Source of the DNA: a virus
Lineage: Duplodnaviria > Caudoviricetes
DNA: 64,000 nt
Direction: 5' to 3' (one strand)
Virus record (IMG/VR): IMGVR_UViG_3300010167_000010
Location: 32,001-96,000 of that record
Part shown: in pieces, positions 1-64,000 of the stretch
Position numbering within the stretch: the first letter of the stretch is position 1
Layout of the letters: each line of letters starts with the position of its first letter
The notes under the pieces: generated by a model
Seen by the model: only the letters and a program-made list of their open reading frames with translations
Told to the model about the DNA's origin: nothing
Database searches by the model: none
Position numbers and translations under genes: made by a program

Positions 1-94
1 TTGTCCAACTTAAATGGACTGGTGGAGGTGACTTAACCGGTCACCCTATGCGATGGCTCGATGGAGCCCCTTGAGTGGGAAACATCGCTTTTAT

Positions 95-165
95 GTCTCC
101 GTTGTTCAGTAGAGAGCAAATGGTCTGCAAAATCATTAGAGTTGGTGCAAGTCCAACCGGGGACT
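95..165 (+). tRNA. tRNA-Cys(GCA)
   Basis: Acceptor GTCTCCG/CGGGGAC, anticodon arm ATGGT-CTGCAAA-ATCAT, T arm GTTGG-TGCAAGT-CCAAC, U73; no CCA. Confidence 0.85.
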
Positions 166-166
166 A

Positions 167-1381
167 ATGATGAATATTGAAAAATTAGAATCAAGATTAG
201 AAGATACTCATAAAACAGTTGCTGTATTAAGAGGAATGCTTGAAGAGTCTTTAATTCAAGAAGTATGTAAATTTTTAATTACTATTGGAAAAACTGAAGC
301 AACAAAAATTTGTGCTATGTTAGATGAACAAACTTTAGAAACTATAACGTTTGAAATAGCTAGACGAGAATATCTAACTGAATCAGAATGTCAAAATATT
401 TTAGAAATGTTTTGTAATTTATATGATAATGATAATTTTATAGTTTTAGGTGGAATAAATTATGCCAAAGATTTAATGACAGAAACTGTTGGCGAACAAA
501 AAGCTATAGATATATTAAATAGAATGTCATCATCATTACAAATTAAACCATTCGACTATATAAGAAGATGTCATCCTATAGATTTATTAAATATAATTCA
601 ACAAGAACATCCTCAAGTAATAGCTTTAATTTTATCTTATTTAGAACCAAATAAAGCATCTATAATGTTACAAAATTTACCAGCTGAACTAAGATCAGAT
701 ATTACCAGAAGAATAGCTTGCATGGACAGTATAGAACCAGAAACTTTACGAGAAGTTGAAAGGGTTTTAGAAAAAAAATTATCTACATTATCTGCTGAAG
801 ATTATTGGAGAAATGCCGGCGGATTGCCAGCGGTTGTAGAAATATTAAATTTGGTTGATAGAGAAGTTGAAAAACAAGTTATAGAAAATTTAGAAGATGA
901 AGACCCAGAATTAGCTGAAGAAATTAAAAAACGAATGTTTATATTTGAAGATATTGTTATGTTAAATGATCATTATATACAAAAAATATTACGAAATGTA
1001 GATAGTCAAGAGTTAGCTAAAGCATTATTTAATGTAGATTCAGAAGTACAAAATAAAATATTTAGAAATTTTTCTAAACGAGCTGAAGCAATGTTAAAAG
1101 AAGATATGATTTATATGGGTCCATTAAAATTAAAAGATATCGAAGAAGCTCAACAAAAAATAGTTTCTATAATTCGTAAATTGGAAGAAGACGGTGAAAT
1201 TTCACTTAATAGATGTGGTGAAAATGAAATGATTTCTCCTAATCTAAATATAGATGAAAAAGTTCAAGAACAAATGAAAAAAGAACATGAAGAAAATAAA
1301 TTGATATTAAATAGCGAAGAAAAACATAATTTTTTTTGGAAGCTAATTCTTAGAAAAATAAAAAGGTTAACTAATGGGTAA
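167..1381 (+). CDS. fliG: Flagellar motor switch protein FliG (spirochete-type)
   Basis: EHPQ motif, GG hinge, MFIFED motif, SKRA..LKED..MGP torque helix region. Confidence 0.95.
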
Positions 1382-2771
1382 ATACGTATTAGATCAAGAT
1401 GATATTGATGATTTAGTAGAAAATGACGATTGGAAAGAATCTTTTAGTTTTAAAAAAGTTAAGGGAAAACATAAAATGACTGAAGTATTAAGTGCAAAAG
1501 AAATAGACGAATTATTAAAAGCTATTAATGCTGGAGAAACTGATCCAGAAGATTTAAAACCGGCGTGTAATGCTAGAAAAATAAAAATATACGATTTTAA
1601 GCGTCCTGATAAATTTTCCAAAGAACAAATTAGAACTGTTTCAATAATGCATGAAACATTTGCTAGATTAAGTACTACTTTTTTATCGGCCAGATTAAGA
1701 CAATTAGTTCATGTTCATGTTGCTTCAGTTGATCAATTAACTTATGAAGAATTTATTCGTTCTGTACCAACACCTACTACAATGGCAATTATAAACATGG
1801 ATCCATTAAAGGGTAGTGCAATATTAGAAATTGATCCTGCAGTAACATTTGCTTTTATAGATAGATTATGTGGTGGAACTGGAGAAGGTACAAAATCTCA
1901 ACACGAATTAACTGATATTGAAATGAGTTTAATGGAAGGAATGATTGTACGATTATTGGGAAACATAAGAGAAGCCTGGTCACAAATTATAGATTTACGA
2001 CCACGATTAGGACAAGTAGATACTAATCCACAATTTTGTATGATAGTACCACCAACTGAAATGACAGTTCTTGTTACATTTGAAGTAAAGGTTGGTGATG
2101 TAGAAGGAATGTTTAATTTATGTATTCCACATATTTTATTAGAACCTATAATGGATAGAATGTCAGCTGCATATTGGTATGGGAGTGGTTGGAATAATAC
2201 TGTCCCTAAAACTTTTAATCAAGAAAAATTAGATAATATAGATGTTTCTTTAAGAGCTGAATATTTTAAAACTACTATGTCGTTATCACAATTAAGTTAT
2301 TTATTAAATAATAATGGAATAATATTAAATGAAGATCATGAAGAAAATACTGGAAAATTATATATAAATAATTTATATATTGGGGAATTTAAAGAAATAG
2401 ACGTTTTAAGAGAACATAAGAAAATTAAAATAACAAAAATAACAAATATTATGGAGAAAAATTATATGAATGAAAAAAATAATATCGACTTTTCAGGTGG
2501 AAATTTATCTGAAATTAAGGTCCAAATAATTACTGAATTAGGAAGAACTTCTAGAACTTTAAAAGAAATTTCTAGTTTTGGAGAAGGTACAATCTTAGAA
2601 TTAGATAAGTTAGCTGGAGAACCTGTCGATATATTTGCTAATAATGTTTTAATAGCAAAAGGTGAAGTTGTAGTAATAGATGAAAATTTTGGTGTCAGAA
2701 TAACTGATGTTCTTAATCAAAAAGAAAAGGAAGAGGGGCCTTGCAAAGGAGATGAAGCTCAAAACAGCTAG
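1374..2771 (+). CDS. fliM: FliM-FliN fusion flagellar switch protein
   Basis: [41 protein letters not shown] (FliM); C-terminal SpoA domain [27 protein letters not shown] (FliN/FliY-C). Confidence 0.93.
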
Positions 2772-2919
2772 TATTTTATTTTTAATTTTATTTTTAATAA
2801 CGTTTTTAATGATATTATTAAAAGTATCAATTATAAGTTTAATCTTATTTTGTATTACAACAATTTTTGCAATATTTTTAGGAGGATATTTAATATATGA
2901 GCACAATGGTCTTTGTTAG
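2707..2919 (+). CDS. Small membrane protein (start probably the later Met, MKLKTAS)
   Basis: Two hydrophobic segments; AAGGAG upstream of internal ATG. Confidence 0.5.
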
Positions 2920-2969
2920 TTGTATAGTTTTATTTTTAGTTTTTTGGATTAAAATAAGTTGGTAATTTT

Positions 2970-3054
2970 GCTCAGGTGGTGGAATTTAGAAGACACCCTA
3001 GCCCGAGGAGCTAGTGCCCGAAAGGGCGTGCAAGTGCAAGTCTTGTCCTGAGTA
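2970..3054 (+). tRNA. tRNA-Leu(GAG), C33 variant
   Basis: GCTCAGG/CCTGAGT acceptor, CTAGC-CCGAGGA-GCTAG, long variable arm GCCC-GAAA-GGGC. Confidence 0.85.
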
Positions 3055-3096
3055 ATATGAATGTCGATATGGAAATGTACAATCCATGAAGTTCAT

Positions 3097-3158
3097 ATCT
3101 TGGGAAAGAGCAGGCTAGAAATGACCCCTGGGTGAGTGCGAAGTCTCACCTCCAAGAT
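3097..3158 (+). ncRNA. Truncated tRNA-like element (acceptor plus T arm)
   Basis: ATCTTGG/CCAAGAT terminal stem, GGTGAG-TGCGAAGT-CTCACC T-like arm, no D stem or canonical anticodon loop. Confidence 0.45.
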
Positions 3159-3161
3159 TAT

Positions 3162-3236
3162 GCCATCGTAGCCCAACGGCAGAGGCACTACGCTTAGAAC
3201 GTAGAAAGGTGTCGAGTTCAAATCTCACCGATGGTA
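3162..3236 (+). tRNA. tRNA-Leu(TAG), short variable region
   Basis: GCCATCG/CGATGGT, CTACG-CTTAGAA-CGTAG, TTCAAAT T loop with a bulged T stem. Confidence 0.8.
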
Positions 3237-3319
3237 CTTATACAATAAATATTATAGAGGTAGATTAAAATTACTTTAAGTGTCCTCTACTAAATAGTAA
3301 TAAAGTGAAGATAAATATT

Positions 3320-3466
3320 ATGAGTATTGAATTTAATCAAAAAGTAGTTTGTGAAGATTGTAAAGAATTACTAGAAAGTGAATACGAGATAATTTCTGAA
3401 GCTACTGATAAATGTGATTTTTGTGATAAAATTGGAAAATTTGAAATAATACTTTTAATTGATTAG
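3320..3466 (+). CDS. Small Cys-rich (CxxC..CxxC) protein, 48 aa
   Basis: ATG 3320 to TAG 3466; CEDC and CDFC; below the ORF track cutoff. Confidence 0.5.
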   Translation: MSIEFNQKVVCEDCKELLESEYEIISEATDKCDFCDKIGKFEIILLID

Positions 3467-3468
3467 AA

Positions 3469-3539
3469 GCCCGATTGATGTAACAGGAGCATGATGGTCC
3501 TACAAACCGTTCGCAATGGTGCAAATCCATTATTGGGTA
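3469..3539 (+). tRNA. tRNA-Val(TAC), C33 variant
   Basis: GCCCGAT/ATTGGGT, ATGGT-CCTACAA-ACCGT, AATGG-TGCAAAT-CCATT. Confidence 0.8.
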
Positions 3540-3552
3540 AAAGGAAAATAAT

Positions 3553-3777
3553 ATGAGTAAGTTCGTAAAACAAAATAAAATGAAAGATTACGAAACTGTT
3601 GTACCTGCAAAAATACTTCATTATATGTTTACTACTCATGGTTTTCCACCAGAAATGGTAAAAGAAATGGCAGAAGAAAAGGGTTTAACAGTTGACTTAG
3701 ATGGTTTTTATAAAATGATGGAATTAGAAAAAGAAAAGTCTAGATCTAATAGTAAATTGATACAAGGTAAAATATAA
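3553..3777 (+). CDS. Stand-alone fragment homologous to the alanyl-tRNA synthetase helical region
   Basis: MFTTHGFPPEMVKEMAEEKGLTVDLDGFYKMME resembles the AlaRS segment LYDTYGFP.DLT.E.A.E.GL.VD..GF...M; RBS AAGGA. Confidence 0.75.
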   Translation: MSKFVKQNKMKDYETVVPAKILHYMFTTHGFPPEMVKEMAEEKGLTVDLDGFYKMMELEKEKSRSNSKLIQGKI

Positions 3778-3817
3778 AGCCCCGCGTCTGGCAGCTTCGG
3801 CGTATGACGCACTTTAA

Positions 3818-3889
3818 GCAGTATATGAGTAGATAGCGACTCACGTGATTGCCAATCATGAGAGGCGGGTGCGTGTCCCGCATACTGCT
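3818..3889 (+). tRNA. tRNA-Gly(GCC)
   Basis: GCAGTAT/ATACTGC, GAGT/ACTC D stem, CGTGA-TTGCCAA-TCATG, GCGGG/CCCGC T stem, U73. Confidence 0.8.
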
Positions 3890-3891
3890 AT

Positions 3892-3974
3892 GTGAACGTG
3901 CGCGAGTGGTTAAAGCGGCTTGATTGTGGATCAAGTGGAGAAATCCATCGGGAGTTCAAATCTCCTCGTTCACC
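3892..3974 (+). tRNA. tRNA-His(GTG) with long variable arm
   Basis: GTGAACG/CGTTCAC, CTTGA-TTGTGGA-TCAAG, variable arm TGGA-GAAA-TCCA, C73. Confidence 0.85.
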
Positions 3975-3986
3975 TAACTAATTATT

Positions 3987-4349
3987 ATGAAAAAATGTTG
4001 TAAATGCAAAAACAAACAAGAAGATAAACAACCAGATTACTATTATTATGATAGAAATCCCAGAGTAACCTCTATGAGACGATTTATAAAAGAACAATAT
4101 GCATTATGGTTAGCAGAACAAAGATCCAAACCACAACAGAAAAAAGATGATGGAGAATGGAATTATAGATTTAAATTTGGAGACGTATCACCAAAACAAG
4201 CTTGGCAAACTTATTCAAAATATATTGAAGACAATGCTTGTAGATATCCAGTTTGGCCAAATTTTCATGGTCGAATGACTTCTGTTTCATCATTAGATAC
4301 TTCAAATATTAGAACTGTACAAAAATTTGGCACAACTTGGAGAGTATAA
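3987..4349 (+). CDS. Hypothetical protein
   Basis: ORF preceded by the ACTAATTA motif. Confidence 0.55.
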   Translation: MKKCCKCKNKQEDKQPDYYYYDRNPRVTSMRRFIKEQYALWLAEQRSKPQQKKDDGEWNYRFKFGDVSPKQAWQTYSKYIEDNACRYPVWPNFHGRMTSVSSLDTSNIRTVQKFGTTWRV

Positions 4350-4662
4350 ATGTTTATTTTTAGTTTAATAGTTGCTATTCTTGTTATAGTAATTATTATA
4401 AAAATTTCATTTAGTATTGGTTATCAAAAAGGCCATGAAAATGGTTATATGGAAGCAGAATATCGTTTCAATAAAAAATCTACAACTTATGCAAATCCTT
4501 TAGATGAAGATTTAACTGGGTATATTTAACATGTCAGCATCTGGGCGAGTATGGGAGCAGAAAGCAAGGAGATAAGGCGATGAGCGGCTCGAGCGTGGTC
4601 GTCGTGAACGGGGCGGAACCGACCGCTGGCAAACCTATATTAGTTAATTTAACTAAATAAAT

Positions 4663-5298
4663 ATGATAGGTATTTATTTAATTACAAATTTAACTAATAA
4701 AAAACGATATGTTGGTAAATCTAAAAATATTGAAAATAGATGGAAACAACATAAAAAATTAAATGATGGTTATAGACCGTCTTACTTACAAAGTGCCTTT
4801 TTAAAAGAAGGGATAGAAAATTTTTCTTTTGAAGTTTGGGAAGAATGTATTTTAGAAAAATTAAATGAAAGAGAAAAATTTTGGATTAAAGAATTAGAAA
4901 CGAGAAATCCCGAATTTGGATATAATTTAACAAAGGGTGGTGATGGGGGAGATACTTTTTATATTCAATCTGAAGAAAAACAAAATGAATTAAGAAAAAT
5001 TTTTAGTGAAAATAGTAAAAAATATAATACTATTAAATATCTTCAAACAGATAGAGCTGAACAATCAAGAAAACCTCATAGAAAAAAATTAGGCCAAAAT
5101 GCTAAAGGTAAAACATGGCAATGGAATGAAGAAAAAAGAAAAAATTATATACCTTCAAATAAAGGAAAATTAATGAATAATGAACAAAAAGAAAAACAAA
5201 AACAATATCATTGGTTTAATAATGGGATTATTCAAATAATGTCAATAAAATGTCCGGAAAATTTTAATTCAGGAATGTTAAAAAGAAAAACTAACTAA
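4663..5298 (+). CDS. GIY-YIG homing endonuclease (Seg-like)
   Basis: GIYLITN..YVGKS..NRWKQH, ERE..WI, GYN motifs; basic C-terminal DNA-binding region. Confidence 0.9.
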   Translation: MIGIYLITNLTNKKRYVGKSKNIENRWKQHKKLNDGYRPSYLQSAFLKEGIENFSFEVWEECILEKLNEREKFWIKELETRNPEFGYNLTKGGDGGDTFYIQSEEKQNELRKIFSENSKKYNTIKYLQTDRAEQSRKPHRKKLGQNAKGKTWQWNEEKRKNYIPSNKGKLMNNEQKEKQKQYHWFNNGIIQIMSIKCPENFNSGMLKRKTN

Positions 5299-5312
5299 TA
5301 AGAAGTTTTTAT

Positions 5313-5654
5313 ATGAACAAAGGACCAATAGTTCAAAAGTTAGCTAAGCTTTTGATGTTATATCAAAATGCGGCGTCTACCCGTGGTGAAAAAGATGTAG
5401 CAATAATTAAAATAAAAAACTTATGTGAACAACATAAGTTAAAAATTGATGGAAATACTGTTATTGATTTAGAAGCTGTTAAAAAAGTAGAAACACAAAA
5501 AACAGCACCTATTTCACCAGTAGTAAAACAAACTATTTTAGGAGACCCATCAGCGTACAATAGATATGTATATTATAATGGACAAAAATATTATGGAAGG
5601 GTACCTAAACATATTTATGAAAAAGATAATGAAATTAGAAAAAGAAAATTTTGA
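5313..5654 (+). CDS. Hypothetical protein, DUF2786-like N-terminus
   Basis: KLAKLL..A....GEKDVA..K...L..QH pattern. Confidence 0.5.
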   Translation: MNKGPIVQKLAKLLMLYQNAASTRGEKDVAIIKIKNLCEQHKLKIDGNTVIDLEAVKKVETQKTAPISPVVKQTILGDPSAYNRYVYYNGQKYYGRVPKHIYEKDNEIRKRKF

Positions 5655-5681
5655 ACAATAACATTATTTTTCTTATATAAT
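5651..5681 (+). promoter_or_regulatory. Sigma70-like (early) promoter
   Basis: TTGAACA..TCTTATATAAT; recurs at 25167 and 54488. Confidence 0.6.
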
Positions 5682-5767
5682 TAATGTAAGGGAGTGGAAA
5701 CACACCTTTATAGAGTGAGTAAGGCAGAGCCGAGGCGGAGCAACTTAAATGTTGAACCCAAAACTCT

Positions 5768-5866
5768 AAAAGAAGTCTGTCAAAGAACTAGTGGTCAGAG
5801 CCGGATTGATACTAGTCAGGTAGGCAGCCGGGTACGGTAATATGGGTTCGATTCCCATCTTCTTTT
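5768..5866 (+). ncRNA. tRNA-like RNA with expanded interior
   Basis: AAAAGAAG/CTTCTTTT terminal stem, canonical T arm ATGGG-TTCGATT-CCCAT, internal ACTAGT/ACTAGT-closed helix. Confidence 0.5.
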
Positions 5867-5953
5867 ATTCGGAGTGAGTAAAGAGCGGCTTATTTACTAG
5901 TAGCCGGGACTCCGAGTTTTTGAAATTGATCTCCGAGGTTAGGAGTTCAAATT

Positions 5954-6181
5954 ATGTACAAGTATGGTAGAAAAATCGCAATAGAGAATTGCGCAAAAGG
6001 TATGATGACTGTCAAGACATTGGCAAATGCATTGTATTACATGGGTTATCGGTATTCTGATGACGAAGTAAAAGAATTAGTAAATAATTGCTTAGATGGT
6101 TCCGGAGACTTTGTGAGCTTGTCTGGAGCGGCAGTTAATATAATTAAAGATGGTCAGCTGTTTGGTTATGGAACTCACTAG
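5954..6181 (+). CDS. Hypothetical protein
   Basis: Strong RBS AGGAG upstream. Confidence 0.6.
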   Translation: MYKYGRKIAIENCAKGMMTVKTLANALYYMGYRYSDDEVKELVNNCLDGSGDFVSLSGAAVNIIKDGQLFGYGTH

Positions 6182-6184
6182 TGG

Positions 6185-6517
6185 AGTATACTGCCGGCAA
6201 ATCTGCATTCATCAAAATGTTGGTCAAAAGTATTAAGTTACAGGACGGCCTTCATAGATAGTTGCCATAGCTTAGTCTGCGCGCTATCAAAAATAAATGG
6301 TGGCATAGTGGCCTTAAATGTCGTATGGCAGCCAAAATATTCCGTCACAGTCATAACGGATATAAAAAGACTGGTCGCCTAAAGGTTGCGACTAATAAGT
6401 GAACCAGTTAAATTGCACCGAGTCGACAGTGCCGAGGTTGGAATGCTCCGCGTTAATAAAAGCAAGTTGCAGGCGCCTGCACATTAAAATTATTAGACCT
6501 TACGTATAGCGTGAGGG
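6185..6517 (+). ncRNA. Putative tandem-pseudoknot structured RNA
   Basis: Up to five consecutive H-type pseudoknot pairings read by eye; raised GC; non-coding. Confidence 0.5.
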
Positions 6518-6588
6518 TTTGCAAGAATTGAAGTGCCGGGATCCGCGGATTATTAACTGGTAGAGGGTGCAACTCCCTCCTTGCAAAG
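6518..6588 (+). ncRNA. D-armless tRNA-like element
   Basis: TTTGCAAG/CTTGCAAA, T arm GAGGG-TGCAACT-CCCTC, GCCGG/CTGGT helix in place of an anticodon arm. Confidence 0.5.
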
Positions 6589-6601
6589 AGTTTTATTTTT
6601 A

Positions 6602-6674
6602 CAGAGTGTAGACCAAATAGATGGCCGCCTGTTTTGGAGACAGGAGATTGGAGATGCGAGCGCTCCCGCTCTGA
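6602..6674 (+). tRNA. tRNA-Pro(TGG)
   Basis: CAGAGTG/CGCTCTG, CCTGT-TTTGGAG-ACAGG; atypical T loop. Confidence 0.8.
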
Positions 6675-6682
6675 TTTATTTT

Positions 6683-6754
6683 GGCGCTATCGGCTAATGG
6701 TTAGGCCAGCAGGTTTTCAACCTACTAATCGGAGTTCGATTCTCCGTAGCGCTA
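6683..6754 (+). tRNA. tRNA-Glu(TTC)
   Basis: GGCGCTA/TAGCGCT, loop TTTTCAA, CGGAG-TTCGATT-CTCCG. Confidence 0.88.
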
Positions 6755-6850
6755 TTATACTATGTGTTTACCAACTATCAACGTTGGGCTGGAACAGTCG
6801 GAATACTAAATTAAATTGTTTATCCGATATGCCAGTGCATAGTATTTTAT

Positions 6851-6924
6851 TCCCTGGTAGCTCAGTTGGTATGAGCAACTGGCTGTTAACCAGTTGGTCC
6901 TAGGTTCAAGTCCTAGTCAGGGAG
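6851..6924 (+). tRNA. tRNA-Asn(GTT)
   Basis: TCCCTGG/TCAGGGA, ACTGG-CTGTTAA-CCAGT, GGTTCAAGTCC, G73. Confidence 0.93.
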
Positions 6925-7058
6925 AAACAAAATCCCACCGCCCCCGGGTTTTAGAAAAACAAGCGGAAAGGGTATTGCGGGTCGTTAAACCTTGACGACA
7001 ACAAGGACGCAAGTTAAACCGGACGATGCTAATGGCGGAGAGTCTTAGCGGGACGGAA

Positions 7059-7124
7059 TCTATATGGTGTAGGTAGCACATCGACCGCAATGTCGAAGGT
7101 TTGAGATCGGAACTCAATATAGAA
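7059..7124 (+). pseudogene. Degenerate cloverleaf with 6-nt anticodon loop
   Basis: TCTATA/TATAGA, GTGT/GCAC, TCGAC-CGCAAT-GTCGA, TTGAG/CTCAA. Confidence 0.5.
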
Positions 7125-7147
7125 AAATTTCAATGTTAGGATTTAGA

Positions 7148-7401
7148 CCACGATAGCTTGGCGATCAGATGGCGTACAAATGAGTCCATTCTGAGCAAGT
7201 AGCGACAATAACTAGATTCCGGCGAAATTCGACTGACCGTCGTATAAAGTCAAATGAGTAAACCTTGATTAATGGTGCTGAATAGCTACAGTGATTAATC
7301 CGTAAATGTTCACGTGACGAACTGAGTTTGGCGACAAGTCTTTGTAATATGTCGTGGGTATTTGGTACCATTTACCCTGCTTCCGGAGCAAAAAATGGTA
7401 C
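7148..7401 (+). ncRNA. Putative large structured RNA
   Basis: Long-range CCACGATA/TGTCGTGG helix, internal hairpins, 3' pseudoknot GGGTA/TACCC plus GTACCATT/AATGGTAC. Confidence 0.45.
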
Positions 7402-7406
7402 AATTT

Positions 7407-7482
7407 GCGCTACTGGTGTTAATAGTTTTGAGCATATCAGTCTTCCAAACTGGTGGGGAGAGTGCAAGTCTCTCGTAGCGCT
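7407..7482 (+). tRNA. tRNA-Gly(TCC)
   Basis: GCGCTAC/GTAGCGC, TCAGT-CTTCCAA-ACTGG, U73. Confidence 0.88.
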
Positions 7483-7601
7483 TAATACGGGAAACCGGGT
7501 GTTGTTGGTACGCTTCCAACGAACTAAATAAGTCTAGGAGTAGACAACTATTTTAGGGATTGGATCAGGATCTCGTGTTAAATCCGAGAAACCAACTTTA
7601 A

Positions 7602-7676
7602 GGGCTTGTAGCTCACAGTAGGTAGAGCGCGTGCTTTGCAAGCATGAGGTAGACCGTTCGATCCGGTTCAGGTCCA
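7602..7676 (+). tRNA. tRNA-Ala(TGC)
   Basis: GGGCTTG/CAGGTCC with G3:U70, CGTGC-TTTGCAA-GCATG, A73. Confidence 0.9.
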
Positions 7677-7695
7677 TTAGTTAATTTAAAAATAC

Positions 7696-7840
7696 GGGCA
7701 AGTAGCATATCGGCAAAGTTTGGGGGAGTGCAGGAGTGCACGCTGATCTCGTCCATTTGCTAAAATAGTCTTAATGCGCTCCTGTCAGCCATGTCGACAT
7801 TGGCGAGGTAGAGAACTTGGTGCAAACCCAAGCTGGTCCA
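7696..7840 (+). ncRNA. 145-nt tRNA-like RNA with Ala-type acceptor
   Basis: GGGCAAG/CTGGTCC-A (G3:U70, A73, one mismatch), T arm CTTGG-TGCAAAC-CCAAG, 11-bp internal helix GCAGGAGTGCA/TGCGCTCCTGT. Confidence 0.55.
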
Positions 7841-8027
7841 TTTTTAATTTATAAGAAGTAATTTACAGCTGGGAGCAGCCATATATCATCTAGTAAAATA
7901 TTACGTATTGGATAGCCGTATGATGAAAAAATGATATGGAATTACTGGTAAAACTTGCTATCTAAGGAAAGCATTTTACCGCAGAAGTGGTCGATATGTT
8001 ACTGCGAATTAAAAAACTAATCGATTG

Positions 8028-8099
8028 GGTTGTATAGTCTAGTGGTTAGGACGGGAGATTGTCAATCTCTTAGCGCGGGTTCAATTCCCGCTACGACCG
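8028..8099 (+). tRNA. tRNA-Asp(GTC)
   Basis: GGTTGTA/TACGACC, GGAGA-TTGTCAA-TCTCT, GCGGG-TTCAATT-CCCGC, G73. Confidence 0.92.
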
Positions 8100-8101
8100 A
8101 T

Positions 8102-8281
8102 AGTCGTGTAAACTGGAAATAGGAATGGGAAACACGACTTAAAATAATGGAACTGCCTTTCCAGTGCTGAAGGTTCCACCGTTCATGTTTGTTACCTCCC
8201 TTATAAAAACATGATACGGCATTCCGAGGTTTGGTGCCAAGCAACAAACTAGTAGGTGCAATGCAACTATGTATCGGAATG
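8102..8281 (+). ncRNA. Putative kissing-loop structured RNA
   Basis: Hairpins AGTCGTGT/ACACGACT and TGGAAC/GTTCCA have complementary loops ACTGGAAA/TTTCCAGT; two further hairpins follow. Confidence 0.5.
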
Positions 8282-8309
8282 GTTTCCAAATAAATAAAAA
8301 GGAAATTTT

Positions 8310-8525
8310 ATGAAAGATTTTTTAGAAACAATAGGAACAGCTTTTGCTTGCGCACTAATTCTTGTTATAGGTGTTCCTCTTATGATTGCACTTGCTATTA
8401 TTTGTATTGCAATATCACCGCTAATTTTAGCAGCTTATTTAATACAAGTTAAAATATTAGCTAAAAGTATTGATAAATTTACAAAAGTAATAAATAGTAA
8501 AATAGCCAGTAATAACAAGAGTTAG
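8310..8525 (+). CDS. Small membrane protein
   Basis: Long hydrophobic stretch; RBS AAGGA. Confidence 0.65.
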   Translation: MKDFLETIGTAFACALILVIGVPLMIALAIICIAISPLILAAYLIQVKILAKSIDKFTKVINSKIASNNKS

Positions 8526-8574
8526 CCCTTATCTCATAAGTAAGTGGAAGATGGAGCATTACCATCTATTGGCA
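8505..8574 (+). tRNA. Atypical tRNA(CAT) (Met or Ile2) overlapping the upstream ORF end
   Basis: GCCAGTA/TATTGGC, CTTAT-CTCATAA-GTAAG, GATGG-AGCATTA-CCATC; minimal D arm. Confidence 0.6.
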
Positions 8575-8579
8575 AACGA

Positions 8580-8649
8580 CGCAGGGAGAATGGGTATTCA
8601 AGTGAGTCTCATAAATTCACCTCTGCTGGTTCGACTCCAGCCCCTGTTA
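8580..8649 (+). tRNA. tRNA-Met(CAT), initiator-like
   Basis: CGCAGGG/CCCTGTT with 1:72 mismatch, TGAGT-CTCATAA-ATTCA, GCTGG-TTCGACT-CCAGC. Confidence 0.75.
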
Positions 8650-8650
8650 T

Positions 8651-8797
8651 ATGGAATGTAAACATAATTGGAAAGAAAAAGAAGAATATCCAAACAATGT
8701 AATTGAATGTACATTGTGTGGAGAAATTTGCAAATGTGAATATTTTATTGAAGTTGAACAAGACAATTTTGTATGTAGTGTTTGTGGGTTTAATTAA
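8651..8797 (+). CDS. Small Cys-rich zinc-ribbon protein, 48 aa
   Basis: CTLC, CKC, CSVC; stop abuts the next ATG. Confidence 0.55.
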   Translation: MECKHNWKEKEEYPNNVIECTLCGEICKCEYFIEVEQDNFVCSVCGFN

Positions 8798-9652
8798 ATG
8801 TTTGTAACTTTAAAAGATATGGAAGATATATATCGAAAATATACTGGAAATAGAAATTGTGTAATGGTAGAAATAACTCAAGAATGTAATTTTAATTGTC
8901 ATTTTTGTAATTATAATCATGAAGGAAAAGGAAAAATTTTAGATTTAAAATTATTTGAAGATTTCATGAGACCTTTAGAAGGTCAAGATATTGCAATAGT
9001 TTTATTTGGTGGAGAACCGACATTAGAAATGGAAATGTGTAAACAAACTATTGAAATGTGTAAAAAATATGGTTTTTTAACTTCAATGTTTTCTAATGGT
9101 TGGTGGGGGAAAAATGAAAAAGTACTAAAAGAAATAGAAGAAATAAATTTTGATTATATTTATATATCTACAGATAGACTTCATGCTGAATTTGTATCTG
9201 CAGATATTATAGAAAATATCTTTAGATATTTTGAACATAATCAAAATACTAGAATTTTAACTATTTCAGTATTTGATACTCAAGAAGGTGAAGCACAAAA
9301 TAAAGATTTAGATTTTTTACGGAATTTAAATTTTGATGGTGCAAAAATGGCTTTAGCATTAAATAATTATTTATTTGAAGAAGATATTCCACACGAATAT
9401 TGCATGACCGATGGTATATTATTTGAATATAATGGAATATTAAAACATTCTTGTCCATTAGGTGCACATGCTTGTACAATTGGACACGCAAGAGATTTAG
9501 ATGGTAAAGCAGTTTATAAAAATTTTATTAGACCTATAGAAAATAGACTAATGAAAAAATTATTAAATATTAATGATCATACTGAAATATCTAAAATAGA
9601 TTATGAGAAAGTAGATAAATTATTAAGACCAATTAATGCAGCATTGTGTTAA
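8798..9652 (+). CDS. Radical SAM protein
   Basis: CNFNCHFC (CxxxCxxC), GGEP, SNGWW motifs. Confidence 0.9.
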   Translation: MFVTLKDMEDIYRKYTGNRNCVMVEITQECNFNCHFCNYNHEGKGKILDLKLFEDFMRPLEGQDIAIVLFGGEPTLEMEMCKQTIEMCKKYGFLTSMFSNGWWGKNEKVLKEIEEINFDYIYISTDRLHAEFVSADIIENIFRYFEHNQNTRILTISVFDTQEGEAQNKDLDFLRNLNFDGAKMALALNNYLFEEDIPHEYCMTDGILFEYNGILKHSCPLGAHACTIGHARDLDGKAVYKNFIRPIENRLMKKLLNINDHTEISKIDYEKVDKLLRPINAALC

Positions 9653-9658
9653 TTATTA

Positions 9659-9730
9659 GCCCGGTTCGCTTAATGGATAAAGCCTGTGCCTTCTAAGCAC
9701 ATTCTGGGGGTTCGATTCCCTCACCGGGTA
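9659..9730 (+). tRNA. tRNA-Arg(TCT)
   Basis: GCCCGGT/ACCGGGT, TGTGC-CTTCTAA-GCACA, GGTTCGATTCC. Confidence 0.93.
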
Positions 9731-9899
9731 ACTTCTTTTCTGAGAAAAATGTCATTATTCTTTAAGCCTGGAGAGGTTGAATAATGAAGATATGCTTCGT
9801 GCATACTCAGTTTAATGAGGGATCACAAATGATAAAGAAGTAGTCAGTCGTGCCCTAGACGAAAAACAACGGAAAACCAGTGAGTGGTAAAAACCGTAT

Positions 9900-9971
9900 G
9901 ATTCTATAGTGTAATAGATAGCACTACAGTCTTCGAAACTGTAAGTAGGGGTGCAAATCCTCTTAGAATCA
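9900..9971 (+). tRNA. tRNA-Arg(TCG)
   Basis: GATTCTA/TAGAATC, ACAGT-CTTCGAA-ACTGT. Confidence 0.87.
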
Positions 9972-10070
9972 TTATGAGAGAAGAAACTAAACTAAAAGTA
10001 ATGTTAGTATTTTGGCCTTGGATAACTATTTATTATTTATTCAGAACTTTAGTACTTTTCATTAATAAGC

Positions 10071-10142
10071 AATCGCGTCGTTCAACGGATAGGACACAAC
10101 ACTGCGAATGTTGAAATGATGGTTCAATTCCATCCGTGATTA
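10071..10142 (+). tRNA. tRNA-Arg(GCG)
   Basis: AATCGCG/CGTGATT, CAACA-CTGCGAA-TGTTG, GATGG-TTCAATT-CCATC. Confidence 0.88.
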
Positions 10143-10145
10143 TAA

Positions 10146-10307
10146 ATGTATAAACAATGTGTTAAATGTAGTAACTGGGAAGAAGTTACTGAAAAATGTT
10201 GTTCTGTTTGTAACAGGATGCATTTTAGAAATGAGAAAGAAGCAGAAGATGCTTTAGCTAAAGAATACTATTATTTTGTAATTAAAAGAAAAAAACGTAA
10301 GAGTTAA
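10146..10307 (+). CDS. Small Cys-rich protein, 53 aa
   Basis: CVKC and CSVC; ATG 10146 to TAA 10307. Confidence 0.5.
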   Translation: MYKQCVKCSNWEEVTEKCCSVCNRMHFRNEKEAEDALAKEYYYFVIKRKKRKS

Positions 10308-10317
10308 TATATTTCTA

Positions 10318-10674
10318 ATGGTTAAAAAATACTTGCTTTACTTAGGTCGCTGGCAACTTAGTACACCAATTTTAGCCGGAGTACTTATCATAATGTCTGG
10401 ATTTAATCCAACATTTGCAACCATAATTGCCAATTTTATTGGAGGTTTAATTTTCTTTTGGATAGATAAGTTTATTTTTAGAACTGTATCTAAGAATCCA
10501 TTATGGGAAATTAAAGATGAAAATGTTTGTGCTGATTGTGGAAAAATAGGAATTGGTTATCGTATAGTTGAATGGCGAGGGTATAACAGAAGAAAAAATA
10601 AAGACCCTCAATTTAGATGTGAAAGTTGTAGAATATTAAAACTACAATCTATAAAAAAGAAGGAAAAATACTGA
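10318..10674 (+). CDS. Membrane protein with C-terminal zinc ribbon
   Basis: Two TM segments followed by CADC..CESC. Confidence 0.65.
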   Translation: MVKKYLLYLGRWQLSTPILAGVLIIMSGFNPTFATIIANFIGGLIFFWIDKFIFRTVSKNPLWEIKDENVCADCGKIGIGYRIVEWRGYNRRKNKDPQFRCESCRILKLQSIKKKEKY

Positions 10675-10733
10675 TACATGTTTTAATGACCGTGAGTCAG
10701 TGTTAATATAATAAAATATTAAGGAGAAACACA

Positions 10734-12212
10734 ATGATTAATGCTATCCAAAAAGAGATAAAGAATCAAGAAAAAAACGAGTTAATGCGATCAGAAAATG
10801 GTGCATTTATGTTTAAAACTTCGGGGCAAAATTTGCTCGATATGAATTTCCGTGTAGCGAGCTATCGCGGAGCTTCTGAAAATAAAATATTAAGTGATTG
10901 GAAAAAGGCTTTTGCTGATGATCCAGAACTTGCTGTAAAGTGGTTGTTTTATGTGAGAGATGTGCGAGAAGGTTTAGGTGAAAGAGATACTTTCAGAAAA
11001 ATTGCAAATTATCTTTCAGGTACTGAAGATAGATTCGTAAAATTAATTAATCAAATACCAGAGTTTGGTAGATGGGATGACCTTTTTTCAGTTTATGGTT
11101 CTAATAAGAAAGCTGTATGTGGGCTCATATCTGCACAACTTAATTTAGATAAGAAAAATATGAAAGAAAATAAGTCAATTTCTCTTTTAGCTAAGTGGCT
11201 TCCATCTGTAAATACATCTTCAAAAGGAAAAAGAAATCTTGCAAGGGAGATAGCAAAAGAATTATGTTTAACAGAAAGAAATTATAGAAAGACTTTAGCA
11301 GAACTTAGAGATTATCTTGACGTAATCGAAGTAAAGACATCTGGCGGAAAGTGGAATGAGATTAATTATGAAGCAGTTCCATCACAAGCGAATTTAAAAT
11401 ATCGTACAGCATTTTTCAAGCATGACGAAGAAAGACGAAGAGAATTTTTATCAAAACTTGAAAAAGGTGAAACAAAGATAAATGCTGGAACTACATTTCC
11501 ACATGATATTGTATCACGTGTAGCTAGATTAAGTAAAACAGATGCAGCATTAGAAGCAATGTGGAAAGCTTTACCATCATACGGTGTTGAAAACACTTTA
11601 GTTGTTGCAGATGGTTCAGGCTCAATGACATCTAGTATCCCAGGTACAAATTCTTCAGCTTTAGATGTTGCAAATGCGCTCGCTATTTATTGTGCTGAAC
11701 ATAATTCTGGTGAGTTCAGAGATAAGTACATCACTTTTTCAGAGAATCCACGTTTTGTCGATTTTAGCAAGTGCACAACTTTACTTCAAAAGATTCAGAC
11801 AGCTATGTCTCATAACGAAGTAGCAAATACAGATATTTATAGAGTGTTCAAACTCGTATTAAATACAGCTGTAAAGAATAATATGAAGCAAGAAGATTTT
11901 GTAAAGAATATTCTTGTTATTAGTGATATGGAGTTCGATCAAGGTACAAGTAATGCTTCTGAAAGTTTGTTTACTAAAATAGCAAAAGAATATGCAGACG
12001 CTGGATATGATTTACCACGTTTAATTTTCTGGAATGTAAATAGCCGAACAGGCGCAGTTCCAGTAAATCAGAACAAGTTAGGAGTAGCTCTGGTATCAGG
12101 TTTTAGTGTACACATCGCAAAGATGGTTATGAGTGGACAACTTTGCCCATTTGAAGCATTGAAAGAAGTCTTAATGGGTGAACGATATAAGGAGATTACT
12201 TTAGGGGGTTAA
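10734..12212 (+). CDS. DUF2828-family TROVE/Ro60-like protein with C-terminal vWA domain
   Basis: RDVREGLGER, GRWDDL, LAKWLPS helical region; MIDAS VADGSGSM, NTD, ISDMEFD, IFWNV, VSGFS. Confidence 0.85.
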   Translation: MINAIQKEIKNQEKNELMRSENGAFMFKTSGQNLLDMNFRVASYRGASENKILSDWKKAFADDPELAVKWLFYVRDVREGLGERDTFRKIANYLSGTEDRFVKLINQIPEFGRWDDLFSVYGSNKKAVCGLISAQLNLDKKNMKENKSISLLAKWLPSVNTSSKGKRNLAREIAKELCLTERNYRKTLAELRDYLDVIEVKTSGGKWNEINYEAVPSQANLKYRTAFFKHDEERRREFLSKLEKGETKINAGTTFPHDIVSRVARLSKTDAALEAMWKALPSYGVENTLVVADGSGSMTSSIPGTNSSALDVANALAIYCAEHNSGEFRDKYITFSENPRFVDFSKCTTLLQKIQTAMSHNEVANTDIYRVFKLVLNTAVKNNMKQEDFVKNILVISDMEFDQGTSNASESLFTKIAKEYADAGYDLPRLIFWNVNSRTGAVPVNQNKLGVALVSGFSVHIAKMVMSGQLCPFEALKEVLMGERYKEITLGG

Positions 12213-12227
12213 TATAACTAAATAAAT

Positions 12228-12247
12228 ACGGGAAAATATTTTCCCGT
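12228..12247 (+). terminator. Hairpin after the DUF2828 gene (terminator or processing signal)
   Basis: ACGGGAAAA-TA-TTTTCCCGT palindrome followed by TTATT. Confidence 0.4.
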
Positions 12248-12256
12248 TTATTCACT

Positions 12257-12400
12257 AAGGCGGGTTCTGCAAACCATACAAAAATCAGGATGCTGCCAAA
12301 CAAACAGTCGTCCAAATTTTGGGCGCAAAAGTAATTGTTTGGCTAGACTTTTTTGGAGTTTTTAAAGTCAATAAACTTTATAAATGACCAAGACCGTCTT
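12257..12400 (+). ncRNA. CWGCAA array unit 1
   Basis: AAGGCGG/CCGTCTT closing stem, CTGCAA at 12267, internal GCCAAACAA/TTGTTTGGC helix. Confidence 0.7.
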
Positions 12401-12444
12401 GTTTATTAAAATAAGCCGCTGACGGGCGGTGAAATATATTATGT

Positions 12445-12539
12445 TAGGTGCGTTAACAGCAAAAACTACTTAAAAATCAATTTGGTAGATTTGTCTTTTG
12501 GAGGTTTAGACGTTAAAGAAAATTGCCACCACGCATCTA
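12445..12539 (+). ncRNA. CWGCAA array unit 2
   Basis: TAGGTGCGT/ACGCATCTA stem, CAGCAA at 12457. Confidence 0.75.
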
Positions 12540-12557
12540 GTTTTTATTTTATTATTC

Positions 12558-12610
12558 CGATGCATACAGCAATTCAAACATACACTTAAAATGTAATTAA
12601 AAGTGCATCG
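12558..12610 (+). ncRNA. CWGCAA array unit 3 (UAA anticodon-like loop)
   Basis: CGATGCA/TGCATCG stem, CAGCAA at 12567, TACA-CTTAAAA-TGTA. Confidence 0.75.
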
Positions 12611-12658
12611 TGTTTATTTTAGATAATGATAAACGACGGTTTATCATAAATTATAATT

Positions 12659-12760
12659 TAGGCGCTAACTGCAAATTAAAAAAGGTTAATAAAATTTCTT
12701 AAACAATTTTTAGTTGGTTCGATCCCGACAACGTAGAAATACGTGATTCTAACGCGTCTA
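12659..12760 (+). ncRNA. CWGCAA array unit 4 (contains a T arm)
   Basis: TAGGCGC/GCGTCTA stem, CTGCAA at 12669, GTTGG-TTCGATC-CCGAC. Confidence 0.75.
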
Positions 12761-12812
12761 GTTTTTATTTAATATGAAGGCCTTCTTAATCATTGTGTGG
12801 CCAACATATAAA

Positions 12813-12879
12813 AAGGTTCAAGCAGCAATTTAAACTTATAAATTATCTGTTAAATGATTATTGTTAAAATACGAATCTT
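12813..12879 (+). ncRNA. CWGCAA array unit 5 (GUU anticodon-like loop)
   Basis: AAGGTTC/GAATCTT stem, CAGCAA at 12823, AATTAT-CTGTTAA-ATGATT. Confidence 0.7.
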
Positions 12880-12880
12880 G

Positions 12881-12905
12881 GCTCCCTTCGGGGAGCATTT
12901 TTTTT
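12881..12905 (+). terminator. Rho-independent terminator closing the array
   Basis: GCTCCC-TTCG-GGGAGC followed by a T tract. Confidence 0.9.
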
Positions 12906-12988
12906 CTCATGTTAATATATAAATAATAATCAATAGTTTGATTCTTCTTACAAAATAGACAGCTTTAAATTACATAATAAGGAGAATT

Positions 12989-13741
12989 ATGAAACCAATA
13001 AAATATGAAAATGAAGCCAGGGCGCCGATAGTTTTTTCTGATGAGGGTGCTGTCTGGCATGGTGAATTAAAATTTAAACCAGAAATAGAACAAGAACTTT
13101 TTTTAAAACAAGAAAAATTTTATAAAGAAAAAAATGAAAATAAACGACAACTTATTTGGAGAGATATGTTTACTCTTGTCCAAAAATATTCTAAATCTTT
13201 AATACTTAAAAAAATAAAAGGTAGACGATATGTTGAGCCTGATGAAGTAGACGATCAGGCTACTCAAACAGCTTTATCATTTATGAGTCAATATATTTAT
13301 AGACCGGGTTACCATGTTGGTGCATCATTTGCTGGTATGATAAATCCAAAAGTATTAGAAACTTTATATAAACATTCTAAAGAGGATTCTCATTATTCTT
13401 TAAACAGCATATTAGGAGATACAAATCTCGAATTAGAAGATATGCAAGAAAGAATTGGTTTTGAATCTATATATGGAAATAATTTTGAAAATCCCGGCGA
13501 TTTTATAAATAGAATATCATTAAAAGATACGCTCAATGGAATAATTAAAGAGTTTTGTAAAGAAGTTAAAAATGAAACATTTAGATTTAAATTAATGCTT
13601 TATATTCAGATTCTATTACGAAAACCTAAAAATAAACATACTCGACCAATGTTTTTTAAATACATAACTCCTAATAAAAAAGAATACGATTTAATACATT
13701 TATTTGAATATGAATTACAGAAGAGACTGAGCAATAATTAG
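12989..13741 (+). CDS. Hypothetical protein, possibly a divergent sigma-factor-like protein
   Basis: Weak region-2-like pattern (DEVDDQATQTALSF..Y....GASFAG); sits before the late genes. Confidence 0.35.
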   Translation: MKPIKYENEARAPIVFSDEGAVWHGELKFKPEIEQELFLKQEKFYKEKNENKRQLIWRDMFTLVQKYSKSLILKKIKGRRYVEPDEVDDQATQTALSFMSQYIYRPGYHVGASFAGMINPKVLETLYKHSKEDSHYSLNSILGDTNLELEDMQERIGFESIYGNNFENPGDFINRISLKDTLNGIIKEFCKEVKNETFRFKLMLYIQILLRKPKNKHTRPMFFKYITPNKKEYDLIHLFEYELQKRLSNN

Positions 13742-13756
13742 TACTTACTAATTATT

Positions 13757-15508
13757 ATGATAACAAATTCTTCAGATTTAGTAAAGGCCCACCCTAATCC
13801 TAATATTACTCCCCCACAAGCTGAAGAAGGGAGATATGTTCTCCCAATGTTTATAAATAATGAAATAGAAAATAGATTCGTTTACGGAATATATGGTTAC
13901 GAATATCATTTGGGAGAACCATCTAATAATGTAGAAATACCAGAACCCCAAAGTAGATATAAAGTACAAACTAGAAGAGCAATTGATTTAAATTTAAAAT
14001 CTCAACCACATGGAATATTAGGAAGCTTTTTAGCAACTAAAGATACGTCAAATGAAAAAGAAGGTGGATTCTTCCAGAATGCTATCTCAAGCGGTACTTG
14101 GAAAACTACATTAGAAAGATGGAATAGAGAAAATTTAGCTATAGTTCCTGCATTTATTAGAGGTATAGAAAACTTAGATGATTTTAAAGATAATGCAAAA
14201 GACTCTTGGAATCAATTTACAGAAGGTCTTGGTGGTATGGGAAGTTCTATTGCTGATTTAGCAAAAAGATCGTTAGATTTAGTATTAGCAGATATGTGGG
14301 GTCCAGCTAGAAGTTTTAGAAAAACACCAAAAGAAAAAGCTATCCCTAGACCAATGGAAGAATTTCTTAATTTATTTAGAGAGAAAAAAGTTACTAGTCA
14401 AGATTTGATAGATTTTGAACTTTATAAAAAAAGCGAAGTTGTGCCGGAACATTTTTGGATTCCGTGGGGTTCAGATACTGTATTTGAAAGATTAAATCCA
14501 ATAAGAGGTTCATTTCGTAGGACAGAACAAAATATTCATAAACCACACCCCCAACGTAACAGAAGAGGTTTTTCTCCTCCAGAAATGATACAAAATATTG
14601 GTGCTGACTTTCTTCAACATAAATTTGATGCATTTTTTATTTGGAATTTTATGGAAGAAGATCAGATAGAAATGGACCAAGCAATTGAAAACGCTAAATG
14701 GTTAACACCTTATGAAAAACATATTTTAAGTAGAAGCGGGTTTGCAGTTAGAGTTGGTCAAATTACTGTGCCGCATATAATTAATGAAGAGTTTACTTTA
14801 CAATTTTTACAAACAGAAATTAAAAAAATAAAATCTACAAAAGAAATAAATAATCAATCTACATTCTCTATAAGAATGGATCAAAATCTTATTTGGTTAA
14901 ATCAAATAAACGAATTTGCCGGAAGAAAAAATAGTGTTGATGAAACAATATTATTAAAAGCTGATGTACATCCTTATATTAAAGCAGCTGAAAAAAATAA
15001 AAACTTAGAATGGCGATATGCATTAAAAACTATTGCAAAATCATGGCCGTTTCATGAGAGCGGTATTCCTAAAAGAATTAAAAAATCAGAATTATGTTTA
15101 ATAATAAAAATGGTTCATTTATCTAATTGGATTCAACCATCTTATCAACAAGATAATTTACCTTGGTTTGTATTTGAAAATGTACGGATATTAGGAACAT
15201 CTGATAAAATAACTTATAATAGAGAAGGTAATGATATATTAAATATGAATGTAAATTTTATATTTAGAAGATGTTATCAAATAAATCAGGGATTTATGAG
15301 ATCAGCACCAAATAGAAATCTTCCAATTAGAGATAATACTAATTCAGTTTTAGAAATTTCAAGAAACACAGATTTTATCGCTAATACTAGAAGAATCGTT
15401 GGTATACCACAAATACCTGCTTATGGAAAAATGTTTGATTGGAGAAATAGAGATCCTAATACTTTTAGAATAATGAGCGAAAGTCCAGCCATTAAGGGTA
15501 ATATATGA
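13757..15508 (+). CDS. Virion protein with C-terminal tail-tube-like (gp19/gp48/gp54) fold
   Basis: RVGQITVP, F.IRMD, FENV.ILG..ITYN, VNFIFRR pattern; late motif upstream. Confidence 0.5.
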   Translation: MITNSSDLVKAHPNPNITPPQAEEGRYVLPMFINNEIENRFVYGIYGYEYHLGEPSNNVEIPEPQSRYKVQTRRAIDLNLKSQPHGILGSFLATKDTSNEKEGGFFQNAISSGTWKTTLERWNRENLAIVPAFIRGIENLDDFKDNAKDSWNQFTEGLGGMGSSIADLAKRSLDLVLADMWGPARSFRKTPKEKAIPRPMEEFLNLFREKKVTSQDLIDFELYKKSEVVPEHFWIPWGSDTVFERLNPIRGSFRRTEQNIHKPHPQRNRRGFSPPEMIQNIGADFLQHKFDAFFIWNFMEEDQIEMDQAIENAKWLTPYEKHILSRSGFAVRVGQITVPHIINEEFTLQFLQTEIKKIKSTKEINNQSTFSIRMDQNLIWLNQINEFAGRKNSVDETILLKADVHPYIKAAEKNKNLEWRYALKTIAKSWPFHESGIPKRIKKSELCLIIKMVHLSNWIQPSYQQDNLPWFVFENVRILGTSDKITYNREGNDILNMNVNFIFRRCYQINQGFMRSAPNRNLPIRDNTNSVLEISRNTDFIANTRRIVGIPQIPAYGKMFDWRNRDPNTFRIMSESPAIKGNI

Positions 15509-17265
15509 TAGTAGAAGTTCCTAATATTAAAAGCAGTCAAGAAATAGAATTATTTATAAATAACATCAATCCCAATTTAAGTCCACCAGAAAAAAATTTT
15601 GGATTATATTTTATTGGTGGTGGAGAAGAGGGCTTAAGTTTAAGTGCATTATCTTTAGATGCTTCTGAATTTATGAAAGAATCTTTACAAAGAATATCTG
15701 ATGCTTGGGGAATGAATCGTTCAACATATGTTAGTGCTAATACTGGTTCAGATTTTTTAGATGGTAAAGTTGAAGAATTTTTTGGTGTATTAGAAAAACA
15801 TGCTAGAAATATAAAAAATAAAGGTGAAAAACTTAAAAATGAAATAACAGGTTCTTGGAAATTAGATGATTTAGATTGGAGTATGATGAATGATATAAGG
15901 AGTTCTCCACCTAAACAAGACGAAAAAGTTTTAGTAGTATTTACTGATATTCTAAAGAACTTTAATGAAAGAGCTAATCGTAATATAACAAATATTGGTC
16001 AAACAATAAATTCTGATCATTATTATTGGTTACCATATCATTATCCTAAAAAAGACAGCGGCCCAACATATAGTGGGTATGAAGTAAACTTTAAAAAGAT
16101 ATATGACACTTTACAATGGGCATGGAATACATCTCTTCATAATCCTGATATTGGGGGACATGCTGGAAATGCGTGGACAACAGCTAATAATTTAGGTAGA
16201 AATGCCAGTGCTCAGTTATGGAATAGATTATTAAGAATTCCTGAATTACAACATTTACCTGTTATCCCAGATTATAGACCCAATTTAAATGAATTAGATG
16301 AGAGATTAAATGAAGGTACTAGAGATGCCTCAGCATCTTTAAGACCTAAATTAGAAAATAAACGTAATCAAGCAATAGAGTATCTTCTTAATTCTGGTAC
16401 TGATTTTATAGATAATATGTTTGATGTTATGCTTATTTGTTCACGTGGTTCTGGTCGAGATGGTAGTTTTACTAATTTCTTTGAAGAATTATATAAAAGT
16501 AAATTTATTGGTGGAAATTTACCACCATTTTTAAGTTATGGAAATATATTTATGGTTAGGGCAACTACTATTGATGTTCCACAATCTGAATCTGAATCGT
16601 TCGACTTAAAATTTGGTATTCATGCTATTAAAAAAGTTAGAACAAAAGTTAAATATGAAAGACGAGCTGATTTAAAAGTGCTTATGGACGAACCATTATA
16701 TTTTATGGGAATATTTAATATGATATCTAATAATAATAGAATAGTATTTGATGGTATTTCAGAAAGAAATAGATATCCAAAAGGATTTGCAACTTTCTCT
16801 ACTCAAAGAATTATAAAAGAAAATATATTATCTAAAAATATTAGAATAGATATTTTAATTAAACATCAAAAATTAATGAATAATCCAGAAGTAGAAAACT
16901 TAAGAAATAATAAAGGAATAAATGGTTGGAAATATGATACTTCATTAAATAGAACTGTTATCAACCATGCTGGTTTAAGTTCAGCTGAATTACCATTATG
17001 GTGGTTTGAAGATGTTAAATTTTTAGGCCAAGGTGATGATTTAGTATTTAATAGAGATAATGCTGAAAAATTAGATTTAACTTTTCCATTTTTATTTAAA
17101 AGATGTATTAAAATAGATAGACAATTTAGACACGGTACAGAACAAACTATACAATTTGATGGTAAACCGATTGATGGAATAGAAAGATTTATTGATGAAA
17201 GATTAGTAAAAGAAAGTTTCTATGAACAATCAAATCAAGAGTGGTACTATGACAAATCAAACTAA
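15505..17265 (+). CDS. Virion protein, paralog of the upstream tail-tube-like protein
   Basis: VRATTIDVP, LMDE, LPLWWFEDVKFLG, FPFLFKRC parallel the upstream ORF. Confidence 0.5.
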   Translation: MIVEVPNIKSSQEIELFINNINPNLSPPEKNFGLYFIGGGEEGLSLSALSLDASEFMKESLQRISDAWGMNRSTYVSANTGSDFLDGKVEEFFGVLEKHARNIKNKGEKLKNEITGSWKLDDLDWSMMNDIRSSPPKQDEKVLVVFTDILKNFNERANRNITNIGQTINSDHYYWLPYHYPKKDSGPTYSGYEVNFKKIYDTLQWAWNTSLHNPDIGGHAGNAWTTANNLGRNASAQLWNRLLRIPELQHLPVIPDYRPNLNELDERLNEGTRDASASLRPKLENKRNQAIEYLLNSGTDFIDNMFDVMLICSRGSGRDGSFTNFFEELYKSKFIGGNLPPFLSYGNIFMVRATTIDVPQSESESFDLKFGIHAIKKVRTKVKYERRADLKVLMDEPLYFMGIFNMISNNNRIVFDGISERNRYPKGFATFSTQRIIKENILSKNIRIDILIKHQKLMNNPEVENLRNNKGINGWKYDTSLNRTVINHAGLSSAELPLWWFEDVKFLGQGDDLVFNRDNAEKLDLTFPFLFKRCIKIDRQFRHGTEQTIQFDGKPIDGIERFIDERLVKESFYEQSNQEWYYDKSN

Positions 17266-17271
17266 ATATTT

Positions 17272-18144
17272 ATGGCAATAGATAGAATAAACTTTGGAGA
17301 TGCGATTGAATCTGGTGAAGACAATAAAGGCCAAATCAAATTCGGTGAAGAGTTTATACAACAATTAGATAGATTTCAATCAGATGGTCTCGATTATTTA
17401 TATGAAGTTGAACCACAATCTCAAAACTTATTCTGGGTTGGTTATTTTAGACAAGCTGGTATTGGAGAAAGAAATAGGGGAGAAATAAAAGCTTTTTATA
17501 ATGCTGCATATAGAATAAGAAAAATAACTATCCCCCTACCTAAATTAGAAATAGATCAACAAAATGAATTAAGGGCACCAATATTTAAGAACGTTAATTT
17601 TCCACAAGAAATATCTATAGAATGGTTTGAAGATGTTTATCATTCAGTTAAAAAATATCATTTAGATTGGTATGCTCGTTGGTATAATAGACAATTTGAC
17701 GTATTACGATGCGGAGTAAACGGAAAGTTTAGACAATTAACTTTAGTTGCTTATCATTATATAAATAATGATCATGATTCTTTAATTGAAACACCTATAA
17801 CACAACCTATAATGGCAATTAAAGTTGGTGGTTTAATTCCACTATCACTCCCAGATATTACATTCGATCATGGTGCTGATCAAAATGATCAAGCAATTGC
17901 TATGACTTATAAATGTAGTGCAATTCATTGGGCTTATAGTGATAAAATTGGTTTTGGTACAGACTCGGGACAATTATTTGCAGACGGAACTGGTTCGTTA
18001 CCAGATAGAGACATTGATATTTGGAAACCAGAAGGATTTCAAGAAGAAGGCTCTGTTGATAGATCTGATAATAGTTTCTTAGAACATATTAGAATTGCAA
18101 GAGCAGCAACAAGTCATCAAGTGGCGGAAGGAGCAATTGGATAA
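17272..18144 (+). CDS. Tail-tube-like/baseplate protein
   Basis: IRKITIP, EISIEWFED, PLSLPDITFD tube-fold pattern. Confidence 0.5.
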   Translation: MAIDRINFGDAIESGEDNKGQIKFGEEFIQQLDRFQSDGLDYLYEVEPQSQNLFWVGYFRQAGIGERNRGEIKAFYNAAYRIRKITIPLPKLEIDQQNELRAPIFKNVNFPQEISIEWFEDVYHSVKKYHLDWYARWYNRQFDVLRCGVNGKFRQLTLVAYHYINNDHDSLIETPITQPIMAIKVGGLIPLSLPDITFDHGADQNDQAIAMTYKCSAIHWAYSDKIGFGTDSGQLFADGTGSLPDRDIDIWKPEGFQEEGSVDRSDNSFLEHIRIARAATSHQVAEGAIG

Positions 18145-18251
18145 CGAAACGTTCCTTCTATAATTTAATTGTTAACTAATTAAAAGGAGTTAAGGGGAAG
18201 CAATTCCTCTTGGATATAAACTCGGCTTTAAAATATCATAAACTAAATAAT

Positions 18252-18716
18252 ATGGCAATTAAATCTTTATTAGCAAAAGACATTAAAAAATTAAATAATA
18301 GTATAAATAATGCTATCAATTATGTAGACATAGATTATGATGTAAAAAGAGATCCTAGTAATCCCTGGACAACAAAAACACGTTCTACAATATGTAGAAA
18401 TGATTACGCTATATTAAATGCTTATCGATTATGGCTACAATCTAAACGTTACGATTATGTAAGAGCTCCAGATTTCGGCGGATTATTTGAAAATAATTTA
18501 AATGATAGAGTTTATTTTAGTCCAGATAATGAAGAAGCAGTACGACAAATTGTAATAGAAGAATCAGCAATTAAATGGCCTGATATAACAGTATTAGAAT
18601 GTCATGTAACTGCAATTGTTCAAAGAAGAGAATGGTTAATTAGAATAGTAGCTCAAGATAAGGGAACACGTTTAGTTTTAACTGATGAAAATTTAATTAT
18701 ACCAGTAGATAATTAA
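18252..18716 (+). CDS. Baseplate wedge gp25-like protein
   Basis: AILNAYRLWL....Y.RAPDFGG, WPDITV; start moved to ATG 18252 just after the late motif. Confidence 0.65.
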   Translation: MAIKSLLAKDIKKLNNSINNAINYVDIDYDVKRDPSNPWTTKTRSTICRNDYAILNAYRLWLQSKRYDYVRAPDFGGLFENNLNDRVYFSPDNEEAVRQIVIEESAIKWPDITVLECHVTAIVQRREWLIRIVAQDKGTRLVLTDENLIIPVDN

Positions 18717-19936
18717 TTTATTTGCTTTGATGCCCAATCAAATTCATCTTCACAACCCATAAATTGGGCCATTCGAGTAAAATCATCACCGTTTTCAAAA
18801 AATTCTTCAATTTCTTCATCTGTCATATTTTTCTCTTTAACACAATATCTACAAAAAGCATCAGGTAATTTTCTTTCTACAATATCGAAAAGATAATCTT
18901 TTACTCTACCTTCTTCAAGTTTACTTTCTCTCATAGATTCTTTATCTTTTTTGAATAATTCGAGAGCATATTCTATACAACTAGGACAAAGTTTTCCACC
19001 TGAAAGATTTTCGCCTCCACAATGTTCACATTTTGAATCTTTATATTTATTAGCAACACGATTTTTCTTATCATTCATTCTTGCAACTTTATCTTTATCC
19101 CATGACCAATTTGCTTCATACTCAAAATCATCTTTATATCTTCCAGGGTTTCTATTATATGCAGCTAGTAATCTTGATAATGCATCTTGATAAGAAAGTT
19201 TTGTAGTTCCACCTTTAGTATCGTTAAGAATATGCATACCAGAACCACTTCTATTAGGTGCTCTTATATAACCTTCTTTAGTTATAGTTACTACTGAACC
19301 ATTAGGAAATTGAAATTCTGCTGTTCCATTACCAAATTGTCTTGCAGATGATATAATTTCAGCTCCTGTAGTTTCTAAGAAAGAACTCATTTCATTTGAA
19401 TTCATAAAATTTTCAAAATCTTTCATAGTATTTTCAGATTCTTGTAATTGAGATTCTTTCATTCTCATTAGTATTTTAAATTCTTCTAAGCTATATCCTA
19501 GTTTCATTAAAACATCTCTAAGCCATCCAGCATCTCTTATTTCTCCACTATCATAAGCATTAATAGCAACATTAATTAAACGTTTAATATCTGTATCGCT
19601 TAAATTATCTAAATCACCAGAAGTTAAAAAATCTATATCACTTACTTCACTTGGTGTAGGACCTTTATGTGCTTCAATTATTTTTTTAGAATAAATATCT
19701 TCATAAGAACCATTTTCATTTAATTTTTCTTGATTATTACCATCATACATTTCAGTAAATGTTCTAGGATAATTCTTTTTATATTCTTTAAAGGAGAAAC
19801 CTTTTCCGTATTCAGTTTCTACTTTAGGTGATTTATTTACAATTGAAGAATAAAGTTGTTCCCAAGACATACTCTTTTCTTCCTGTAGTTTTTCTTCTTT
19901 ATTATCTTGTAACTTTTCCAATTTATTCTCCTTCAA
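18713..19936 (-). CDS. Putative internal head protein with zinc ribbon
   Basis: Multiple L/I-x-E sites, CEHC..CPSC; downstream of the prohead protease. Confidence 0.45.
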   Translation of the reverse strand: MKENKLEKLQDNKEEKLQEEKSMSWEQLYSSIVNKSPKVETEYGKGFSFKEYKKNYPRTFTEMYDGNNQEKLNENGSYEDIYSKKIIEAHKGPTPSEVSDIDFLTSGDLDNLSDTDIKRLINVAINAYDSGEIRDAGWLRDVLMKLGYSLEEFKILMRMKESQLQESENTMKDFENFMNSNEMSSFLETTGAEIISSARQFGNGTAEFQFPNGSVVTITKEGYIRAPNRSGSGMHILNDTKGGTTKLSYQDALSRLLAAYNRNPGRYKDDFEYEANWSWDKDKVARMNDKKNRVANKYKDSKCEHCGGENLSGGKLCPSCIEYALELFKKDKESMRESKLEEGRVKDYLFDIVERKLPDAFCRYCVKEKNMTDEEIEEFFENGDDFTRMAQFMGCEDEFDWASKQIN

Positions 19937-19939
19937 AAA

Positions 19940-20728
19940 TTAAACTATATGGCCGCCGCCGCCTAATGCATCAAACTTTAATGGCATACCATCAGATCCG
20001 CCAAAAGCTTTCATTCTACTAAAATCAAGTTTAGTTCCTTCTGTTAAATGTTCTGTATCTTCAAACATTTCATCATCAGCTGCTGCTCTCATTTGTTCTC
20101 TTATTACTGTTCTTTCTTGTTGTGGTACTGGTTTAGCAACATTTTTGCTGAATTGTGCCATCATATCACCATCATATTGAACACCAAAGATATTATTTTC
20201 TCTTAATGAATTAAAAGATAAAGTATTATCATCATATTCGTAAGTATTTACTTCTTCTTGTAATACATTTCTATAGAAATCTTCTAAAGTTTGTTCTTTT
20301 ACTGAACCTATTGCACTTTGTGGACCATCTGAATAATTTACATTAAGATTTACTCTATTATCTAAATCCTTTTTTACTTCTCCAGGTGATTTTTTATCAA
20401 AGCTTCCAACAGGTAATGTGTTTATAAGTTCAGCTGTTTTAGACATAGAACTTCCGTTATTTGGATCTATCATATTATTTAATTTTTGAATAATATTAGA
20501 AAACTCTGTAGAAAAATTAGATAAATTATTTGGTATCTTTAAAGTTTCTTGATTTATATTAGATATTTTTTGAGTTCCTTCTTCACCTAATAATGCAGAT
20601 AATTCGGCATCGACTTTCTTAACAGCATCTATAGCTTTTGATACACTAGTTTCTATTTTTGAGATTGATGACTTAAACGAATTTAAATCTGATATATCGT
20701 ATTTTTCTCTTAGATTATATCTTGCCAT
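19940..20728 (-). CDS. Putative head-associated protein
   Basis: N-terminal YNLRE, several LxE sites; RBS AAGGAG. Confidence 0.45.
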   Translation of the reverse strand: MARYNLREKYDISDLNSFKSSISKIETSVSKAIDAVKKVDAELSALLGEEGTQKISNINQETLKIPNNLSNFSTEFSNIIQKLNNMIDPNNGSSMSKTAELINTLPVGSFDKKSPGEVKKDLDNRVNLNVNYSDGPQSAIGSVKEQTLEDFYRNVLQEEVNTYEYDDNTLSFNSLRENNIFGVQYDGDMMAQFSKNVAKPVPQQERTVIREQMRAAADDEMFEDTEHLTEGTKLDFSRMKAFGGSDGMPLKFDALGGGGHIV

Positions 20729-20740
20729 TTTATGCTCCTT

Positions 20741-22912
20741 TTATTGTAATCCTGCTGCATGAAGATTTTTTAAGAATTCTTCATTTTTTTGATCTGTAGA
20801 ACTTTCTCTATAAGAGTCAAGAGGATTAATTATTCCTTGATGTTCATATAATTTTGCTCTTTCATCTCTATTTCTATATGAGAATTCAGCTGGTTGTGCT
20901 ACAGCAAAATTAGGATCTATTTGTGTTCTTAAACTTAGGAAAGTAGATGTTGCTTCTCGTAAAGTTTTAGCTCCTCTAATTTGATCTTCAAATGGATCAA
21001 TTGCATCACCATATTTTTCTTTAAGATCTGCCCAATATGATTCAATTTCTATACCTTTATTTTCTCTAAAATTTAAAAACTTACCAATTCTTTCTTCAAA
21101 CTTTGGTTGAATTCTTGCAATCGGATTATATGTATCATTTACTTCTTGCTTGTATGCATTAAAATCTTCTTGAAGCTTTGTATATCGTTTAGATTGTACA
21201 TCATAATTCTTTTCAATTTCTTCATTAGCTTCTTCAAGCTCTCGAATTCTTTCTTGAAGTTTAATAATACCAGCATCGATCTTTTTATTTTCTTCTTCTC
21301 TTAATGTGCTTTCTTCTTTAACACCTTTCATAATAGTTCCAGCTTCTTTTAATTTTCCAACTAAAATATCATTTTCTTTTTCAAATTCTTTATTACTTAA
21401 TGCTAATTTTGAAACTCTTTCCATTAATCTTTCATTTCTAGTTTCAAGTTTTTCAACTGTTTCTTGTAATGATTCTACTTCTGAAGATTTATCTACAATT
21501 TCTTTATTAGAAAGCATGATTTTCTTTTCAGAAAGTTTATTATGAATATTTAATTTTTTCTTTAAATTTTCATTTTCTTCTTTAAGTTGAATATTTCGCT
21601 TTGCTAATCCATCACAAAGTTCTTTATAATCAGTAACTTGCTCATGTAATAAAAGACCTTGTGCTGTATTTCTTTCTGCAGCTTCTCTGAATTGAGTGAT
21701 ATTCATATCATAATCTTTTTCAGTAGTAACTACTTCTTCTACTAATTTTTCTAAAGCACTTTTCTCTTCTAATAGTTGTTTTTCAAGTGCTTCCCGTAAG
21801 TCTGGACAATTTCCTTCATCGAAGCAACTAAGAATGTCAACGCACTCATTAAGTCGTTTAATAGGGTTATCTATCTTATTTGCATCTTCTAAAAAAGATT
21901 GTACATACTTTCTAAATGCTTTTTCTTCCACTTTTGTTAAAGTTCCTTTTGTTTCCATTCTTGTACTCTCCTGTAATGATTCTCTGGTTGTTTTTACTGC
22001 ATCTGCTTTTTGCTCATTTTCATTTGCAATTTGTGATGCACCTTGTGCTGCCCCGTCGGTTGGCGCAGCTATAGGCGCTTGACCTGATGGAGCGGCAGGT
22101 TGTGGTTGCTGGTTTTCTCTAACAGCATCATATTTTTCTGCCATAATTTTACTCCTTGGTTTTATTTTTTCAGCTTCTTTCATTGGCTGATATTTATTAT
22201 ATTCAATCGACGCTCCCTTTGCAGGGTCTTTTAAGAATTCGCCGGCTGTTTTTGTATCTTTTGCAGTACCAAATGTCCCTTGTGAAGGATTTAACACTAA
22301 GTCTGCTAATCTTTCAATTATATAAGTGTTTGGGTCTACTGTTTTAGTTATTGTATCAACATCACCGAATCCAGAAGATGATGTTCCAACACGACCACCA
22401 TGCTCTAATATCTCTTGTGCTAATGCTCCGTATGGTCCAACAAAAGAACCATATCCATAAACTAAACCACCATCTGTTGGAACATCCATATCGTGCCAAA
22501 TAACAGCTTGGTTTTTAAATTCACCTGGATCATTATCTGCTACTGGATGATCACATAATCCACAAAAGCCTTTCCAAGTATCAGATTGTTTATCTTTTAC
22601 ATTTTGCCAAAGTTGTAATGGATAAATACGTTTATTCCCATTCATATTACCATATTTACCAATTGGTAATTTCCAAACTTTGAATGAATTAGATAATCCA
22701 TTTTCAGCTAATTTATTTAAAATAGAATTAAAAACTTTTTGATCGTTTTCTGTCAATCTAGATTTTAATTCATTAGCAACAGAGACAACTTCATTAAGAT
22801 TAATTTGTGATTCAGTGAGACGAACTTTAATATTAAGATTTTTAATTTCTTCTTCTGTGAGACGAGTTATTTCATTGCGGTCAAAAAACCAACTTTCACG
22901 TAATCTTTCCAT
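20741..22912 (-). CDS. Prohead core protease (T4 gp21-like) fused to a coiled-coil scaffold
   Basis: NGNKRIY, GLCDHP, VGTSSSGFG, DLVLNPS motifs; long Glu/Lys coiled coil. Confidence 0.8.
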   Translation of the reverse strand: MERLRESWFFDRNEITRLTEEEIKNLNIKVRLTESQINLNEVVSVANELKSRLTENDQKVFNSILNKLAENGLSNSFKVWKLPIGKYGNMNGNKRIYPLQLWQNVKDKQSDTWKGFCGLCDHPVADNDPGEFKNQAVIWHDMDVPTDGGLVYGYGSFVGPYGALAQEILEHGGRVGTSSSGFGDVDTITKTVDPNTYIIERLADLVLNPSQGTFGTAKDTKTAGEFLKDPAKGASIEYNKYQPMKEAEKIKPRSKIMAEKYDAVRENQQPQPAAPSGQAPIAAPTDGAAQGASQIANENEQKADAVKTTRESLQESTRMETKGTLTKVEEKAFRKYVQSFLEDANKIDNPIKRLNECVDILSCFDEGNCPDLREALEKQLLEEKSALEKLVEEVVTTEKDYDMNITQFREAAERNTAQGLLLHEQVTDYKELCDGLAKRNIQLKEENENLKKKLNIHNKLSEKKIMLSNKEIVDKSSEVESLQETVEKLETRNERLMERVSKLALSNKEFEKENDILVGKLKEAGTIMKGVKEESTLREEENKKIDAGIIKLQERIRELEEANEEIEKNYDVQSKRYTKLQEDFNAYKQEVNDTYNPIARIQPKFEERIGKFLNFRENKGIEIESYWADLKEKYGDAIDPFEDQIRGAKTLREATSTFLSLRTQIDPNFAVAQPAEFSYRNRDERAKLYEHQGIINPLDSYRESSTDQKNEEFLKNLHAAGLQ

Positions 22913-22973
22913 TTTTTCTCCATAAACATATAGCCACTTCTTGGAGTGATATTATTTAGTTATTTTTACTTTT

Positions 22974-23285
22974 TTATTTTCCAAAAAGTATATCAATTAA
23001 TTCATTAAATAATTCTAAATTATCATAAGCCCAATTTTCATCTAATTTTCTAACTGGACTAATAGTAATTAATTTTCTTCCCTCTGGTCTCCAATAAAAA
23101 CGATATCCATTTTGACCAACTTTTTCTTTTGGTATTTTATATTTAGAAGCTAATGCTCTAACTAAATCGTTATGATCCCTCGACGGCCCATTACTTTTAA
23201 TAGCTAATCCTTGATAAATTACTATACGACCAGTATCATAAGATAATTTCCCATCTTGAATGGCCCATGAAATTCTATAATCCAT
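22974..23285 (-). CDS. Hypothetical protein
   Basis: ORF coupled to the upstream gene. Confidence 0.55.
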   Translation of the reverse strand: MDYRISWAIQDGKLSYDTGRIVIYQGLAIKSNGPSRDHNDLVRALASKYKIPKEKVGQNGYRFYWRPEGRKLITISPVRKLDENWAYDNLELFNELIDILFGK

Positions 23286-23812
23286 TATTTTCCAAAATTC
23301 CTATTGATTCTTTTAACTTCTTTAATAATATGTTTTGCATGCTGTTGAGCAAACTTATAAGAAGCAGGTGTACTTCTTCCTCTAACATAAGATTGACCAG
23401 AATTATCTACTCCCCAATAACCTGCAATACTATCACCATATTTATCTTTTTTAACTGTTGAGGGGTGTTGTCCTTCTATTCTTCCGTCACTAACTCGAAT
23501 GGACTCATCTCTATCCCACCACCATCTACCATATCCACCTTGCCAATCTTTGAAAAACCTGGGATCAGTTTTTCCCGTTAGATCTGGTGGCATTTCTCCA
23601 TCCGACTTAAATATAATATTATTTATAACTATATCACCAGAATCTCTCGATGGTCCTCTACTTTCTGGTTTTGATGATGCTCCTTTTAATTTCATATATT
23701 CATTAAAATCTAAAAGTTCACCATCTTCTAAATCATAATCTATTTTTTTTACACCATTTTCAATGTAAGATCGCTTTTCATTTAATTTATATATTTCATC
23801 AAATGTTTTCAA
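23285..23812 (-). CDS. Putative internal head protein
   Basis: N-terminus MKTFDEIYKLNE resembles T4 capsid-targeting leaders. Confidence 0.5.
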   Translation of the reverse strand: MKTFDEIYKLNEKRSYIENGVKKIDYDLEDGELLDFNEYMKLKGASSKPESRGPSRDSGDIVINNIIFKSDGEMPPDLTGKTDPRFFKDWQGGYGRWWWDRDESIRVSDGRIEGQHPSTVKKDKYGDSIAGYWGVDNSGQSYVRGRSTPASYKFAQQHAKHIIKEVKRINRNFGK

Positions 23813-25131
23813 TTTATTCCTCCACCTATTTCATTTTGAGAATTATCATTAGCTGATCTAACTAATGTTTCTACTGTTTGTACTATATTTTGAGCATATT
23901 CTGAATTAGATGATTTAGCTTTTTGTAATAAATTTCTTAAATCAAATTGTAAATTAGCATTTAATCCATTTTCTATTTTTTGTAATCTCATTTTTAATTG
24001 CTCATTTTCACTATTATTTCCATCATTCATCATTTGTTTTAAAGACATTACAGCACCTGCAGTTAGTAAACCAGCGTCAGCTGCTTTATCTAATCCATTA
24101 TTTATTGTATCAAAAAATGCTTCTCTTCTTTCTACCCTACTATTATTTGAAAAAACATTATGAATATTATTTTGTCTATCGAAAGGATTAAAATCATTTA
24201 ATTGACGTTGTCTAGGAGCAGCAGTAACCTGTCCGCCTTGAGAACTTAATTGTTGTATTTGATTAGAATCATTTGTTCTAATAACTTGACCATCCGGCAT
24301 AGTAATATTTACATCTCCTTGAGAAATAGTTCCCATAGGGATTTCAGCATGACGTTGACCTAACCATAAGTTTCTTTCATGTTCTATTTCTTCTGGCGTT
24401 CTTTCTTGATTCCACCAATCTTCATTTAATCTATATATTTGTTCAAATTTACTTTCTTTGGTTTGTAAAGGTTGTTTACTTAAAACTTCTAAAGTATTTA
24501 TTATAGATTGAGCATATTCATTTTCACTGGTATTAGCCTTTTGAATTATGCTTCTTAAATCAAATTGTAAATTTTGATCTTGATTATTCCCCCCGCCGCC
24601 CAATTGTTTAGTTGCCTGATTAAAAAAATTACCAATTAAATTCATTATTTCTTTTAAGAAATTATTTAAAGTTAGTTTAGATGTTAAAGTAATTCCAAAT
24701 TTAGTAATTAATTTAGTAATTCCAGCAGCTAAACCACCTACCCCACCTACAGCTGCTAATCCAACACCGCCGGCAACAATTACTCCAGCACCAATTAACA
24801 TTTGAGTCATTGCTTTATTTATATCTTGTTCTAATTGTTGTTGAGATACTTGTGCCATTTGTCTGCCAGCTTCTAATCTTTCATTATCAGCTTGAGTAAT
24901 TGCAGCTCCTAATGGTTTATCAGGATCTTGTTGTTGTATTATTCTAGCTTGACGCATATTTTGTGCTTGAGTTTGACTATTATATTCTCTTCCATCAAAT
25001 TCCCATATAAAATTATTAGACTCATCTCCACCTCTACCAGTAAAATTAGGATTAGGCCTTCTAGTTATTTCAGGAATTTCATCGTTTTCTTTTAATTTTG
25101 GGTACAATTTTGAGAATAAAACAGCATTCAT
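23809..25131 (-). CDS. Putative ejection/internal head protein with internal repeat
   Basis: Gly-rich hydrophobic segment, duplicated NLQFDLR..QKA....EYAQ.I..T.E.L, LKE/LNE sites. Confidence 0.5.
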   Translation of the reverse strand: MNAVLFSKLYPKLKENDEIPEITRRPNPNFTGRGGDESNNFIWEFDGREYNSQTQAQNMRQARIIQQQDPDKPLGAAITQADNERLEAGRQMAQVSQQQLEQDINKAMTQMLIGAGVIVAGGVGLAAVGGVGGLAAGITKLITKFGITLTSKLTLNNFLKEIMNLIGNFFNQATKQLGGGGNNQDQNLQFDLRSIIQKANTSENEYAQSIINTLEVLSKQPLQTKESKFEQIYRLNEDWWNQERTPEEIEHERNLWLGQRHAEIPMGTISQGDVNITMPDGQVIRTNDSNQIQQLSSQGGQVTAAPRQRQLNDFNPFDRQNNIHNVFSNNSRVERREAFFDTINNGLDKAADAGLLTAGAVMSLKQMMNDGNNSENEQLKMRLQKIENGLNANLQFDLRNLLQKAKSSNSEYAQNIVQTVETLVRSANDNSQNEIGGGIN

Positions 25132-25166
25132 AAATAGTTAGTTTGAATTTAGATGTTTTGTTGATT

Positions 25167-25197
25167 TTGAACATATATTTCTATAATCTTATATAAT
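25167..25197 (+). promoter_or_regulatory. Sigma70-like (early) promoter
   Basis: TTGAACA..TCTTATATAAT. Confidence 0.6.
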
Positions 25198-25229
25198 ATT
25201 GAGAACAAACTTACCGAAGGAGGTACAAA

Positions 25230-25526
25230 ATGAGAACGAAGAAACTTGTTAGAACAGTGAATAAAGGAAAACCAGTCGTGGAGTTCACATTGTGGCACTC
25301 CAATGAAAACGGTTATTGTCCTGTAGCTAATCGTGAGATTATTGGAATTATCAATGCTCGTTTCATAGTGAAGAAAGTTTTGAATATTACAGCGAAACAA
25401 GTAGAAATGGTAATCAATAAAATCCAAGAAGAGAAGAATTATATCGTTTTTGGAAAAGATATCGAGCCTTATTTCGAATCCAAAATCAAAAAACTTCCGA
25501 ATGTATTTTTCTTAGGAGCTAATTAA
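25230..25526 (+). CDS. Hypothetical early protein
   Basis: RBS AAGGAGGT. Confidence 0.7.
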   Translation: MRTKKLVRTVNKGKPVVEFTLWHSNENGYCPVANREIIGIINARFIVKKVLNITAKQVEMVINKIQEEKNYIVFGKDIEPYFESKIKKLPNVFFLGAN

Positions 25527-26962
25527 TGAATATTCAGTCTAAAATACCTTCCACTGCGAAGAAAATCTGTAATACCCTTCACAAAAAAGGTTTTGAGGCT
25601 TATATTTGTGGCGGAGCAATTAGAGATATAATTATTGGTCGCGAGCCTAAAGATTTCGATATTGTATCTAATGCAACCCCAGAAGATATAGAAAAACTTT
25701 TTCCGAAGACGCTTCCTATTGGAAAAGCATTTGGAATAATTACTGTTATTTATAATAATGAATCTTATGAAATTGCTCAGATGAGAATAGACGGAAATTA
25801 TTCTGACGGAAGACATCCTGATGATATTTTTATCACCCGAGATATTGAAAAAGATTTGGCAAGACGAGATTTTACAATGAATGCTATTGCGTGGTGCCCG
25901 TCAAGAGAAATAATAAGAGATCCGTATGCGGGTACTATGGATATAATGGATAAAGAAATTACTTTTGTTGGTGATGCTTTAATTCGTATTCAAGAAGATA
26001 AGCTGCGCATATTAAGAGCTTTTCGTTTTTCAAGTCAAATAGGTTTTAAAATTGCTGACAGTTCTTTAGAAGCTATTCAATTATGGATAAATGAAGGAAA
26101 TACTTTTGAAGGTGTTTCTCAAGAAAGAATTTCTGCAGAATTTAGCAAAATAGTAACTGGTAAAAATGCAATGGAAACAATTAAATTGATGGCAGAAATT
26201 GGATTACTTTGGATGATTATTCCTGAATTAAAAGATTTGTGTGAAGAACATAATAACGAATATCATACTGAGTTTATGAGGGACCTAAAAAATATTAGTA
26301 ATACTTCTATTTTGGTTCACGTATTATACGTAATAAAGTTTGCAACAGAACATCTCTTAAATAGGGGAGTAGAAACTGAAACAGAAAAATTGTTAATTAT
26401 GTTAGCAGCTTTATTTCATGATATTGGAAAACCTGTTTGTAGAGAAACAAAATCGAACGGAAAAAGTAGATATTTGAATCATGATACTATTGGTGCTGAA
26501 ATGACTTTTAATATTTTAACTCGTATGAAGTTTTCAAACGAGATTATTAAAGGTGTTACTAATTTAGTTAGAAGACATATGAATGCGCATGATATTCCTA
26601 AAATTAAAAAGGTTCATAAAATAAAGCGCATATTAGCTTCAGAGTATTTCGACTTGTTAATGATATTATCGTATTGTGATACTATGGGGACTGCTGGAAA
26701 TAATGGAGTACCTAACTTAAAGGATGCAGAAGCATTTCATAATTGTGTTTGTGATTATATATCTAAATATGGAAAGAAACTTCCTACTCCTTTGGTAACA
26801 GGTGATACTTTAATTCATCTTGGTTTTACTCCTGGTCCAGACTTTAAGGAAAGATTAGAGAAGACTTTCAATTATCAACTTAATGGTTGTGATTGTAAAA
26901 TCAAACTAATATCTTATGCAAAGGGGTTGATTCTAAAAAATCAATCTTGGGAAACACCTTAG
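25526..26962 (+). CDS. cca: CCA-adding tRNA nucleotidyltransferase with HD domain
   Basis: GGAIRD, DFDI, YSDGRHP loop, RRDFTMNA, ED.LR..RA.RF, ERI..E, HDIGK. Confidence 0.93.
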   Translation: MNIQSKIPSTAKKICNTLHKKGFEAYICGGAIRDIIIGREPKDFDIVSNATPEDIEKLFPKTLPIGKAFGIITVIYNNESYEIAQMRIDGNYSDGRHPDDIFITRDIEKDLARRDFTMNAIAWCPSREIIRDPYAGTMDIMDKEITFVGDALIRIQEDKLRILRAFRFSSQIGFKIADSSLEAIQLWINEGNTFEGVSQERISAEFSKIVTGKNAMETIKLMAEIGLLWMIIPELKDLCEEHNNEYHTEFMRDLKNISNTSILVHVLYVIKFATEHLLNRGVETETEKLLIMLAALFHDIGKPVCRETKSNGKSRYLNHDTIGAEMTFNILTRMKFSNEIIKGVTNLVRRHMNAHDIPKIKKVHKIKRILASEYFDLLMILSYCDTMGTAGNNGVPNLKDAEAFHNCVCDYISKYGKKLPTPLVTGDTLIHLGFTPGPDFKERLEKTFNYQLNGCDCKIKLISYAKGLILKNQSWETP

Positions 26963-26966
26963 ATTT

Positions 26967-26990
26967 AATCCCCCAGAAATGGGGGATTTC
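26967..26990 (+). terminator. Terminator hairpin
   Basis: AATCCCCC-AGAAAT-GGGGGATT. Confidence 0.65.
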
Positions 26991-27014
26991 TTATATAATA
27001 TTAAGGAGATAAAA

Positions 27015-27509
27015 TTGTTAAAAACTAATCATAATTGGAAAAAAATTCCAACTTTTTCAAAAATTAGAAAATTTCATAATCATCATTTTGATGTTATAAA
27101 TTCAACAATGGATAATGAAGATATAAAAGATTATTCAGACGGAAGACATCCAATAAAAAATAAATATCAATGGTTAAGACAACCTAGCGGTGGAAATTCA
27201 CATAATTTCGATATTAAAGATTTTCCAAAGTCTGTATGTTATATCCCTACTAATAAAGAATTCTTTATAAGAAAAAATGGAGAATCTGGTACATTTGGTA
27301 ATAGAAGAAATGATCCTAAATATTCTAGAGATTATCATTATTTTATGTGTTTTCTTGAAGAATGGATTGGAAAAAAAATATTTGATGTAAAAATAACGAA
27401 AGAAAATTATAATTTAGATTCAACAAGACATTTAGTTGAGTTTAGAACTAAAAATGCTTTATTTGATATTTTTAAAACTTCTAACCCAAATGACCATTAT
27501 AAAACTTAA
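27015..27509 (+). CDS. Hypothetical protein
   Basis: Probable TTG start after AAGGAG; the listed ATG lies inside the terminator. Confidence 0.55.
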   Translation: MLKTNHNWKKIPTFSKIRKFHNHHFDVINSTMDNEDIKDYSDGRHPIKNKYQWLRQPSGGNSHNFDIKDFPKSVCYIPTNKEFFIRKNGESGTFGNRRNDPKYSRDYHYFMCFLEEWIGKKIFDVKITKENYNLDSTRHLVEFRTKNALFDIFKTSNPNDHYKT

Positions 27510-27529
27510 TTTCAATAAAGGAGAAAAAT

Positions 27530-27790
27530 ATGACAGATCATGAAAGATGGGAAGCATCATCAATAGATGCTTGTTTACGATTAAAAGAAGATTTAGGATT
27601 AAAGATTACTTCTGAACTGCAAGAATTGCTTTACGAGCATAAAAAAGGAATGTTTATTGCAGACTGTAGTGACGATTATTTTGGCAAAACTATTCCAGAA
27701 CAAGCCGCGCTCAAAAAGAAACTTCAAGATTATTTGCTTAATTTAGGTTTTACAAAAGAAAAAATAAACCAAACAATTAAATGGATATAA
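27530..27790 (+). CDS. Hypothetical protein
   Basis: RBS AAGGAG. Confidence 0.6.
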   Translation: MTDHERWEASSIDACLRLKEDLGLKITSELQELLYEHKKGMFIADCSDDYFGKTIPEQAALKKKLQDYLLNLGFTKEKINQTIKWI

Positions 27791-27853
27791 CAACTAAATA
27801 ATTAAGTTAATATAATTATAGGAAATCAGAGAGATTTCTAAAATGGAGTTTAA

Positions 27854-28867
27854 ATGAAAATAGGCGTTTTTATTGGGCGCTTCCAACCTGTTCACAATAT
27901 TCATTCTAAAATAATAAATTATTCTCTATCTAAATATGATAAAACTGTAATTATAATTGGAAGTTCTGAAGCTTCATTTTCTTTACGAAATCCTTTTAGT
28001 GATGATTTTAGAAAACATATGATTACTGGCTGTATTGAAGATAAAAGAGCTAGTACTTTTTCGATTAGATTTTTAAAAGATTCTAATTATAATTTTAATC
28101 AATGGTTAAAAGATGTTCATAATATTGTTGAAGATGAAAAATTAACAAAAAATGATGAAATATTTTTAATTGGTCATTATAAAGATTCTGGAAGTTATTG
28201 GTTAAATCATTTCCCGCAATGGAATTTAGATAAAATAGATTTTGAAGATAAATTAAGTAGTACACAAATAAGAGAAAATTTATTTAGTTGGTGTCCAACT
28301 GATTGGAAAGATTATGTTCCAGAGTCTACAATAAAAGTTATAAATGATTGGAAATCTTCTAGAAATGATTTATTTGAATTAGCTAAAAATGAACTTCAAT
28401 TTATTACCGATTATAAAAATAAATGGTCAAATGCACCATTTCCGCCAACATTTGTTACAGTAGATTCGATAGTATTATGTAAAGGCCATGTAGTAATAAT
28501 AAAACGTGGAAGAAACCCAGGCAAAGGTCAATATGCAATGCCTGGCGGTTTTATAAATCAAAATGAATCTTTAAAAGATGCAGCAATTAGAGAATTAAAA
28601 GAAGAAACTAAAATTGATGTTGCAAAACCTATTTTAGAAAATTCTTTGAAACAAGTTAAAGTATTCGATTATCCATATAGAGACCCGCGGGGTAGAATTA
28701 TTACTCATGTGCATCAATTTGAATTAAATTTAAAAGAACTTCCAAATATCAAAGCAGCTGATGATGCAAATGATGTTAAATGGATGTCTTTTGGAGATAT
28801 TGATTTAGGATATAGTCATTTTTATTCTGATCATTATCAAATTATAAAAAACATATTAGAGTTCTAA
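27854..28867 (+). CDS. nadM: Bifunctional NMN/NaMN adenylyltransferase - ADP-ribose Nudix hydrolase
   Basis: IGRFQPVHNIH, RNPF, SSTQIR; Nudix box GG.....ESLKDAAIRELKEET; RDPRGR. Confidence 0.93.
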   Translation: MKIGVFIGRFQPVHNIHSKIINYSLSKYDKTVIIIGSSEASFSLRNPFSDDFRKHMITGCIEDKRASTFSIRFLKDSNYNFNQWLKDVHNIVEDEKLTKNDEIFLIGHYKDSGSYWLNHFPQWNLDKIDFEDKLSSTQIRENLFSWCPTDWKDYVPESTIKVINDWKSSRNDLFELAKNELQFITDYKNKWSNAPFPPTFVTVDSIVLCKGHVVIIKRGRNPGKGQYAMPGGFINQNESLKDAAIRELKEETKIDVAKPILENSLKQVKVFDYPYRDPRGRIITHVHQFELNLKELPNIKAADDANDVKWMSFGDIDLGYSHFYSDHYQIIKNILEF

Positions 28868-28880
28868 GGAGGAACACGAA

Positions 28881-29552
28881 ATGAAAAAAATATTAATTGT
28901 AGTAGACCCACAAAATGATTTTGTGAAACCGAATGGAGCATTAGCGGTCCCTAATGCAGAAACAGTAATTCCTAACATAAATAAATTGTTAAACGCTAAA
29001 TTTGATTTTGTAATTATTTCACAAGATTGGCATCCAGCAGATCATATTTCTTTTGCTAGGACACATGGTGCTGAAGTATTTACTGAAAGAGATACTTTAC
29101 AAGGAGCTGGAAGTGCAGCAGGAATTAAAACTATCAGACAAGTGATGTGGCCGAACCATTGTGTTGCAAATACTTCAGGAGCTGAAATTCATTCAGGTAT
29201 TGATCAAAGTAAAGTTAATGCAATATTTAGAAAAGGAGCTGATAAATTTAGAGAATGTTATTCTTTATTTGAATATGTTTATGAACCTGGAACTACTGTT
29301 TTTGGAGATGAGTATTTAACACCGTTTTATAAAATAATTGCAGAAATGAAACCTATAGAAATTATAATTTGTGGTTATGCAACTGATTTTTGTTGTGCAC
29401 AAACTGCAATAGGGGCAAATAAAATTGCTTGCGCTACTTTAATAACAGATGCATGTGCTCCAGTTGATCCAGGAAATGTAGAAATGACTTATAAACGTTT
29501 ACAAGCTATAAACATTACATTAAAAACTACTGCTAAATATTTGGGAGAATAA
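28881..29552 (+). CDS. pncA: Nicotinamidase
   Basis: VDPQNDF, QDWHPADHISF, WPNHCV, RKG, GYATDFC. Confidence 0.93.
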   Translation: MKKILIVVDPQNDFVKPNGALAVPNAETVIPNINKLLNAKFDFVIISQDWHPADHISFARTHGAEVFTERDTLQGAGSAAGIKTIRQVMWPNHCVANTSGAEIHSGIDQSKVNAIFRKGADKFRECYSLFEYVYEPGTTVFGDEYLTPFYKIIAEMKPIEIIICGYATDFCCAQTAIGANKIACATLITDACAPVDPGNVEMTYKRLQAINITLKTTAKYLGE

Positions 29553-29553
29553 T

Positions 29554-30753
29554 ATGATTATAGAATCTTTACTTGATACTGATTTATATAAATTTAATAT
29601 GATGCGTATATTTATTGAGAAATTTTTTAATAGTTATGGTCGTTATGTATTTAAATGTAGAACACCAAATATAAAATTTACTCCAGAAATGTTTAAAGAT
29701 ATTGGAGAAGAATTACGACATGTTGCTACATTGCGATTTTCTCCTGAAGAAATAGATTATATAAAAAATATTCGTTATCATAGTACAGCATACGGATATC
29801 TTAATTTTCTAAAAATGTTTCAATTAGACATGAGTAATTTTAAAAAATTAGATTTACATGATGGTAAACTTGAGATAGAAGTTGAAGGACCAATATTTCA
29901 AGTAAGTATGTGGGAAACATTTGTATTAGCGATAGTACAAGAAACTTATTGGAAACATACTATTGGTGATGACGACGTTCCTGATAGAAATACTTTAATG
30001 CACGATGGTATAAATAAATTACTTGGAGATTTAGAAATTATGCATCATCATCCATTTTTATTAATCGAATTTGGGACTAGAAGAAGATTTAGCAAAGGTT
30101 ATCAAGAAGCAGTATTAAAAATTTTATTAAAACAAACACCAGAAGGATCTTTATTTGGTACTTCTAATGTAGAACTTGCTAAAAAATATCGCTTACGACC
30201 TTGCGGAACTATGGCACACGAATATATTTGTTTAGGCCAAGCACTTAAACATGTACCTATTGGAGAAAGTCAAACTTATATGCTGGATCAATGGTACGAT
30301 TTATATGGTGATAGTTTAGGAACTGCATTAAGTGATACTCTTGGTACAGATAAATTTTTAAAAGATTTTACTCCCCGATATGCTAAATTATATGATGGTG
30401 TTCGTCACGATTCTGGTGACCCTTTAACTTGGGGAAATAAAATTATTGAACATTATACAAGTATGGGAATTGATCATAAAACTAAAGTATTATTTTTTAG
30501 TGATAGTTTAACTCTAGAAAAAGCTTCTGAAATAAAAACTTACTTTAAAAAATTTCATGATCATTATAAAATAAGTTTTGGGATAGGGACAGCTTTAACT
30601 AATAATATCCCAGGAATAACTCCATTAAATCTAGTAATGAAACTAGTTGAAGCAAATGGAAGACCAGTAGCAAAAATTAGTGATGAATCTGGAAAAACGA
30701 TGTGTGAAGATGAAAAATATCTTGAATATTTGAGATATACTATAAATAATTAG
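29554..30753 (+). CDS. pncB: Nicotinate phosphoribosyltransferase
   Basis: SLLDTDLYKF, EFGTRRRFS, GTSNV, GTMAHE, GVRHDSGDP, FSDSL, FGIGT, KISD. Confidence 0.95.
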   Translation: MIIESLLDTDLYKFNMMRIFIEKFFNSYGRYVFKCRTPNIKFTPEMFKDIGEELRHVATLRFSPEEIDYIKNIRYHSTAYGYLNFLKMFQLDMSNFKKLDLHDGKLEIEVEGPIFQVSMWETFVLAIVQETYWKHTIGDDDVPDRNTLMHDGINKLLGDLEIMHHHPFLLIEFGTRRRFSKGYQEAVLKILLKQTPEGSLFGTSNVELAKKYRLRPCGTMAHEYICLGQALKHVPIGESQTYMLDQWYDLYGDSLGTALSDTLGTDKFLKDFTPRYAKLYDGVRHDSGDPLTWGNKIIEHYTSMGIDHKTKVLFFSDSLTLEKASEIKTYFKKFHDHYKISFGIGTALTNNIPGITPLNLVMKLVEANGRPVAKISDESGKTMCEDEKYLEYLRYTINN

Positions 30754-30762
30754 GAGAATAAA

Positions 30763-31248
30763 ATGTATACTAGTTTAATTGACATTCTTTTATGGCTTAG
30801 TTTAGTAAAAGGAATTATTATTGCCTTTGGACTAACTTTTGGTTTTGGTTCAATTGTTTGGTGGGTTTATGCATATATGAGAAGCGATAATCATAAATCT
30901 TATAGAGCTCAAACAATAATGGGATTTGTTTTTCTATTTTTAATGATGTGTATGATTGCTGTAGGTTCATCATATTTTTTAAAACCAGAATGGCAAATAG
31001 CTAAAGCAGTTGCAAAGCAAGTTGATATTCATATTGTTGCTAACCCAGAATCTACATTTAGTCCAGACGTTTTAATTGGTCATGCTGATAAGGCAGTATT
31101 AGGAGTATTTACAATTATTCAAGATGCTCCAGCAAATATTCAAAAATTGATTGGCGGCCAATCGATGGCTGAAATTCAAGCTGAACGTGAAGCACGAGAA
31201 AGACAAGCTGAGTTCCAAGAATTTTTAAGATGGCGAGAACAGCAATGA
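30763..31248 (+). CDS. Membrane protein
   Basis: Two TM segments. Confidence 0.65.
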   Translation: MYTSLIDILLWLSLVKGIIIAFGLTFGFGSIVWWVYAYMRSDNHKSYRAQTIMGFVFLFLMMCMIAVGSSYFLKPEWQIAKAVAKQVDIHIVANPESTFSPDVLIGHADKAVLGVFTIIQDAPANIQKLIGGQSMAEIQAEREARERQAEFQEFLRWREQQ

Positions 31249-31291
31249 TTGGAATGTATATTTATGGTATTGGAATGATAGGATTAAGTAT

Positions 31292-31765
31292 ATGTCTGGT
31301 CTTTTATCTAAAACACTATTTGGAAAACCCATGAAAAAATATTTAGAAATTTATACAGATGGGGGTTGGTATGAACAAAAAAATAGAATTACCTGGGGAT
31401 TTATTATTGTAGATAATGATGTTATTCAATATACAGAAAATTCTCATGGATCAGGTGCACATAAAGCAGACGTGGAGCGGGCTGAAAGTGAAGCTATTAT
31501 ACAAGCATGTAAATATGTTGCTAAAAATCCCGGAAATTATCGTTTATATACCGATAGCAAAAGTGTAATAAATAAAATAGAAAATAAAGTCCCAAATGCA
31601 ACTAAAAACCCAAATATAAAAGGGATTCAAAAAATATTAAATAGTGTTAATAGTTCTTGGAATCCAGAATCATTAGTTATAGAATATAAAAGAAGACGAA
31701 GCGATATATTTTCTGAACATATAGATGATTTATGTAGAGCATGGAGCGGGGTAAATTTTAAATGA
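31292..31765 (+). CDS. rnhA: Ribonuclease HI-family protein
   Basis: IYTDGG, AESEA, YTDS, late DDL acidic residues; start may be MKKYL. Confidence 0.75.
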   Translation: MSGLLSKTLFGKPMKKYLEIYTDGGWYEQKNRITWGFIIVDNDVIQYTENSHGSGAHKADVERAESEAIIQACKYVAKNPGNYRLYTDSKSVINKIENKVPNATKNPNIKGIQKILNSVNSSWNPESLVIEYKRRRSDIFSEHIDDLCRAWSGVNFK

Positions 31766-32259
31766 ATGGGAAAATTATTAGTGTTTTTCCATGTTCAGGA
31801 AAAACACATACAGTAACAAAATATTATTTTGAACTTGATTGTGTAGATCATGATTTTTATGATTGGAAATATCGCTCCGTTCATCAGGAAAAAATTTGGT
31901 TAAAACATTACTTATCTAGAATGCATCAATTACAAAGAAAATTTAAATTTGTTTTTGTAAATGCTTTACCAGAAATTGTTAACGAATTACCAAAAGATTC
32001 GATAGTCATTTATCCTACAAAATCCTTAAAATCTGAATGGGTTGAAAGAGCAAAATCTCGTGGAGGTATTTCAGAATTTCCATTATTATTAGAAGAAAAA
32101 TGGAATAAATGGATTGATACTTGTATGAATTGGTATGGAAAAAAATATGTTTTAGAAAGTGGTCAATATCTTACAGATATAATTAAACAATTATATGGAG
32201 TAAAAGTTAATTTAAATTCAATGCCAGGAGAACGGGCATCAAAATTTGGATATGCTTAA
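31762..32259 (+). CDS. P-loop NTPase/kinase-like protein
   Basis: SVFPCSGKT Walker-A-like motif. Confidence 0.6.
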   Translation: MNGKIISVFPCSGKTHTVTKYYFELDCVDHDFYDWKYRSVHQEKIWLKHYLSRMHQLQRKFKFVFVNALPEIVNELPKDSIVIYPTKSLKSEWVERAKSRGGISEFPLLLEEKWNKWIDTCMNWYGKKYVLESGQYLTDIIKQLYGVKVNLNSMPGERASKFGYA

Positions 32260-32512
32260 AAGGAAGTTTATGAAAAGATTATTATTTTTATTATTCGTAT
32301 TTACGATAGGATCAATTATATTGATATCGTGTTTTGTTAGAATTGGAACAGGACCTAATTCTATGGGAGAAGCAGTTATAGTAAATTCAGAAGGTTTTCC
32401 AATTGGTACGACTAGAGCATATTATACAGATAATTTACGAGGAAGAATGGGGACTTATGTTTTAGTTGAGAAAATGCCAGATGGTACTTTTATTCTTTGG
32501 CAGCCTGAATAA
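32246..32512 (+). CDS. Small exported or lipoprotein-like protein
   Basis: MKRLLFLL..LISC signal-like segment. Confidence 0.5.
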   Translation: MDMLKRKFMKRLLFLLFVFTIGSIILISCFVRIGTGPNSMGEAVIVNSEGFPIGTTRAYYTDNLRGRMGTYVLVEKMPDGTFILWQPE

Positions 32513-32516
32513 TATT

Positions 32517-33260
32517 ATGTTTAATGCTAAAAAAATAAAACAAGAATTAATTCAATGGATCAAAAATTGGTTTGAACAAAACGGGCCACATAGTCCTGCT
32601 ATAATTGGAATATCTGGTGGAAAAGACAGTGCAATAGTTGCTGCACTTTGTGTAGAAGCTTTAGGAAAAGGACGAGTAATTGGAATATCTTTACCTCAAG
32701 ATTGTCATGAAGGAGAATCCACTGAAGACCCAGATGTTCAAAAGTTAGTGAAACATTTAGGAATATCTTGTTTTACTTATGATATTGGTGGAATATGTGG
32801 AAGTATTTTAGGTAATATTGGTGAAACATTTTATAAAGTGGCTAATTCACAAACGGTAGAAAATATCCCTCCAAGAGTACGAATGACTTATCTTTATGCA
32901 CTTGCATCTATGTGTGATGGGCGTGTTGCTAATTGTAGTAATTTATCTGAAGACGTAGTTGGCTATACTACAAAATGGGGAAGTAATACTGGAGATTTTG
33001 CACCTATAGCAGATTTAACTGTAACAGAAATTAAACTGATTGGAAAAGAATTACGATTACCTCGTAAAATTGTAGAAAAAATTCCACATGATGGTTTACA
33101 AAGTTTAAGTGATGAAGAAAGATTGGGAATTACTTATAAAGAAATTGACAAATGGTGTAGACATTTATGTAATGATGAAAAAATTGATAAAAAAATTGTA
33201 GAATTAAAAAAGAAAAACGCTCATAAATTTAAATCAATTCCAAGATACAATTTTAGTTAA
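32517..33260 (+). CDS. nadE: NH3-dependent NAD+ synthetase
   Basis: GISGGKDS, NI.PRVRM, NLSE..GY.TKWG, P.DGL..SDEE.LG; start set at ATG 32517. Confidence 0.93.
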   Translation: MFNAKKIKQELIQWIKNWFEQNGPHSPAIIGISGGKDSAIVAALCVEALGKGRVIGISLPQDCHEGESTEDPDVQKLVKHLGISCFTYDIGGICGSILGNIGETFYKVANSQTVENIPPRVRMTYLYALASMCDGRVANCSNLSEDVVGYTTKWGSNTGDFAPIADLTVTEIKLIGKELRLPRKIVEKIPHDGLQSLSDEERLGITYKEIDKWCRHLCNDEKIDKKIVELKKKNAHKFKSIPRYNFS

Positions 33261-33281
33261 TATATGTAATATGGAGATAAT

Positions 33282-33674
33282 ATGACTCAAAAACAATATG
33301 TACCAATAGAAAGTGAAGATTATATTACTGGATTAAAAGAAGATGAAAGTATTTTTACTGTAGAATTTATACAAGAAGAAACAGGAGGACCTATGTTCTC
33401 CAATAAAGAATTTATATTTAAGAAATTTTTGAATAACGATTTTCATATTGAAGGATTACAAAAAACAGAAAATTCTATTCTAGCAGAAATAAGAGATATT
33501 AAATTTCCTGATACACCAATTAGAACAGATATAAGTAGAGGATTTTTTAGAACAAAAGCTGATGCAGCTTATGAATTTACTAAAATGTTAAGAGTTTTAT
33601 ATGAAGCATCATTAAAAGAATTTCATGAAAAGTTTGGTCAATACGAAGAAGCTTTAGGTATTAAACGTAGTTAA
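33282..33674 (+). CDS. Hypothetical protein
   Basis: RBS GGAG; GTTAATATA motif upstream. Confidence 0.6.
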   Translation: MTQKQYVPIESEDYITGLKEDESIFTVEFIQEETGGPMFSNKEFIFKKFLNNDFHIEGLQKTENSILAEIRDIKFPDTPIRTDISRGFFRTKADAAYEFTKMLRVLYEASLKEFHEKFGQYEEALGIKRS

Positions 33675-33684
33675 TCTAATATAA

Positions 33685-34812
33685 ATGAATTATCAATACT
33701 TTGAGCTTTTAAAAAATAAATCTATTCACACAAAATGGAAAGCTTTAGATAGGGGCCAACACTTATCTTTTTTAAATGATAATTGTAATAAATATTATGC
33801 TCCCCTATTTTGTCATTTATTTGGTTCAAACATTAAAAAAATAATTCCTTCACACGTAAAAACTATTAAAGGAAATAAAACTATTTATGAAAATTATGTT
33901 TATGGTCATTTAATAGTAGGAAATAATCCAATAAGATTATCGACAAATTTAGATTTAAAAAATAATTCTATACAATTCCCAATAGAAGAATATTCTTATT
34001 TTAGCTATGGAAAATACTTATTTTTTACTTGCGGCGATTTATATTTAATAGTAAGTTGTAGTAAATTACAAGATTGTATAGAAAGTAAAACTATAATGAT
34101 AGAAAAGACAGCATTAAAAAATTATGAAATTTCTATTATAGATTTATTTAATAATAATATTATAGAAAATTTTGGTCTTTTAGATATAAATAATTTATCA
34201 GTAGAAAAAGACGATGGAACTTCTGCAGTTTTATCTAATACATTATCACAAACTTTCTTAAATACTAAATTAAGAGGTTGTTTAATTGGTCAAAAACCAA
34301 AATATATAGTAGCTAGAATAGAAAATTCTAATAGTGATTTATTTTTTGAATTATTCTTTTTTATGAATAGAAAAGATATTCGTAAAATGATATTTCGTAA
34401 TACAATTAAAAATATAAAAACCGATCAAGGTATTGGTTTAATTATTAAATATCATACTAATAATATTTTATCTGAAATACAAGAAATTAGACAGTCTAGT
34501 TTAATTAAAACTGGGAAAAACTTTTCTTATGCAATATTAAATTATAATAAAGTAAATAATATACATAAAATTAAACAATATTGTCAAAAATATTTACTTG
34601 CTAAACCGCCTGAAAAAGAATATTGTTTACATTGGGCTGTCAAAAAATCTATATATTGTAATAGCAAAGAAGAATACAACTATTATAAACAATTATTTAT
34701 TAGTTGTAATGGAAAGAAAAATAAATATACAGAAGAAGATATATACTTTTTTAAAGATTGTTTTAGTTATAAAAAATATATTTCTAAAAGTTCTGATCAC
34801 TTTTACAAATGA
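33685..34812 (+). CDS. Hypothetical protein
   Basis: 375-aa ORF, no recognised motif. Confidence 0.55.
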   Translation: MNYQYFELLKNKSIHTKWKALDRGQHLSFLNDNCNKYYAPLFCHLFGSNIKKIIPSHVKTIKGNKTIYENYVYGHLIVGNNPIRLSTNLDLKNNSIQFPIEEYSYFSYGKYLFFTCGDLYLIVSCSKLQDCIESKTIMIEKTALKNYEISIIDLFNNNIIENFGLLDINNLSVEKDDGTSAVLSNTLSQTFLNTKLRGCLIGQKPKYIVARIENSNSDLFFELFFFMNRKDIRKMIFRNTIKNIKTDQGIGLIIKYHTNNILSEIQEIRQSSLIKTGKNFSYAILNYNKVNNIHKIKQYCQKYLLAKPPEKEYCLHWAVKKSIYCNSKEEYNYYKQLFISCNGKKNKYTEEDIYFFKDCFSYKKYISKSSDHFYK

Positions 34813-36656
34813 TAAAATTAGCGTATGAATATGAACAACTTTTAATTCAAGCCTCAGGTAATAACTTTATGGAACAAGTTGAGTCTATTAAAGGAATGGG
34901 TGCTAGATATGATTCTAAAAGAAAAATATGGACAATTGGAATAGGTAAATATAATAAAATATTAGAAGAATTGAATCAATATAAATTTGATATTTCAGTT
35001 TATGATCAACAAGAAATAGATAAATATTTTAATAATTTATTAGAATTAGATATAGTAAATAAAAGATCAAATATGAGAAAATTTAATTCTAATCTTTTAT
35101 TAATGCCGCCGTTAAAAGAATTTCAATTAACTGATATAACTATTGCATTAAATAGAAATAGATATTTATTTTCTCATGCAACTGGTTTAGGAAAAAGCTA
35201 TTGTTTAGCAGCATTATTAGTTCATTTACGACATTATAATGAAATAAATAAAGCAATAATTTTAACGTCTTCAATTGGAATATTAAATTTAGCAAATGAA
35301 TTAAAAAAGTTTATTCCAAATTATGATGAATCTAAAACTTTAATCATTAGGTCTGTTACTGAATTAAAAGATAGATTAATTTTTAAAGATGATTATGATA
35401 TAATTATATGTCAATATGATACGTTTCGTTCTATTGGAGACGCATACGATAAAAATGTTAACAATCGAAAAAAGAAAGTTAAATATAGAAAAAGCTCATT
35501 ACCACTAGGAGAATGGTTTGGTAATTTTAATGGTGCATTATTTTTAGATGAATGTCATTTATTAGGTAGCCCAGATAGTTTAAGATCTAAATTTATAAAT
35601 ATGAATTTACAGTATTTTAAATATCGTTTTCTTTTTAGCGCAACACCTTGTGATAAAGAAGAAAAAATGTATATGATATTAAAAATACTAGATAAAAAAC
35701 TTGTTAATGGAGAAGATTATTTAGGTTGGTGTGAACAGTTTTGTGTTATAGGAAATAGATGGTCTCGCTTTGGAATAAATAAAGAAACTTGGAATTATCA
35801 AAAATGGGCAGAATTACAAGAAGAACTTTATAAGCAATACGCAGTAAAACGAGAAAAAAGTTTATTACAATTAAAACCAGCATATGATGTTCCTATCATT
35901 TCTTTAAATATGACTAAAGAACATAGAGAAATATATGAAGCATTTACTTATGAAGTTATAAATGATATTAAAAATAGAAATTCTATAAATGGCGCTGGAC
36001 TTGTCGCTAATTTAAGTAATATGTTTTCTTATTTGCAATTAGCTGTCGATAATCCACTTTGTCTTTTAACTACTCCTGGATTTTCTAAGTTTGATCCAAA
36101 ATTACAACAAAAAATACAAAATTTTAATTTTGAAAAACAGTTTAGAAAATTAGACGCACTAGATGCTATTATTGAAGAAGAATGTGTAGAAAAAGATAAT
36201 AAAATAATTATATCTTATCATCATCCAAAAACTTTAGAATGTTTAAAAGATCATCTTAAAAAAGGTTTTCATGTTTTATCTGCTGATGTTCCAATGGCTG
36301 ATAGATTCCAAGTAATAGAGAATTTTAAAAAGAGCAATGAAAAAATAATTTTAGTATCTATAAATATTGGTAATACTTCATTCACTTTAGTAGAATGTAA
36401 AGCAACTGTTTTCTTTGAACGAACTTGGACTTATATAATTTATGAACAACTTCGCGGCCGAAATTATAGAATTGGTCAAGAGGATGAGGTAAGATATTAT
36501 AATATGGTCTTTAATAATAGTATAGATAATTTACAACTTAAAGCATTAGAAACTAAAGGAAAAGTTTTAGATAATTTAATAAAAAAGAATGTTTTATCTC
36601 AAGATGAGTGGAAATATATTTTTAATGCTGACCAACATATAGATAAGTTAATATAA
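34809..36656 (+). CDS. SNF2-like superfamily 2 helicase
   Basis: TGLGKS, DECH, SATP, Q.RGR.YRIGQ. Confidence 0.9.
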   Translation: MIKLAYEYEQLLIQASGNNFMEQVESIKGMGARYDSKRKIWTIGIGKYNKILEELNQYKFDISVYDQQEIDKYFNNLLELDIVNKRSNMRKFNSNLLLMPPLKEFQLTDITIALNRNRYLFSHATGLGKSYCLAALLVHLRHYNEINKAIILTSSIGILNLANELKKFIPNYDESKTLIIRSVTELKDRLIFKDDYDIIICQYDTFRSIGDAYDKNVNNRKKKVKYRKSSLPLGEWFGNFNGALFLDECHLLGSPDSLRSKFINMNLQYFKYRFLFSATPCDKEEKMYMILKILDKKLVNGEDYLGWCEQFCVIGNRWSRFGINKETWNYQKWAELQEELYKQYAVKREKSLLQLKPAYDVPIISLNMTKEHREIYEAFTYEVINDIKNRNSINGAGLVANLSNMFSYLQLAVDNPLCLLTTPGFSKFDPKLQQKIQNFNFEKQFRKLDALDAIIEEECVEKDNKIIISYHHPKTLECLKDHLKKGFHVLSADVPMADRFQVIENFKKSNEKIILVSINIGNTSFTLVECKATVFFERTWTYIIYEQLRGRNYRIGQEDEVRYYNMVFNNSIDNLQLKALETKGKVLDNLIKKNVLSQDEWKYIFNADQHIDKLI

Positions 36657-36662
36657 AATTAT

Positions 36663-37079
36663 ATGAATATAACAACATTACTTATAATTATAGCTGTTGT
36701 CAATACGTTGAATTTAATTGTTACAATATTTAATTCTATTCAAAGTAAAAAAAGATCAGCTGGAAAGGCACCAAATTTATTTGAAGATCAAACTGTAGAT
36801 CCTTTAATCACAGATTTAATGGAGTATGCATTTGATAAGGGATTACAATGTTCTATTAGACCTGGGTTAGATAACAAGTTAACATTGTATTATCATGATG
36901 AAAAAGATAATAATGAATATGCTATTACAGAATTACATACTACATCATCTAAAAAAGGTTCTTATTCTTATAATCAAATATTAAAAGAACTAACAACTAT
37001 AGTAGATGTTTTTTTAGAAAATAAAGATATAGTAAAAGAAAAAATTAAGGAAGATAAAAATGCCCCTACAGATAAATAA
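36663..37079 (+). CDS. Membrane-anchored hypothetical protein
   Basis: N-terminal TM helix. Confidence 0.55.
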   Translation: MNITTLLIIIAVVNTLNLIVTIFNSIQSKKRSAGKAPNLFEDQTVDPLITDLMEYAFDKGLQCSIRPGLDNKLTLYYHDEKDNNEYAITELHTTSSKKGSYSYNQILKELTTIVDVFLENKDIVKEKIKEDKNAPTDK

Positions 37080-37731
37080 TTTAGAATACGGTTTAATTCC
37101 ATTTGGACCTGGGTATGGTGAAAGAGGAATAATTATAGATATTGGTGAAATAAGTGATATAACTGAAGAATCAACATTAACTACTTTATTTGAAAAATTA
37201 AAAATTAAAATAAAAGAATTAGATTTAGAAAAACAATGGCTTACTGCAATTGATGGAACTAACTCTACATTTTTATTATTTAAAGGTAATAATGGAATTG
37301 AAAAAGAAGAGAATCAACCTGAGTGGGATAATTTTAATCGCCAATTATCTAAAGAATCAGTACAAATACAAATGACTTTAAAATTGAGGCCTGATCAATT
37401 AAAACCACCATTTTGTATCTGGTTTGGAAAACCAGAAAACTTTACTGGTAATAGATTATTTTATGAATATTTTAATTGTATTTATGGTATTATTGAAAAT
37501 AATTTTAATCCATTAGCTACTCAAGAAATAGTTAATCATAAATTTTCTGCTATAACTTTAATTGCAAATGAAAATTATAAATCTATAGTAGATGACCTTA
37601 ATTTAAAATATAAATTAAATAGAAAACTTTATATTATTGGAAAAAGCGAAGAACTTCAAGAGTATTGTATGATTAAAGGATATAGATATAATTATACTCT
37701 TGAAAATAAAACTTTTTTGAAGTTAATCTAA
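37060..37731 (+). CDS. Hypothetical protein
   Basis: ORF in operon. Confidence 0.55.
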   Translation: MPLQINNLEYGLIPFGPGYGERGIIIDIGEISDITEESTLTTLFEKLKIKIKELDLEKQWLTAIDGTNSTFLLFKGNNGIEKEENQPEWDNFNRQLSKESVQIQMTLKLRPDQLKPPFCIWFGKPENFTGNRLFYEYFNCIYGIIENNFNPLATQEIVNHKFSAITLIANENYKSIVDDLNLKYKLNRKLYIIGKSEELQEYCMIKGYRYNYTLENKTFLKLI

Positions 37732-37752
37732 AAATATAGGAGATTAAAAAAA

Positions 37753-38292
37753 ATGGTATATATTTTTGAAGGTGTTGATAACGTCGGAAAGGGGACACAA
37801 ATTCAAAAATTAAAAAGACATCTTGAAGAAAAGGGAGAATTAGTTCATATACTACATTACTCAAATATTAAGGGTGATAATATTGAAGAAAGATCTAAAC
37901 AGTATTATTATGAAATGTTTAATTTAATAAAGTTTGCAACATTTAATAAAATAAATTTAATATTAGATAGAGCACATGGGGGTGAAACAGTATATTCACC
38001 TATATATCGTAATTATTCTGGTGATTATATTTATGATATTGAACAAAATTTTGGAAACCGAATATTACAAAATATAACTTTATTTGTATTTACAGACGAT
38101 CCAGAAAATTTAATTGATAGAGAAGATGGTCAATCTTTTTCTACAGAATTTGAAAAGAAAAGAGATGAAATTGTTAAGTTTATAGATTTCTTTGAAAAAT
38201 CTAAAATAAAAAATAAAGCTTTAATAAATATTCAAGATATGGATATTGAACAAGTTTTTAATAAAATGAAAGAATTTATAGAGGCGAAATGA
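37753..38292 (+). CDS. dNMP kinase (thymidylate-kinase fold), possibly for modified dCMP
   Basis: EGVDNVGKGT, LDRAH.GE.VY; adjacent to the TS-like gene. Confidence 0.8.
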   Translation: MVYIFEGVDNVGKGTQIQKLKRHLEEKGELVHILHYSNIKGDNIEERSKQYYYEMFNLIKFATFNKINLILDRAHGGETVYSPIYRNYSGDYIYDIEQNFGNRILQNITLFVFTDDPENLIDREDGQSFSTEFEKKRDEIVKFIDFFEKSKIKNKALINIQDMDIEQVFNKMKEFIEAK

Positions 38293-39125
38293 GTTATAGT
38301 GTAAATGCAAGAAACTTTATTGAAGTTATTCTTGACCCCCTTTATAGGGAATTAAAAAATAATAATATAGTTAATGGGACTGTAGAAATTATTGATGCTC
38401 ATGTATTTTTTATGGCTAATGATGAGACAGCTATGGAATTAGGAACACATCGTAAAGCACAGCATAAATATATTGAGAATGAAAAAAAATGGTATTTAAG
38501 TATGGATAGATGTATTAAAGGACATCCTGGAATTGAAGATAATCAGATATGGAGTAAAATTTGTTCTGATGATGGTATAGTAAATTCGAATTATGGGTGG
38601 TGTGTATTTTCTGCAGATAATGGAACTTTAAGCAAAGGAAGTATTTATACTAATGCAGAATATGGTGGAGAACATATGTCTCAATATGATTTCGCATTAC
38701 AACAATTAAGATTAAGTCCAGAAGGAAGACAATCTATAATTTATTATTCTCGACCAGAAATGCAATGGGAATGGAATGACAATATAAATGCTAAATATGA
38801 TTTTACATGTACTATAAATACACAACATTTTATTCGTAATGGAAAATTAGATTATATTGTCAACATGAGATCTAATGATGCAATTAGAGGATTACATTGC
38901 GGAGATTTACCGTGGCATGGATATGTTTATAATAAAATGTTAGAAGATATAAATAAACATAGAGATATAAATAGTTATATTAAATCTGGTAAAATATTTT
39001 GGAATGCTGGTAGTCTTCATGTTTATAAAAGAGATTTTGAATTACTAACAAAAATAGTAGAAGAATATAGAGAATGGTATAAAGATAATCTTGGACCGAA
39101 AACTTTTCCTTTCGTAGGTGGATAA
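38289..39125 (+). CDS. Thymidylate-synthase-family dCMP-modifying enzyme (gp42-like hydroxymethylase/hydroxylase)
   Basis: VNSNYG, DFTCT, MRSND..G...D (Asp at the cytosine-specificity position), SLHVY. Confidence 0.8.
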   Translation: MSYSVNARNFIEVILDPLYRELKNNNIVNGTVEIIDAHVFFMANDETAMELGTHRKAQHKYIENEKKWYLSMDRCIKGHPGIEDNQIWSKICSDDGIVNSNYGWCVFSADNGTLSKGSIYTNAEYGGEHMSQYDFALQQLRLSPEGRQSIIYYSRPEMQWEWNDNINAKYDFTCTINTQHFIRNGKLDYIVNMRSNDAIRGLHCGDLPWHGYVYNKMLEDINKHRDINSYIKSGKIFWNAGSLHVYKRDFELLTKIVEEYREWYKDNLGPKTFPFVGG

Positions 39126-39166
39126 TTATTGGAAGAGGATATAATCAAATAAAAATACTAATTATT

Positions 39167-39838
39167 ATGAATTATAGAAAAAAATATATGAAAATAATTA
39201 GTAAAGCTAGAAAAGAAAGTAGAAGAAAAAATTGTGGAATTTATTATGAAGAACAACATATTTTACCACAAGCCATTTTTCCACTTTGGAAAAATCGTAA
39301 ATCAAATAAGATTCTTTTAACTGGAAGAGAACATTTTGAAGCACATAAATTATTAGCGAAAATTTATGGTGGTAAAATGATTAATGCTATTCATAGGATG
39401 GCGTTCGGATGTCATAAAAATAAATATAATATTACAGCTGAAGAATATGAAGAAATAAGAATTATTTGGGCACAAAGAGCACGGGAAATGAATACAGGAA
39501 AAAAACATTCTAATGAAGCAAAAATTAAATCTGGGAGATATTGGAAAGGAAGAAAAAGAAATATTGAATCTGTTAAAAAATCTGCTGATGCAAGAAGAGG
39601 TGTTTTAAGAACTGAACAACAAATTGTTAATATAAGTAAAGGGACTTCTGAAGGAATGAAAAAAGTTCCTTATGAAAAATTAGCTTATTGGAAAGGAAAA
39701 AGTTCTCCTGGAATGGCAAATATGACTGGAAAGTGTTGGTACAATAACGGTCAAATTGAAATAGCATCTTTTAATTGTCCAGATGGTTTTATAAAAGGAA
39801 GATTAAGTGGAAAAAAAAGAAAAACAAAAAAAACTTGA
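39167..39838 (+). CDS. HNH homing endonuclease with NUMOD3-like repeats
   Basis: YEEQHILP..N..LT.REHF.AH.LL; GKKHS.E.K.K. Confidence 0.8.
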   Translation: MNYRKKYMKIISKARKESRRKNCGIYYEEQHILPQAIFPLWKNRKSNKILLTGREHFEAHKLLAKIYGGKMINAIHRMAFGCHKNKYNITAEEYEEIRIIWAQRAREMNTGKKHSNEAKIKSGRYWKGRKRNIESVKKSADARRGVLRTEQQIVNISKGTSEGMKKVPYEKLAYWKGKSSPGMANMTGKCWYNNGQIEIASFNCPDGFIKGRLSGKKRKTKKT

Positions 39839-40355
39839 TAAGTTTTTTTTAGAAACAGCGGTGAAAGCTGCGGAATTTTCTTCATGTATTCGATTAAAAG
39901 TAGGGGCTGTTATAACTAAGGATAATAGAATAATTTCTACTGGTTGGAATGGAGTCTCTTCAGGTGTTCCGCATTGTAATGAATTAAATAATGAATTAAG
40001 ATTAATTAATGATGATTCTTTATATCAAATAGAAGATAGAAAAAAACATCATATATTTTCTGAACAATTTGAAATTCATGCTGAAATGAATGCTATATTA
40101 GATATGGCAAAACGCGGATTATCACCCGAAGGAGCAACACTTTATACTACAATTGCTCCTTGTACAAATTGTGCGAAGCTCGTTATAGTTTCTGGTATTA
40201 AAAGAATAGTTTATTTAAAAGAATATGATAGAGATAATAATAAATTAGATATTGAGGGAAAAACTTTGAATGATGTCTTATATAATAATTTAAACGGACC
40301 ACAAATTATAAAAGTTTTATCACCTAATGTAATTATAGAAAAATTTGAGGAATAA
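39807..40355 (+). CDS. dCMP deaminase
   Basis: VGAVI, STGWNG, HAEMNA, PCTNC. Confidence 0.92.
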   Translation: MEKKEKQKKLDKFFLETAVKAAEFSSCIRLKVGAVITKDNRIISTGWNGVSSGVPHCNELNNELRLINDDSLYQIEDRKKHHIFSEQFEIHAEMNAILDMAKRGLSPEGATLYTTIAPCTNCAKLVIVSGIKRIVYLKEYDRDNNKLDIEGKTLNDVLYNNLNGPQIIKVLSPNVIIEKFEE

Positions 40356-40358
40356 AAT

Positions 40359-40616
40359 ATGTTAGAACTTTGGTTATTCATGATAGTTTTAGTAAGTTTA
40401 TTTCATTTAATTTGTAATACACTTTGGAGAATAAAAGATCATCAAAATTGGAAGGCTACTAATTTATTTCATAATAGACTTATAAAAATACAAGAAGATT
40501 ATAATAGAATGCAACGAGATGCTCATAATACTGCAATGGCTAATCAACAAATTCAACACGAACATCTAATTAAAGCAATAGATGAAGGGAAAATTCAAGT
40601 AATAAATCCCAGTTAA
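40359..40616 (+). CDS. Small membrane-anchored protein
   Basis: N-terminal TM helix. Confidence 0.5.
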   Translation: MLELWLFMIVLVSLFHLICNTLWRIKDHQNWKATNLFHNRLIKIQEDYNRMQRDAHNTAMANQQIQHEHLIKAIDEGKIQVINPS

Positions 40617-40640
40617 TATAAAAATCAAGGAGATATAAAT

Positions 40641-41285
40641 ATGTCACAAGTTCAAACTACGCCTAGCGAATTATTAGAAGAAGCATATGAAACATTAAAA
40701 GAAAAAAAGATGGCCTCTAAACATATGAACATGATAGCTTCAGATACGGCTAAAATGCAAAAAATAGAAAAACCTATTCTTGTTAGGGTAAAAGATTATT
40801 ATCATTATCGCGGGGCTGGTTGGGAAGGAAAAGATCCTCTTAGTAGAGTTCAAGATGAAAAATTTCCAGATAGAGTAACACCAACTATGAGAAAATTATT
40901 ACAAATTGTAGATGATTTGGCAGCAGTAGGTCAATTAGATATGCTAGATGTTTATTTTGATGCTCTAAAAGCTAAAGGAATTGAAATAACTGTTTCAAAT
41001 AAAGATGTAAGAGTAAGTGATGTTGATGAAACTTGGCAAGCAGTAGAAAATATGTCAGGATTTCAATCTAAAATATGTCAATTAGCTGATGAAATTAATT
41101 TTGGTTGTACACAAGTAGCAGAAGATATAAATTTTACACCTAAACAAGAATTTAAAGGTGTTCTTAATTTATACGCTAAAAAAGAAGAAGCTAAAGATGT
41201 AGATGATATGTATCAAGATAAAGTAACTGGTTTACAAATGACAGAAACGGCTTGGAATAATGTATACGACGAAAATCTAAATTAA
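40641..41285 (+). CDS. Hypothetical protein
   Basis: RBS AAGGAG; GTTAATATA motif upstream. Confidence 0.65.
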   Translation: MSQVQTTPSELLEEAYETLKEKKMASKHMNMIASDTAKMQKIEKPILVRVKDYYHYRGAGWEGKDPLSRVQDEKFPDRVTPTMRKLLQIVDDLAAVGQLDMLDVYFDALKAKGIEITVSNKDVRVSDVDETWQAVENMSGFQSKICQLADEINFGCTQVAEDINFTPKQEFKGVLNLYAKKEEAKDVDDMYQDKVTGLQMTETAWNNVYDENLN

Positions 41286-41700
41286 GGATTATAAAAATGG
41301 AAGTTAAACTTGCTTCTCATTTAGAACAATCTCTTTGGTTAAAATATTATGAAAAATTTTTAGAAAGAGAACCTAATCAATATAAAAATGCAGCTGCTTA
41401 TGCAGATAATATTGTTATTGAATTTAAATCTAGAAATAATTATATTGATCAATATGACGATTAAAAGAGGAACAATAATGGGAACAGAAATATCTCGAAC
41501 ATTTACTGATGAACAATTATTTAATTTAGAATTGTCTATAAAAAGTATTATATTAAATGAATTAGAAAGACAAGTTTTTCCTCGTCTTTTAATAGATGCC
41601 CCAGTAATTCCATATGCTGAATTATCTAAAATAATAAATAACTTAAGAACAACACCTACTTTAAAAATAACAGAAACAGGTGTTTCAATAGGATTACCAA

Positions 41701-42330
41701 ATGAATCAATACAAAAATAAATTTATAGTTTTTGAAGGAGCTGATACGTGTGGAAAAAGTTCTACATGTGAATTATTTGTAGAACATTTAAAATCTAATA
41801 ATATAGATGTAGTAAAAACTTTTCAACCTGGAGATACTGAATGGGGTCCGTTAGCATCTTTATTTAGATCTCTATGTAAAGACAAGCGACATAATTTATC
41901 TGAATATGGTAATTTATTTGCATTTTTATTAGATAGGGCTGAATGTGTAGATAAAATAATTAGACCGGCTCTTAAAGAAGGGAAAACAGTTGTATGTGAT
42001 CGTTATACTTATAGTACAATTGCATATCAATTATACGGAAAAAATTTAATAGAAGATTTAACTTTAACTTGTGGACAAGAAATAGCAATGGCACTTCTTC
42101 AATGGTTTAAAAACCCTTATACAGATATTATTCCAGATATAGTCTATTATTTCCCAGAAAAAGTTGGAAATAGAATTAATGATATAAATGATAAATTTGA
42201 TAATGCGACTGATGATTTTAATAAAAGAGTTCAAAATGCTTATCATTTAATGTCTATAAAACATAATTGGAAAATAGTTAAACCTGGAAGTTCTGTTGAA
42301 GAAACTTTAACTAATTTGTTAGGAGTTTAA
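41701..42330 (+). CDS. tmk: Thymidylate kinase
   Basis: FEGADTCGKSS, QPG, DR, CDRY.YS..AYQ. Confidence 0.9.
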   Translation: MNQYKNKFIVFEGADTCGKSSTCELFVEHLKSNNIDVVKTFQPGDTEWGPLASLFRSLCKDKRHNLSEYGNLFAFLLDRAECVDKIIRPALKEGKTVVCDRYTYSTIAYQLYGKNLIEDLTLTCGQEIAMALLQWFKNPYTDIIPDIVYYFPEKVGNRINDINDKFDNATDDFNKRVQNAYHLMSIKHNWKIVKPGSSVEETLTNLLGV

Positions 42331-43281
42331 ATGAAAGTAATAGTAACGGGACATGCTGGCTTCATAGGAAGCCATCTTTGTGATGATCTCTTAAAAAGAG
42401 ATTATGAAGTAATTGGTATAGATAATTTTTCTAATGGAAAAGAAAAAAATATAAAACACTTACATAAAAATAAAAATTTTACGTCTATAAAAGGCGATAT
42501 TATGAAAAGGCTTCCAGGTGAAGAAGAAAAAATATTTGAAAATGTTGATGCTATTTTTCATTTCGCAGCTAATTCAGATATACAAAAATCTTCTAAAGAC
42601 CCATCAATAGATTTTCGTAATACTTTTCATATTACTGTTCAAATGCTAGATTATTGTAGAAAATATAATATAAAGAATTTTATATTTTCCAGTACTAGTG
42701 CAATTTATGGTGATACTAATAATATGAAAGTTCCGGAAAACCATGGACCACTTATTCCTCAATCACATTATGGTGCTGCTAAATTATCAGCTGAAGCTTT
42801 TATTAGTTCTTATGCAGAAAATTTCGGAATTAAATCTTGGATAATTAGGTTTCCAAATGTTTGTGGTTCTAGAATGACTCATGGGGCTATTTATGATTTT
42901 ATTAAACAATTACAATCACAAAAAGATTTAGTTAAAAATTTAAATGTATTAGGTGATGGTAAACAATGTAAACCATATATTCATGTATCTGAACTAATAA
43001 ATGCAATTATTTATATTTGGTTAAGTTCAGCACGCAAAGTAAATATATATAATGTAGCACCTGAAACACAAACTACAGTAGCTGATATTGCTAAATGGTG
43101 TGGTGATGCTTTTGGTGAAGTTAATATAAAGTTTGAAGATAAACCAATTGGTTGGACAGGTGATATAGCAAAATTTCAATATAACACAAGTAGACTACAA
43201 AAATTAGGTTTTGAATTAAAAATGACTTCTGATGAAGCTGTTAAAACATCTATACATGAATTAATTAAGGAGAAACTATGA
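42331..43281 (+). CDS. NAD-dependent nucleotide-sugar epimerase/dehydratase
   Basis: TGHAGFIG, FSSTSAIYG, YGAAK. Confidence 0.92.
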   Translation: MKVIVTGHAGFIGSHLCDDLLKRDYEVIGIDNFSNGKEKNIKHLHKNKNFTSIKGDIMKRLPGEEEKIFENVDAIFHFAANSDIQKSSKDPSIDFRNTFHITVQMLDYCRKYNIKNFIFSSTSAIYGDTNNMKVPENHGPLIPQSHYGAAKLSAEAFISSYAENFGIKSWIIRFPNVCGSRMTHGAIYDFIKQLQSQKDLVKNLNVLGDGKQCKPYIHVSELINAIIYIWLSSARKVNIYNVAPETQTTVADIAKWCGDAFGEVNIKFEDKPIGWTGDIAKFQYNTSRLQKLGFELKMTSDEAVKTSIHELIKEKL

Positions 43282-43850
43282 AAAAATACGAAGAAAATTT
43301 AGAACAATATTTCAATGAAGAAATAATGATTTTAGAACATTTAAAGAAGGATAAGAATATAGTTATCCTATTAGATCATTTATTAAATGCTAGAAATAAT
43401 TTAAGAACAATATATATTATGGGAAATGGTGGATCAGGAGCCGCCGCATCTCATTGGGTTAATGATTTTAATAAGGGAATGCATGGAACGCCACCATTTA
43501 AAATGATTTGTTTAAATGATAATATTGCAACACTTACTGCTATTGCTAATGATGATAGTTATGATAATGTTTTTGTTAAGCAATTAGAATTTAGAGTAAC
43601 AAATAACGATTTAGTAATAGGTATTTCTGGTAGTGGTAATTCTCGAAATGTAATTAAAGCAATAGATTATGCTAATGCTGTTGGAGCAATGACTTTTGCT
43701 ATAGTTGGTTTTGATGGTGGAAAATTAAAGAAAGAAGCTAAATGTGCTATTCATATAAATACTAATGAAATGGGAATATTTGAAGATTTATCTATGACTA
43801 TAGATCATGCTATATTTTATCTCTTTAAAAAAGGTTTGTTAAATGGGTAA
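43278..43850 (+). CDS. gmhA: SIS-domain phosphosugar isomerase (GmhA-like)
   Basis: GNGGSGA, TAIAND, ISGSGNS.NV. Confidence 0.85.
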   Translation: MKKYEENLEQYFNEEIMILEHLKKDKNIVILLDHLLNARNNLRTIYIMGNGGSGAAASHWVNDFNKGMHGTPPFKMICLNDNIATLTAIANDDSYDNVFVKQLEFRVTNNDLVIGISGSGNSRNVIKAIDYANAVGAMTFAIVGFDGGKLKKEAKCAIHINTNEMGIFEDLSMTIDHAIFYLFKKGLLNG

Positions 43851-45168
43851 GCGAGTTATAATTTTGGGTGGTGGGTTATCTGGAATAACTTTAGCTCATA
43901 CGCTACAAAATTATCCAGAAATAGACACTATAGATATAATAGAAAAAGAAGAAAAATTAGGTGGACTTTGTCGTTCATTTAAATCTAAAGATGGTATAGA
44001 TTACGATATAGGACCTCATATTTTCTTTTCTAAAAATAAAGATACTTTAGAATTTATGAAAGATATTATGATGCCTTATATAAATTCTTATAGACGTTCT
44101 AATCAAATAATTCATAAAAGAAAATTTGTTCAATATCCTTTTGAGAATGATTTGGGAAAATTAGACGAAGAAGAAAAAAAATATGTTCTTAGAACTTTTA
44201 ATGAAAATCCATACGAAAATTTAGAAGCAACAAATATGAGACAATTTTTTCTAAAAACATTTGGAAAAGGTATTTGTGATTTATATTTATTGCCTTATAA
44301 TGAAAAAATATGGAAATATGATTTATCATTTATGGATTTACAAATGGTTGAACGTATTCCTAAACCACCAACAGAAGATATACTTAAATCTATTAATGGT
44401 GAAACAGTTGACGGATATACACATCAATTAAATTTCTTTTATCCAGAAAAAGGAGGTTGTCAGACATTTATAGATTTATTTGTAAAAGAATTAAAACATA
44501 AGGTAAGATTTATAAAAGAAAAGGTTGTAAATATAGAAAATGGTTGTATAAATAATACATATAATTATGATATTCTAATTTCTACAATCCCATTAAATGA
44601 ATTTACTAATTTATTTCATGAAAAACCAAATGCGCCTTCTACACAAAAAACTTTATATCCAGTAAAAGAATATGGAGATAATCTAGTTTATAACGGAATA
44701 GAAATTTTTATAGTAAATGTTGAAGGTGATATTGGAGAAGAAAATTTTGCATTTATGACAGCTGATAAAAATATAGAATTTCATAGATTATCTAAATTAG
44801 ATTATTTTGGAAAAAATTATCATAAACCAGGAACTACCACATTTATGATAGAAGTTACTAAACCTAAAGAAGAATTACATTTATCTAAACATATAAATTA
44901 TATAAAACTTATGATAGAAAATGGTTTAATGAAATTATTTGGTACTGATATTAAAATAAATAATATAGATTGTAGTATGTATAATTATGCATATGTAATT
45001 AATGATATAAATCAAAAGGAGAATAAAAGAAAAATATTTGAACACTATAAACAAAAATACAAGAACATTTATTTTGCTGGTCGCTTTGGTTCATGGCAAT
45101 ATCTAAATATGGATCAAACAATTGAAAACGCTTGGAATGTAGCTAAGGAGATTAAAAATGACTTTTAG
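43843..45168 (+). CDS. FAD-dependent NDP-pyranose mutase-like (Glf/UGM-type) protein
   Basis: GGGLSG, GG.CRS, D.GPHIF, PYNEKIW, F.YP..GG, GRFGSWQY.NMDQ. Confidence 0.75.
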   Translation: MGKRVIILGGGLSGITLAHTLQNYPEIDTIDIIEKEEKLGGLCRSFKSKDGIDYDIGPHIFFSKNKDTLEFMKDIMMPYINSYRRSNQIIHKRKFVQYPFENDLGKLDEEEKKYVLRTFNENPYENLEATNMRQFFLKTFGKGICDLYLLPYNEKIWKYDLSFMDLQMVERIPKPPTEDILKSINGETVDGYTHQLNFFYPEKGGCQTFIDLFVKELKHKVRFIKEKVVNIENGCINNTYNYDILISTIPLNEFTNLFHEKPNAPSTQKTLYPVKEYGDNLVYNGIEIFIVNVEGDIGEENFAFMTADKNIEFHRLSKLDYFGKNYHKPGTTTFMIEVTKPKEELHLSKHINYIKLMIENGLMKLFGTDIKINNIDCSMYNYAYVINDINQKENKRKIFEHYKQKYKNIYFAGRFGSWQYLNMDQTIENAWNVAKEIKNDF

Positions 45169-45343
45169 ATTCGGAGAAAAAAATATAACTATAGAGGAAC
45201 TTATAGATTTAATTCCTCGATGCGGTAATGTAGATTTTACTTTAACAGGTGTAGAAGCTATGGATTTAGCAATTATTATTAAAAAACTTTATGAAGATAA
45301 TAAAATGATATATGATTCAGAAGGAGAATTTGTAAGAGAATGA
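45158..45343 (+). CDS. Hypothetical protein
   Basis: RBS AAGGAG, coupled ORF. Confidence 0.5.
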   Translation: MTFRFGEKNITIEELIDLIPRCGNVDFTLTGVEAMDLAIIIKKLYEDNKMIYDSEGEFVRE

Positions 45344-45621
45344 TAGAAATAGTTCTTGTTTCTACTTTTATTAGTTGTATTGGATTATTCTTATTAGCTG
45401 TTATTATTGAAAAAGCTTATACTTATAATAGACATAAAACTAAAAAAGTTATATTTAAAAAAGTAGAAAAAGAACGTTATATAAAACCAATAGAACAGAT
45501 AAAGGAACAGGAAATTAAAAAAGTGGAATTTAATTTTGATGACTTTGTAGATTTTTCTGTTCCTGATAAAACAGAAAAAATAGATAATATAGATATGTTT
45601 AATTTAGGTGAATTTAAGTAG
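45340..45621 (+). CDS. Small membrane-anchored protein
   Basis: N-terminal TM helix. Confidence 0.5.
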   Translation: MIEIVLVSTFISCIGLFLLAVIIEKAYTYNRHKTKKVIFKKVEKERYIKPIEQIKEQEIKKVEFNFDDFVDFSVPDKTEKIDNIDMFNLGEFK

Positions 45622-45637
45622 AGGTTAATGTATTAAA

Positions 45638-46528
45638 ATGAAAAAAACAGCAGTAATGATATTAGGTGGTAATGGCCCAAAATCTAAAATGTATAATTCA
45701 GATTTTCCAACTTTCCAAACTAATGAAAAACAAGATATGTATATATTTTATCCTGCGGGAAAATATCCTGATTGGAAATTAGACCCATCAATTGGAACTT
45801 TAATTGATGATAATGGTCCATTTAAAACACCAGTAGTTCCAACTATTAGAAATAATATGATAGAGTTTGTAAATAAAAAGGGCTATGAAATATTATGGAT
45901 AGTAGATGATGATATAACTAATTTTTATCGTTTTCATGAAAAACAATCAGACGATCAACCTTTACAAAAAGATAAAAAAACACCACTACCAGATGTTGAA
46001 GAATTATTTGGTGGGATTATTGGAGCTAACTTTAAACGATTTAAATTAAAGACTGGAAAAAAATATTCTAATCAAATACCTTATTCTTGTATGTACCTAA
46101 ATTTAAAAATGTATAAAGAAAAAGGAATAAACCCTTTGTTTGAAATAGGTGTAGCAACTTGGGATGACTTTGATTTTGCTTTACAAATGAGACAAAAAGG
46201 ATTTTTACCACAAACATTTAATCAATATGCTATTATAAAAACTGGAACTCAAGATAGTGAAACTGTTGGAAAAAGTATTGCTGCTTCTGGAATAGATAAA
46301 GTAAATAAATTGGGATTTGAATTATATAAAAAATGGGGACATGCTAATACAGCTGTAAAGTTAAAAGTAAATATTATTGATGTTGCTCCAGCTCTTTGTA
46401 AATCTTTTCAACCAAAGTTTTGGACATATAGAATTGATACATATGAAAATTGGAAAGAAGACGTATTAAAAGATTCTAAAAATTTACGAAAATCTGAAAA
46501 GGCTAAAAAAGAAGGATTACATGTTTAA
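45638..46528 (+). CDS. GT-A fold glycosyltransferase (TET-associated/TAGT-like)
   Basis: RN.M, WIVDDDI..F, WDDFDFALQ, LYKKWG. Confidence 0.65.
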   Translation: MKKTAVMILGGNGPKSKMYNSDFPTFQTNEKQDMYIFYPAGKYPDWKLDPSIGTLIDDNGPFKTPVVPTIRNNMIEFVNKKGYEILWIVDDDITNFYRFHEKQSDDQPLQKDKKTPLPDVEELFGGIIGANFKRFKLKTGKKYSNQIPYSCMYLNLKMYKEKGINPLFEIGVATWDDFDFALQMRQKGFLPQTFNQYAIIKTGTQDSETVGKSIAASGIDKVNKLGFELYKKWGHANTAVKLKVNIIDVAPALCKSFQPKFWTYRIDTYENWKEDVLKDSKNLRKSEKAKKEGLHV

Positions 46529-47213
46529 GTTTGGCGAAAATAAATCGTTACAACTATTTAATATTTTAAAAGATAAAAAAACAGGATTACTTTATAGAGA
46601 AAATAGTTCTGACGAAATTACTCTTAAAGACGTTAAATCTGAATATAAAAAATTATATCCTTTTTGTAAAGATAAAACTATTTTAGATATGGGCGCTAAT
46701 ATTGGAATATTTACTCATTATGCTTTAGAAAATGGTGCAAAAAAAGTTATTTGCTATGAACCTGAAGAAATAAATTATTCTATATTACTTAATCAAAATT
46801 TTAAACAAGTAGAATTACATAATGTAGCTATTACTCAATCAGATAGTTTTATAATGTTATATAGCACACCAATTAAAGAAGGAAAAAAAATATCTACAGA
46901 TAATCATTCTATAAAACAAATAAGAGGAAGAACTGCAAAACAAGTTGAATCTTTAAATTTTAGAAAACAATTAGATTTGCATCAACCTGATATATTAAAA
47001 GTAGATATTGAAGGTGCTGAGTTTATTCTTGATTTTAAAAATTTACCAGAATGTATAAAATATATTGCTATAGAAATTCATTATCAACTTGATGAAATTT
47101 GTTCTGATAAATTATTAGAAGTTTTAAGAGACCAATTTAATGAATTAGATTTTAAAATGAAAAATATGTTTAAGAAAAAGTTTGCAGCTGTTTTTATAGG
47201 AGAAAGAAAATGA
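46521..47213 (+). CDS. FkbM-family SAM methyltransferase
   Basis: LDMGANIG, YEP, LKVDIEGAE, IEIH. Confidence 0.88.
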   Translation: MFKFGENKSLQLFNILKDKKTGLLYRENSSDEITLKDVKSEYKKLYPFCKDKTILDMGANIGIFTHYALENGAKKVICYEPEEINYSILLNQNFKQVELHNVAITQSDSFIMLYSTPIKEGKKISTDNHSIKQIRGRTAKQVESLNFRKQLDLHQPDILKVDIEGAEFILDFKNLPECIKYIAIEIHYQLDEICSDKLLEVLRDQFNELDFKMKNMFKKKFAAVFIGERK

Positions 47214-48010
47214 AATATTTAATAGCTATTGCGGCAAGAAGTTCTACTTTTCTACACCCCAAACATCCTAATATTATTTATTTTATGGATGATGATCAAA
47301 CAGACCATTATAAAGATGTAAATCATATTGCTTATCCAAGAGCACATTTACAAGCTAAAAGAAACTTTGTTTTAGACTATGCACGATCTAATAATATAGA
47401 ACATTTAATAGTTTGTGATGATGATGTAGATTATTTCAGAACACCAGAAAAGAAAAAAATAGATTTTATTTCTGGTTGTGAAGAAATGATTAAAATAGCT
47501 AAAGAAGAAAAGTTAACTGGAATGATGTTAACACAAGATGTATTTATTCATTGGAAAAAAGATGCTGAAAAATTTACAAATTGTACAAAATTGGCTTGGT
47601 GTTCTTATTTAAATGTAAAACAAACTCCAGCTAATATTAGATATGATGAAACTCCTAAAACATTCGAAGATGTTGACATGGCCTTACAATTAATGCATGC
47701 TAATCAATCATTAAAGACTTATAATTGGTTATCAGCTCACATGATATCACATAAATCTACTTGTTTTGATCCAGAAAATTATGCAAAAGGTTTTCTTGAA
47801 TATATGTGTAGACTTTATATTAAATGGGGTGATGTAGTAAGTATACATCAACAAAAAAGATTTCCTAAATCACCATACGGATTTAGATTAAAATTAGATA
47901 AATTTCATAAATGGACTAAAAAAGAATTAGCTCAAGCAATATTAGATAATTATACTGAAGAAAATGTAAATAAGTTTTTTGATAAAAAATACGTCTTTGG
48001 TCAAGTTTAA
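47210..48010 (+). CDS. GT-A fold glycosyltransferase (TAGT-like), second paralog
   Basis: KRNFVLD, VCDDDV..F, FEDVDMALQ, LYIKWG. Confidence 0.7.
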   Translation: MKYLIAIAARSSTFLHPKHPNIIYFMDDDQTDHYKDVNHIAYPRAHLQAKRNFVLDYARSNNIEHLIVCDDDVDYFRTPEKKKIDFISGCEEMIKIAKEEKLTGMMLTQDVFIHWKKDAEKFTNCTKLAWCSYLNVKQTPANIRYDETPKTFEDVDMALQLMHANQSLKTYNWLSAHMISHKSTCFDPENYAKGFLEYMCRLYIKWGDVVSIHQQKRFPKSPYGFRLKLDKFHKWTKKELAQAILDNYTEENVNKFFDKKYVFGQV

Positions 48011-48110
48011 TTACTAATTAGGATAATGCTAAAAAATATATTAAAGATTACTCTTTCAATAATAATTACGATTATAATTCTTTTTATTTATTCAATTTTT
48101 ATGTTACGAT

Positions 48111-48692
48111 TTATTTAGCATCAATAACTTCAACATTAGATAAGTTTAAATTTCTGGCTGCCTTTAAGTTTTTATCATCATCATCAATAAATACTACATT
48201 ATCGTACATATCAGCAATCATTTTTATAATTTTAGCTTTTCTTTCAAAATCTTTTAATCCATCTAACACTTCACAATATTTTTCATCCCCAACGGCATAA
48301 GATAATGATTTTTTAAAATTATTTTTTATATCTTGAAGTCTCCCATCTTTATCTCTAAATTTTAAAAATGACATCATTGCGTCTTTAATAACATCTTCGC
48401 ATCCCCTTGCTGTTAAAAAAGCACAATCATATCCCTTATTGATATAATTATCTATAATTTTAAGATTACTTAATAATGGTGTTCCATTCATTATAGAGCG
48501 TCTAACTATATCTGGATCATTAAATTCCCAATAATCGTATGTAATTCCAGGTTTTCCCTTGTCTGAATCATTTGCAAATTCTTCTGTAGATAATCGTTCT
48601 TTTTCTCCGTCTTTAAACTTCCAAATACCAATATCTTCTACCTTAGATTTAAGTATTGTATCGTCTATGTCGAAAAGAACTATACTGTTCAC
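48111..48692 (-). CDS. HAD-superfamily phosphatase
   Basis: FDIDDT, LTAR, K, FIDDD..NL. Confidence 0.85.
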   Translation of the reverse strand: MNSIVLFDIDDTILKSKVEDIGIWKFKDGEKERLSTEEFANDSDKGKPGITYDYWEFNDPDIVRRSIMNGTPLLSNLKIIDNYINKGYDCAFLTARGCEDVIKDAMMSFLKFRDKDGRLQDIKNNFKKSLSYAVGDEKYCEVLDGLKDFERKAKIIKMIADMYDNVVFIDDDDKNLKAARNLNLSNVEVIDAK

Positions 48693-49099
48693 GTTATCAT
48701 ACCTTTATTTAAACTATTTTTATCTGTTTGATTTATATGATTTATTACCCATTCAATTAAAAAGAATACGACATCGTCTAAACTAAAATTAATTTCAGAC
48801 GTTTCTATAATACCACCAATTTTTTTAATAAATGTAGAGTGTTCATATCTATGTTGGTCTAAAAATCTTTTATTTATGTTATTTAATTCCATTATATTTT
48901 CTTCAGTAGAAAAATGTTCAATTATATAATTTGTAATTTCATCTTTTACTGAATTAAAATACTTAAGTTCTTTTTTATGATCTAAATCTATATTATTTGT
49001 TAAATCATTGATGAAATTTATTAGACCTTTATGCTGATTATCTACGATGTCTAAACCTGTAGCCAGTTCTTCTGACCACTCTAAAACTTGTGATTTCAT
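48689..49099 (-). CDS. Bacteriohemerythrin
   Basis: W..ELATG...D.QH, HF..EE, H..EH, W..NHI...D iron ligands. Confidence 0.9.
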   Translation of the reverse strand: MKSQVLEWSEELATGLDIVDNQHKGLINFINDLTNNIDLDHKKELKYFNSVKDEITNYIIEHFSTEENIMELNNINKRFLDQHRYEHSTFIKKIGGIIETSEINFSLDDVVFFLIEWVINHINQTDKNSLNKGMIT

Positions 49100-49135
49100 A
49101 ATAATTAGTTACAATAAGAGTTATTACTAAATAAT

Positions 49136-50866
49136 ATGAGTGATTTATTAGATTATGTAAAACGTATTGAAAATAACGAAGAAACAGGTGTCGGTTTAGA
49201 TGATTTTGCTCCCCTTCCAGGAGCAAGTGATTATGACGAAAATAAAGATCCAGAAATGCAAGATCTTATTGAAAGTTTACAAGAAGCTAGAATGTCTAGA
49301 CCACAAGCTATCGAAGCATATTTAAGTTCAACTGAAGAACCAACATATAAAGATTTTATGAAATCACAATTTGCTCATCCAAAAATGACTGCAGACCAAT
49401 TTGCAAAAGATGTAGCTTATTTAAGAAAAAGAGGGGTTGGTGTTGGTACTGGAGTTAGATTAAAATCTACTGGTGGAACAGGTTATGCTGATGAAGCTGG
49501 AGCTATTCATAGAAAAGATCCTAAAAAAAGGCCGGGCCCTTACGATGAAGAAAAACCGGAAGTTTATGAGGGTGGGGAATATGCTAAAAAGGTAGCATCA
49601 TTAACACAACAATTTGGAACTGCATCATTAGATCTAACTTCAAAAGAAATATTTGATGAAATTACTTCAACTGTCAAAAGTATAATTGGAAAAGATCCAT
49701 TACCAAAAAGAAGACATATTATTATATATGGTGATCCTGGAATTGGAAAAACCTATGAAGTTACAAAAGCTTGTAAAGAACACAAGCATTCTAAATATAA
49801 GTTTGTAGAAATAATGGGTTCTGGATTAAATGATACTATTAAAGCAGTAGTTCCTTTTATGTTTATAAATTCTCAAGATTGTGTTATTTTATTAGACGAT
49901 TGTGATAAGATGTTAAAACAAGAAGCTAGAGAAGAAGTTTTATTATTCTTAAAAGGTATCATGGCTGAAGATGCTGATGAAAGACCAACAAGTTATCCAG
50001 TACATAGAAAAGATGAAATGGAAAGAGAAGTAGAAAAACGAAGAGGTGCAATAGCTTCTAAACAAGAGGGTTGTACAATTTCTATAGATTTACCAGCATT
50101 AAAAGAAAATAAATTTATATTAAAAATTGATAATGAAATAATTATAGATAAACATATTTCTCTTAGAGAAGCACAAGAATGGCAAAATAAAATTAGACCT
50201 TTAAAAAGAGAAGAAACAAAATACGAAAATATTTATTCAAGATCTTTAAGAGATTTTAAAAGACTAGATGAGGGGAATACAGTAAAAGATTTCTTAAATG
50301 ATTACGGAGCTGATCCTAATAAAGATAAAAAAGATTCAAGAAGAGATGACGAAGATGACAATGATATAATTGAAAGTGATGGTTCTATGCCAGAAAGCTT
50401 TACTTTTAATTCTTCAATTATATTTGTTTCTAATTTAGAAATGGAACATATAAATTCAGCACTCTTAACTAGAGTAAGTGCTAAAGGTGTTAAACTTTCT
50501 ATGTTACAATTCTTAGATAGATTAGGTGCAATTTATGGTGGATTAGCTAAAGGCGGAAATCCAGAAATAAGAGAATGGTCTAAAAAATGCGTTTTTACTC
50601 TTATTGGTATTTTGATTGAAGCTTGGAGAGCAAATGTTCCAATATTCGGTTCACCTGTAGAAATAAATAGAAAATTAACTTTTAGAATGTTTAACGAATT
50701 TGTTGATGATTGGGAAAGATATGCTGATGATGAATGTAGAAATACTTTTAAGAAAGATTTAGATCCTAGAAATAAAGATTTCTTAGATAAATTATCTGAG
50801 CATTTAATTCCAATTATGTTAAAGAGAAAATGTATTCCTTGGTTAAAAACTGTTGAAAGAATTTAA
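49136..50866 (+). CDS. AAA-family ATPase
   Basis: GDPGIGKT Walker A, LLDDCD Walker B, IFVSN sensor, ALLTR. Confidence 0.75.
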   Translation: MSDLLDYVKRIENNEETGVGLDDFAPLPGASDYDENKDPEMQDLIESLQEARMSRPQAIEAYLSSTEEPTYKDFMKSQFAHPKMTADQFAKDVAYLRKRGVGVGTGVRLKSTGGTGYADEAGAIHRKDPKKRPGPYDEEKPEVYEGGEYAKKVASLTQQFGTASLDLTSKEIFDEITSTVKSIIGKDPLPKRRHIIIYGDPGIGKTYEVTKACKEHKHSKYKFVEIMGSGLNDTIKAVVPFMFINSQDCVILLDDCDKMLKQEAREEVLLFLKGIMAEDADERPTSYPVHRKDEMEREVEKRRGAIASKQEGCTISIDLPALKENKFILKIDNEIIIDKHISLREAQEWQNKIRPLKREETKYENIYSRSLRDFKRLDEGNTVKDFLNDYGADPNKDKKDSRRDDEDDNDIIESDGSMPESFTFNSSIIFVSNLEMEHINSALLTRVSAKGVKLSMLQFLDRLGAIYGGLAKGGNPEIREWSKKCVFTLIGILIEAWRANVPIFGSPVEINRKLTFRMFNEFVDDWERYADDECRNTFKKDLDPRNKDFLDKLSEHLIPIMLKRKCIPWLKTVERI

Positions 50867-50892
50867 ATTAAGTTAATTTAAACTCATTAAAT

Positions 50893-52200
50893 ATGAAGAA
50901 GAGTAATCTCAAATGGGCTGTTATTCAGCCTTTAACTGGCGGCGTTTATTTTGCTGCTGAACAATCTTTTGGTAAATCGGCTGAATGGATTTTATCATAT
51001 CCTGGATTAGAAAAAGAATATTTTAATAAAGACGGTAAATGTATCAATATGGGTAATGAAAGACATTTACTCAAATATCTAGAAAAGAATAATAATTTAC
51101 CACCATATACACAATTTGATCATGATATGTTTGATGATAGAAACGGAAAAATTATTCATATAAAAAATAATGAAGAATATGGAAATAAAAAATTTAAAGA
51201 AGACGACATCATAAAAAATGAAATAGATTTAATTTGTGCTGTTCCTGTTTGTTCAGGTTTGAGCGCTGCTAATACTCAGGATCATGGAAAAAAAGATAGT
51301 ATTAAAAATAATAATATGAAATTTATTACTGAGTTTACTTTAACATCAATTCAGCCAAAAGTATTTATATTTGAAAATGCACCTAATCTTTTTACTAATG
51401 TTGGTATTGAAGTTAGAGATTATCTTAATAATGTTGCTTTAGATAGAGGTTATTCAGTTTCTTATATAAAAACAGATACTAGATTACATAAAAATGTTCA
51501 AAAAAGAATTAGAACATTTGTTATATTTTGGAAATGGTTAGATAATAAACCAACTCCTCCGCCAATGATTGGTTATGAAAATGCTCCTTTTGATACTGTT
51601 CAAGAATACTTAAATTTAATTCCAAAAAATGCTACACAACAAGATATAATATTAAATGAAGTAAATAAAGATAGAGAATATAATTTTATTAAAAAACATT
51701 TTGGTAAAAATTGGCGAAAAGAAGTCGGAAGACAAAGATTAAAAAGTTTTATTATATCGAGAGGACTAGAAAATGATTTCTATCAATTTCATAAAGACGA
51801 TAAATTAAAAGCTCATTATAAATATTGTAAACATAAACTAGATATTCAAAAAGGTTATTTTGATAGATCACATTTTGTAATGGGTAACGATTATATGCCA
51901 ACTGTTTATCATGGAAATACTTGGTCAGCAATACACCCGACAGAAGATAGGTGTCTAAACTTTAGAGAATATATTCATGCTATGGGTTTACCGCACGATT
52001 TTGAATATTTGCATAATAAACATACTTTTGGTTCTGTTATTGGTCAAAATGTTCCAGTAAATACTTTTAAATTTTGGATTGATGAATGTAGGTATATAAT
52101 TGAAGATTGGGATAATAGAAGAAAAAAAGCTCCAATAGGAGTAAATAGAACTAATGTTTATTTTCATGATAATATTCATCAACGCGGAGAATATAAATGA
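50893..52200 (+). CDS. C5-cytosine DNA methyltransferase-like protein
   Basis: PVCSGLS, FENAP, Q.R.RTF, R.L..RE...MG.P.DF, GQNVP; atypical motif I (QPLTGG). Confidence 0.75.
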   Translation: MKKSNLKWAVIQPLTGGVYFAAEQSFGKSAEWILSYPGLEKEYFNKDGKCINMGNERHLLKYLEKNNNLPPYTQFDHDMFDDRNGKIIHIKNNEEYGNKKFKEDDIIKNEIDLICAVPVCSGLSAANTQDHGKKDSIKNNNMKFITEFTLTSIQPKVFIFENAPNLFTNVGIEVRDYLNNVALDRGYSVSYIKTDTRLHKNVQKRIRTFVIFWKWLDNKPTPPPMIGYENAPFDTVQEYLNLIPKNATQQDIILNEVNKDREYNFIKKHFGKNWRKEVGRQRLKSFIISRGLENDFYQFHKDDKLKAHYKYCKHKLDIQKGYFDRSHFVMGNDYMPTVYHGNTWSAIHPTEDRCLNFREYIHAMGLPHDFEYLHNKHTFGSVIGQNVPVNTFKFWIDECRYIIEDWDNRRKKAPIGVNRTNVYFHDNIHQRGEYK

Positions 52201-52751
52201 GCGATGACTTAAAGGTTCCCCCAGAGCCTAATTTCCCAATACCTAAAATTATAAATCCAATAAATTTTACTGAAGATAGATTTTCACAATTTATGTTTAT
52301 AGTTTATTATACTAACCCAACTAGAGATTCTGTAAGACTTATTTTAGATGATGGTAGTATTAAAGTTTGGATTAAACGAGATAAATTTTTAAAACTTATG
52401 AGTGATATTTTAAATGAAACTTTATTATACGAATGTCAAGTTACTTTATATAGAATTAAAGAATCTTTAAGTTCTTATGGTAAAATATATTATTATAACA
52501 GAGTTAGAAATCATTTTGAAGAACTTATGGAAGTAGCTGATTTTGAAAAAATTAGGCCGCAAGAATTATTAGAAGAATCTAGAAAACCGTTAGAACAAAA
52601 AACTATGCAAGATAATTTTAATAAAGTAAATAAACAATATAATGAAGAAATATTAAATAAAATATCTTTCTCACCACCTGAAAAATTATTTAATAAAGTT
52701 GTATCTGTTATAACTAAAGACTTTGCTAAAAGAAAAAAGAAAACACTTTAA
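52197..52751 (+). CDS. Hypothetical protein
   Basis: Coupled ORF. Confidence 0.55.
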   Translation: MSDDLKVPPEPNFPIPKIINPINFTEDRFSQFMFIVYYTNPTRDSVRLILDDGSIKVWIKRDKFLKLMSDILNETLLYECQVTLYRIKESLSSYGKIYYYNRVRNHFEELMEVADFEKIRPQELLEESRKPLEQKTMQDNFNKVNKQYNEEILNKISFSPPEKLFNKVVSVITKDFAKRKKKTL

Positions 52752-53389
52752 CATTTCATTCCGACAATATAATTATTTTCTAATTTAACTACTGTTGTTT
52801 TTCCCTCTTTAACTATATCAGATAATTTTTTCATTGTCATTAATTGTTCTTCACTCATATCTTTTAAACAATCTTCAGTAAGTTTTTCTATTTCACTTTC
52901 TGGGTGAGCCTTTTGAAAACCAGAAACTACTTTATTTCCTGAAACATAAAATAAAACAGTAGAACCAAATGAAACAAATAATGGTGTTAAAGCTAAATCA
53001 GCATCAAAAATAGAATTTAATCCAACAGCTAATAAATAAATAAAAAAAGACATTACCATAACTTGTTTAAGATGTCCTATTTTTTCTTCTGTAAAAGCAG
53101 TAGTTTGATTCCCATTTTTAAATGCGTCTACTGAAAAAGCTGCTCTATCTAAACCAACATAAGCAGCAGATATTGCAGCCCAAAAATTTGATATCATTTC
53201 CATCGGAAGATTAAATCTGGCATTAAATATAGTTAAAAACCAAGCCCATTCTCCATTGCCATTTAATTCGGCCATTAATTGGAGAAAGGGAATTAAACAT
53301 TGTAAAATAAGAGATCCAGCTACAAAAAATCCAAAAAAGAGAACATAAATTGATGCACCTTTTAATCGCTTTTTAAACGGATCACTCAT
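52748..53389 (-). CDS. Multi-pass membrane protein
   Basis: About four hydrophobic segments. Confidence 0.65.
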   Translation of the reverse strand: MSDPFKKRLKGASIYVLFFGFFVAGSLILQCLIPFLQLMAELNGNGEWAWFLTIFNARFNLPMEMISNFWAAISAAYVGLDRAAFSVDAFKNGNQTTAFTEEKIGHLKQVMVMSFFIYLLAVGLNSIFDADLALTPLFVSFGSTVLFYVSGNKVVSGFQKAHPESEIEKLTEDCLKDMSEEQLMTMKKLSDIVKEGKTTVVKLENNYIVGMKC

Positions 53390-54380
53390 AATATCTTACG
53401 GCAGTTTCTGGTAGCCACGCTCCATATAAAGGTTCTTCTAATTGTAAATTACGTCTAGTAATAAAATTTAATATATTATTAGCTGGGGTATATTGTAAAA
53501 AATTAGTAAATAAACCTGGTTTCTTTTTTAATAATTTTGCATCAACATCATTTCTCCAAGCTCTTTTACTTTTATCAGCAGGGCATTCTAATACATTTTC
53601 TTTTTTGAGATATAAAGTTTTTAATTTAAAATCTGTTTGCATAAATACAGCAACCTCTCTTATAGTTTGTGAACGACAAATCATTTGACATTCATTTTTA
53701 GGCGAACCGTCTGTAACTATAAGTGCTGGTAAAAAATATGCTTTACATTCTTTACATTGAACTCGAGTATCAGTAGCATATTGTTCAGCTCTAGATTTAA
53801 ATCTAGGATCTGGTGTTGGATTCATATAATAATTAAAAACATCTGAAAAAGAATGAATTGCATTACATTTTGGACATGGAGAATAATTTATAATTTCTAT
53901 ATTCGTATCTGGAATTTTAACATTTCCCATGTTTTCTTTTTCATTAATTGCTCGTATATCTGATAAAATATTTTCTGCTTTACTATTTCCAGCATTTGCA
54001 GAAGTAAAAAATCGACATACAGAAATATCGCTATCCATCATTCCATAAACTCTTTCTTCTACTTGATTTCGATATTTTAAAAATTTCAAAAAGTGGTCAG
54101 TATTTTCAAATCTATCAGCTTTAAATCCACCTTTAACTGAGTCTAATAACAATTGAATTTCAGCATCAGACAATACTTTTCCAGTATCTGGGTCTAACAT
54201 TGGTTTCCAATACCTTTGATATTCTTTAGGCCAGTTTACATAAGACATTTTTTCTTCGCCTTCCCACTCATATTCAATAGTTCGGCCTAAAGCAGCTCTT
54301 TGTAATGAGTCTGGTCCATCATAGACAGGAATCTCATTATTTTTCCAACCTGTGGTTGTAGATGATTGTCTTATTCTCAT
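53382..54380 (-). CDS. Hypothetical protein with zinc ribbon
   Basis: CPKC..CKEC; late motif upstream. Confidence 0.6.
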   Translation of the reverse strand: MRIRQSSTTTGWKNNEIPVYDGPDSLQRAALGRTIEYEWEGEEKMSYVNWPKEYQRYWKPMLDPDTGKVLSDAEIQLLLDSVKGGFKADRFENTDHFLKFLKYRNQVEERVYGMMDSDISVCRFFTSANAGNSKAENILSDIRAINEKENMGNVKIPDTNIEIINYSPCPKCNAIHSFSDVFNYYMNPTPDPRFKSRAEQYATDTRVQCKECKAYFLPALIVTDGSPKNECQMICRSQTIREVAVFMQTDFKLKTLYLKKENVLECPADKSKRAWRNDVDAKLLKKKPGLFTNFLQYTPANNILNFITRRNLQLEEPLYGAWLPETAVRYYE

Positions 54381-54487
54381 ATATAATTAGTTACCTAATA
54401 ATCATTATTGTAATCAAATTTCGATCTCGAAATCTCTTTCGTTTTTAAAGATAAATTTAAAAAGGAAACAAAATCAGAGATCACATT

Positions 54488-54519
54488 TTGAACAAAAATA
54501 GGTGTTAATCTTATATTAT
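54488..54519 (+). promoter_or_regulatory. Sigma70-like (early) promoter
   Basis: TTGAACA..TCTTATATTAT. Confidence 0.55.
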
Positions 54520-54550
54520 ATAAAGAATATCTTAAACTAAGGGGAAAAGT

Positions 54551-54931
54551 ATGTCTAAGAGAACTTTAATATGGTTGGCGATTGCACTGTTTTTTCTGAC
54601 TATGGCGATTGGAGTCGCACATGGCGAATGTTTTGATAGTGCTCATCGTGAACTACGGCATAACTTTAATTTTATCGATTCTTATGAAAGAGAAGCATTA
54701 TCTATTGATAATTATGCGACTATCATATTTAACGATAATACTGGAGTTGCTTTTTTAATAGAGCAAGACGACAGGGTAGTTAGAGTTACTGTATTTGCCA
54801 AAGCGGGTAATCCTGAGGCGATAGAATCTGCGTTATCTTTTAATGTAAGAGAATTAAACGGTGGAGTTAAGAATATTGTTTCAATTGGAATGGCTCCCAT
54901 GAGAGGAATTAGAATTCTAACGACAATTTAA
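54551..54931 (+). CDS. Exported protein
   Basis: Signal peptide MSKRTLIWLAIALFF..AHG. Confidence 0.65.
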   Translation: MSKRTLIWLAIALFFLTMAIGVAHGECFDSAHRELRHNFNFIDSYEREALSIDNYATIIFNDNTGVAFLIEQDDRVVRVTVFAKAGNPEAIESALSFNVRELNGGVKNIVSIGMAPMRGIRILTTI

Positions 54932-54951
54932 TTTTATTTTCTTTTCTTCTT

Positions 54952-54975
54952 AAGCTCCCGAAAGGGAGCTTTTTT
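54952..54975 (+). terminator. Rho-independent terminator
   Basis: AAGCTCCC-GAAA-GGGAGCTT plus T tract. Confidence 0.9.
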
Positions 54976-54991
54976 AGTTAATATAACAATA

Positions 54992-55357
54992 ATGAAAAAT
55001 ATAGAAAAATTATTTATATCAGATGCAGAACAAAAAGAATTGATTACTAAGATTTCTGCACTTTGTGGATTAAAACAAGATATTATAAAACAAGTTTGGA
55101 TGTATACTTTTTTTAATAGTTATCTTTCTCTTTTAGAACAAAAAGATAAAAATGTTAATGAAATTAAATTACCTTTTATTGGTAAAGTTATGTTACGATT
55201 TAATGAAGAAAATGCAGATTGTGAATCTTTTTTATGTTTGGACCATAACGTAAAAGAAATTATAAAAAATTTAAGAACTGGCAACGATACAGGCTTAGTA
55301 CAATTTTTTCAAGAAAATTTTATCAACAAAGTAATATCTAATATCGTAGAAGAATAA
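54992..55357 (+). CDS. Divergent HU/IHF-like DNA-binding protein
   Basis: KELI.KIS...GL...I..V, EIKLPFIGK. Confidence 0.45.
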   Translation: MKNIEKLFISDAEQKELITKISALCGLKQDIIKQVWMYTFFNSYLSLLEQKDKNVNEIKLPFIGKVMLRFNEENADCESFLCLDHNVKEIIKNLRTGNDTGLVQFFQENFINKVISNIVEE

Positions 55358-55379
55358 GATATTTATAAAAAGGAAAAAT

Positions 55380-56552
55380 ATGTATATAGATAATGAAATA
55401 AAAATTTGTTTTAGTGATGTACTTATAAAACCAAAAAGATCTACTCTTTCAAGTAGAAAAGATGTTACTTTAGAAAGAACTTTTTTAACTAAAAATCAAA
55501 ATAGTATATCTGGTATTCCTATTATTGCTGCAAATATGTCTACAGGTAATTTTAATATGGCAAATATATTTATTAAAAATAATATGTTTGTAGCTATTGC
55601 AAAACATTATAATAATAAATGGATGGAAATTTGTAATGATACTATACAAGATGATGTAAATGATAATGATTTATTAAAATATATTGGGAATTGTTTTTAT
55701 ACTATCGGAATGTGTGAAGAAGAAGTAGATCAATTAAAATTATTTTATAATAGTGTTCGAGTAAAAGGCTTTAATCCTGATAATATTAAAATTTGTATAG
55801 ATATTGCTAATGGATATTCTCAAAAATTTGCAGACTTTGTAAATTTTGTTAGAATACATTTCCCAAATAATATTATAATGGCTGGTAATGTTTGTACTCC
55901 AGAAATGACTCAAGAACTTATTTTAGCTGGAGCAGATATAATTAAAATTGGAATTGGTCCAGGAAGTGCTTGTACTACTAGATTAAAAACTGGAGTAGGA
56001 TATCCACAATTAAGTGCTTGCATAGAAAATGCTGATGTTGCTCACGGTTTAGATGCTCTTATTTGTTTAGATGGTGGGATAACGTGTCCGGGTGATGTTG
56101 CTAAAGCGTTTGGAGCAAACTCAGATTTTGTTATGATTGGTGGTATGTTTGCTGGTACAGATGAATGTGACGGAGATATTATAACTAAATATGAGCATGA
56201 CGGTACTTTTAACAGAATAGGTATTCCAATTCATGTAGATGGAATGTCAGTACAATTACCACCGCAAAGACATATGTTTCATTATGAACCAAATATTATA
56301 GAAAAAAAATATAAAATTTGGTACGGAATGAGTTCAGATATTGCACCTGGAAATAAAGGAAAAGAAAAAAAATACAGAACTTCAGAAGGAAGAATTGAAG
56401 AAATTCTTTTAAAAGGTCCTGTTCAAAATATAATTGACGATATTTTAGGGGGATTAAGATCGGCTTGTACTTATGTCGGTGCAAGCCAACTTAAGAACAT
56501 GGGAAAGTGTACTCCTTTTGTAAAAGTTGGACGTCAACACAACAAGTTCTAA
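55380..56552 (+). CDS. guaC: GMP reductase
   Basis: DVLIKPKRSTLSSR, DIANGYS, GIGPGSACTTR, GVGYPQLSA, SEG, GGLRSACTYVGA. Confidence 0.95.
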   Translation: MYIDNEIKICFSDVLIKPKRSTLSSRKDVTLERTFLTKNQNSISGIPIIAANMSTGNFNMANIFIKNNMFVAIAKHYNNKWMEICNDTIQDDVNDNDLLKYIGNCFYTIGMCEEEVDQLKLFYNSVRVKGFNPDNIKICIDIANGYSQKFADFVNFVRIHFPNNIIMAGNVCTPEMTQELILAGADIIKIGIGPGSACTTRLKTGVGYPQLSACIENADVAHGLDALICLDGGITCPGDVAKAFGANSDFVMIGGMFAGTDECDGDIITKYEHDGTFNRIGIPIHVDGMSVQLPPQRHMFHYEPNIIEKKYKIWYGMSSDIAPGNKGKEKKYRTSEGRIEEILLKGPVQNIIDDILGGLRSACTYVGASQLKNMGKCTPFVKVGRQHNKF

Positions 56553-56606
56553 ATCAAACTTAGAACAGTCTACTAATTATTTTTATGGAGGAGCTTAAAT
56601 TTATTT

Positions 56607-58403
56607 ATGGCAGATAATGGAGATTTTGGTCCCGTTACTATAGATCCTATTTTAATTACTGATTCTTATTTAGAAAAACAAGATTGGAGAATTAAGGAAA
56701 ATAGTACATCAAACTATTCGGTTGGAGGGTTGATTTTACATCAATCTGGTACAATATCAGCAAACTATTGGTTGAATAAAGTTTATTCTACTGATGTTAA
56801 AATGGCACACCAATCGTGTGATTTTCATATACACGATTTACAACTTCTTGCGGCCTATTGTGCAGGTTGGTCAATAGCTACTGTTTTAGAAGAGGGTTTA
56901 GGAAAAGTTAGAGGAAAAATTGATAGTGGTCCTCCTAAACATTTAAATACAGCTGTGCAGCAATTAGTTAATTTTTTAGGTATTTTACAAAACGAATGGA
57001 ATGGGGCTCAAGCATTTAATGGCTTCGATACTTATTTAGCACCCTTTATACGTAAAGATAATATGTCTTATGAAGAAGTTAAACAATGTATGCAATTTTT
57101 CTGTTTCAGTATAAATACTCCGTCTAGATGGGGGAGTCAATCACCATTTAGTAATATAACTTTAGATTTAACAGTACCTGCCGACTTAAAAGATAAACAT
57201 CCTATTATAGGTGGACGTAAACAGCAATTTACTTATGGTGAACTTCAAAATGAAATGAACTTAATAAATAAAGCTTTTTTTGATGTATTTGAAACAGGAG
57301 ATTATTCTGGAAATATATTTCAATACCCAATCCCAACATTGAATTGTACACCAGATTTTTTTGAAAAATTAGATCCAGAGATAGAAGAAAGAATATATCG
57401 ACTTACTTGTAAATTTGGTAGCTTTTATTTTAGTAATTTTGTAAATACAGATATGAAACCAGAAGACGCGCGATCAATGTGCTGTCGTTTGAGATTAGAT
57501 CTTCGTGAATTAACGAGAAAGAATGGTTCATTATTTGGTGCTGGAGATAATACTGGAAGCATCGGTGTAGTGACGCTTAATTTACCAAAAATTGGATATC
57601 TTTCTAAAACTAGAGAAGAATTATTTGAAAGAATTGAAGCCTTAATGGTTATAGCAAAAAAGAGTTTAGAACAAAAACGAAATAGATTAAATGATTGGTT
57701 TGATAGAGGGATATTTCCTTATACTAAACGATACTTAAAAGCAAAATATGAAAATCATTTTAGCACAATTGGTTTAGTTGGAATGAATGAATTATGTAGA
57801 AATTATTTCCGAAATATTAAGAAGAAAGATTGGGATATTTCTACTAAAGAAGGGAAACAACTAGCAATAGATATTTTAAATTTTATGCGTACTAAATGTT
57901 CAGATTTTCAAGTAGAAACTGGTCATCTTTATAATTTAGAATCTACACCGGCTGAATCTACTTCTTATCGATTAGCTAAACATGATAAAAAGAAATATCA
58001 AGATATAATAACAGCTGGAACTATTCAACGACCATATTATACTAATTCATCAAATCTTCCAGTAAACTTTTCTGATAATCCTTGGGACGCTATTATGCAT
58101 CAACAAGATATTCAACCATTATATACTGGAGGTACTACATTCCATACTTATTTGGGCGAGGGTCTAGATGATTGGCAAAAAATTAGAGATTTTATTAAAA
58201 AAGTAATGTTTAATACTAAATTACCATACATAACTATTACACCAACTTTTAGTCATTGTATAAATCATGGATTTATAAAAGGGAACACTAATGGAGTATG
58301 TCCAAAGTGTAAAGAAGAAGTAGTAAGTAACTATAGAGAAAAACTTACTGAACTTGAAAATAAGAAAAAAGCTATTTTGGAAGAAATCGGCGGTGAAAAA
58401 TAA
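56607..58403 (+). CDS. nrdD: Anaerobic (class III) ribonucleotide reductase, catalytic part lacking ATP cone and glycyl domain
   Basis: HIHDL, AYCAGW, SMCCRL, GSIGVVT.N, E.TPAES, YTGGT, C..HG..CPKC. Confidence 0.93.
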   Translation: MADNGDFGPVTIDPILITDSYLEKQDWRIKENSTSNYSVGGLILHQSGTISANYWLNKVYSTDVKMAHQSCDFHIHDLQLLAAYCAGWSIATVLEEGLGKVRGKIDSGPPKHLNTAVQQLVNFLGILQNEWNGAQAFNGFDTYLAPFIRKDNMSYEEVKQCMQFFCFSINTPSRWGSQSPFSNITLDLTVPADLKDKHPIIGGRKQQFTYGELQNEMNLINKAFFDVFETGDYSGNIFQYPIPTLNCTPDFFEKLDPEIEERIYRLTCKFGSFYFSNFVNTDMKPEDARSMCCRLRLDLRELTRKNGSLFGAGDNTGSIGVVTLNLPKIGYLSKTREELFERIEALMVIAKKSLEQKRNRLNDWFDRGIFPYTKRYLKAKYENHFSTIGLVGMNELCRNYFRNIKKKDWDISTKEGKQLAIDILNFMRTKCSDFQVETGHLYNLESTPAESTSYRLAKHDKKKYQDIITAGTIQRPYYTNSSNLPVNFSDNPWDAIMHQQDIQPLYTGGTTFHTYLGEGLDDWQKIRDFIKKVMFNTKLPYITITPTFSHCINHGFIKGNTNGVCPKCKEEVVSNYREKLTELENKKKAILEEIGGEK

Positions 58404-58680
58404 TTTTGTTTCACTTACTAGTCTATTTGATTTAGACGATGACCAAAGTTTCGAAGATGATTTTGGAGATTTAGATATGAGATATATGACTAACAGGCAA
58501 TCGCAACAACAAGTACCAAAAACAGCTGATCAATTATTAAGAGAAGCAATTGAAACTAATGGGATGTTATTAAGAGAAATTAATCAATTAAAAAATGAAA
58601 TGAAAATTATAAAAGATAGAATGTGGATTTTATATAAAGAATTTAAAAAATATGGTCATAGTATAGAATTATTTGAATAA
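58354..58680 (+). CDS. Hypothetical coiled-coil protein between the nrdD parts
   Basis: ORF; true start uncertain. Confidence 0.5.
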   Translation: MKIRKKLFWKKSAVKNNFVSLTSLFDLDDDQSFEDDFGDLDMRYMTNRQSQQQVPKTADQLLREAIETNGMLLREINQLKNEMKIIKDRMWILYKEFKKYGHSIELFE

Positions 58681-58709
58681 AGTTACTTACTAATTATAAG
58701 GAGAAATAT

Positions 58710-58895
58710 ATGGATAAAAGAATAGAAAAAATAGACGAACAAATACAACAAATTACAGCTAAACTTAATGACCCACATTTATGTGAAGGAACAGCTGATA
58801 CTTATAGTAGAATATCAGGATATTATAGACCTACAGCAAATTGGAATGAAGGTAAAACAGAAGAATTTGTTCAACGAGTAGAATATTCTTTATAA
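58710..58895 (+). CDS. nrdD: Separate glycyl-radical domain of NrdD
   Basis: YSRISGYYRP..NWN.GK.EEF..R..Y; own RBS AAGGAG. Confidence 0.9.
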   Translation: MDKRIEKIDEQIQQITAKLNDPHLCEGTADTYSRISGYYRPTANWNEGKTEEFVQRVEYSL

Positions 58896-58900
58896 ATTAT

Positions 58901-58927
58901 AAGGTGAACTGAAAAGTTCACCTTTTT
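58901..58927 (+). terminator. Rho-independent terminator
   Basis: AAGGTGAACT-GAAA-AGTTCACCTT plus T tract. Confidence 0.85.
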
Positions 58928-58947
58928 AGTTTTAAAACTAACTAATA

Positions 58948-60330
58948 ATGGAAGATTCTAATCTCACTATCAAACGTGTTTATGACCAATATGACCATAA
59001 AGATTATAATTATGGAACTCTTGACTCTACAAATTTAAATCCAAAACGAGAAATTAAATTTGATCGTTTAGATAAAGTAGCTGCAAGATTACAAGAAATA
59101 ACAGATGATATAATCCGAAAAAGAATTGCACCACCAAGAGAAGTAGAAGAAGTAATAAAAGGAGCAATTGGTAGAGAATCTTTTCCTCAAGGAATTCCTT
59201 TTAAGAAACAACAAGCTTTAGCTCAAACAGGTGGTGTTGGTAATGCTTTATTATTTCCAATAATTGCAACTGGATTAGAAGTAGACGCATTAGATAGATT
59301 ATTAGAAGTAATGGTTGGAACATACCCAATACCTGAATTATTATGGGAATTTGATAAACCAATTCAATTAGATTGTGAACTCATATTAAAAAAATTCGAT
59401 GTAGAAGATGCAGAAGATTTTGAAGAATGGGATGAAGTATCAGATAGAAGAAGTAGTTCAGATTCTATATCTGCGGAAGATACTAGTGACGATTCAGATG
59501 ATGGTGGTGATTCAGATGATGACAATAATGAAGATGATGACGATGAGGACGAGGACGAGGCAGCTAGAACTGCAAAAGAATGCGCAGAAATAGAACTAAC
59601 TTGGTTAAAAATACTTTTAATCATAATCAAAATAATAAAAATATTAAAAATGATTATAGATTTAATTTTATCTTTAATAATTCCAATTTTAGAAATTTTG
59701 CAATTGGCAATTGGTGCGTGGCTTAATCCTCCTAATATTGCTCTTATTGTTCAACTTATCATAAAATTAGTTACAGCTATTATTGTAATGTTGATAACCC
59801 TTCTAATTCAACTTATTTGGAATTTATTAAATTTAGATTGTGTCGCAGATCAATTAGCTTCTATTATGGATCAAATTAGAAAAGCTTTATCAGCTTTTTC
59901 TTCTATAATGAATGCATTTGATGCTAATGCAGTAAATATGTTTGCAAATAGAATTAAAGTAGAAATAACTAATCCTCTAGATGAAATTATAGATCAAGCA
60001 ATGCAGAAAAAAGAACTCTGGGCTAATTTAAGAGATGAAATGAAAGCTTCTTTTGAAGGAATGACTATTGAAGGATTAAAAAACGATTTAATAAATGGTG
60101 TGCTTCAAGGAGTAATGGAAATACCTGAAGTTGGAGAAGTAGGAGCACTATATGCACAAGGAGCAGATATAATGAATAATTCTTTAAGGGAAGCTAAAGA
60201 ATCTATGAAAAATGCAGCGGAAGGATTTAGGGCAATGCAAGCTATGTTTAGTAAAATGCCAAAAGGAAATGATCCAATAGCTGCTGCAATGAGTCATCCT
60301 TCTATTGAGAATATGAGTAAGGGGAGTTAA
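58948..60330 (+). CDS. Hypothetical (probable virion/membrane) protein
   Basis: Asp-rich tract followed by a long Ile/Leu amphipathic segment. Confidence 0.6.
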   Translation: MEDSNLTIKRVYDQYDHKDYNYGTLDSTNLNPKREIKFDRLDKVAARLQEITDDIIRKRIAPPREVEEVIKGAIGRESFPQGIPFKKQQALAQTGGVGNALLFPIIATGLEVDALDRLLEVMVGTYPIPELLWEFDKPIQLDCELILKKFDVEDAEDFEEWDEVSDRRSSSDSISAEDTSDDSDDGGDSDDDNNEDDDDEDEDEAARTAKECAEIELTWLKILLIIIKIIKILKMIIDLILSLIIPILEILQLAIGAWLNPPNIALIVQLIIKLVTAIIVMLITLLIQLIWNLLNLDCVADQLASIMDQIRKALSAFSSIMNAFDANAVNMFANRIKVEITNPLDEIIDQAMQKKELWANLRDEMKASFEGMTIEGLKNDLINGVLQGVMEIPEVGEVGALYAQGADIMNNSLREAKESMKNAAEGFRAMQAMFSKMPKGNDPIAAAMSHPSIENMSKGS

Positions 60331-63300
60331 ATGCAATATAATGCTAGAGAATTTTTAACATCTGAATCTTATTCGTCTCCAGAAAATTATTCTAACTTAA
60401 GAGAAAGATATGACATATATACAAAATTTTCCAGAGCTCAATTTTTCTTAGCAAATCCTAGACAAAGAGGATTAGAAAATTTAAACTTTATAAATATATT
60501 AGAAAGTAAAAAAGTAGATGAAGAAGGTCGTATAGTTTCTATTCAACAAAAAATGGATGAAGATTTACAAAATGCTATTGAAGGTACTTTTAATGATGAT
60601 TTAACTGAAGAAGCAAATGAAATATTAGAAAAAATTGATAACGAAGCTAAAATAAAATTTTTACAATTATATTTTGATTCTTATATGGCGCCGAAAATGT
60701 CAGACATCCAATGGAGATTAGGTGCAGTAGTTAGGACAATGTTAGAAACTGATAGTACTGATGATTTAGGTCTTTTAATAAATGGCCAAATGTATACTAG
60801 ATCAAATTTTGCTATTCCTTTTTATAGAAGATTTTGGGGCGGGAATGATGTTTTAGATAAAAAAGAATTTTTTACATCAATGTATTTTCCGCCTTTTAAA
60901 GTTGGTCATGAAACTAAAATAGAGGAACGAACAACCTTTATGAAAGATATTAGAAAAGTTAATCCTAATGCAACTTTTGATCAAGATAATTTTCTAATAA
61001 AAAGAGAAGGTTTTTCTTTTAGAGAACCGGGTTTTAAAGGAATAAATGATTATATAACTTTTTTACAATGGTTAGCAGAAGGAACAACTGGAATAGTTTC
61101 TACGTTTTTAACTGAATGGGATTTATCTGTTTATATGCAAGAAAACTTATTGACAGCTGTTGAGAATGGCGGGCCAATGAAATTATTCTTAAATTATAGA
61201 GTTAGACATGATAACCCATTATCAAATGCAGAAGGAAAATATACTAATGATAGAGCTCTTGTATTTAACGTAGCTGCTTCCGCTGTATCTAAAATAGATT
61301 TCGATTGTCAAAAATTATGGAGACCTTCTGACCATCCATTATCAGCATTTTGGATGCCTTATGTCAAAGATAGAGATTGGCATATGAATAATTTTAAAGT
61401 AGAGAACGATGAATATGATATAGAAATTCCTTATATGGATATTTATGACAATACTAAAGCTGATTTTCCTTATGAAGCAAAATCTATGAGAGAAATCATG
61501 CGACAACAAGATTACATTGGTTCTATATTAGGAACGTTTCCTAATTTTAATTTAAAATATTTCCAAGCATTTTATTATACTGACAATGATTCTTTAACTG
61601 ATTTTGAAATAAAAGTACAAAGCTGGTTAAAGAGAGTAGCTGGTGCAGAACCAGGGGCAGCAGCACAAATGAAAAGAGGCTTAAATGATTTTATAGAAAA
61701 AGCTAGAGAAGAAATGCTTATAAATGGTGGTTATTGGGGATCACCAACTCCTCCAGGTTTATCAGGTGGTTATATGGGCCGCATGATGATGAAAGATGCT
61801 ATCGGTGGAGGTGGTGGAGGTCAAATGACTGGTGGTAAAATGAGAAGTGCTGCTAGTTCTGGAGCTGATAATGCATTAGAAGATCAAGAATTAAATCAAA
61901 TTGGTAATAATGATGTTGCAAAAGATTTTATGAATTCTGGATTAAGTAATAAAGCAGATGCATCAACTATGGCTAGACATATTGGAATAAATAGATTTAG
62001 TCCAGCATTATTTGGTGGTCCTCATGGTTCAGATTTTAGTCCAAATACTATTCAAGGTTATTTTCAAACAGATAGTAAAATTATGAGAAATATTCCTCGA
62101 TTATCTCCTAATAATTCTAATTATTTTCAATCAGAAGATATTGAAGATAAATTTACTGATTTAAATCAATTTTATGATGATGGTACTCGTCTCGGGGCTT
62201 CACCTAATACATCATTAGAAAAATTAACTAATGGTATTTTAAATTATACGATAGAATATGGTTTTTATCGAGCTAGAAGATCTACTTGGATTGAAGGTCA
62301 AATACAATTTAATCCGGCCACTAATCAATTTAATACTTATATATTCCCAACTAGAACACCTCAAGGTGAACAAATAACTTATTCTGGAAATTATAGATTT
62401 GCAACAAAAGTAATAACAAGAACAACTAATCCTTGGACAGCTAGAAATTGGTGGTATAATTATACTGCTTACATGAATATATTTAATGTTTCATATTTTT
62501 ATAGAAGAGGTTGGAGATTTTTCTTTGTAACTATTGTCAATTTAGTTTATAGAATAGGAACATATTATTTTACTGGAATAAATCCATTTAGAAAAGTTTT
62601 ATTTCATAGTATGCCAGATACTCCATGGACAATTACACATCATAGTTTTGAAAATTTTGATAATAATAATGCTCCTGGTAGCCCGTTTTGGAATTGGGTC
62701 AGAACAATTGCACCCACTTATGGTGTAAAAAATAATAAAGAATTTACTGATCGTATACGACATAAAAATGCTTTTATATTAAAGTTTTATGGTAATGAAG
62801 CTAAAGAAAAAGAATTTATGAATTATATGATTGGAATAAATCAGGGCCAAAATGCTTCAATTCCAGTTATATTTTGTGAAGGAAATGAAAATAATAGATT
62901 TACCCAAGGACCTGAAAGTATTTTTAAAGCCAATTGTACTGTTAGATCTTTTAGAAATGTTATACAAAACTTTATGATATTAAAATTATTATTTATTAGA
63001 ATAAGAATCAGATTACCTAATAAATTTGCTCATGTTCCTTATATAAGTGTAGATATGGCTTCTTGTGATTTTTTTGAAGATAGATTACAAGATGTACTTG
63101 TTACTAATAGATTTCATACCGGGCAAGATTTTCCAATGCATTTAAAATCTATAGCTATGGGTCAACGCGCTTCTTTTTATAGAGATCATCCAATACAAAA
63201 ATTTGCTAATAGATATTTTGATACAACTGTTTCATTTAAAGTTCAAAACGAAACTTCGATGAATATGTTAGGCTTATTAGTGGGTGCAATGTTGGGCGGA

Positions 63301-64000
63301 TTTGTTTTAATGTTTGCAGCTCTACTTTTAGCATTTAGGAATAGATCGGCAGCAGCTAGTAATGATATAAATTGGATATCAAGTGGACGAATGGGTTTAA
63401 GCGGTATTGGTATTTTATCTTCTGTTCAAGGAATAAACCCCAGTACTACAAATTTAGTTGCATCAGGAATAAACTATAATTTTAGAGATTATTTAGCAAT
63501 GCCAACCTTTGCTAGAGATGTTCCATTAGCTAATTTACCGTTTAAAACATTTACGTTTAGAGGACATTCATCTGGTGTTAGAGAAAATGATATTATGATT
63601 AGATGGTGGTCTAGAGGTGGAATGCCATCTTATATTGCTAGAGATATGGACGATGGTCTTAAAAAAGCTTTAGTTAAAATATATACTCGAGCTAAATTTT
63701 TTCCAGCTACTCGACAATCACAGCCAGCGGCATTTATTGGTATAGATATACCAATAAGAAATTTTTTATCTATAGTTTTAACTCAAGTATCTTTTTATAA
63801 TTTTGCTAAAGATTGTATTATTGATAGTATAGACTTTGAAACTTTATATAATTCTTTATTTAATTGTGTAGATAAAGCTGTAATAAAAGCTTGTGGAATG
63901 AAAGCAGATGGAACTAGAATAGATCCAGATAAATCTCATGTATTATATAATTTCTGGATAGATAAGGCTATACAATTATTTGGTAGAAAATCCCAATTTA
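60331..64000 (+). CDS. Very large ORF, 3'-truncated (over 1200 aa), probable virion protein
   Basis: ATG 60331 after GGGGAG; appears open to the window end; absent from the ORF track because it has no stop. Confidence 0.7.
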   Translation, partial: MQYNAREFLTSESYSSPENYSNLRERYDIYTKFSRAQFFLANPRQRGLENLNFINILESKKVDEEGRIVSIQQKMDEDLQNAIEGTFNDDLTEEANEILEKIDNEAKIKFLQLYFDSYMAPKMSDIQWRLGAVVRTMLETDSTDDLGLLINGQMYTRSNFAIPFYRRFWGGNDVLDKKEFFTSMYFPPFKVGHETKIEERTTFMKDIRKVNPNATFDQDNFLIKREGFSFREPGFKGINDYITFLQWLAEGTTGIVSTFLTEWDLSVYMQENLLTAVENGGPMKLFLNYRVRHDNPLSNAEGKYTNDRALVFNVAASAVSKIDFDCQKLWRPSDHPLSAFWMPYVKDRDWHMNNFKVENDEYDIEIPYMDIYDNTKADFPYEAKSMREIMRQQDYIGSILGTFPNFNLKYFQAFYYTDNDSLTDFEIKVQSWLKRVAGAEPGAAAQMKRGLNDFIEKAREEMLINGGYWGSPTPPGLSGGYMGRMMMKDAIGGGGGGQMTGGKMRSAASSGADNALEDQELNQIGNNDVAKDFMNSGLSNKADASTMARHIGINRFSPALFGGPHGSDFSPNTIQGYFQTDSKIMRNIPRLSPNNSNYFQSEDIEDKFTDLNQFYDDGTRLGASPNTSLEKLTNGILNYTIEYGFYRARRSTWIEGQIQFNPATNQFNTYIFPTRTPQGEQITYSGNYRFATKVITRTTNPWTARNWWYNYTAYMNIFNVSYFYRRGWRFFFVTIVNLVYRIGTYYFTGINPFRKVLFHSMPDTPWTITHHSFENFDNNNAPGSPFWNWVRTIAPTYGVKNNKEFTDRIRHKNAFILKFYGNEAKEKEFMNYMIGINQGQNASIPVIFCEGNENNRFTQGPESIFKANCTVRSFRNVIQNFMILKLLFIRIRIRLPNKFAHVPYISVDMASCDFFEDRLQDVLVTNRFHTGQDFPMHLKSIAMGQRASFYRDHPIQKFANRYFDTTVSFKVQNETSMNMLGLLVGAMLGGFVLMFAALLLAFRNRSAAASNDINWISSGRMGLSGIGILSSVQGINPSTTNLVASGINYNFRDYLAMPTFARDVPLANLPFKTFTFRGHSSGVRENDIMIRWWSRGGMPSYIARDMDDGLKKALVKIYTRAKFFPATRQSQPAAFIGIDIPIRNFLSIVLTQVSFYNFAKDCIIDSIDFETLYNSLFNCVDKAVIKACGMKADGTRIDPDKSHVLYNFWIDKAIQLFGRKSQF

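Follow-up and report, generated by a model that had tools for sequence, protein, structure and literature searches.

An operon carried by an uncultured phage with a 329-kb genome, together with three distant genes of the same genome, may direct the replacement of cytosine by 5-hydroxymethylcytosine (hmC) coated with a phage-made, epimerised and methylated heptofuranose, a reading to which we assign a probability of about one half. The sugar probably has a five-membered ring and is probably methylated. Precedents for two of its elements have been published separately: a metavirome cluster served to reconstitute heptosyl-5hmC, and a pyranose mutase is known to be encoded by a phage. If true, the modification would add a new type to the sugar coats with which phages shield their DNA from bacterial nucleases.

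According to the proposed pathway, a gp42-type enzyme would hydroxymethylate dCMP, the translationally coupled 179-aa kinase would phosphorylate 5hm-dCMP, host enzymes would form the triphosphate and the phage polymerase would incorporate it, while dCMP deaminase, ThyX and dTMP kinase would maintain the supply of dTTP. GmhA would convert sedoheptulose-7-phosphate to heptose-7-phosphate, and HddA-like kinase, GmhB-like phosphatase and HddC-like nucleotidyltransferase would lead to an NDP-heptose, probably GDP-linked. The epimerase would invert one centre, probably C4, and the flavin mutase would contract the ring to a furanose. One TAGT-type transferase would attach the sugar to the 5-hydroxymethyl group in DNA and the other would add a second sugar, the glycan being methylated by the FkbM enzyme. 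In this scheme we infer all substrates, the DNA acceptor, the order of the transferases, the stereochemistry of the sugar and the methylation site.

Organization of the locus

The proposed modification genes are found in one tightly packed + strand operon, within a window of 64,000 nucleotides (Table 1). From dTMP kinase to GT2 (41701-48010) neighbouring genes are contiguous or share 4-11 bases, except across one 16-base gap, and read as one operon. All the genes that an earlier note had named were found on the + strand where it had placed them (37753-48010); the HNH homing endonuclease, dCMP deaminase, 214-aa protein, dTMP kinase and several small ORFs of the same interval were missing from its listing. 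The protein families, the signatures of the active sites, the structure of the operon, its synteny in related phages and the matching bacterial cassette are results of computation.

Table 1. Genes of the proposed modification locus (window numbering) and distant heptose genes (last three lines, numbering of the 329-kb genome)
Feature	Position	Strand	Evidence
P-loop nucleotide kinase, 179-aa	37753..38292	+	PF02223 1.6e-9, phrog_761
Thymidylate-synthase homolog, predicted dCMP hydroxymethylase (5hm-dCMP synthase)	38289..39125	+	T4 1b49 E 5.7e-37
HNH homing endonuclease	39167..39838	+	phrog_655 3.5e-32
dCMP deaminase	39807..40355	+	PF00383 4.9e-23, ComEB-like
Conserved helical protein, 214-aa	40641..41285	+	77% identical in L003; AlphaFold2 pLDDT 93
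dTMP kinase	41701..42330	+	TIGR00041 97 bits
NAD-dependent NDP-sugar epimerase	42331..43281	+	PF01370 1.2e-50
GmhA-like sedoheptulose-7-phosphate isomerase (SIS_2)	43278..43850	+	TIGR00441 2e-26
FAD-dependent UGM-like pyranose-furanose mutase, predicted	43843..45168	+	T. cruzi UGM 4dsg E 5e-25
Two small ORFs, 61 aa and 93 aa	45158..45621	+	no family match
GT1, TAGT-family GT-A glycosyltransferase	45638..46528	+	PF20691 38 bits
FkbM-family SAM methyltransferase	46521..47213	+	TIGR01444 64 bits, PF05050
GT2, divergent TAGT-like GT-A glycosyltransferase	47210..48010	+	PF20691 24.7 bits
HddA-like kinase	234299-235279
GmhB-like phosphatase	296581-297108
HddC-like nucleotidyltransferase	295845-296591

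Proposed synthesis of the base and of the sugar

The best PDB match of the thymidylate-synthase homolog is T4 dCMP hydroxymethylase. In an alignment with E. coli ThyA, T4 gp42 and RB69 gp48 (residues numbered as in E. coli ThyA), Cys146 and Asp169 are kept, Leu143 is replaced by Asp, and Asn177 by Asp after a one-residue insertion. Residues at these four positions distinguish methyl, hydroxymethyl and hydroxy products, Asp at position 177 denoting dCMP selection (PMC13326640). The homolog features the full signature of T4 gp42-type dCMP hydroxymethylases, which predicts hydroxymethylcytosine as product and agrees with the earlier view of dCMP modified before replication. It is the sole ThyA-family gene of the genome, and the presence of ThyX elsewhere would free it from dTMP synthesis.

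The parallel formerly drawn with RB69 is a loose one. A thymidylate-kinase-fold kinase adjoins the thymidylate-synthase homolog here as in RB69, DLP3 and RL38J1 (PMC13326640, Table 1). However, RB69-type enzymes, in which Asp169 is changed to Asn, produce 5-hydroxycytosine (PMC13326640), whereas the retained Asp169 predicts hydroxymethylcytosine; moreover, the RB69 isomerase acts on arabinose-5-phosphate, and that of the phage is GmhA-like. The 179-aa kinase, thymidylate-kinase-like at the N-terminus, is 72% identical to its counterpart in the relative L003 and weakly similar to RB69p045 (E 0.035). Its gene overlaps that of the thymidylate-synthase homolog by 4 bases, and we propose that it is a 5-hydroxymethyl-dCMP kinase.

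The dCMP deaminase is kept in related phages, and would supply dUMP to ThyX. The dTMP kinase is bona fide (97 bits, cut-off 83.25), and its stop codon abuts the epimerase start with no gap. The HNH homing endonuclease is a selfish insertion outside the pathway, missing at the matching site in the syntenic L003. A search of the genome for gp56/MazG-type dCTPases found only a divergent dUTPase-family protein, and full replacement of cytosine is thus uncertain. Located 3 kb downstream is a conserved gene for a C5 DNA cytosine methyltransferase, an enzyme that would have no substrate on fully hmC DNA.

The NDP-sugar epimerase, recognized already in the earlier note, aligns end to end with the promiscuous GDP-sugar 4-epimerase of Pyrococcus horikoshii (8rdg, E 5e-64), keeps the Ser and YxxxK residues and lacks the TDE motif of dehydratases. 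It is most likely a C4 epimerase, and shares 45% identity with the SDR encoded in the bacterial heptose cassette L018. The SIS isomerase can be specified as GmhA-like: gmhA is the best NCBIfam model, phosphoheptose isomerases are matched in PDB (down to 1.4e-20), and identity to the SIS genes of the bacterial cassettes L018 and L019 is 46-48%. The mutase matches Trypanosoma cruzi UDP-galactopyranose mutase over its full length, the G-x-H loop and the C-terminal GRFGxWxY being aligned. Its closest cellular homologs, about 49% identical, cluster with GmhA in five of the six bacterial loci sampled, with HddA and HddC-GmhB fusion genes also in view at four of these; no heptose genes are found near the sixth. 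The overlap of GmhA with the following mutase gene is common to the phage and L019. The HddA-like kinase (NF049969, 1.8e-44; PDB heptose kinases, about 1e-37) and the GmhB-like phosphatase (5.6e-45), adjacent to the HddC-like gene, complete the set, although the four heptose-pathway proteins all score under NCBIfam equivalog cut-offs. Each of the six phage sugar enzymes has a match in a single bacterial cassette, at 35-54% identity.

FADH2-dependent mutases have been predicted to form the GDP-heptofuranoses of Campylobacter jejuni capsules (PMC10680097), and an NDP-heptopyranose mutase is proposed here. Because the genome hosts GmhA-, HddA-, GmhB- and HddC-like genes, and relatives of the mutase reside in heptose operons, an epimerised NDP-heptofuranose is a likelier donor than UDP-galactofuranose. 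The furanose of the earlier note is thus retained, on account of the ring-contracting mutase, and the sugar itself revised, most likely to a heptose.

Proposed transfer to DNA, and related phages

GT1 exceeds the Pfam cut-off of the TAGT family (27.5 bits), and GT2 falls just under it. The BFVD top matches of the GT1 AlphaFold2 model (pLDDT 85) are TAGT-domain phage proteins and a T-even-type beta-glucosyl-HMC-alpha-glucosyltransferase; PDB matches include TarP. The GT1 motifs R71, D90-D91-D92 and W175-D-D-F are invariant or nearly so. GT2 aligns with GT1 (BLASTP 2e-7) at the R, DDD and EDV motifs, and hhalign gives a probability of 93.9% against the GT1 family. Identity to the L003 counterparts is 69% for GT1 and only 25% for GT2, which these comparisons mark as a fast-evolving paralog. 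Both proteins carry the R..DDD..EDY/F motif of phage GT-A DNA transferases, which exhibit the same pattern of structural matches (10.1101/2023.12.21.572611), and by their sequences are soluble GT-A enzymes of this family, lacking signal peptides and membrane segments. The acceptor proposed for GT1 is 5hmC in DNA or the sugar added first. The methyltransferase gene they flank, which adjoins TAGT genes also in L003, L012 and a related 328-kb contig, exceeds the TIGR01444 cut-off of 37.7 bits; in PDB the protein yields only generic SAM-motif matches, and is proposed to O-methylate the glycan. As in the earlier note, the combination of two transferases with a methyltransferase and a mutase that contracts the ring predicts a furanosyl cytosine with one or two sugars, possibly methylated.

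In four related phage contigs the FkbM methyltransferase and the TAGT transferases remain linked to the hmC core, with variable genes in between. Related jumbo phages keep these genes and exchange those for sugar tailoring. Contigs of one related phage, all from one metagenome, retain the SDR-GmhA-mutase set, plus HddA, HddC and GmhB.

Alternative readings and remaining ORFs

It is doubtful, but to be considered, that GT1 and GT2 use a host donor such as UDP-glucose, and that the heptose is directed by other transferases to a non-DNA acceptor, for instance the host envelope or a virion protein. The genes for HddA, HddC and GmhB lie far outside the operon, and the genome encodes three extra transferase domains, one in a GT32-like gene that overlaps HddA at the 3' end of the latter and two in a 776-aa GT2+GT4 fusion 3.4 kb further on, which could be the real heptose users. 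In bacteria the cassette supplies GT2-family enzymes and surface-glycan exporters of the ABC type, and TAGT transferases of L012 and L015 are found in clusters without sugar genes. Yet in two phage lineages epimerase, GmhA and mutase occupy exactly the interval between the nucleotide genes and GT1, within a single operon of overlapping genes; the relative's HddA has no neighbouring transferase, and known DNA-glycosylating phages scatter transferases too (RL38J1 gp151, gp215, gp237; PMC13326640). Galactofuranose on hmC, made by a GalE from host UDP-glucose and by a UDP-galactopyranose mutase, with heptose genes serving elsewhere, is unlikely. GalE is indeed the best NCBIfam model of the epimerase (6.1e-46), every named relative of the flavoprotein with a solved structure is a UDP-galactopyranose mutase, and Rhizobium phage RL38J1, for whose cytosine glycan UDP-galactofuranose has been proposed, encodes one (PMC13326640). 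In the related 328-kb phage the epimerase occurs with neither GmhA nor mutase, and epimerases of this kind may therefore act on a host hexose donor. The heptofuranose is favoured by GmhA lying between, and overlapping, the epimerase and mutase genes, by the epimerase being nearest to the GDP-sugar-accepting subgroup, and by the flavoprotein, which has no Pfam GLF domain, scores 67 against the Glf equivalog cut-off of 304, and has its nearest cellular relatives in heptose cassettes, one without an epimerase.

That GT1, GT2 and the methyltransferase never act on DNA, glycosylating virion or surface instead (the alternative of the earlier note), is quite improbable; the operon would then simply place nucleotide metabolism beside a glycan pathway. 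TarP-like GT-A enzymes act on teichoic acids too, a 93-aa ORF with a putative membrane anchor precedes GT1, further transferase domains are available, and the downstream C5 methyltransferase suggests unmodified cytosine. Set against this are the TAGT membership and the structural matches to phage DNA transferases, the solubility of both enzymes, the conserved association of TAGT genes with the hydroxymethylase core in diverged relatives, and a more distant GT1 homolog again found among DNA-metabolism genes. Very improbable is a glycan on a different base, either RB69-like 5-hydroxy-dCMP or, through the deaminase, 5-hydroxymethyl-dUMP. Besides the insertion just before the specificity Asp, the homolog differs from T4 gp42 by one of about 20 residues; the deaminase gene is close by, and a distant homolog of the 214-aa protein has ThyX and a gene for a 5-hmdU DNA kinase in its vicinity. 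T4, however, encodes a dCMP deaminase and nonetheless makes hmC. Asp177 speaks for dCMP, and all tested 5-hydroxy-dCMP synthases have Asn at the position of the retained Asp169 (PMC13326640).

The 214-aa protein belongs invariably to the hmC core. Its identity to the L003 counterpart (77%) is the highest of the cluster, and in relatives its gene always precedes dTMP kinase, with the deaminase upstream wherever a deaminase gene was called. The AlphaFold2 model is helical (pLDDT 93), and neither PDB nor the Atlas offered a convincing match to its fold. Family searches gave no match for the two small ORFs; the 93-aa one features an N-terminal hydrophobic helix by hydropathy, and the 61-aa one has a weak counterpart in L003.

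Organization and setting of the operon

The gene cluster is predicted to direct the glycosylation of hydroxymethylcytosine (hmC) DNA with a heptose-derived sugar, a reading to which a probability of about 0.5 is assigned. The source record is 329,018 bp long (28.5% G+C; the window corresponds to its bases 32001-96000) and has direct terminal repeats, and for these reasons is regarded as a jumbo phage. The operon is located within a + strand gene block for nucleic-acid metabolism, which upstream includes a CCA-adding enzyme, NAD salvage genes and an SNF2 helicase. All the genes listed in the earlier note were found at the positions assigned there. The list did not include an HNH homing endonuclease, a dCMP deaminase, a conserved 214-aa protein, a true dTMP kinase and some small ORFs, all found in the same interval. 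From the dTMP kinase to the second TAGT-type transferase, each gene either directly adjoins the next or shares 4-11 bases with it, save for one 16-base gap; nucleotide genes, sugar genes and transferases thus form one operon. In scans for promoters, terminators and TATAAATA, which bear on the timing of expression, the AT-rich sequence gave no better results than its shuffled versions. No matches to the interval were detected by megablast in 50,697 phage records.

The homing endonuclease gene is inserted between the hydroxymethylase and dCMP deaminase genes, overlaps the start of the latter by 32 bases, and is missing from the syntenic relative L003. Immediately past the operon end, genes for a HAD-like DUF2608 protein, 66% conserved in L003, and a hemerythrin are found on the opposite strand.

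Coordinates of the features discussed (phage genome; L021 and L025 are sub-records of it)
Feature	Window	Genome	Strand
179-aa kinase	37753-38292		+
Synthase (thymidylate-synthase homolog)	38289-39125		+
HNH homing endonuclease	39167-39838		+
dCMP deaminase	39807-40355		+
Conserved 214-aa protein	40641-41285		+
dTMP kinase	41701-42330		+
Epimerase	42331-43281		+
SIS protein	43278-43850		+
Flavoprotein	43843-45168		+
GT1, TAGT-type transferase	45638-46528		+
FkbM methyltransferase	46521-47213		+
GT2, TAGT-type transferase	47210-48010		+
HAD-like DUF2608 protein and hemerythrin	48111-49099		-
C5 DNA cytosine methyltransferase	50893-52200		
201-aa dUTPase-family protein		18896-19501 (L021:1285-1890)	
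HddA-like GHMP kinase		234299-235279	
GT32-like DXD glycosyltransferase		235242-235970 (L025:7243-7971)	
776-aa GT2+GT4 fusion		238695-241025 (L025:10696-13026)	
HddC-like nucleotidyltransferase and GmhB-like phosphatase		295845-297108	

The proposed modified base and its transferases

The synthase has a thymidylate-synthase fold (PF00303, 4e-11). Its PDB match to T4 dCMP hydroxymethylase (1b49) scores 5.7e-37, versus 7.4e-8 for the best thymidylate synthase. Active-site residues separating methyl, hydroxymethyl and hydroxy products have been laid out in a 2026 paper: Asp at E. coli Asn177 marks dCMP specificity, an acidic residue at Leu143 marks water access, and Asn replaces Asp169 in every tested 5-hydroxy-dCMP synthase, RB69 gp48 included (PMC13326640). 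E. coli ThyA, T4 gp42, RB69 gp48, the window synthase and its L003 homolog have been aligned for comparison. The catalytic cysteine (E. coli Cys146) is invariant in all. In the window synthase the positions of Leu143 and Asn177 are both occupied by Asp, the former within Y-D-F-T-C (S-D-F-M-C in T4), the latter after a one-residue insertion (HCGD opposite R-ND in T4). Asp169 is kept in the window and L003 enzymes (R-S-N-D), and replaced in RB69 gp48 (R-S-Q-N). The pattern is that of a hydroxymethylase, not of the RB69 enzyme, and the protein is a predicted gp42-type dCMP hydroxymethylase; the proposal that dCMP is modified in the gp42 manner before glycosylation is supported at these four positions.

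The synthase is the sole ThyA family member in the whole genome. A ThyX gene is found at 153 kb of the genome and, together with the dCMP deaminase and the dTMP kinase, indicates that thymidylate supply is handled separately. The gene for the 179-aa kinase, 72% conserved in L003, has a 4-base overlap with the start of the synthase gene, and its product is the natural candidate for a 5hm-dCMP kinase. Searches of the phage genome for gp56, MazG and MazG-like dCTPases found none. A C5 DNA cytosine methyltransferase, 61% conserved in L003, is encoded 3 kb downstream of the operon and, along with the missing dCTPase, suggests that cytosine replacement may be incomplete. A Tet_JBP search of the genome gave no match, and control genomes were likewise silent. 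A divergent 201-aa protein of the dUTPase family, encoded outside the window and extended at its N-terminus by some 70 residues, is the sole candidate found for clearing dCTP or dUTP from the pool.

The two TAGT-like transferases noticed earlier on either side of the FkbM methyltransferase gene withstood closer inspection. GT1 matches the TAGT family (PF20691) with 38.0 bits, above the Pfam gathering score of 27.5; GT2 scores 24.7 bits, just under the cut-off, and by sequence is a clear paralog of GT1. Phage DNA transferases of the GT-A type resemble TarP and JGT and share the motif R..DDD..EDY/F (10.1101/2023.12.21.572611). The motif is found in GT1 as R71, D90-D92 and D176-D177-F, and in GT2 as R, DDD and E-D-V. 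A structure search, suggested in the earlier note for both transferases, was run for GT1. Its AlphaFold2 model (pLDDT 85) has a GT-A fold. The best matches in the viral structure library BFVD are TAGT-domain phage proteins, the phiRSL1 transferase pair and a beta-glucosyl-HMC-alpha-glucosyltransferase; those among solved structures are GT-A enzymes, including TarP. Both transferases are predicted to be soluble. The GT1 family is rare, as only 19 relatives were retrieved among 1.8 billion representatives by an exhaustive profile search; tblastn against the 50,697 phage records and a pattern search of viral contigs found none. The FkbM methyltransferase scores 64.2 bits against TIGR01444 (cut-off 37.7), and its PDB matches are limited to the SAM motif.

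Additional transferase genes lie beyond the window. One codes for a GT32-like DXD glycosyltransferase and overlaps the HddA-like kinase gene at the 3' end of the latter, and 3.4 kb downstream a GT2+GT4 fusion is encoded amid PIF1 helicase and clamp-loader genes.

The proposed sugar pathway and its bacterial counterparts

The SIS protein is GmhA-like. Whole-genome searches identified an HddA-like GHMP kinase, and an HddC-like nucleotidyltransferase directly followed by a GmhB-like phosphatase, so that all four enzymes of a nucleotide-heptose pathway are encoded; a heptose kinase of the PfkB type is absent from the genome. For the GmhA-, HddA- and GmhB-like proteins the best NCBIfam match is a heptose-pathway model. 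HddC ranks fourth for the nucleotidyltransferase, after archaeal GlmU, mannose-1-phosphate guanylyltransferase and MurU. The PDB matches of the four are heptose isomerases, kinases, phosphatases and HddC. All score below the equivalog cut-offs (GmhA 93/209, HddA 153/600, GmhB 153/178, HddC 82/300), and are best described as putative divergent members of these families.

The epimerase can be aligned over its full length with an enzyme from Pyrococcus that acts as a C4 epimerase on both GDP- and UDP-sugars. It lacks the dehydratase motif. The flavoprotein has a flavin-binding Rossmann domain (PF13450, 9.3e-13) and matches the UDP-galactopyranose mutase (UGM) 4dsg over residues 4-421 (5e-25), with the G-x-H loop and GRFGxWxY aligned. 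The UGM-like character attributed to it earlier holds for full-length similarity, but not for the tests of the classical family: the score against the Glf equivalog TIGR00031 is 67 bits (cut-off 303.75), and the GLF domain PF03275 is not matched. The protein is predicted to act as UGM does, yet to belong to a separate, heptose-linked subfamily. In the 50,697 phage records homologs were found in two distant gut phage contigs only. NDP-heptose, epimerised and ring-contracted, would be the most economical reading of the donor.

More than 3,600 homologs of the flavoprotein were found at E <= 1e-10. Six bacterial loci, each hosting a homolog of about 49% identity, have been analyzed. GmhA is encoded in the same cluster in five, and four of these have the full set (HddC-GmhB fusion, GHMP kinase, GmhA, flavoprotein), with the epimerase too in two. 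All six phage sugar enzymes were matched in one bacterial cassette at 35-54% identity. The adjacency of the phage HddC and GmhB genes mirrors the bacterial fusion, and the GmhA and mutase genes are adjacent and overlapping in phage and bacteria alike. Phage and low-GC bacterial cassettes (HddC-GmhB, SDR, HddA, GmhA, flavoprotein) thus feature the same six enzyme types, as in bacterial GDP-heptose/mutase pathways. In bacteria the donor is passed to GT2-type enzymes and ABC exporters for surface glycans; in the phage TAGT transferases are found instead. Unlike the bacterial cassette, that of the phage is spread over three genome sites, and its tailoring half is joined to the hmC operon.

In Campylobacter jejuni capsule loci (HS:10/HS:41), mutases of the same class have been assigned to GDP-heptofuranose formation (PMC10680097). 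The bacterial flavoprotein family (about 437 aa) is widespread and unnamed, and in many annotations its members appear as protoporphyrinogen oxidase or FAD-dependent oxidoreductase. In five loci (L018, L019, L028, L029, L030) they are found inside HddC-GmhB/HddA/GmhA clusters, together with GT2-type enzymes and ABC exporters. This embedding suggests that the family consists of NDP-heptopyranose mutases serving surface glycans in low-GC bacteria, and the phage cluster supplies in this way a likely function for it.

Known systems, relatives and readings of the cluster

The overall strategy is known from T-even phages. As in T4, dCMP would be hydroxymethylated before replication by a relative of thymidylate synthase whose active-site signature is identical, a dedicated kinase and a dCMP deaminase are encoded, and glycosylation would follow replication and take place on DNA; GT1 also shows a resemblance to the second-sugar transferases of T-even phages (phrog_842; BFVD). 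In contrast, neither a gp56-type dCTPase nor a GT-B alpha/beta-glucosyltransferase was found in this phage, the kinase has a thymidylate-kinase-like N-terminus (as read from the window protein alone), and the host UDP-glucose used by T-even phages would be replaced by a phage-made donor, with a methyltransferase added.

RB69, DLP3 and HY126, which have arabinosyl-5-hydroxycytosine, and the Rhizobium phage RL38J1, which has hexosyl-5-hydroxycytosine, similarly encode a thymidylate-synthase homolog, a kinase of thymidylate-kinase fold, sugar-nucleotide synthesis and several transferases, and RL38J1 also a pyranose-furanose mutase; phage-made donors and a phage mutase are therefore already known from RB69, DLP3 and RL38J1 (PMC13326640). 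The synthases of the four phages have Asn for Asp169 and make 5-hydroxycytosine, whereas the window synthase keeps Asp169. The four phages have GT-B transferases, the window phage has TAGT enzymes of the GT-A type; the sugars there are arabinose or hexoses, obtained through KdsD-type isomerases or a classical Glf, while here GmhA, HddA, GmhB and HddC are joined to a mutase of a different subfamily. The likeness to RB69 drawn in the earlier note for kinase and isomerase is a loose one: it is retained for the fold of the kinase, the isomerase is GmhA-like and not KdsD-type, and the synthases differ as well. TET/5mYOX clusters share GT-A enzymes with R..DDD..EDY/F that are JGT/TarP-like. They place one- to three-sugar glycans on 5hmC, mono- and di-heptose included, and from one TET-type cluster the formation of heptosyl-5hmC was reconstituted, with nucleosides of 449 (heptosyl-5hm-dC) and 641 (di-heptosyl form) reported (10.1101/2023.12.21.572611). 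In those clusters, however, a C5 methyltransferase and a dioxygenase generate 5hmC on the DNA itself, and heptose is added by a GT-B enzyme; in the window phage 5hmC would be made as nucleotide, and heptose further epimerised, ring-contracted and probably methylated. The combination of nucleotide-level hmC synthesis, a TAGT pair, a complete heptose pathway with epimerase and furanose mutase, and FkbM is absent from the literature searched.

The operon is complete in L003, with identical gene order; identities are 77% for the 214-aa protein, 69% for GT1, 38% for the FkbM methyltransferase and 25% for GT2. A sibling contig, taken from the same metagenome and possibly of the same phage as L003, shares synteny with the window phage in a different genome region and encodes HddA (59%, at a different genomic position), HddC (43%) and GmhB (52%), the last missed by a GmhB pattern scan of viral contigs and found by direct search. 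Three more distant relatives keep the kinase, synthase, 214-aa protein, dTMP kinase and TAGT transferases. The deaminase was called in two of the three, and the FkbM methyltransferase is found in two, the third locus stopping soon after the TAGT gene. Tailoring genes vary: the 328-kb ERZ27264051 contig has the epimerase alone and a radical SAM enzyme between the transferases, L012 a radical SAM enzyme (11828-13156) and no sugar genes, and L015 a QueC-like protein in the exchanged position. A fixed hmC core and fixed decorating enzymes around changing tailoring genes would be expected if the DNA glycan is diversifying. Taken together, the relatives suggest that the design is modular, with exchangeable sugar-tailoring cassettes plugged into a constant hmC core with TAGT transferases, and this offers a route to mining further DNA glycans.

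The fullest version of the heptose reading is tentative. Virion DNA would contain 5-hydroxymethylcytosine carrying an O-methylated heptofuranose, with or without a second sugar, the donor would be produced by the phage NDP-heptose pathway, the epimerase and the ring-contracting mutase, and sister phages would swap the tailoring cassette. If this is true, no earlier furanose heptose and no earlier methylated sugar on any DNA would be on record in the literature searched, and the swapping (a radical SAM enzyme, the epimerase alone or a QueC-like protein) would point to an arms race over the glycan. The cluster predicts a chemically new adduct. Whether a phage can be cut by a given restriction, CRISPR or type IV system is decided by the sugar coat of its DNA, and such coats are a source of enzymes for epigenetic sequencing and DNA labelling.

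It is rather unlikely that hmC DNA is glycosylated from host donors and the phage heptose used elsewhere. The GT32-like gene and the GT2+GT4 fusion provide three further transferase domains that could serve another acceptor; the same domains could instead extend the DNA glycan, as the scattered transferases of RL38J1 do. Less probable still is a hexofuranosyl-hmC, although the relative that has the epimerase only keeps this galactofuranose reading alive. The furanose proposed in the earlier note fits the ring-contracting mutase; the present reading departs from the note in the sugar itself, as the GmhA/HddA/GmhB/HddC-like genes and the bacterial cassettes point to a heptose. The remaining probability is divided between a different base and targets other than DNA.

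In L012 and ERZ27264051 the radical SAM gene lies between or beside the TAGT transferases, adjoins the FkbM methyltransferase gene and stands where the window phage has the GmhA-mutase cassette. The DNA of these sister phages may therefore bear an adduct of another kind, possibly C-methylated or rearranged. The 214-aa protein, acidic and helical, is the best-conserved product of the hmC core (54% identity in L012). It has no family match and no Atlas lead, and fold searches with its model (pLDDT 93) by Foldseek, VIA-align and Atlas shape search retrieved generic helical hairpins only. In a further phage contig, L016, a homolog of 36% identity has ThyX and the gene of a 5-hmdU DNA kinase in its vicinity, and for this reason the protein may act as a partner in modified-pyrimidine pathways generally.
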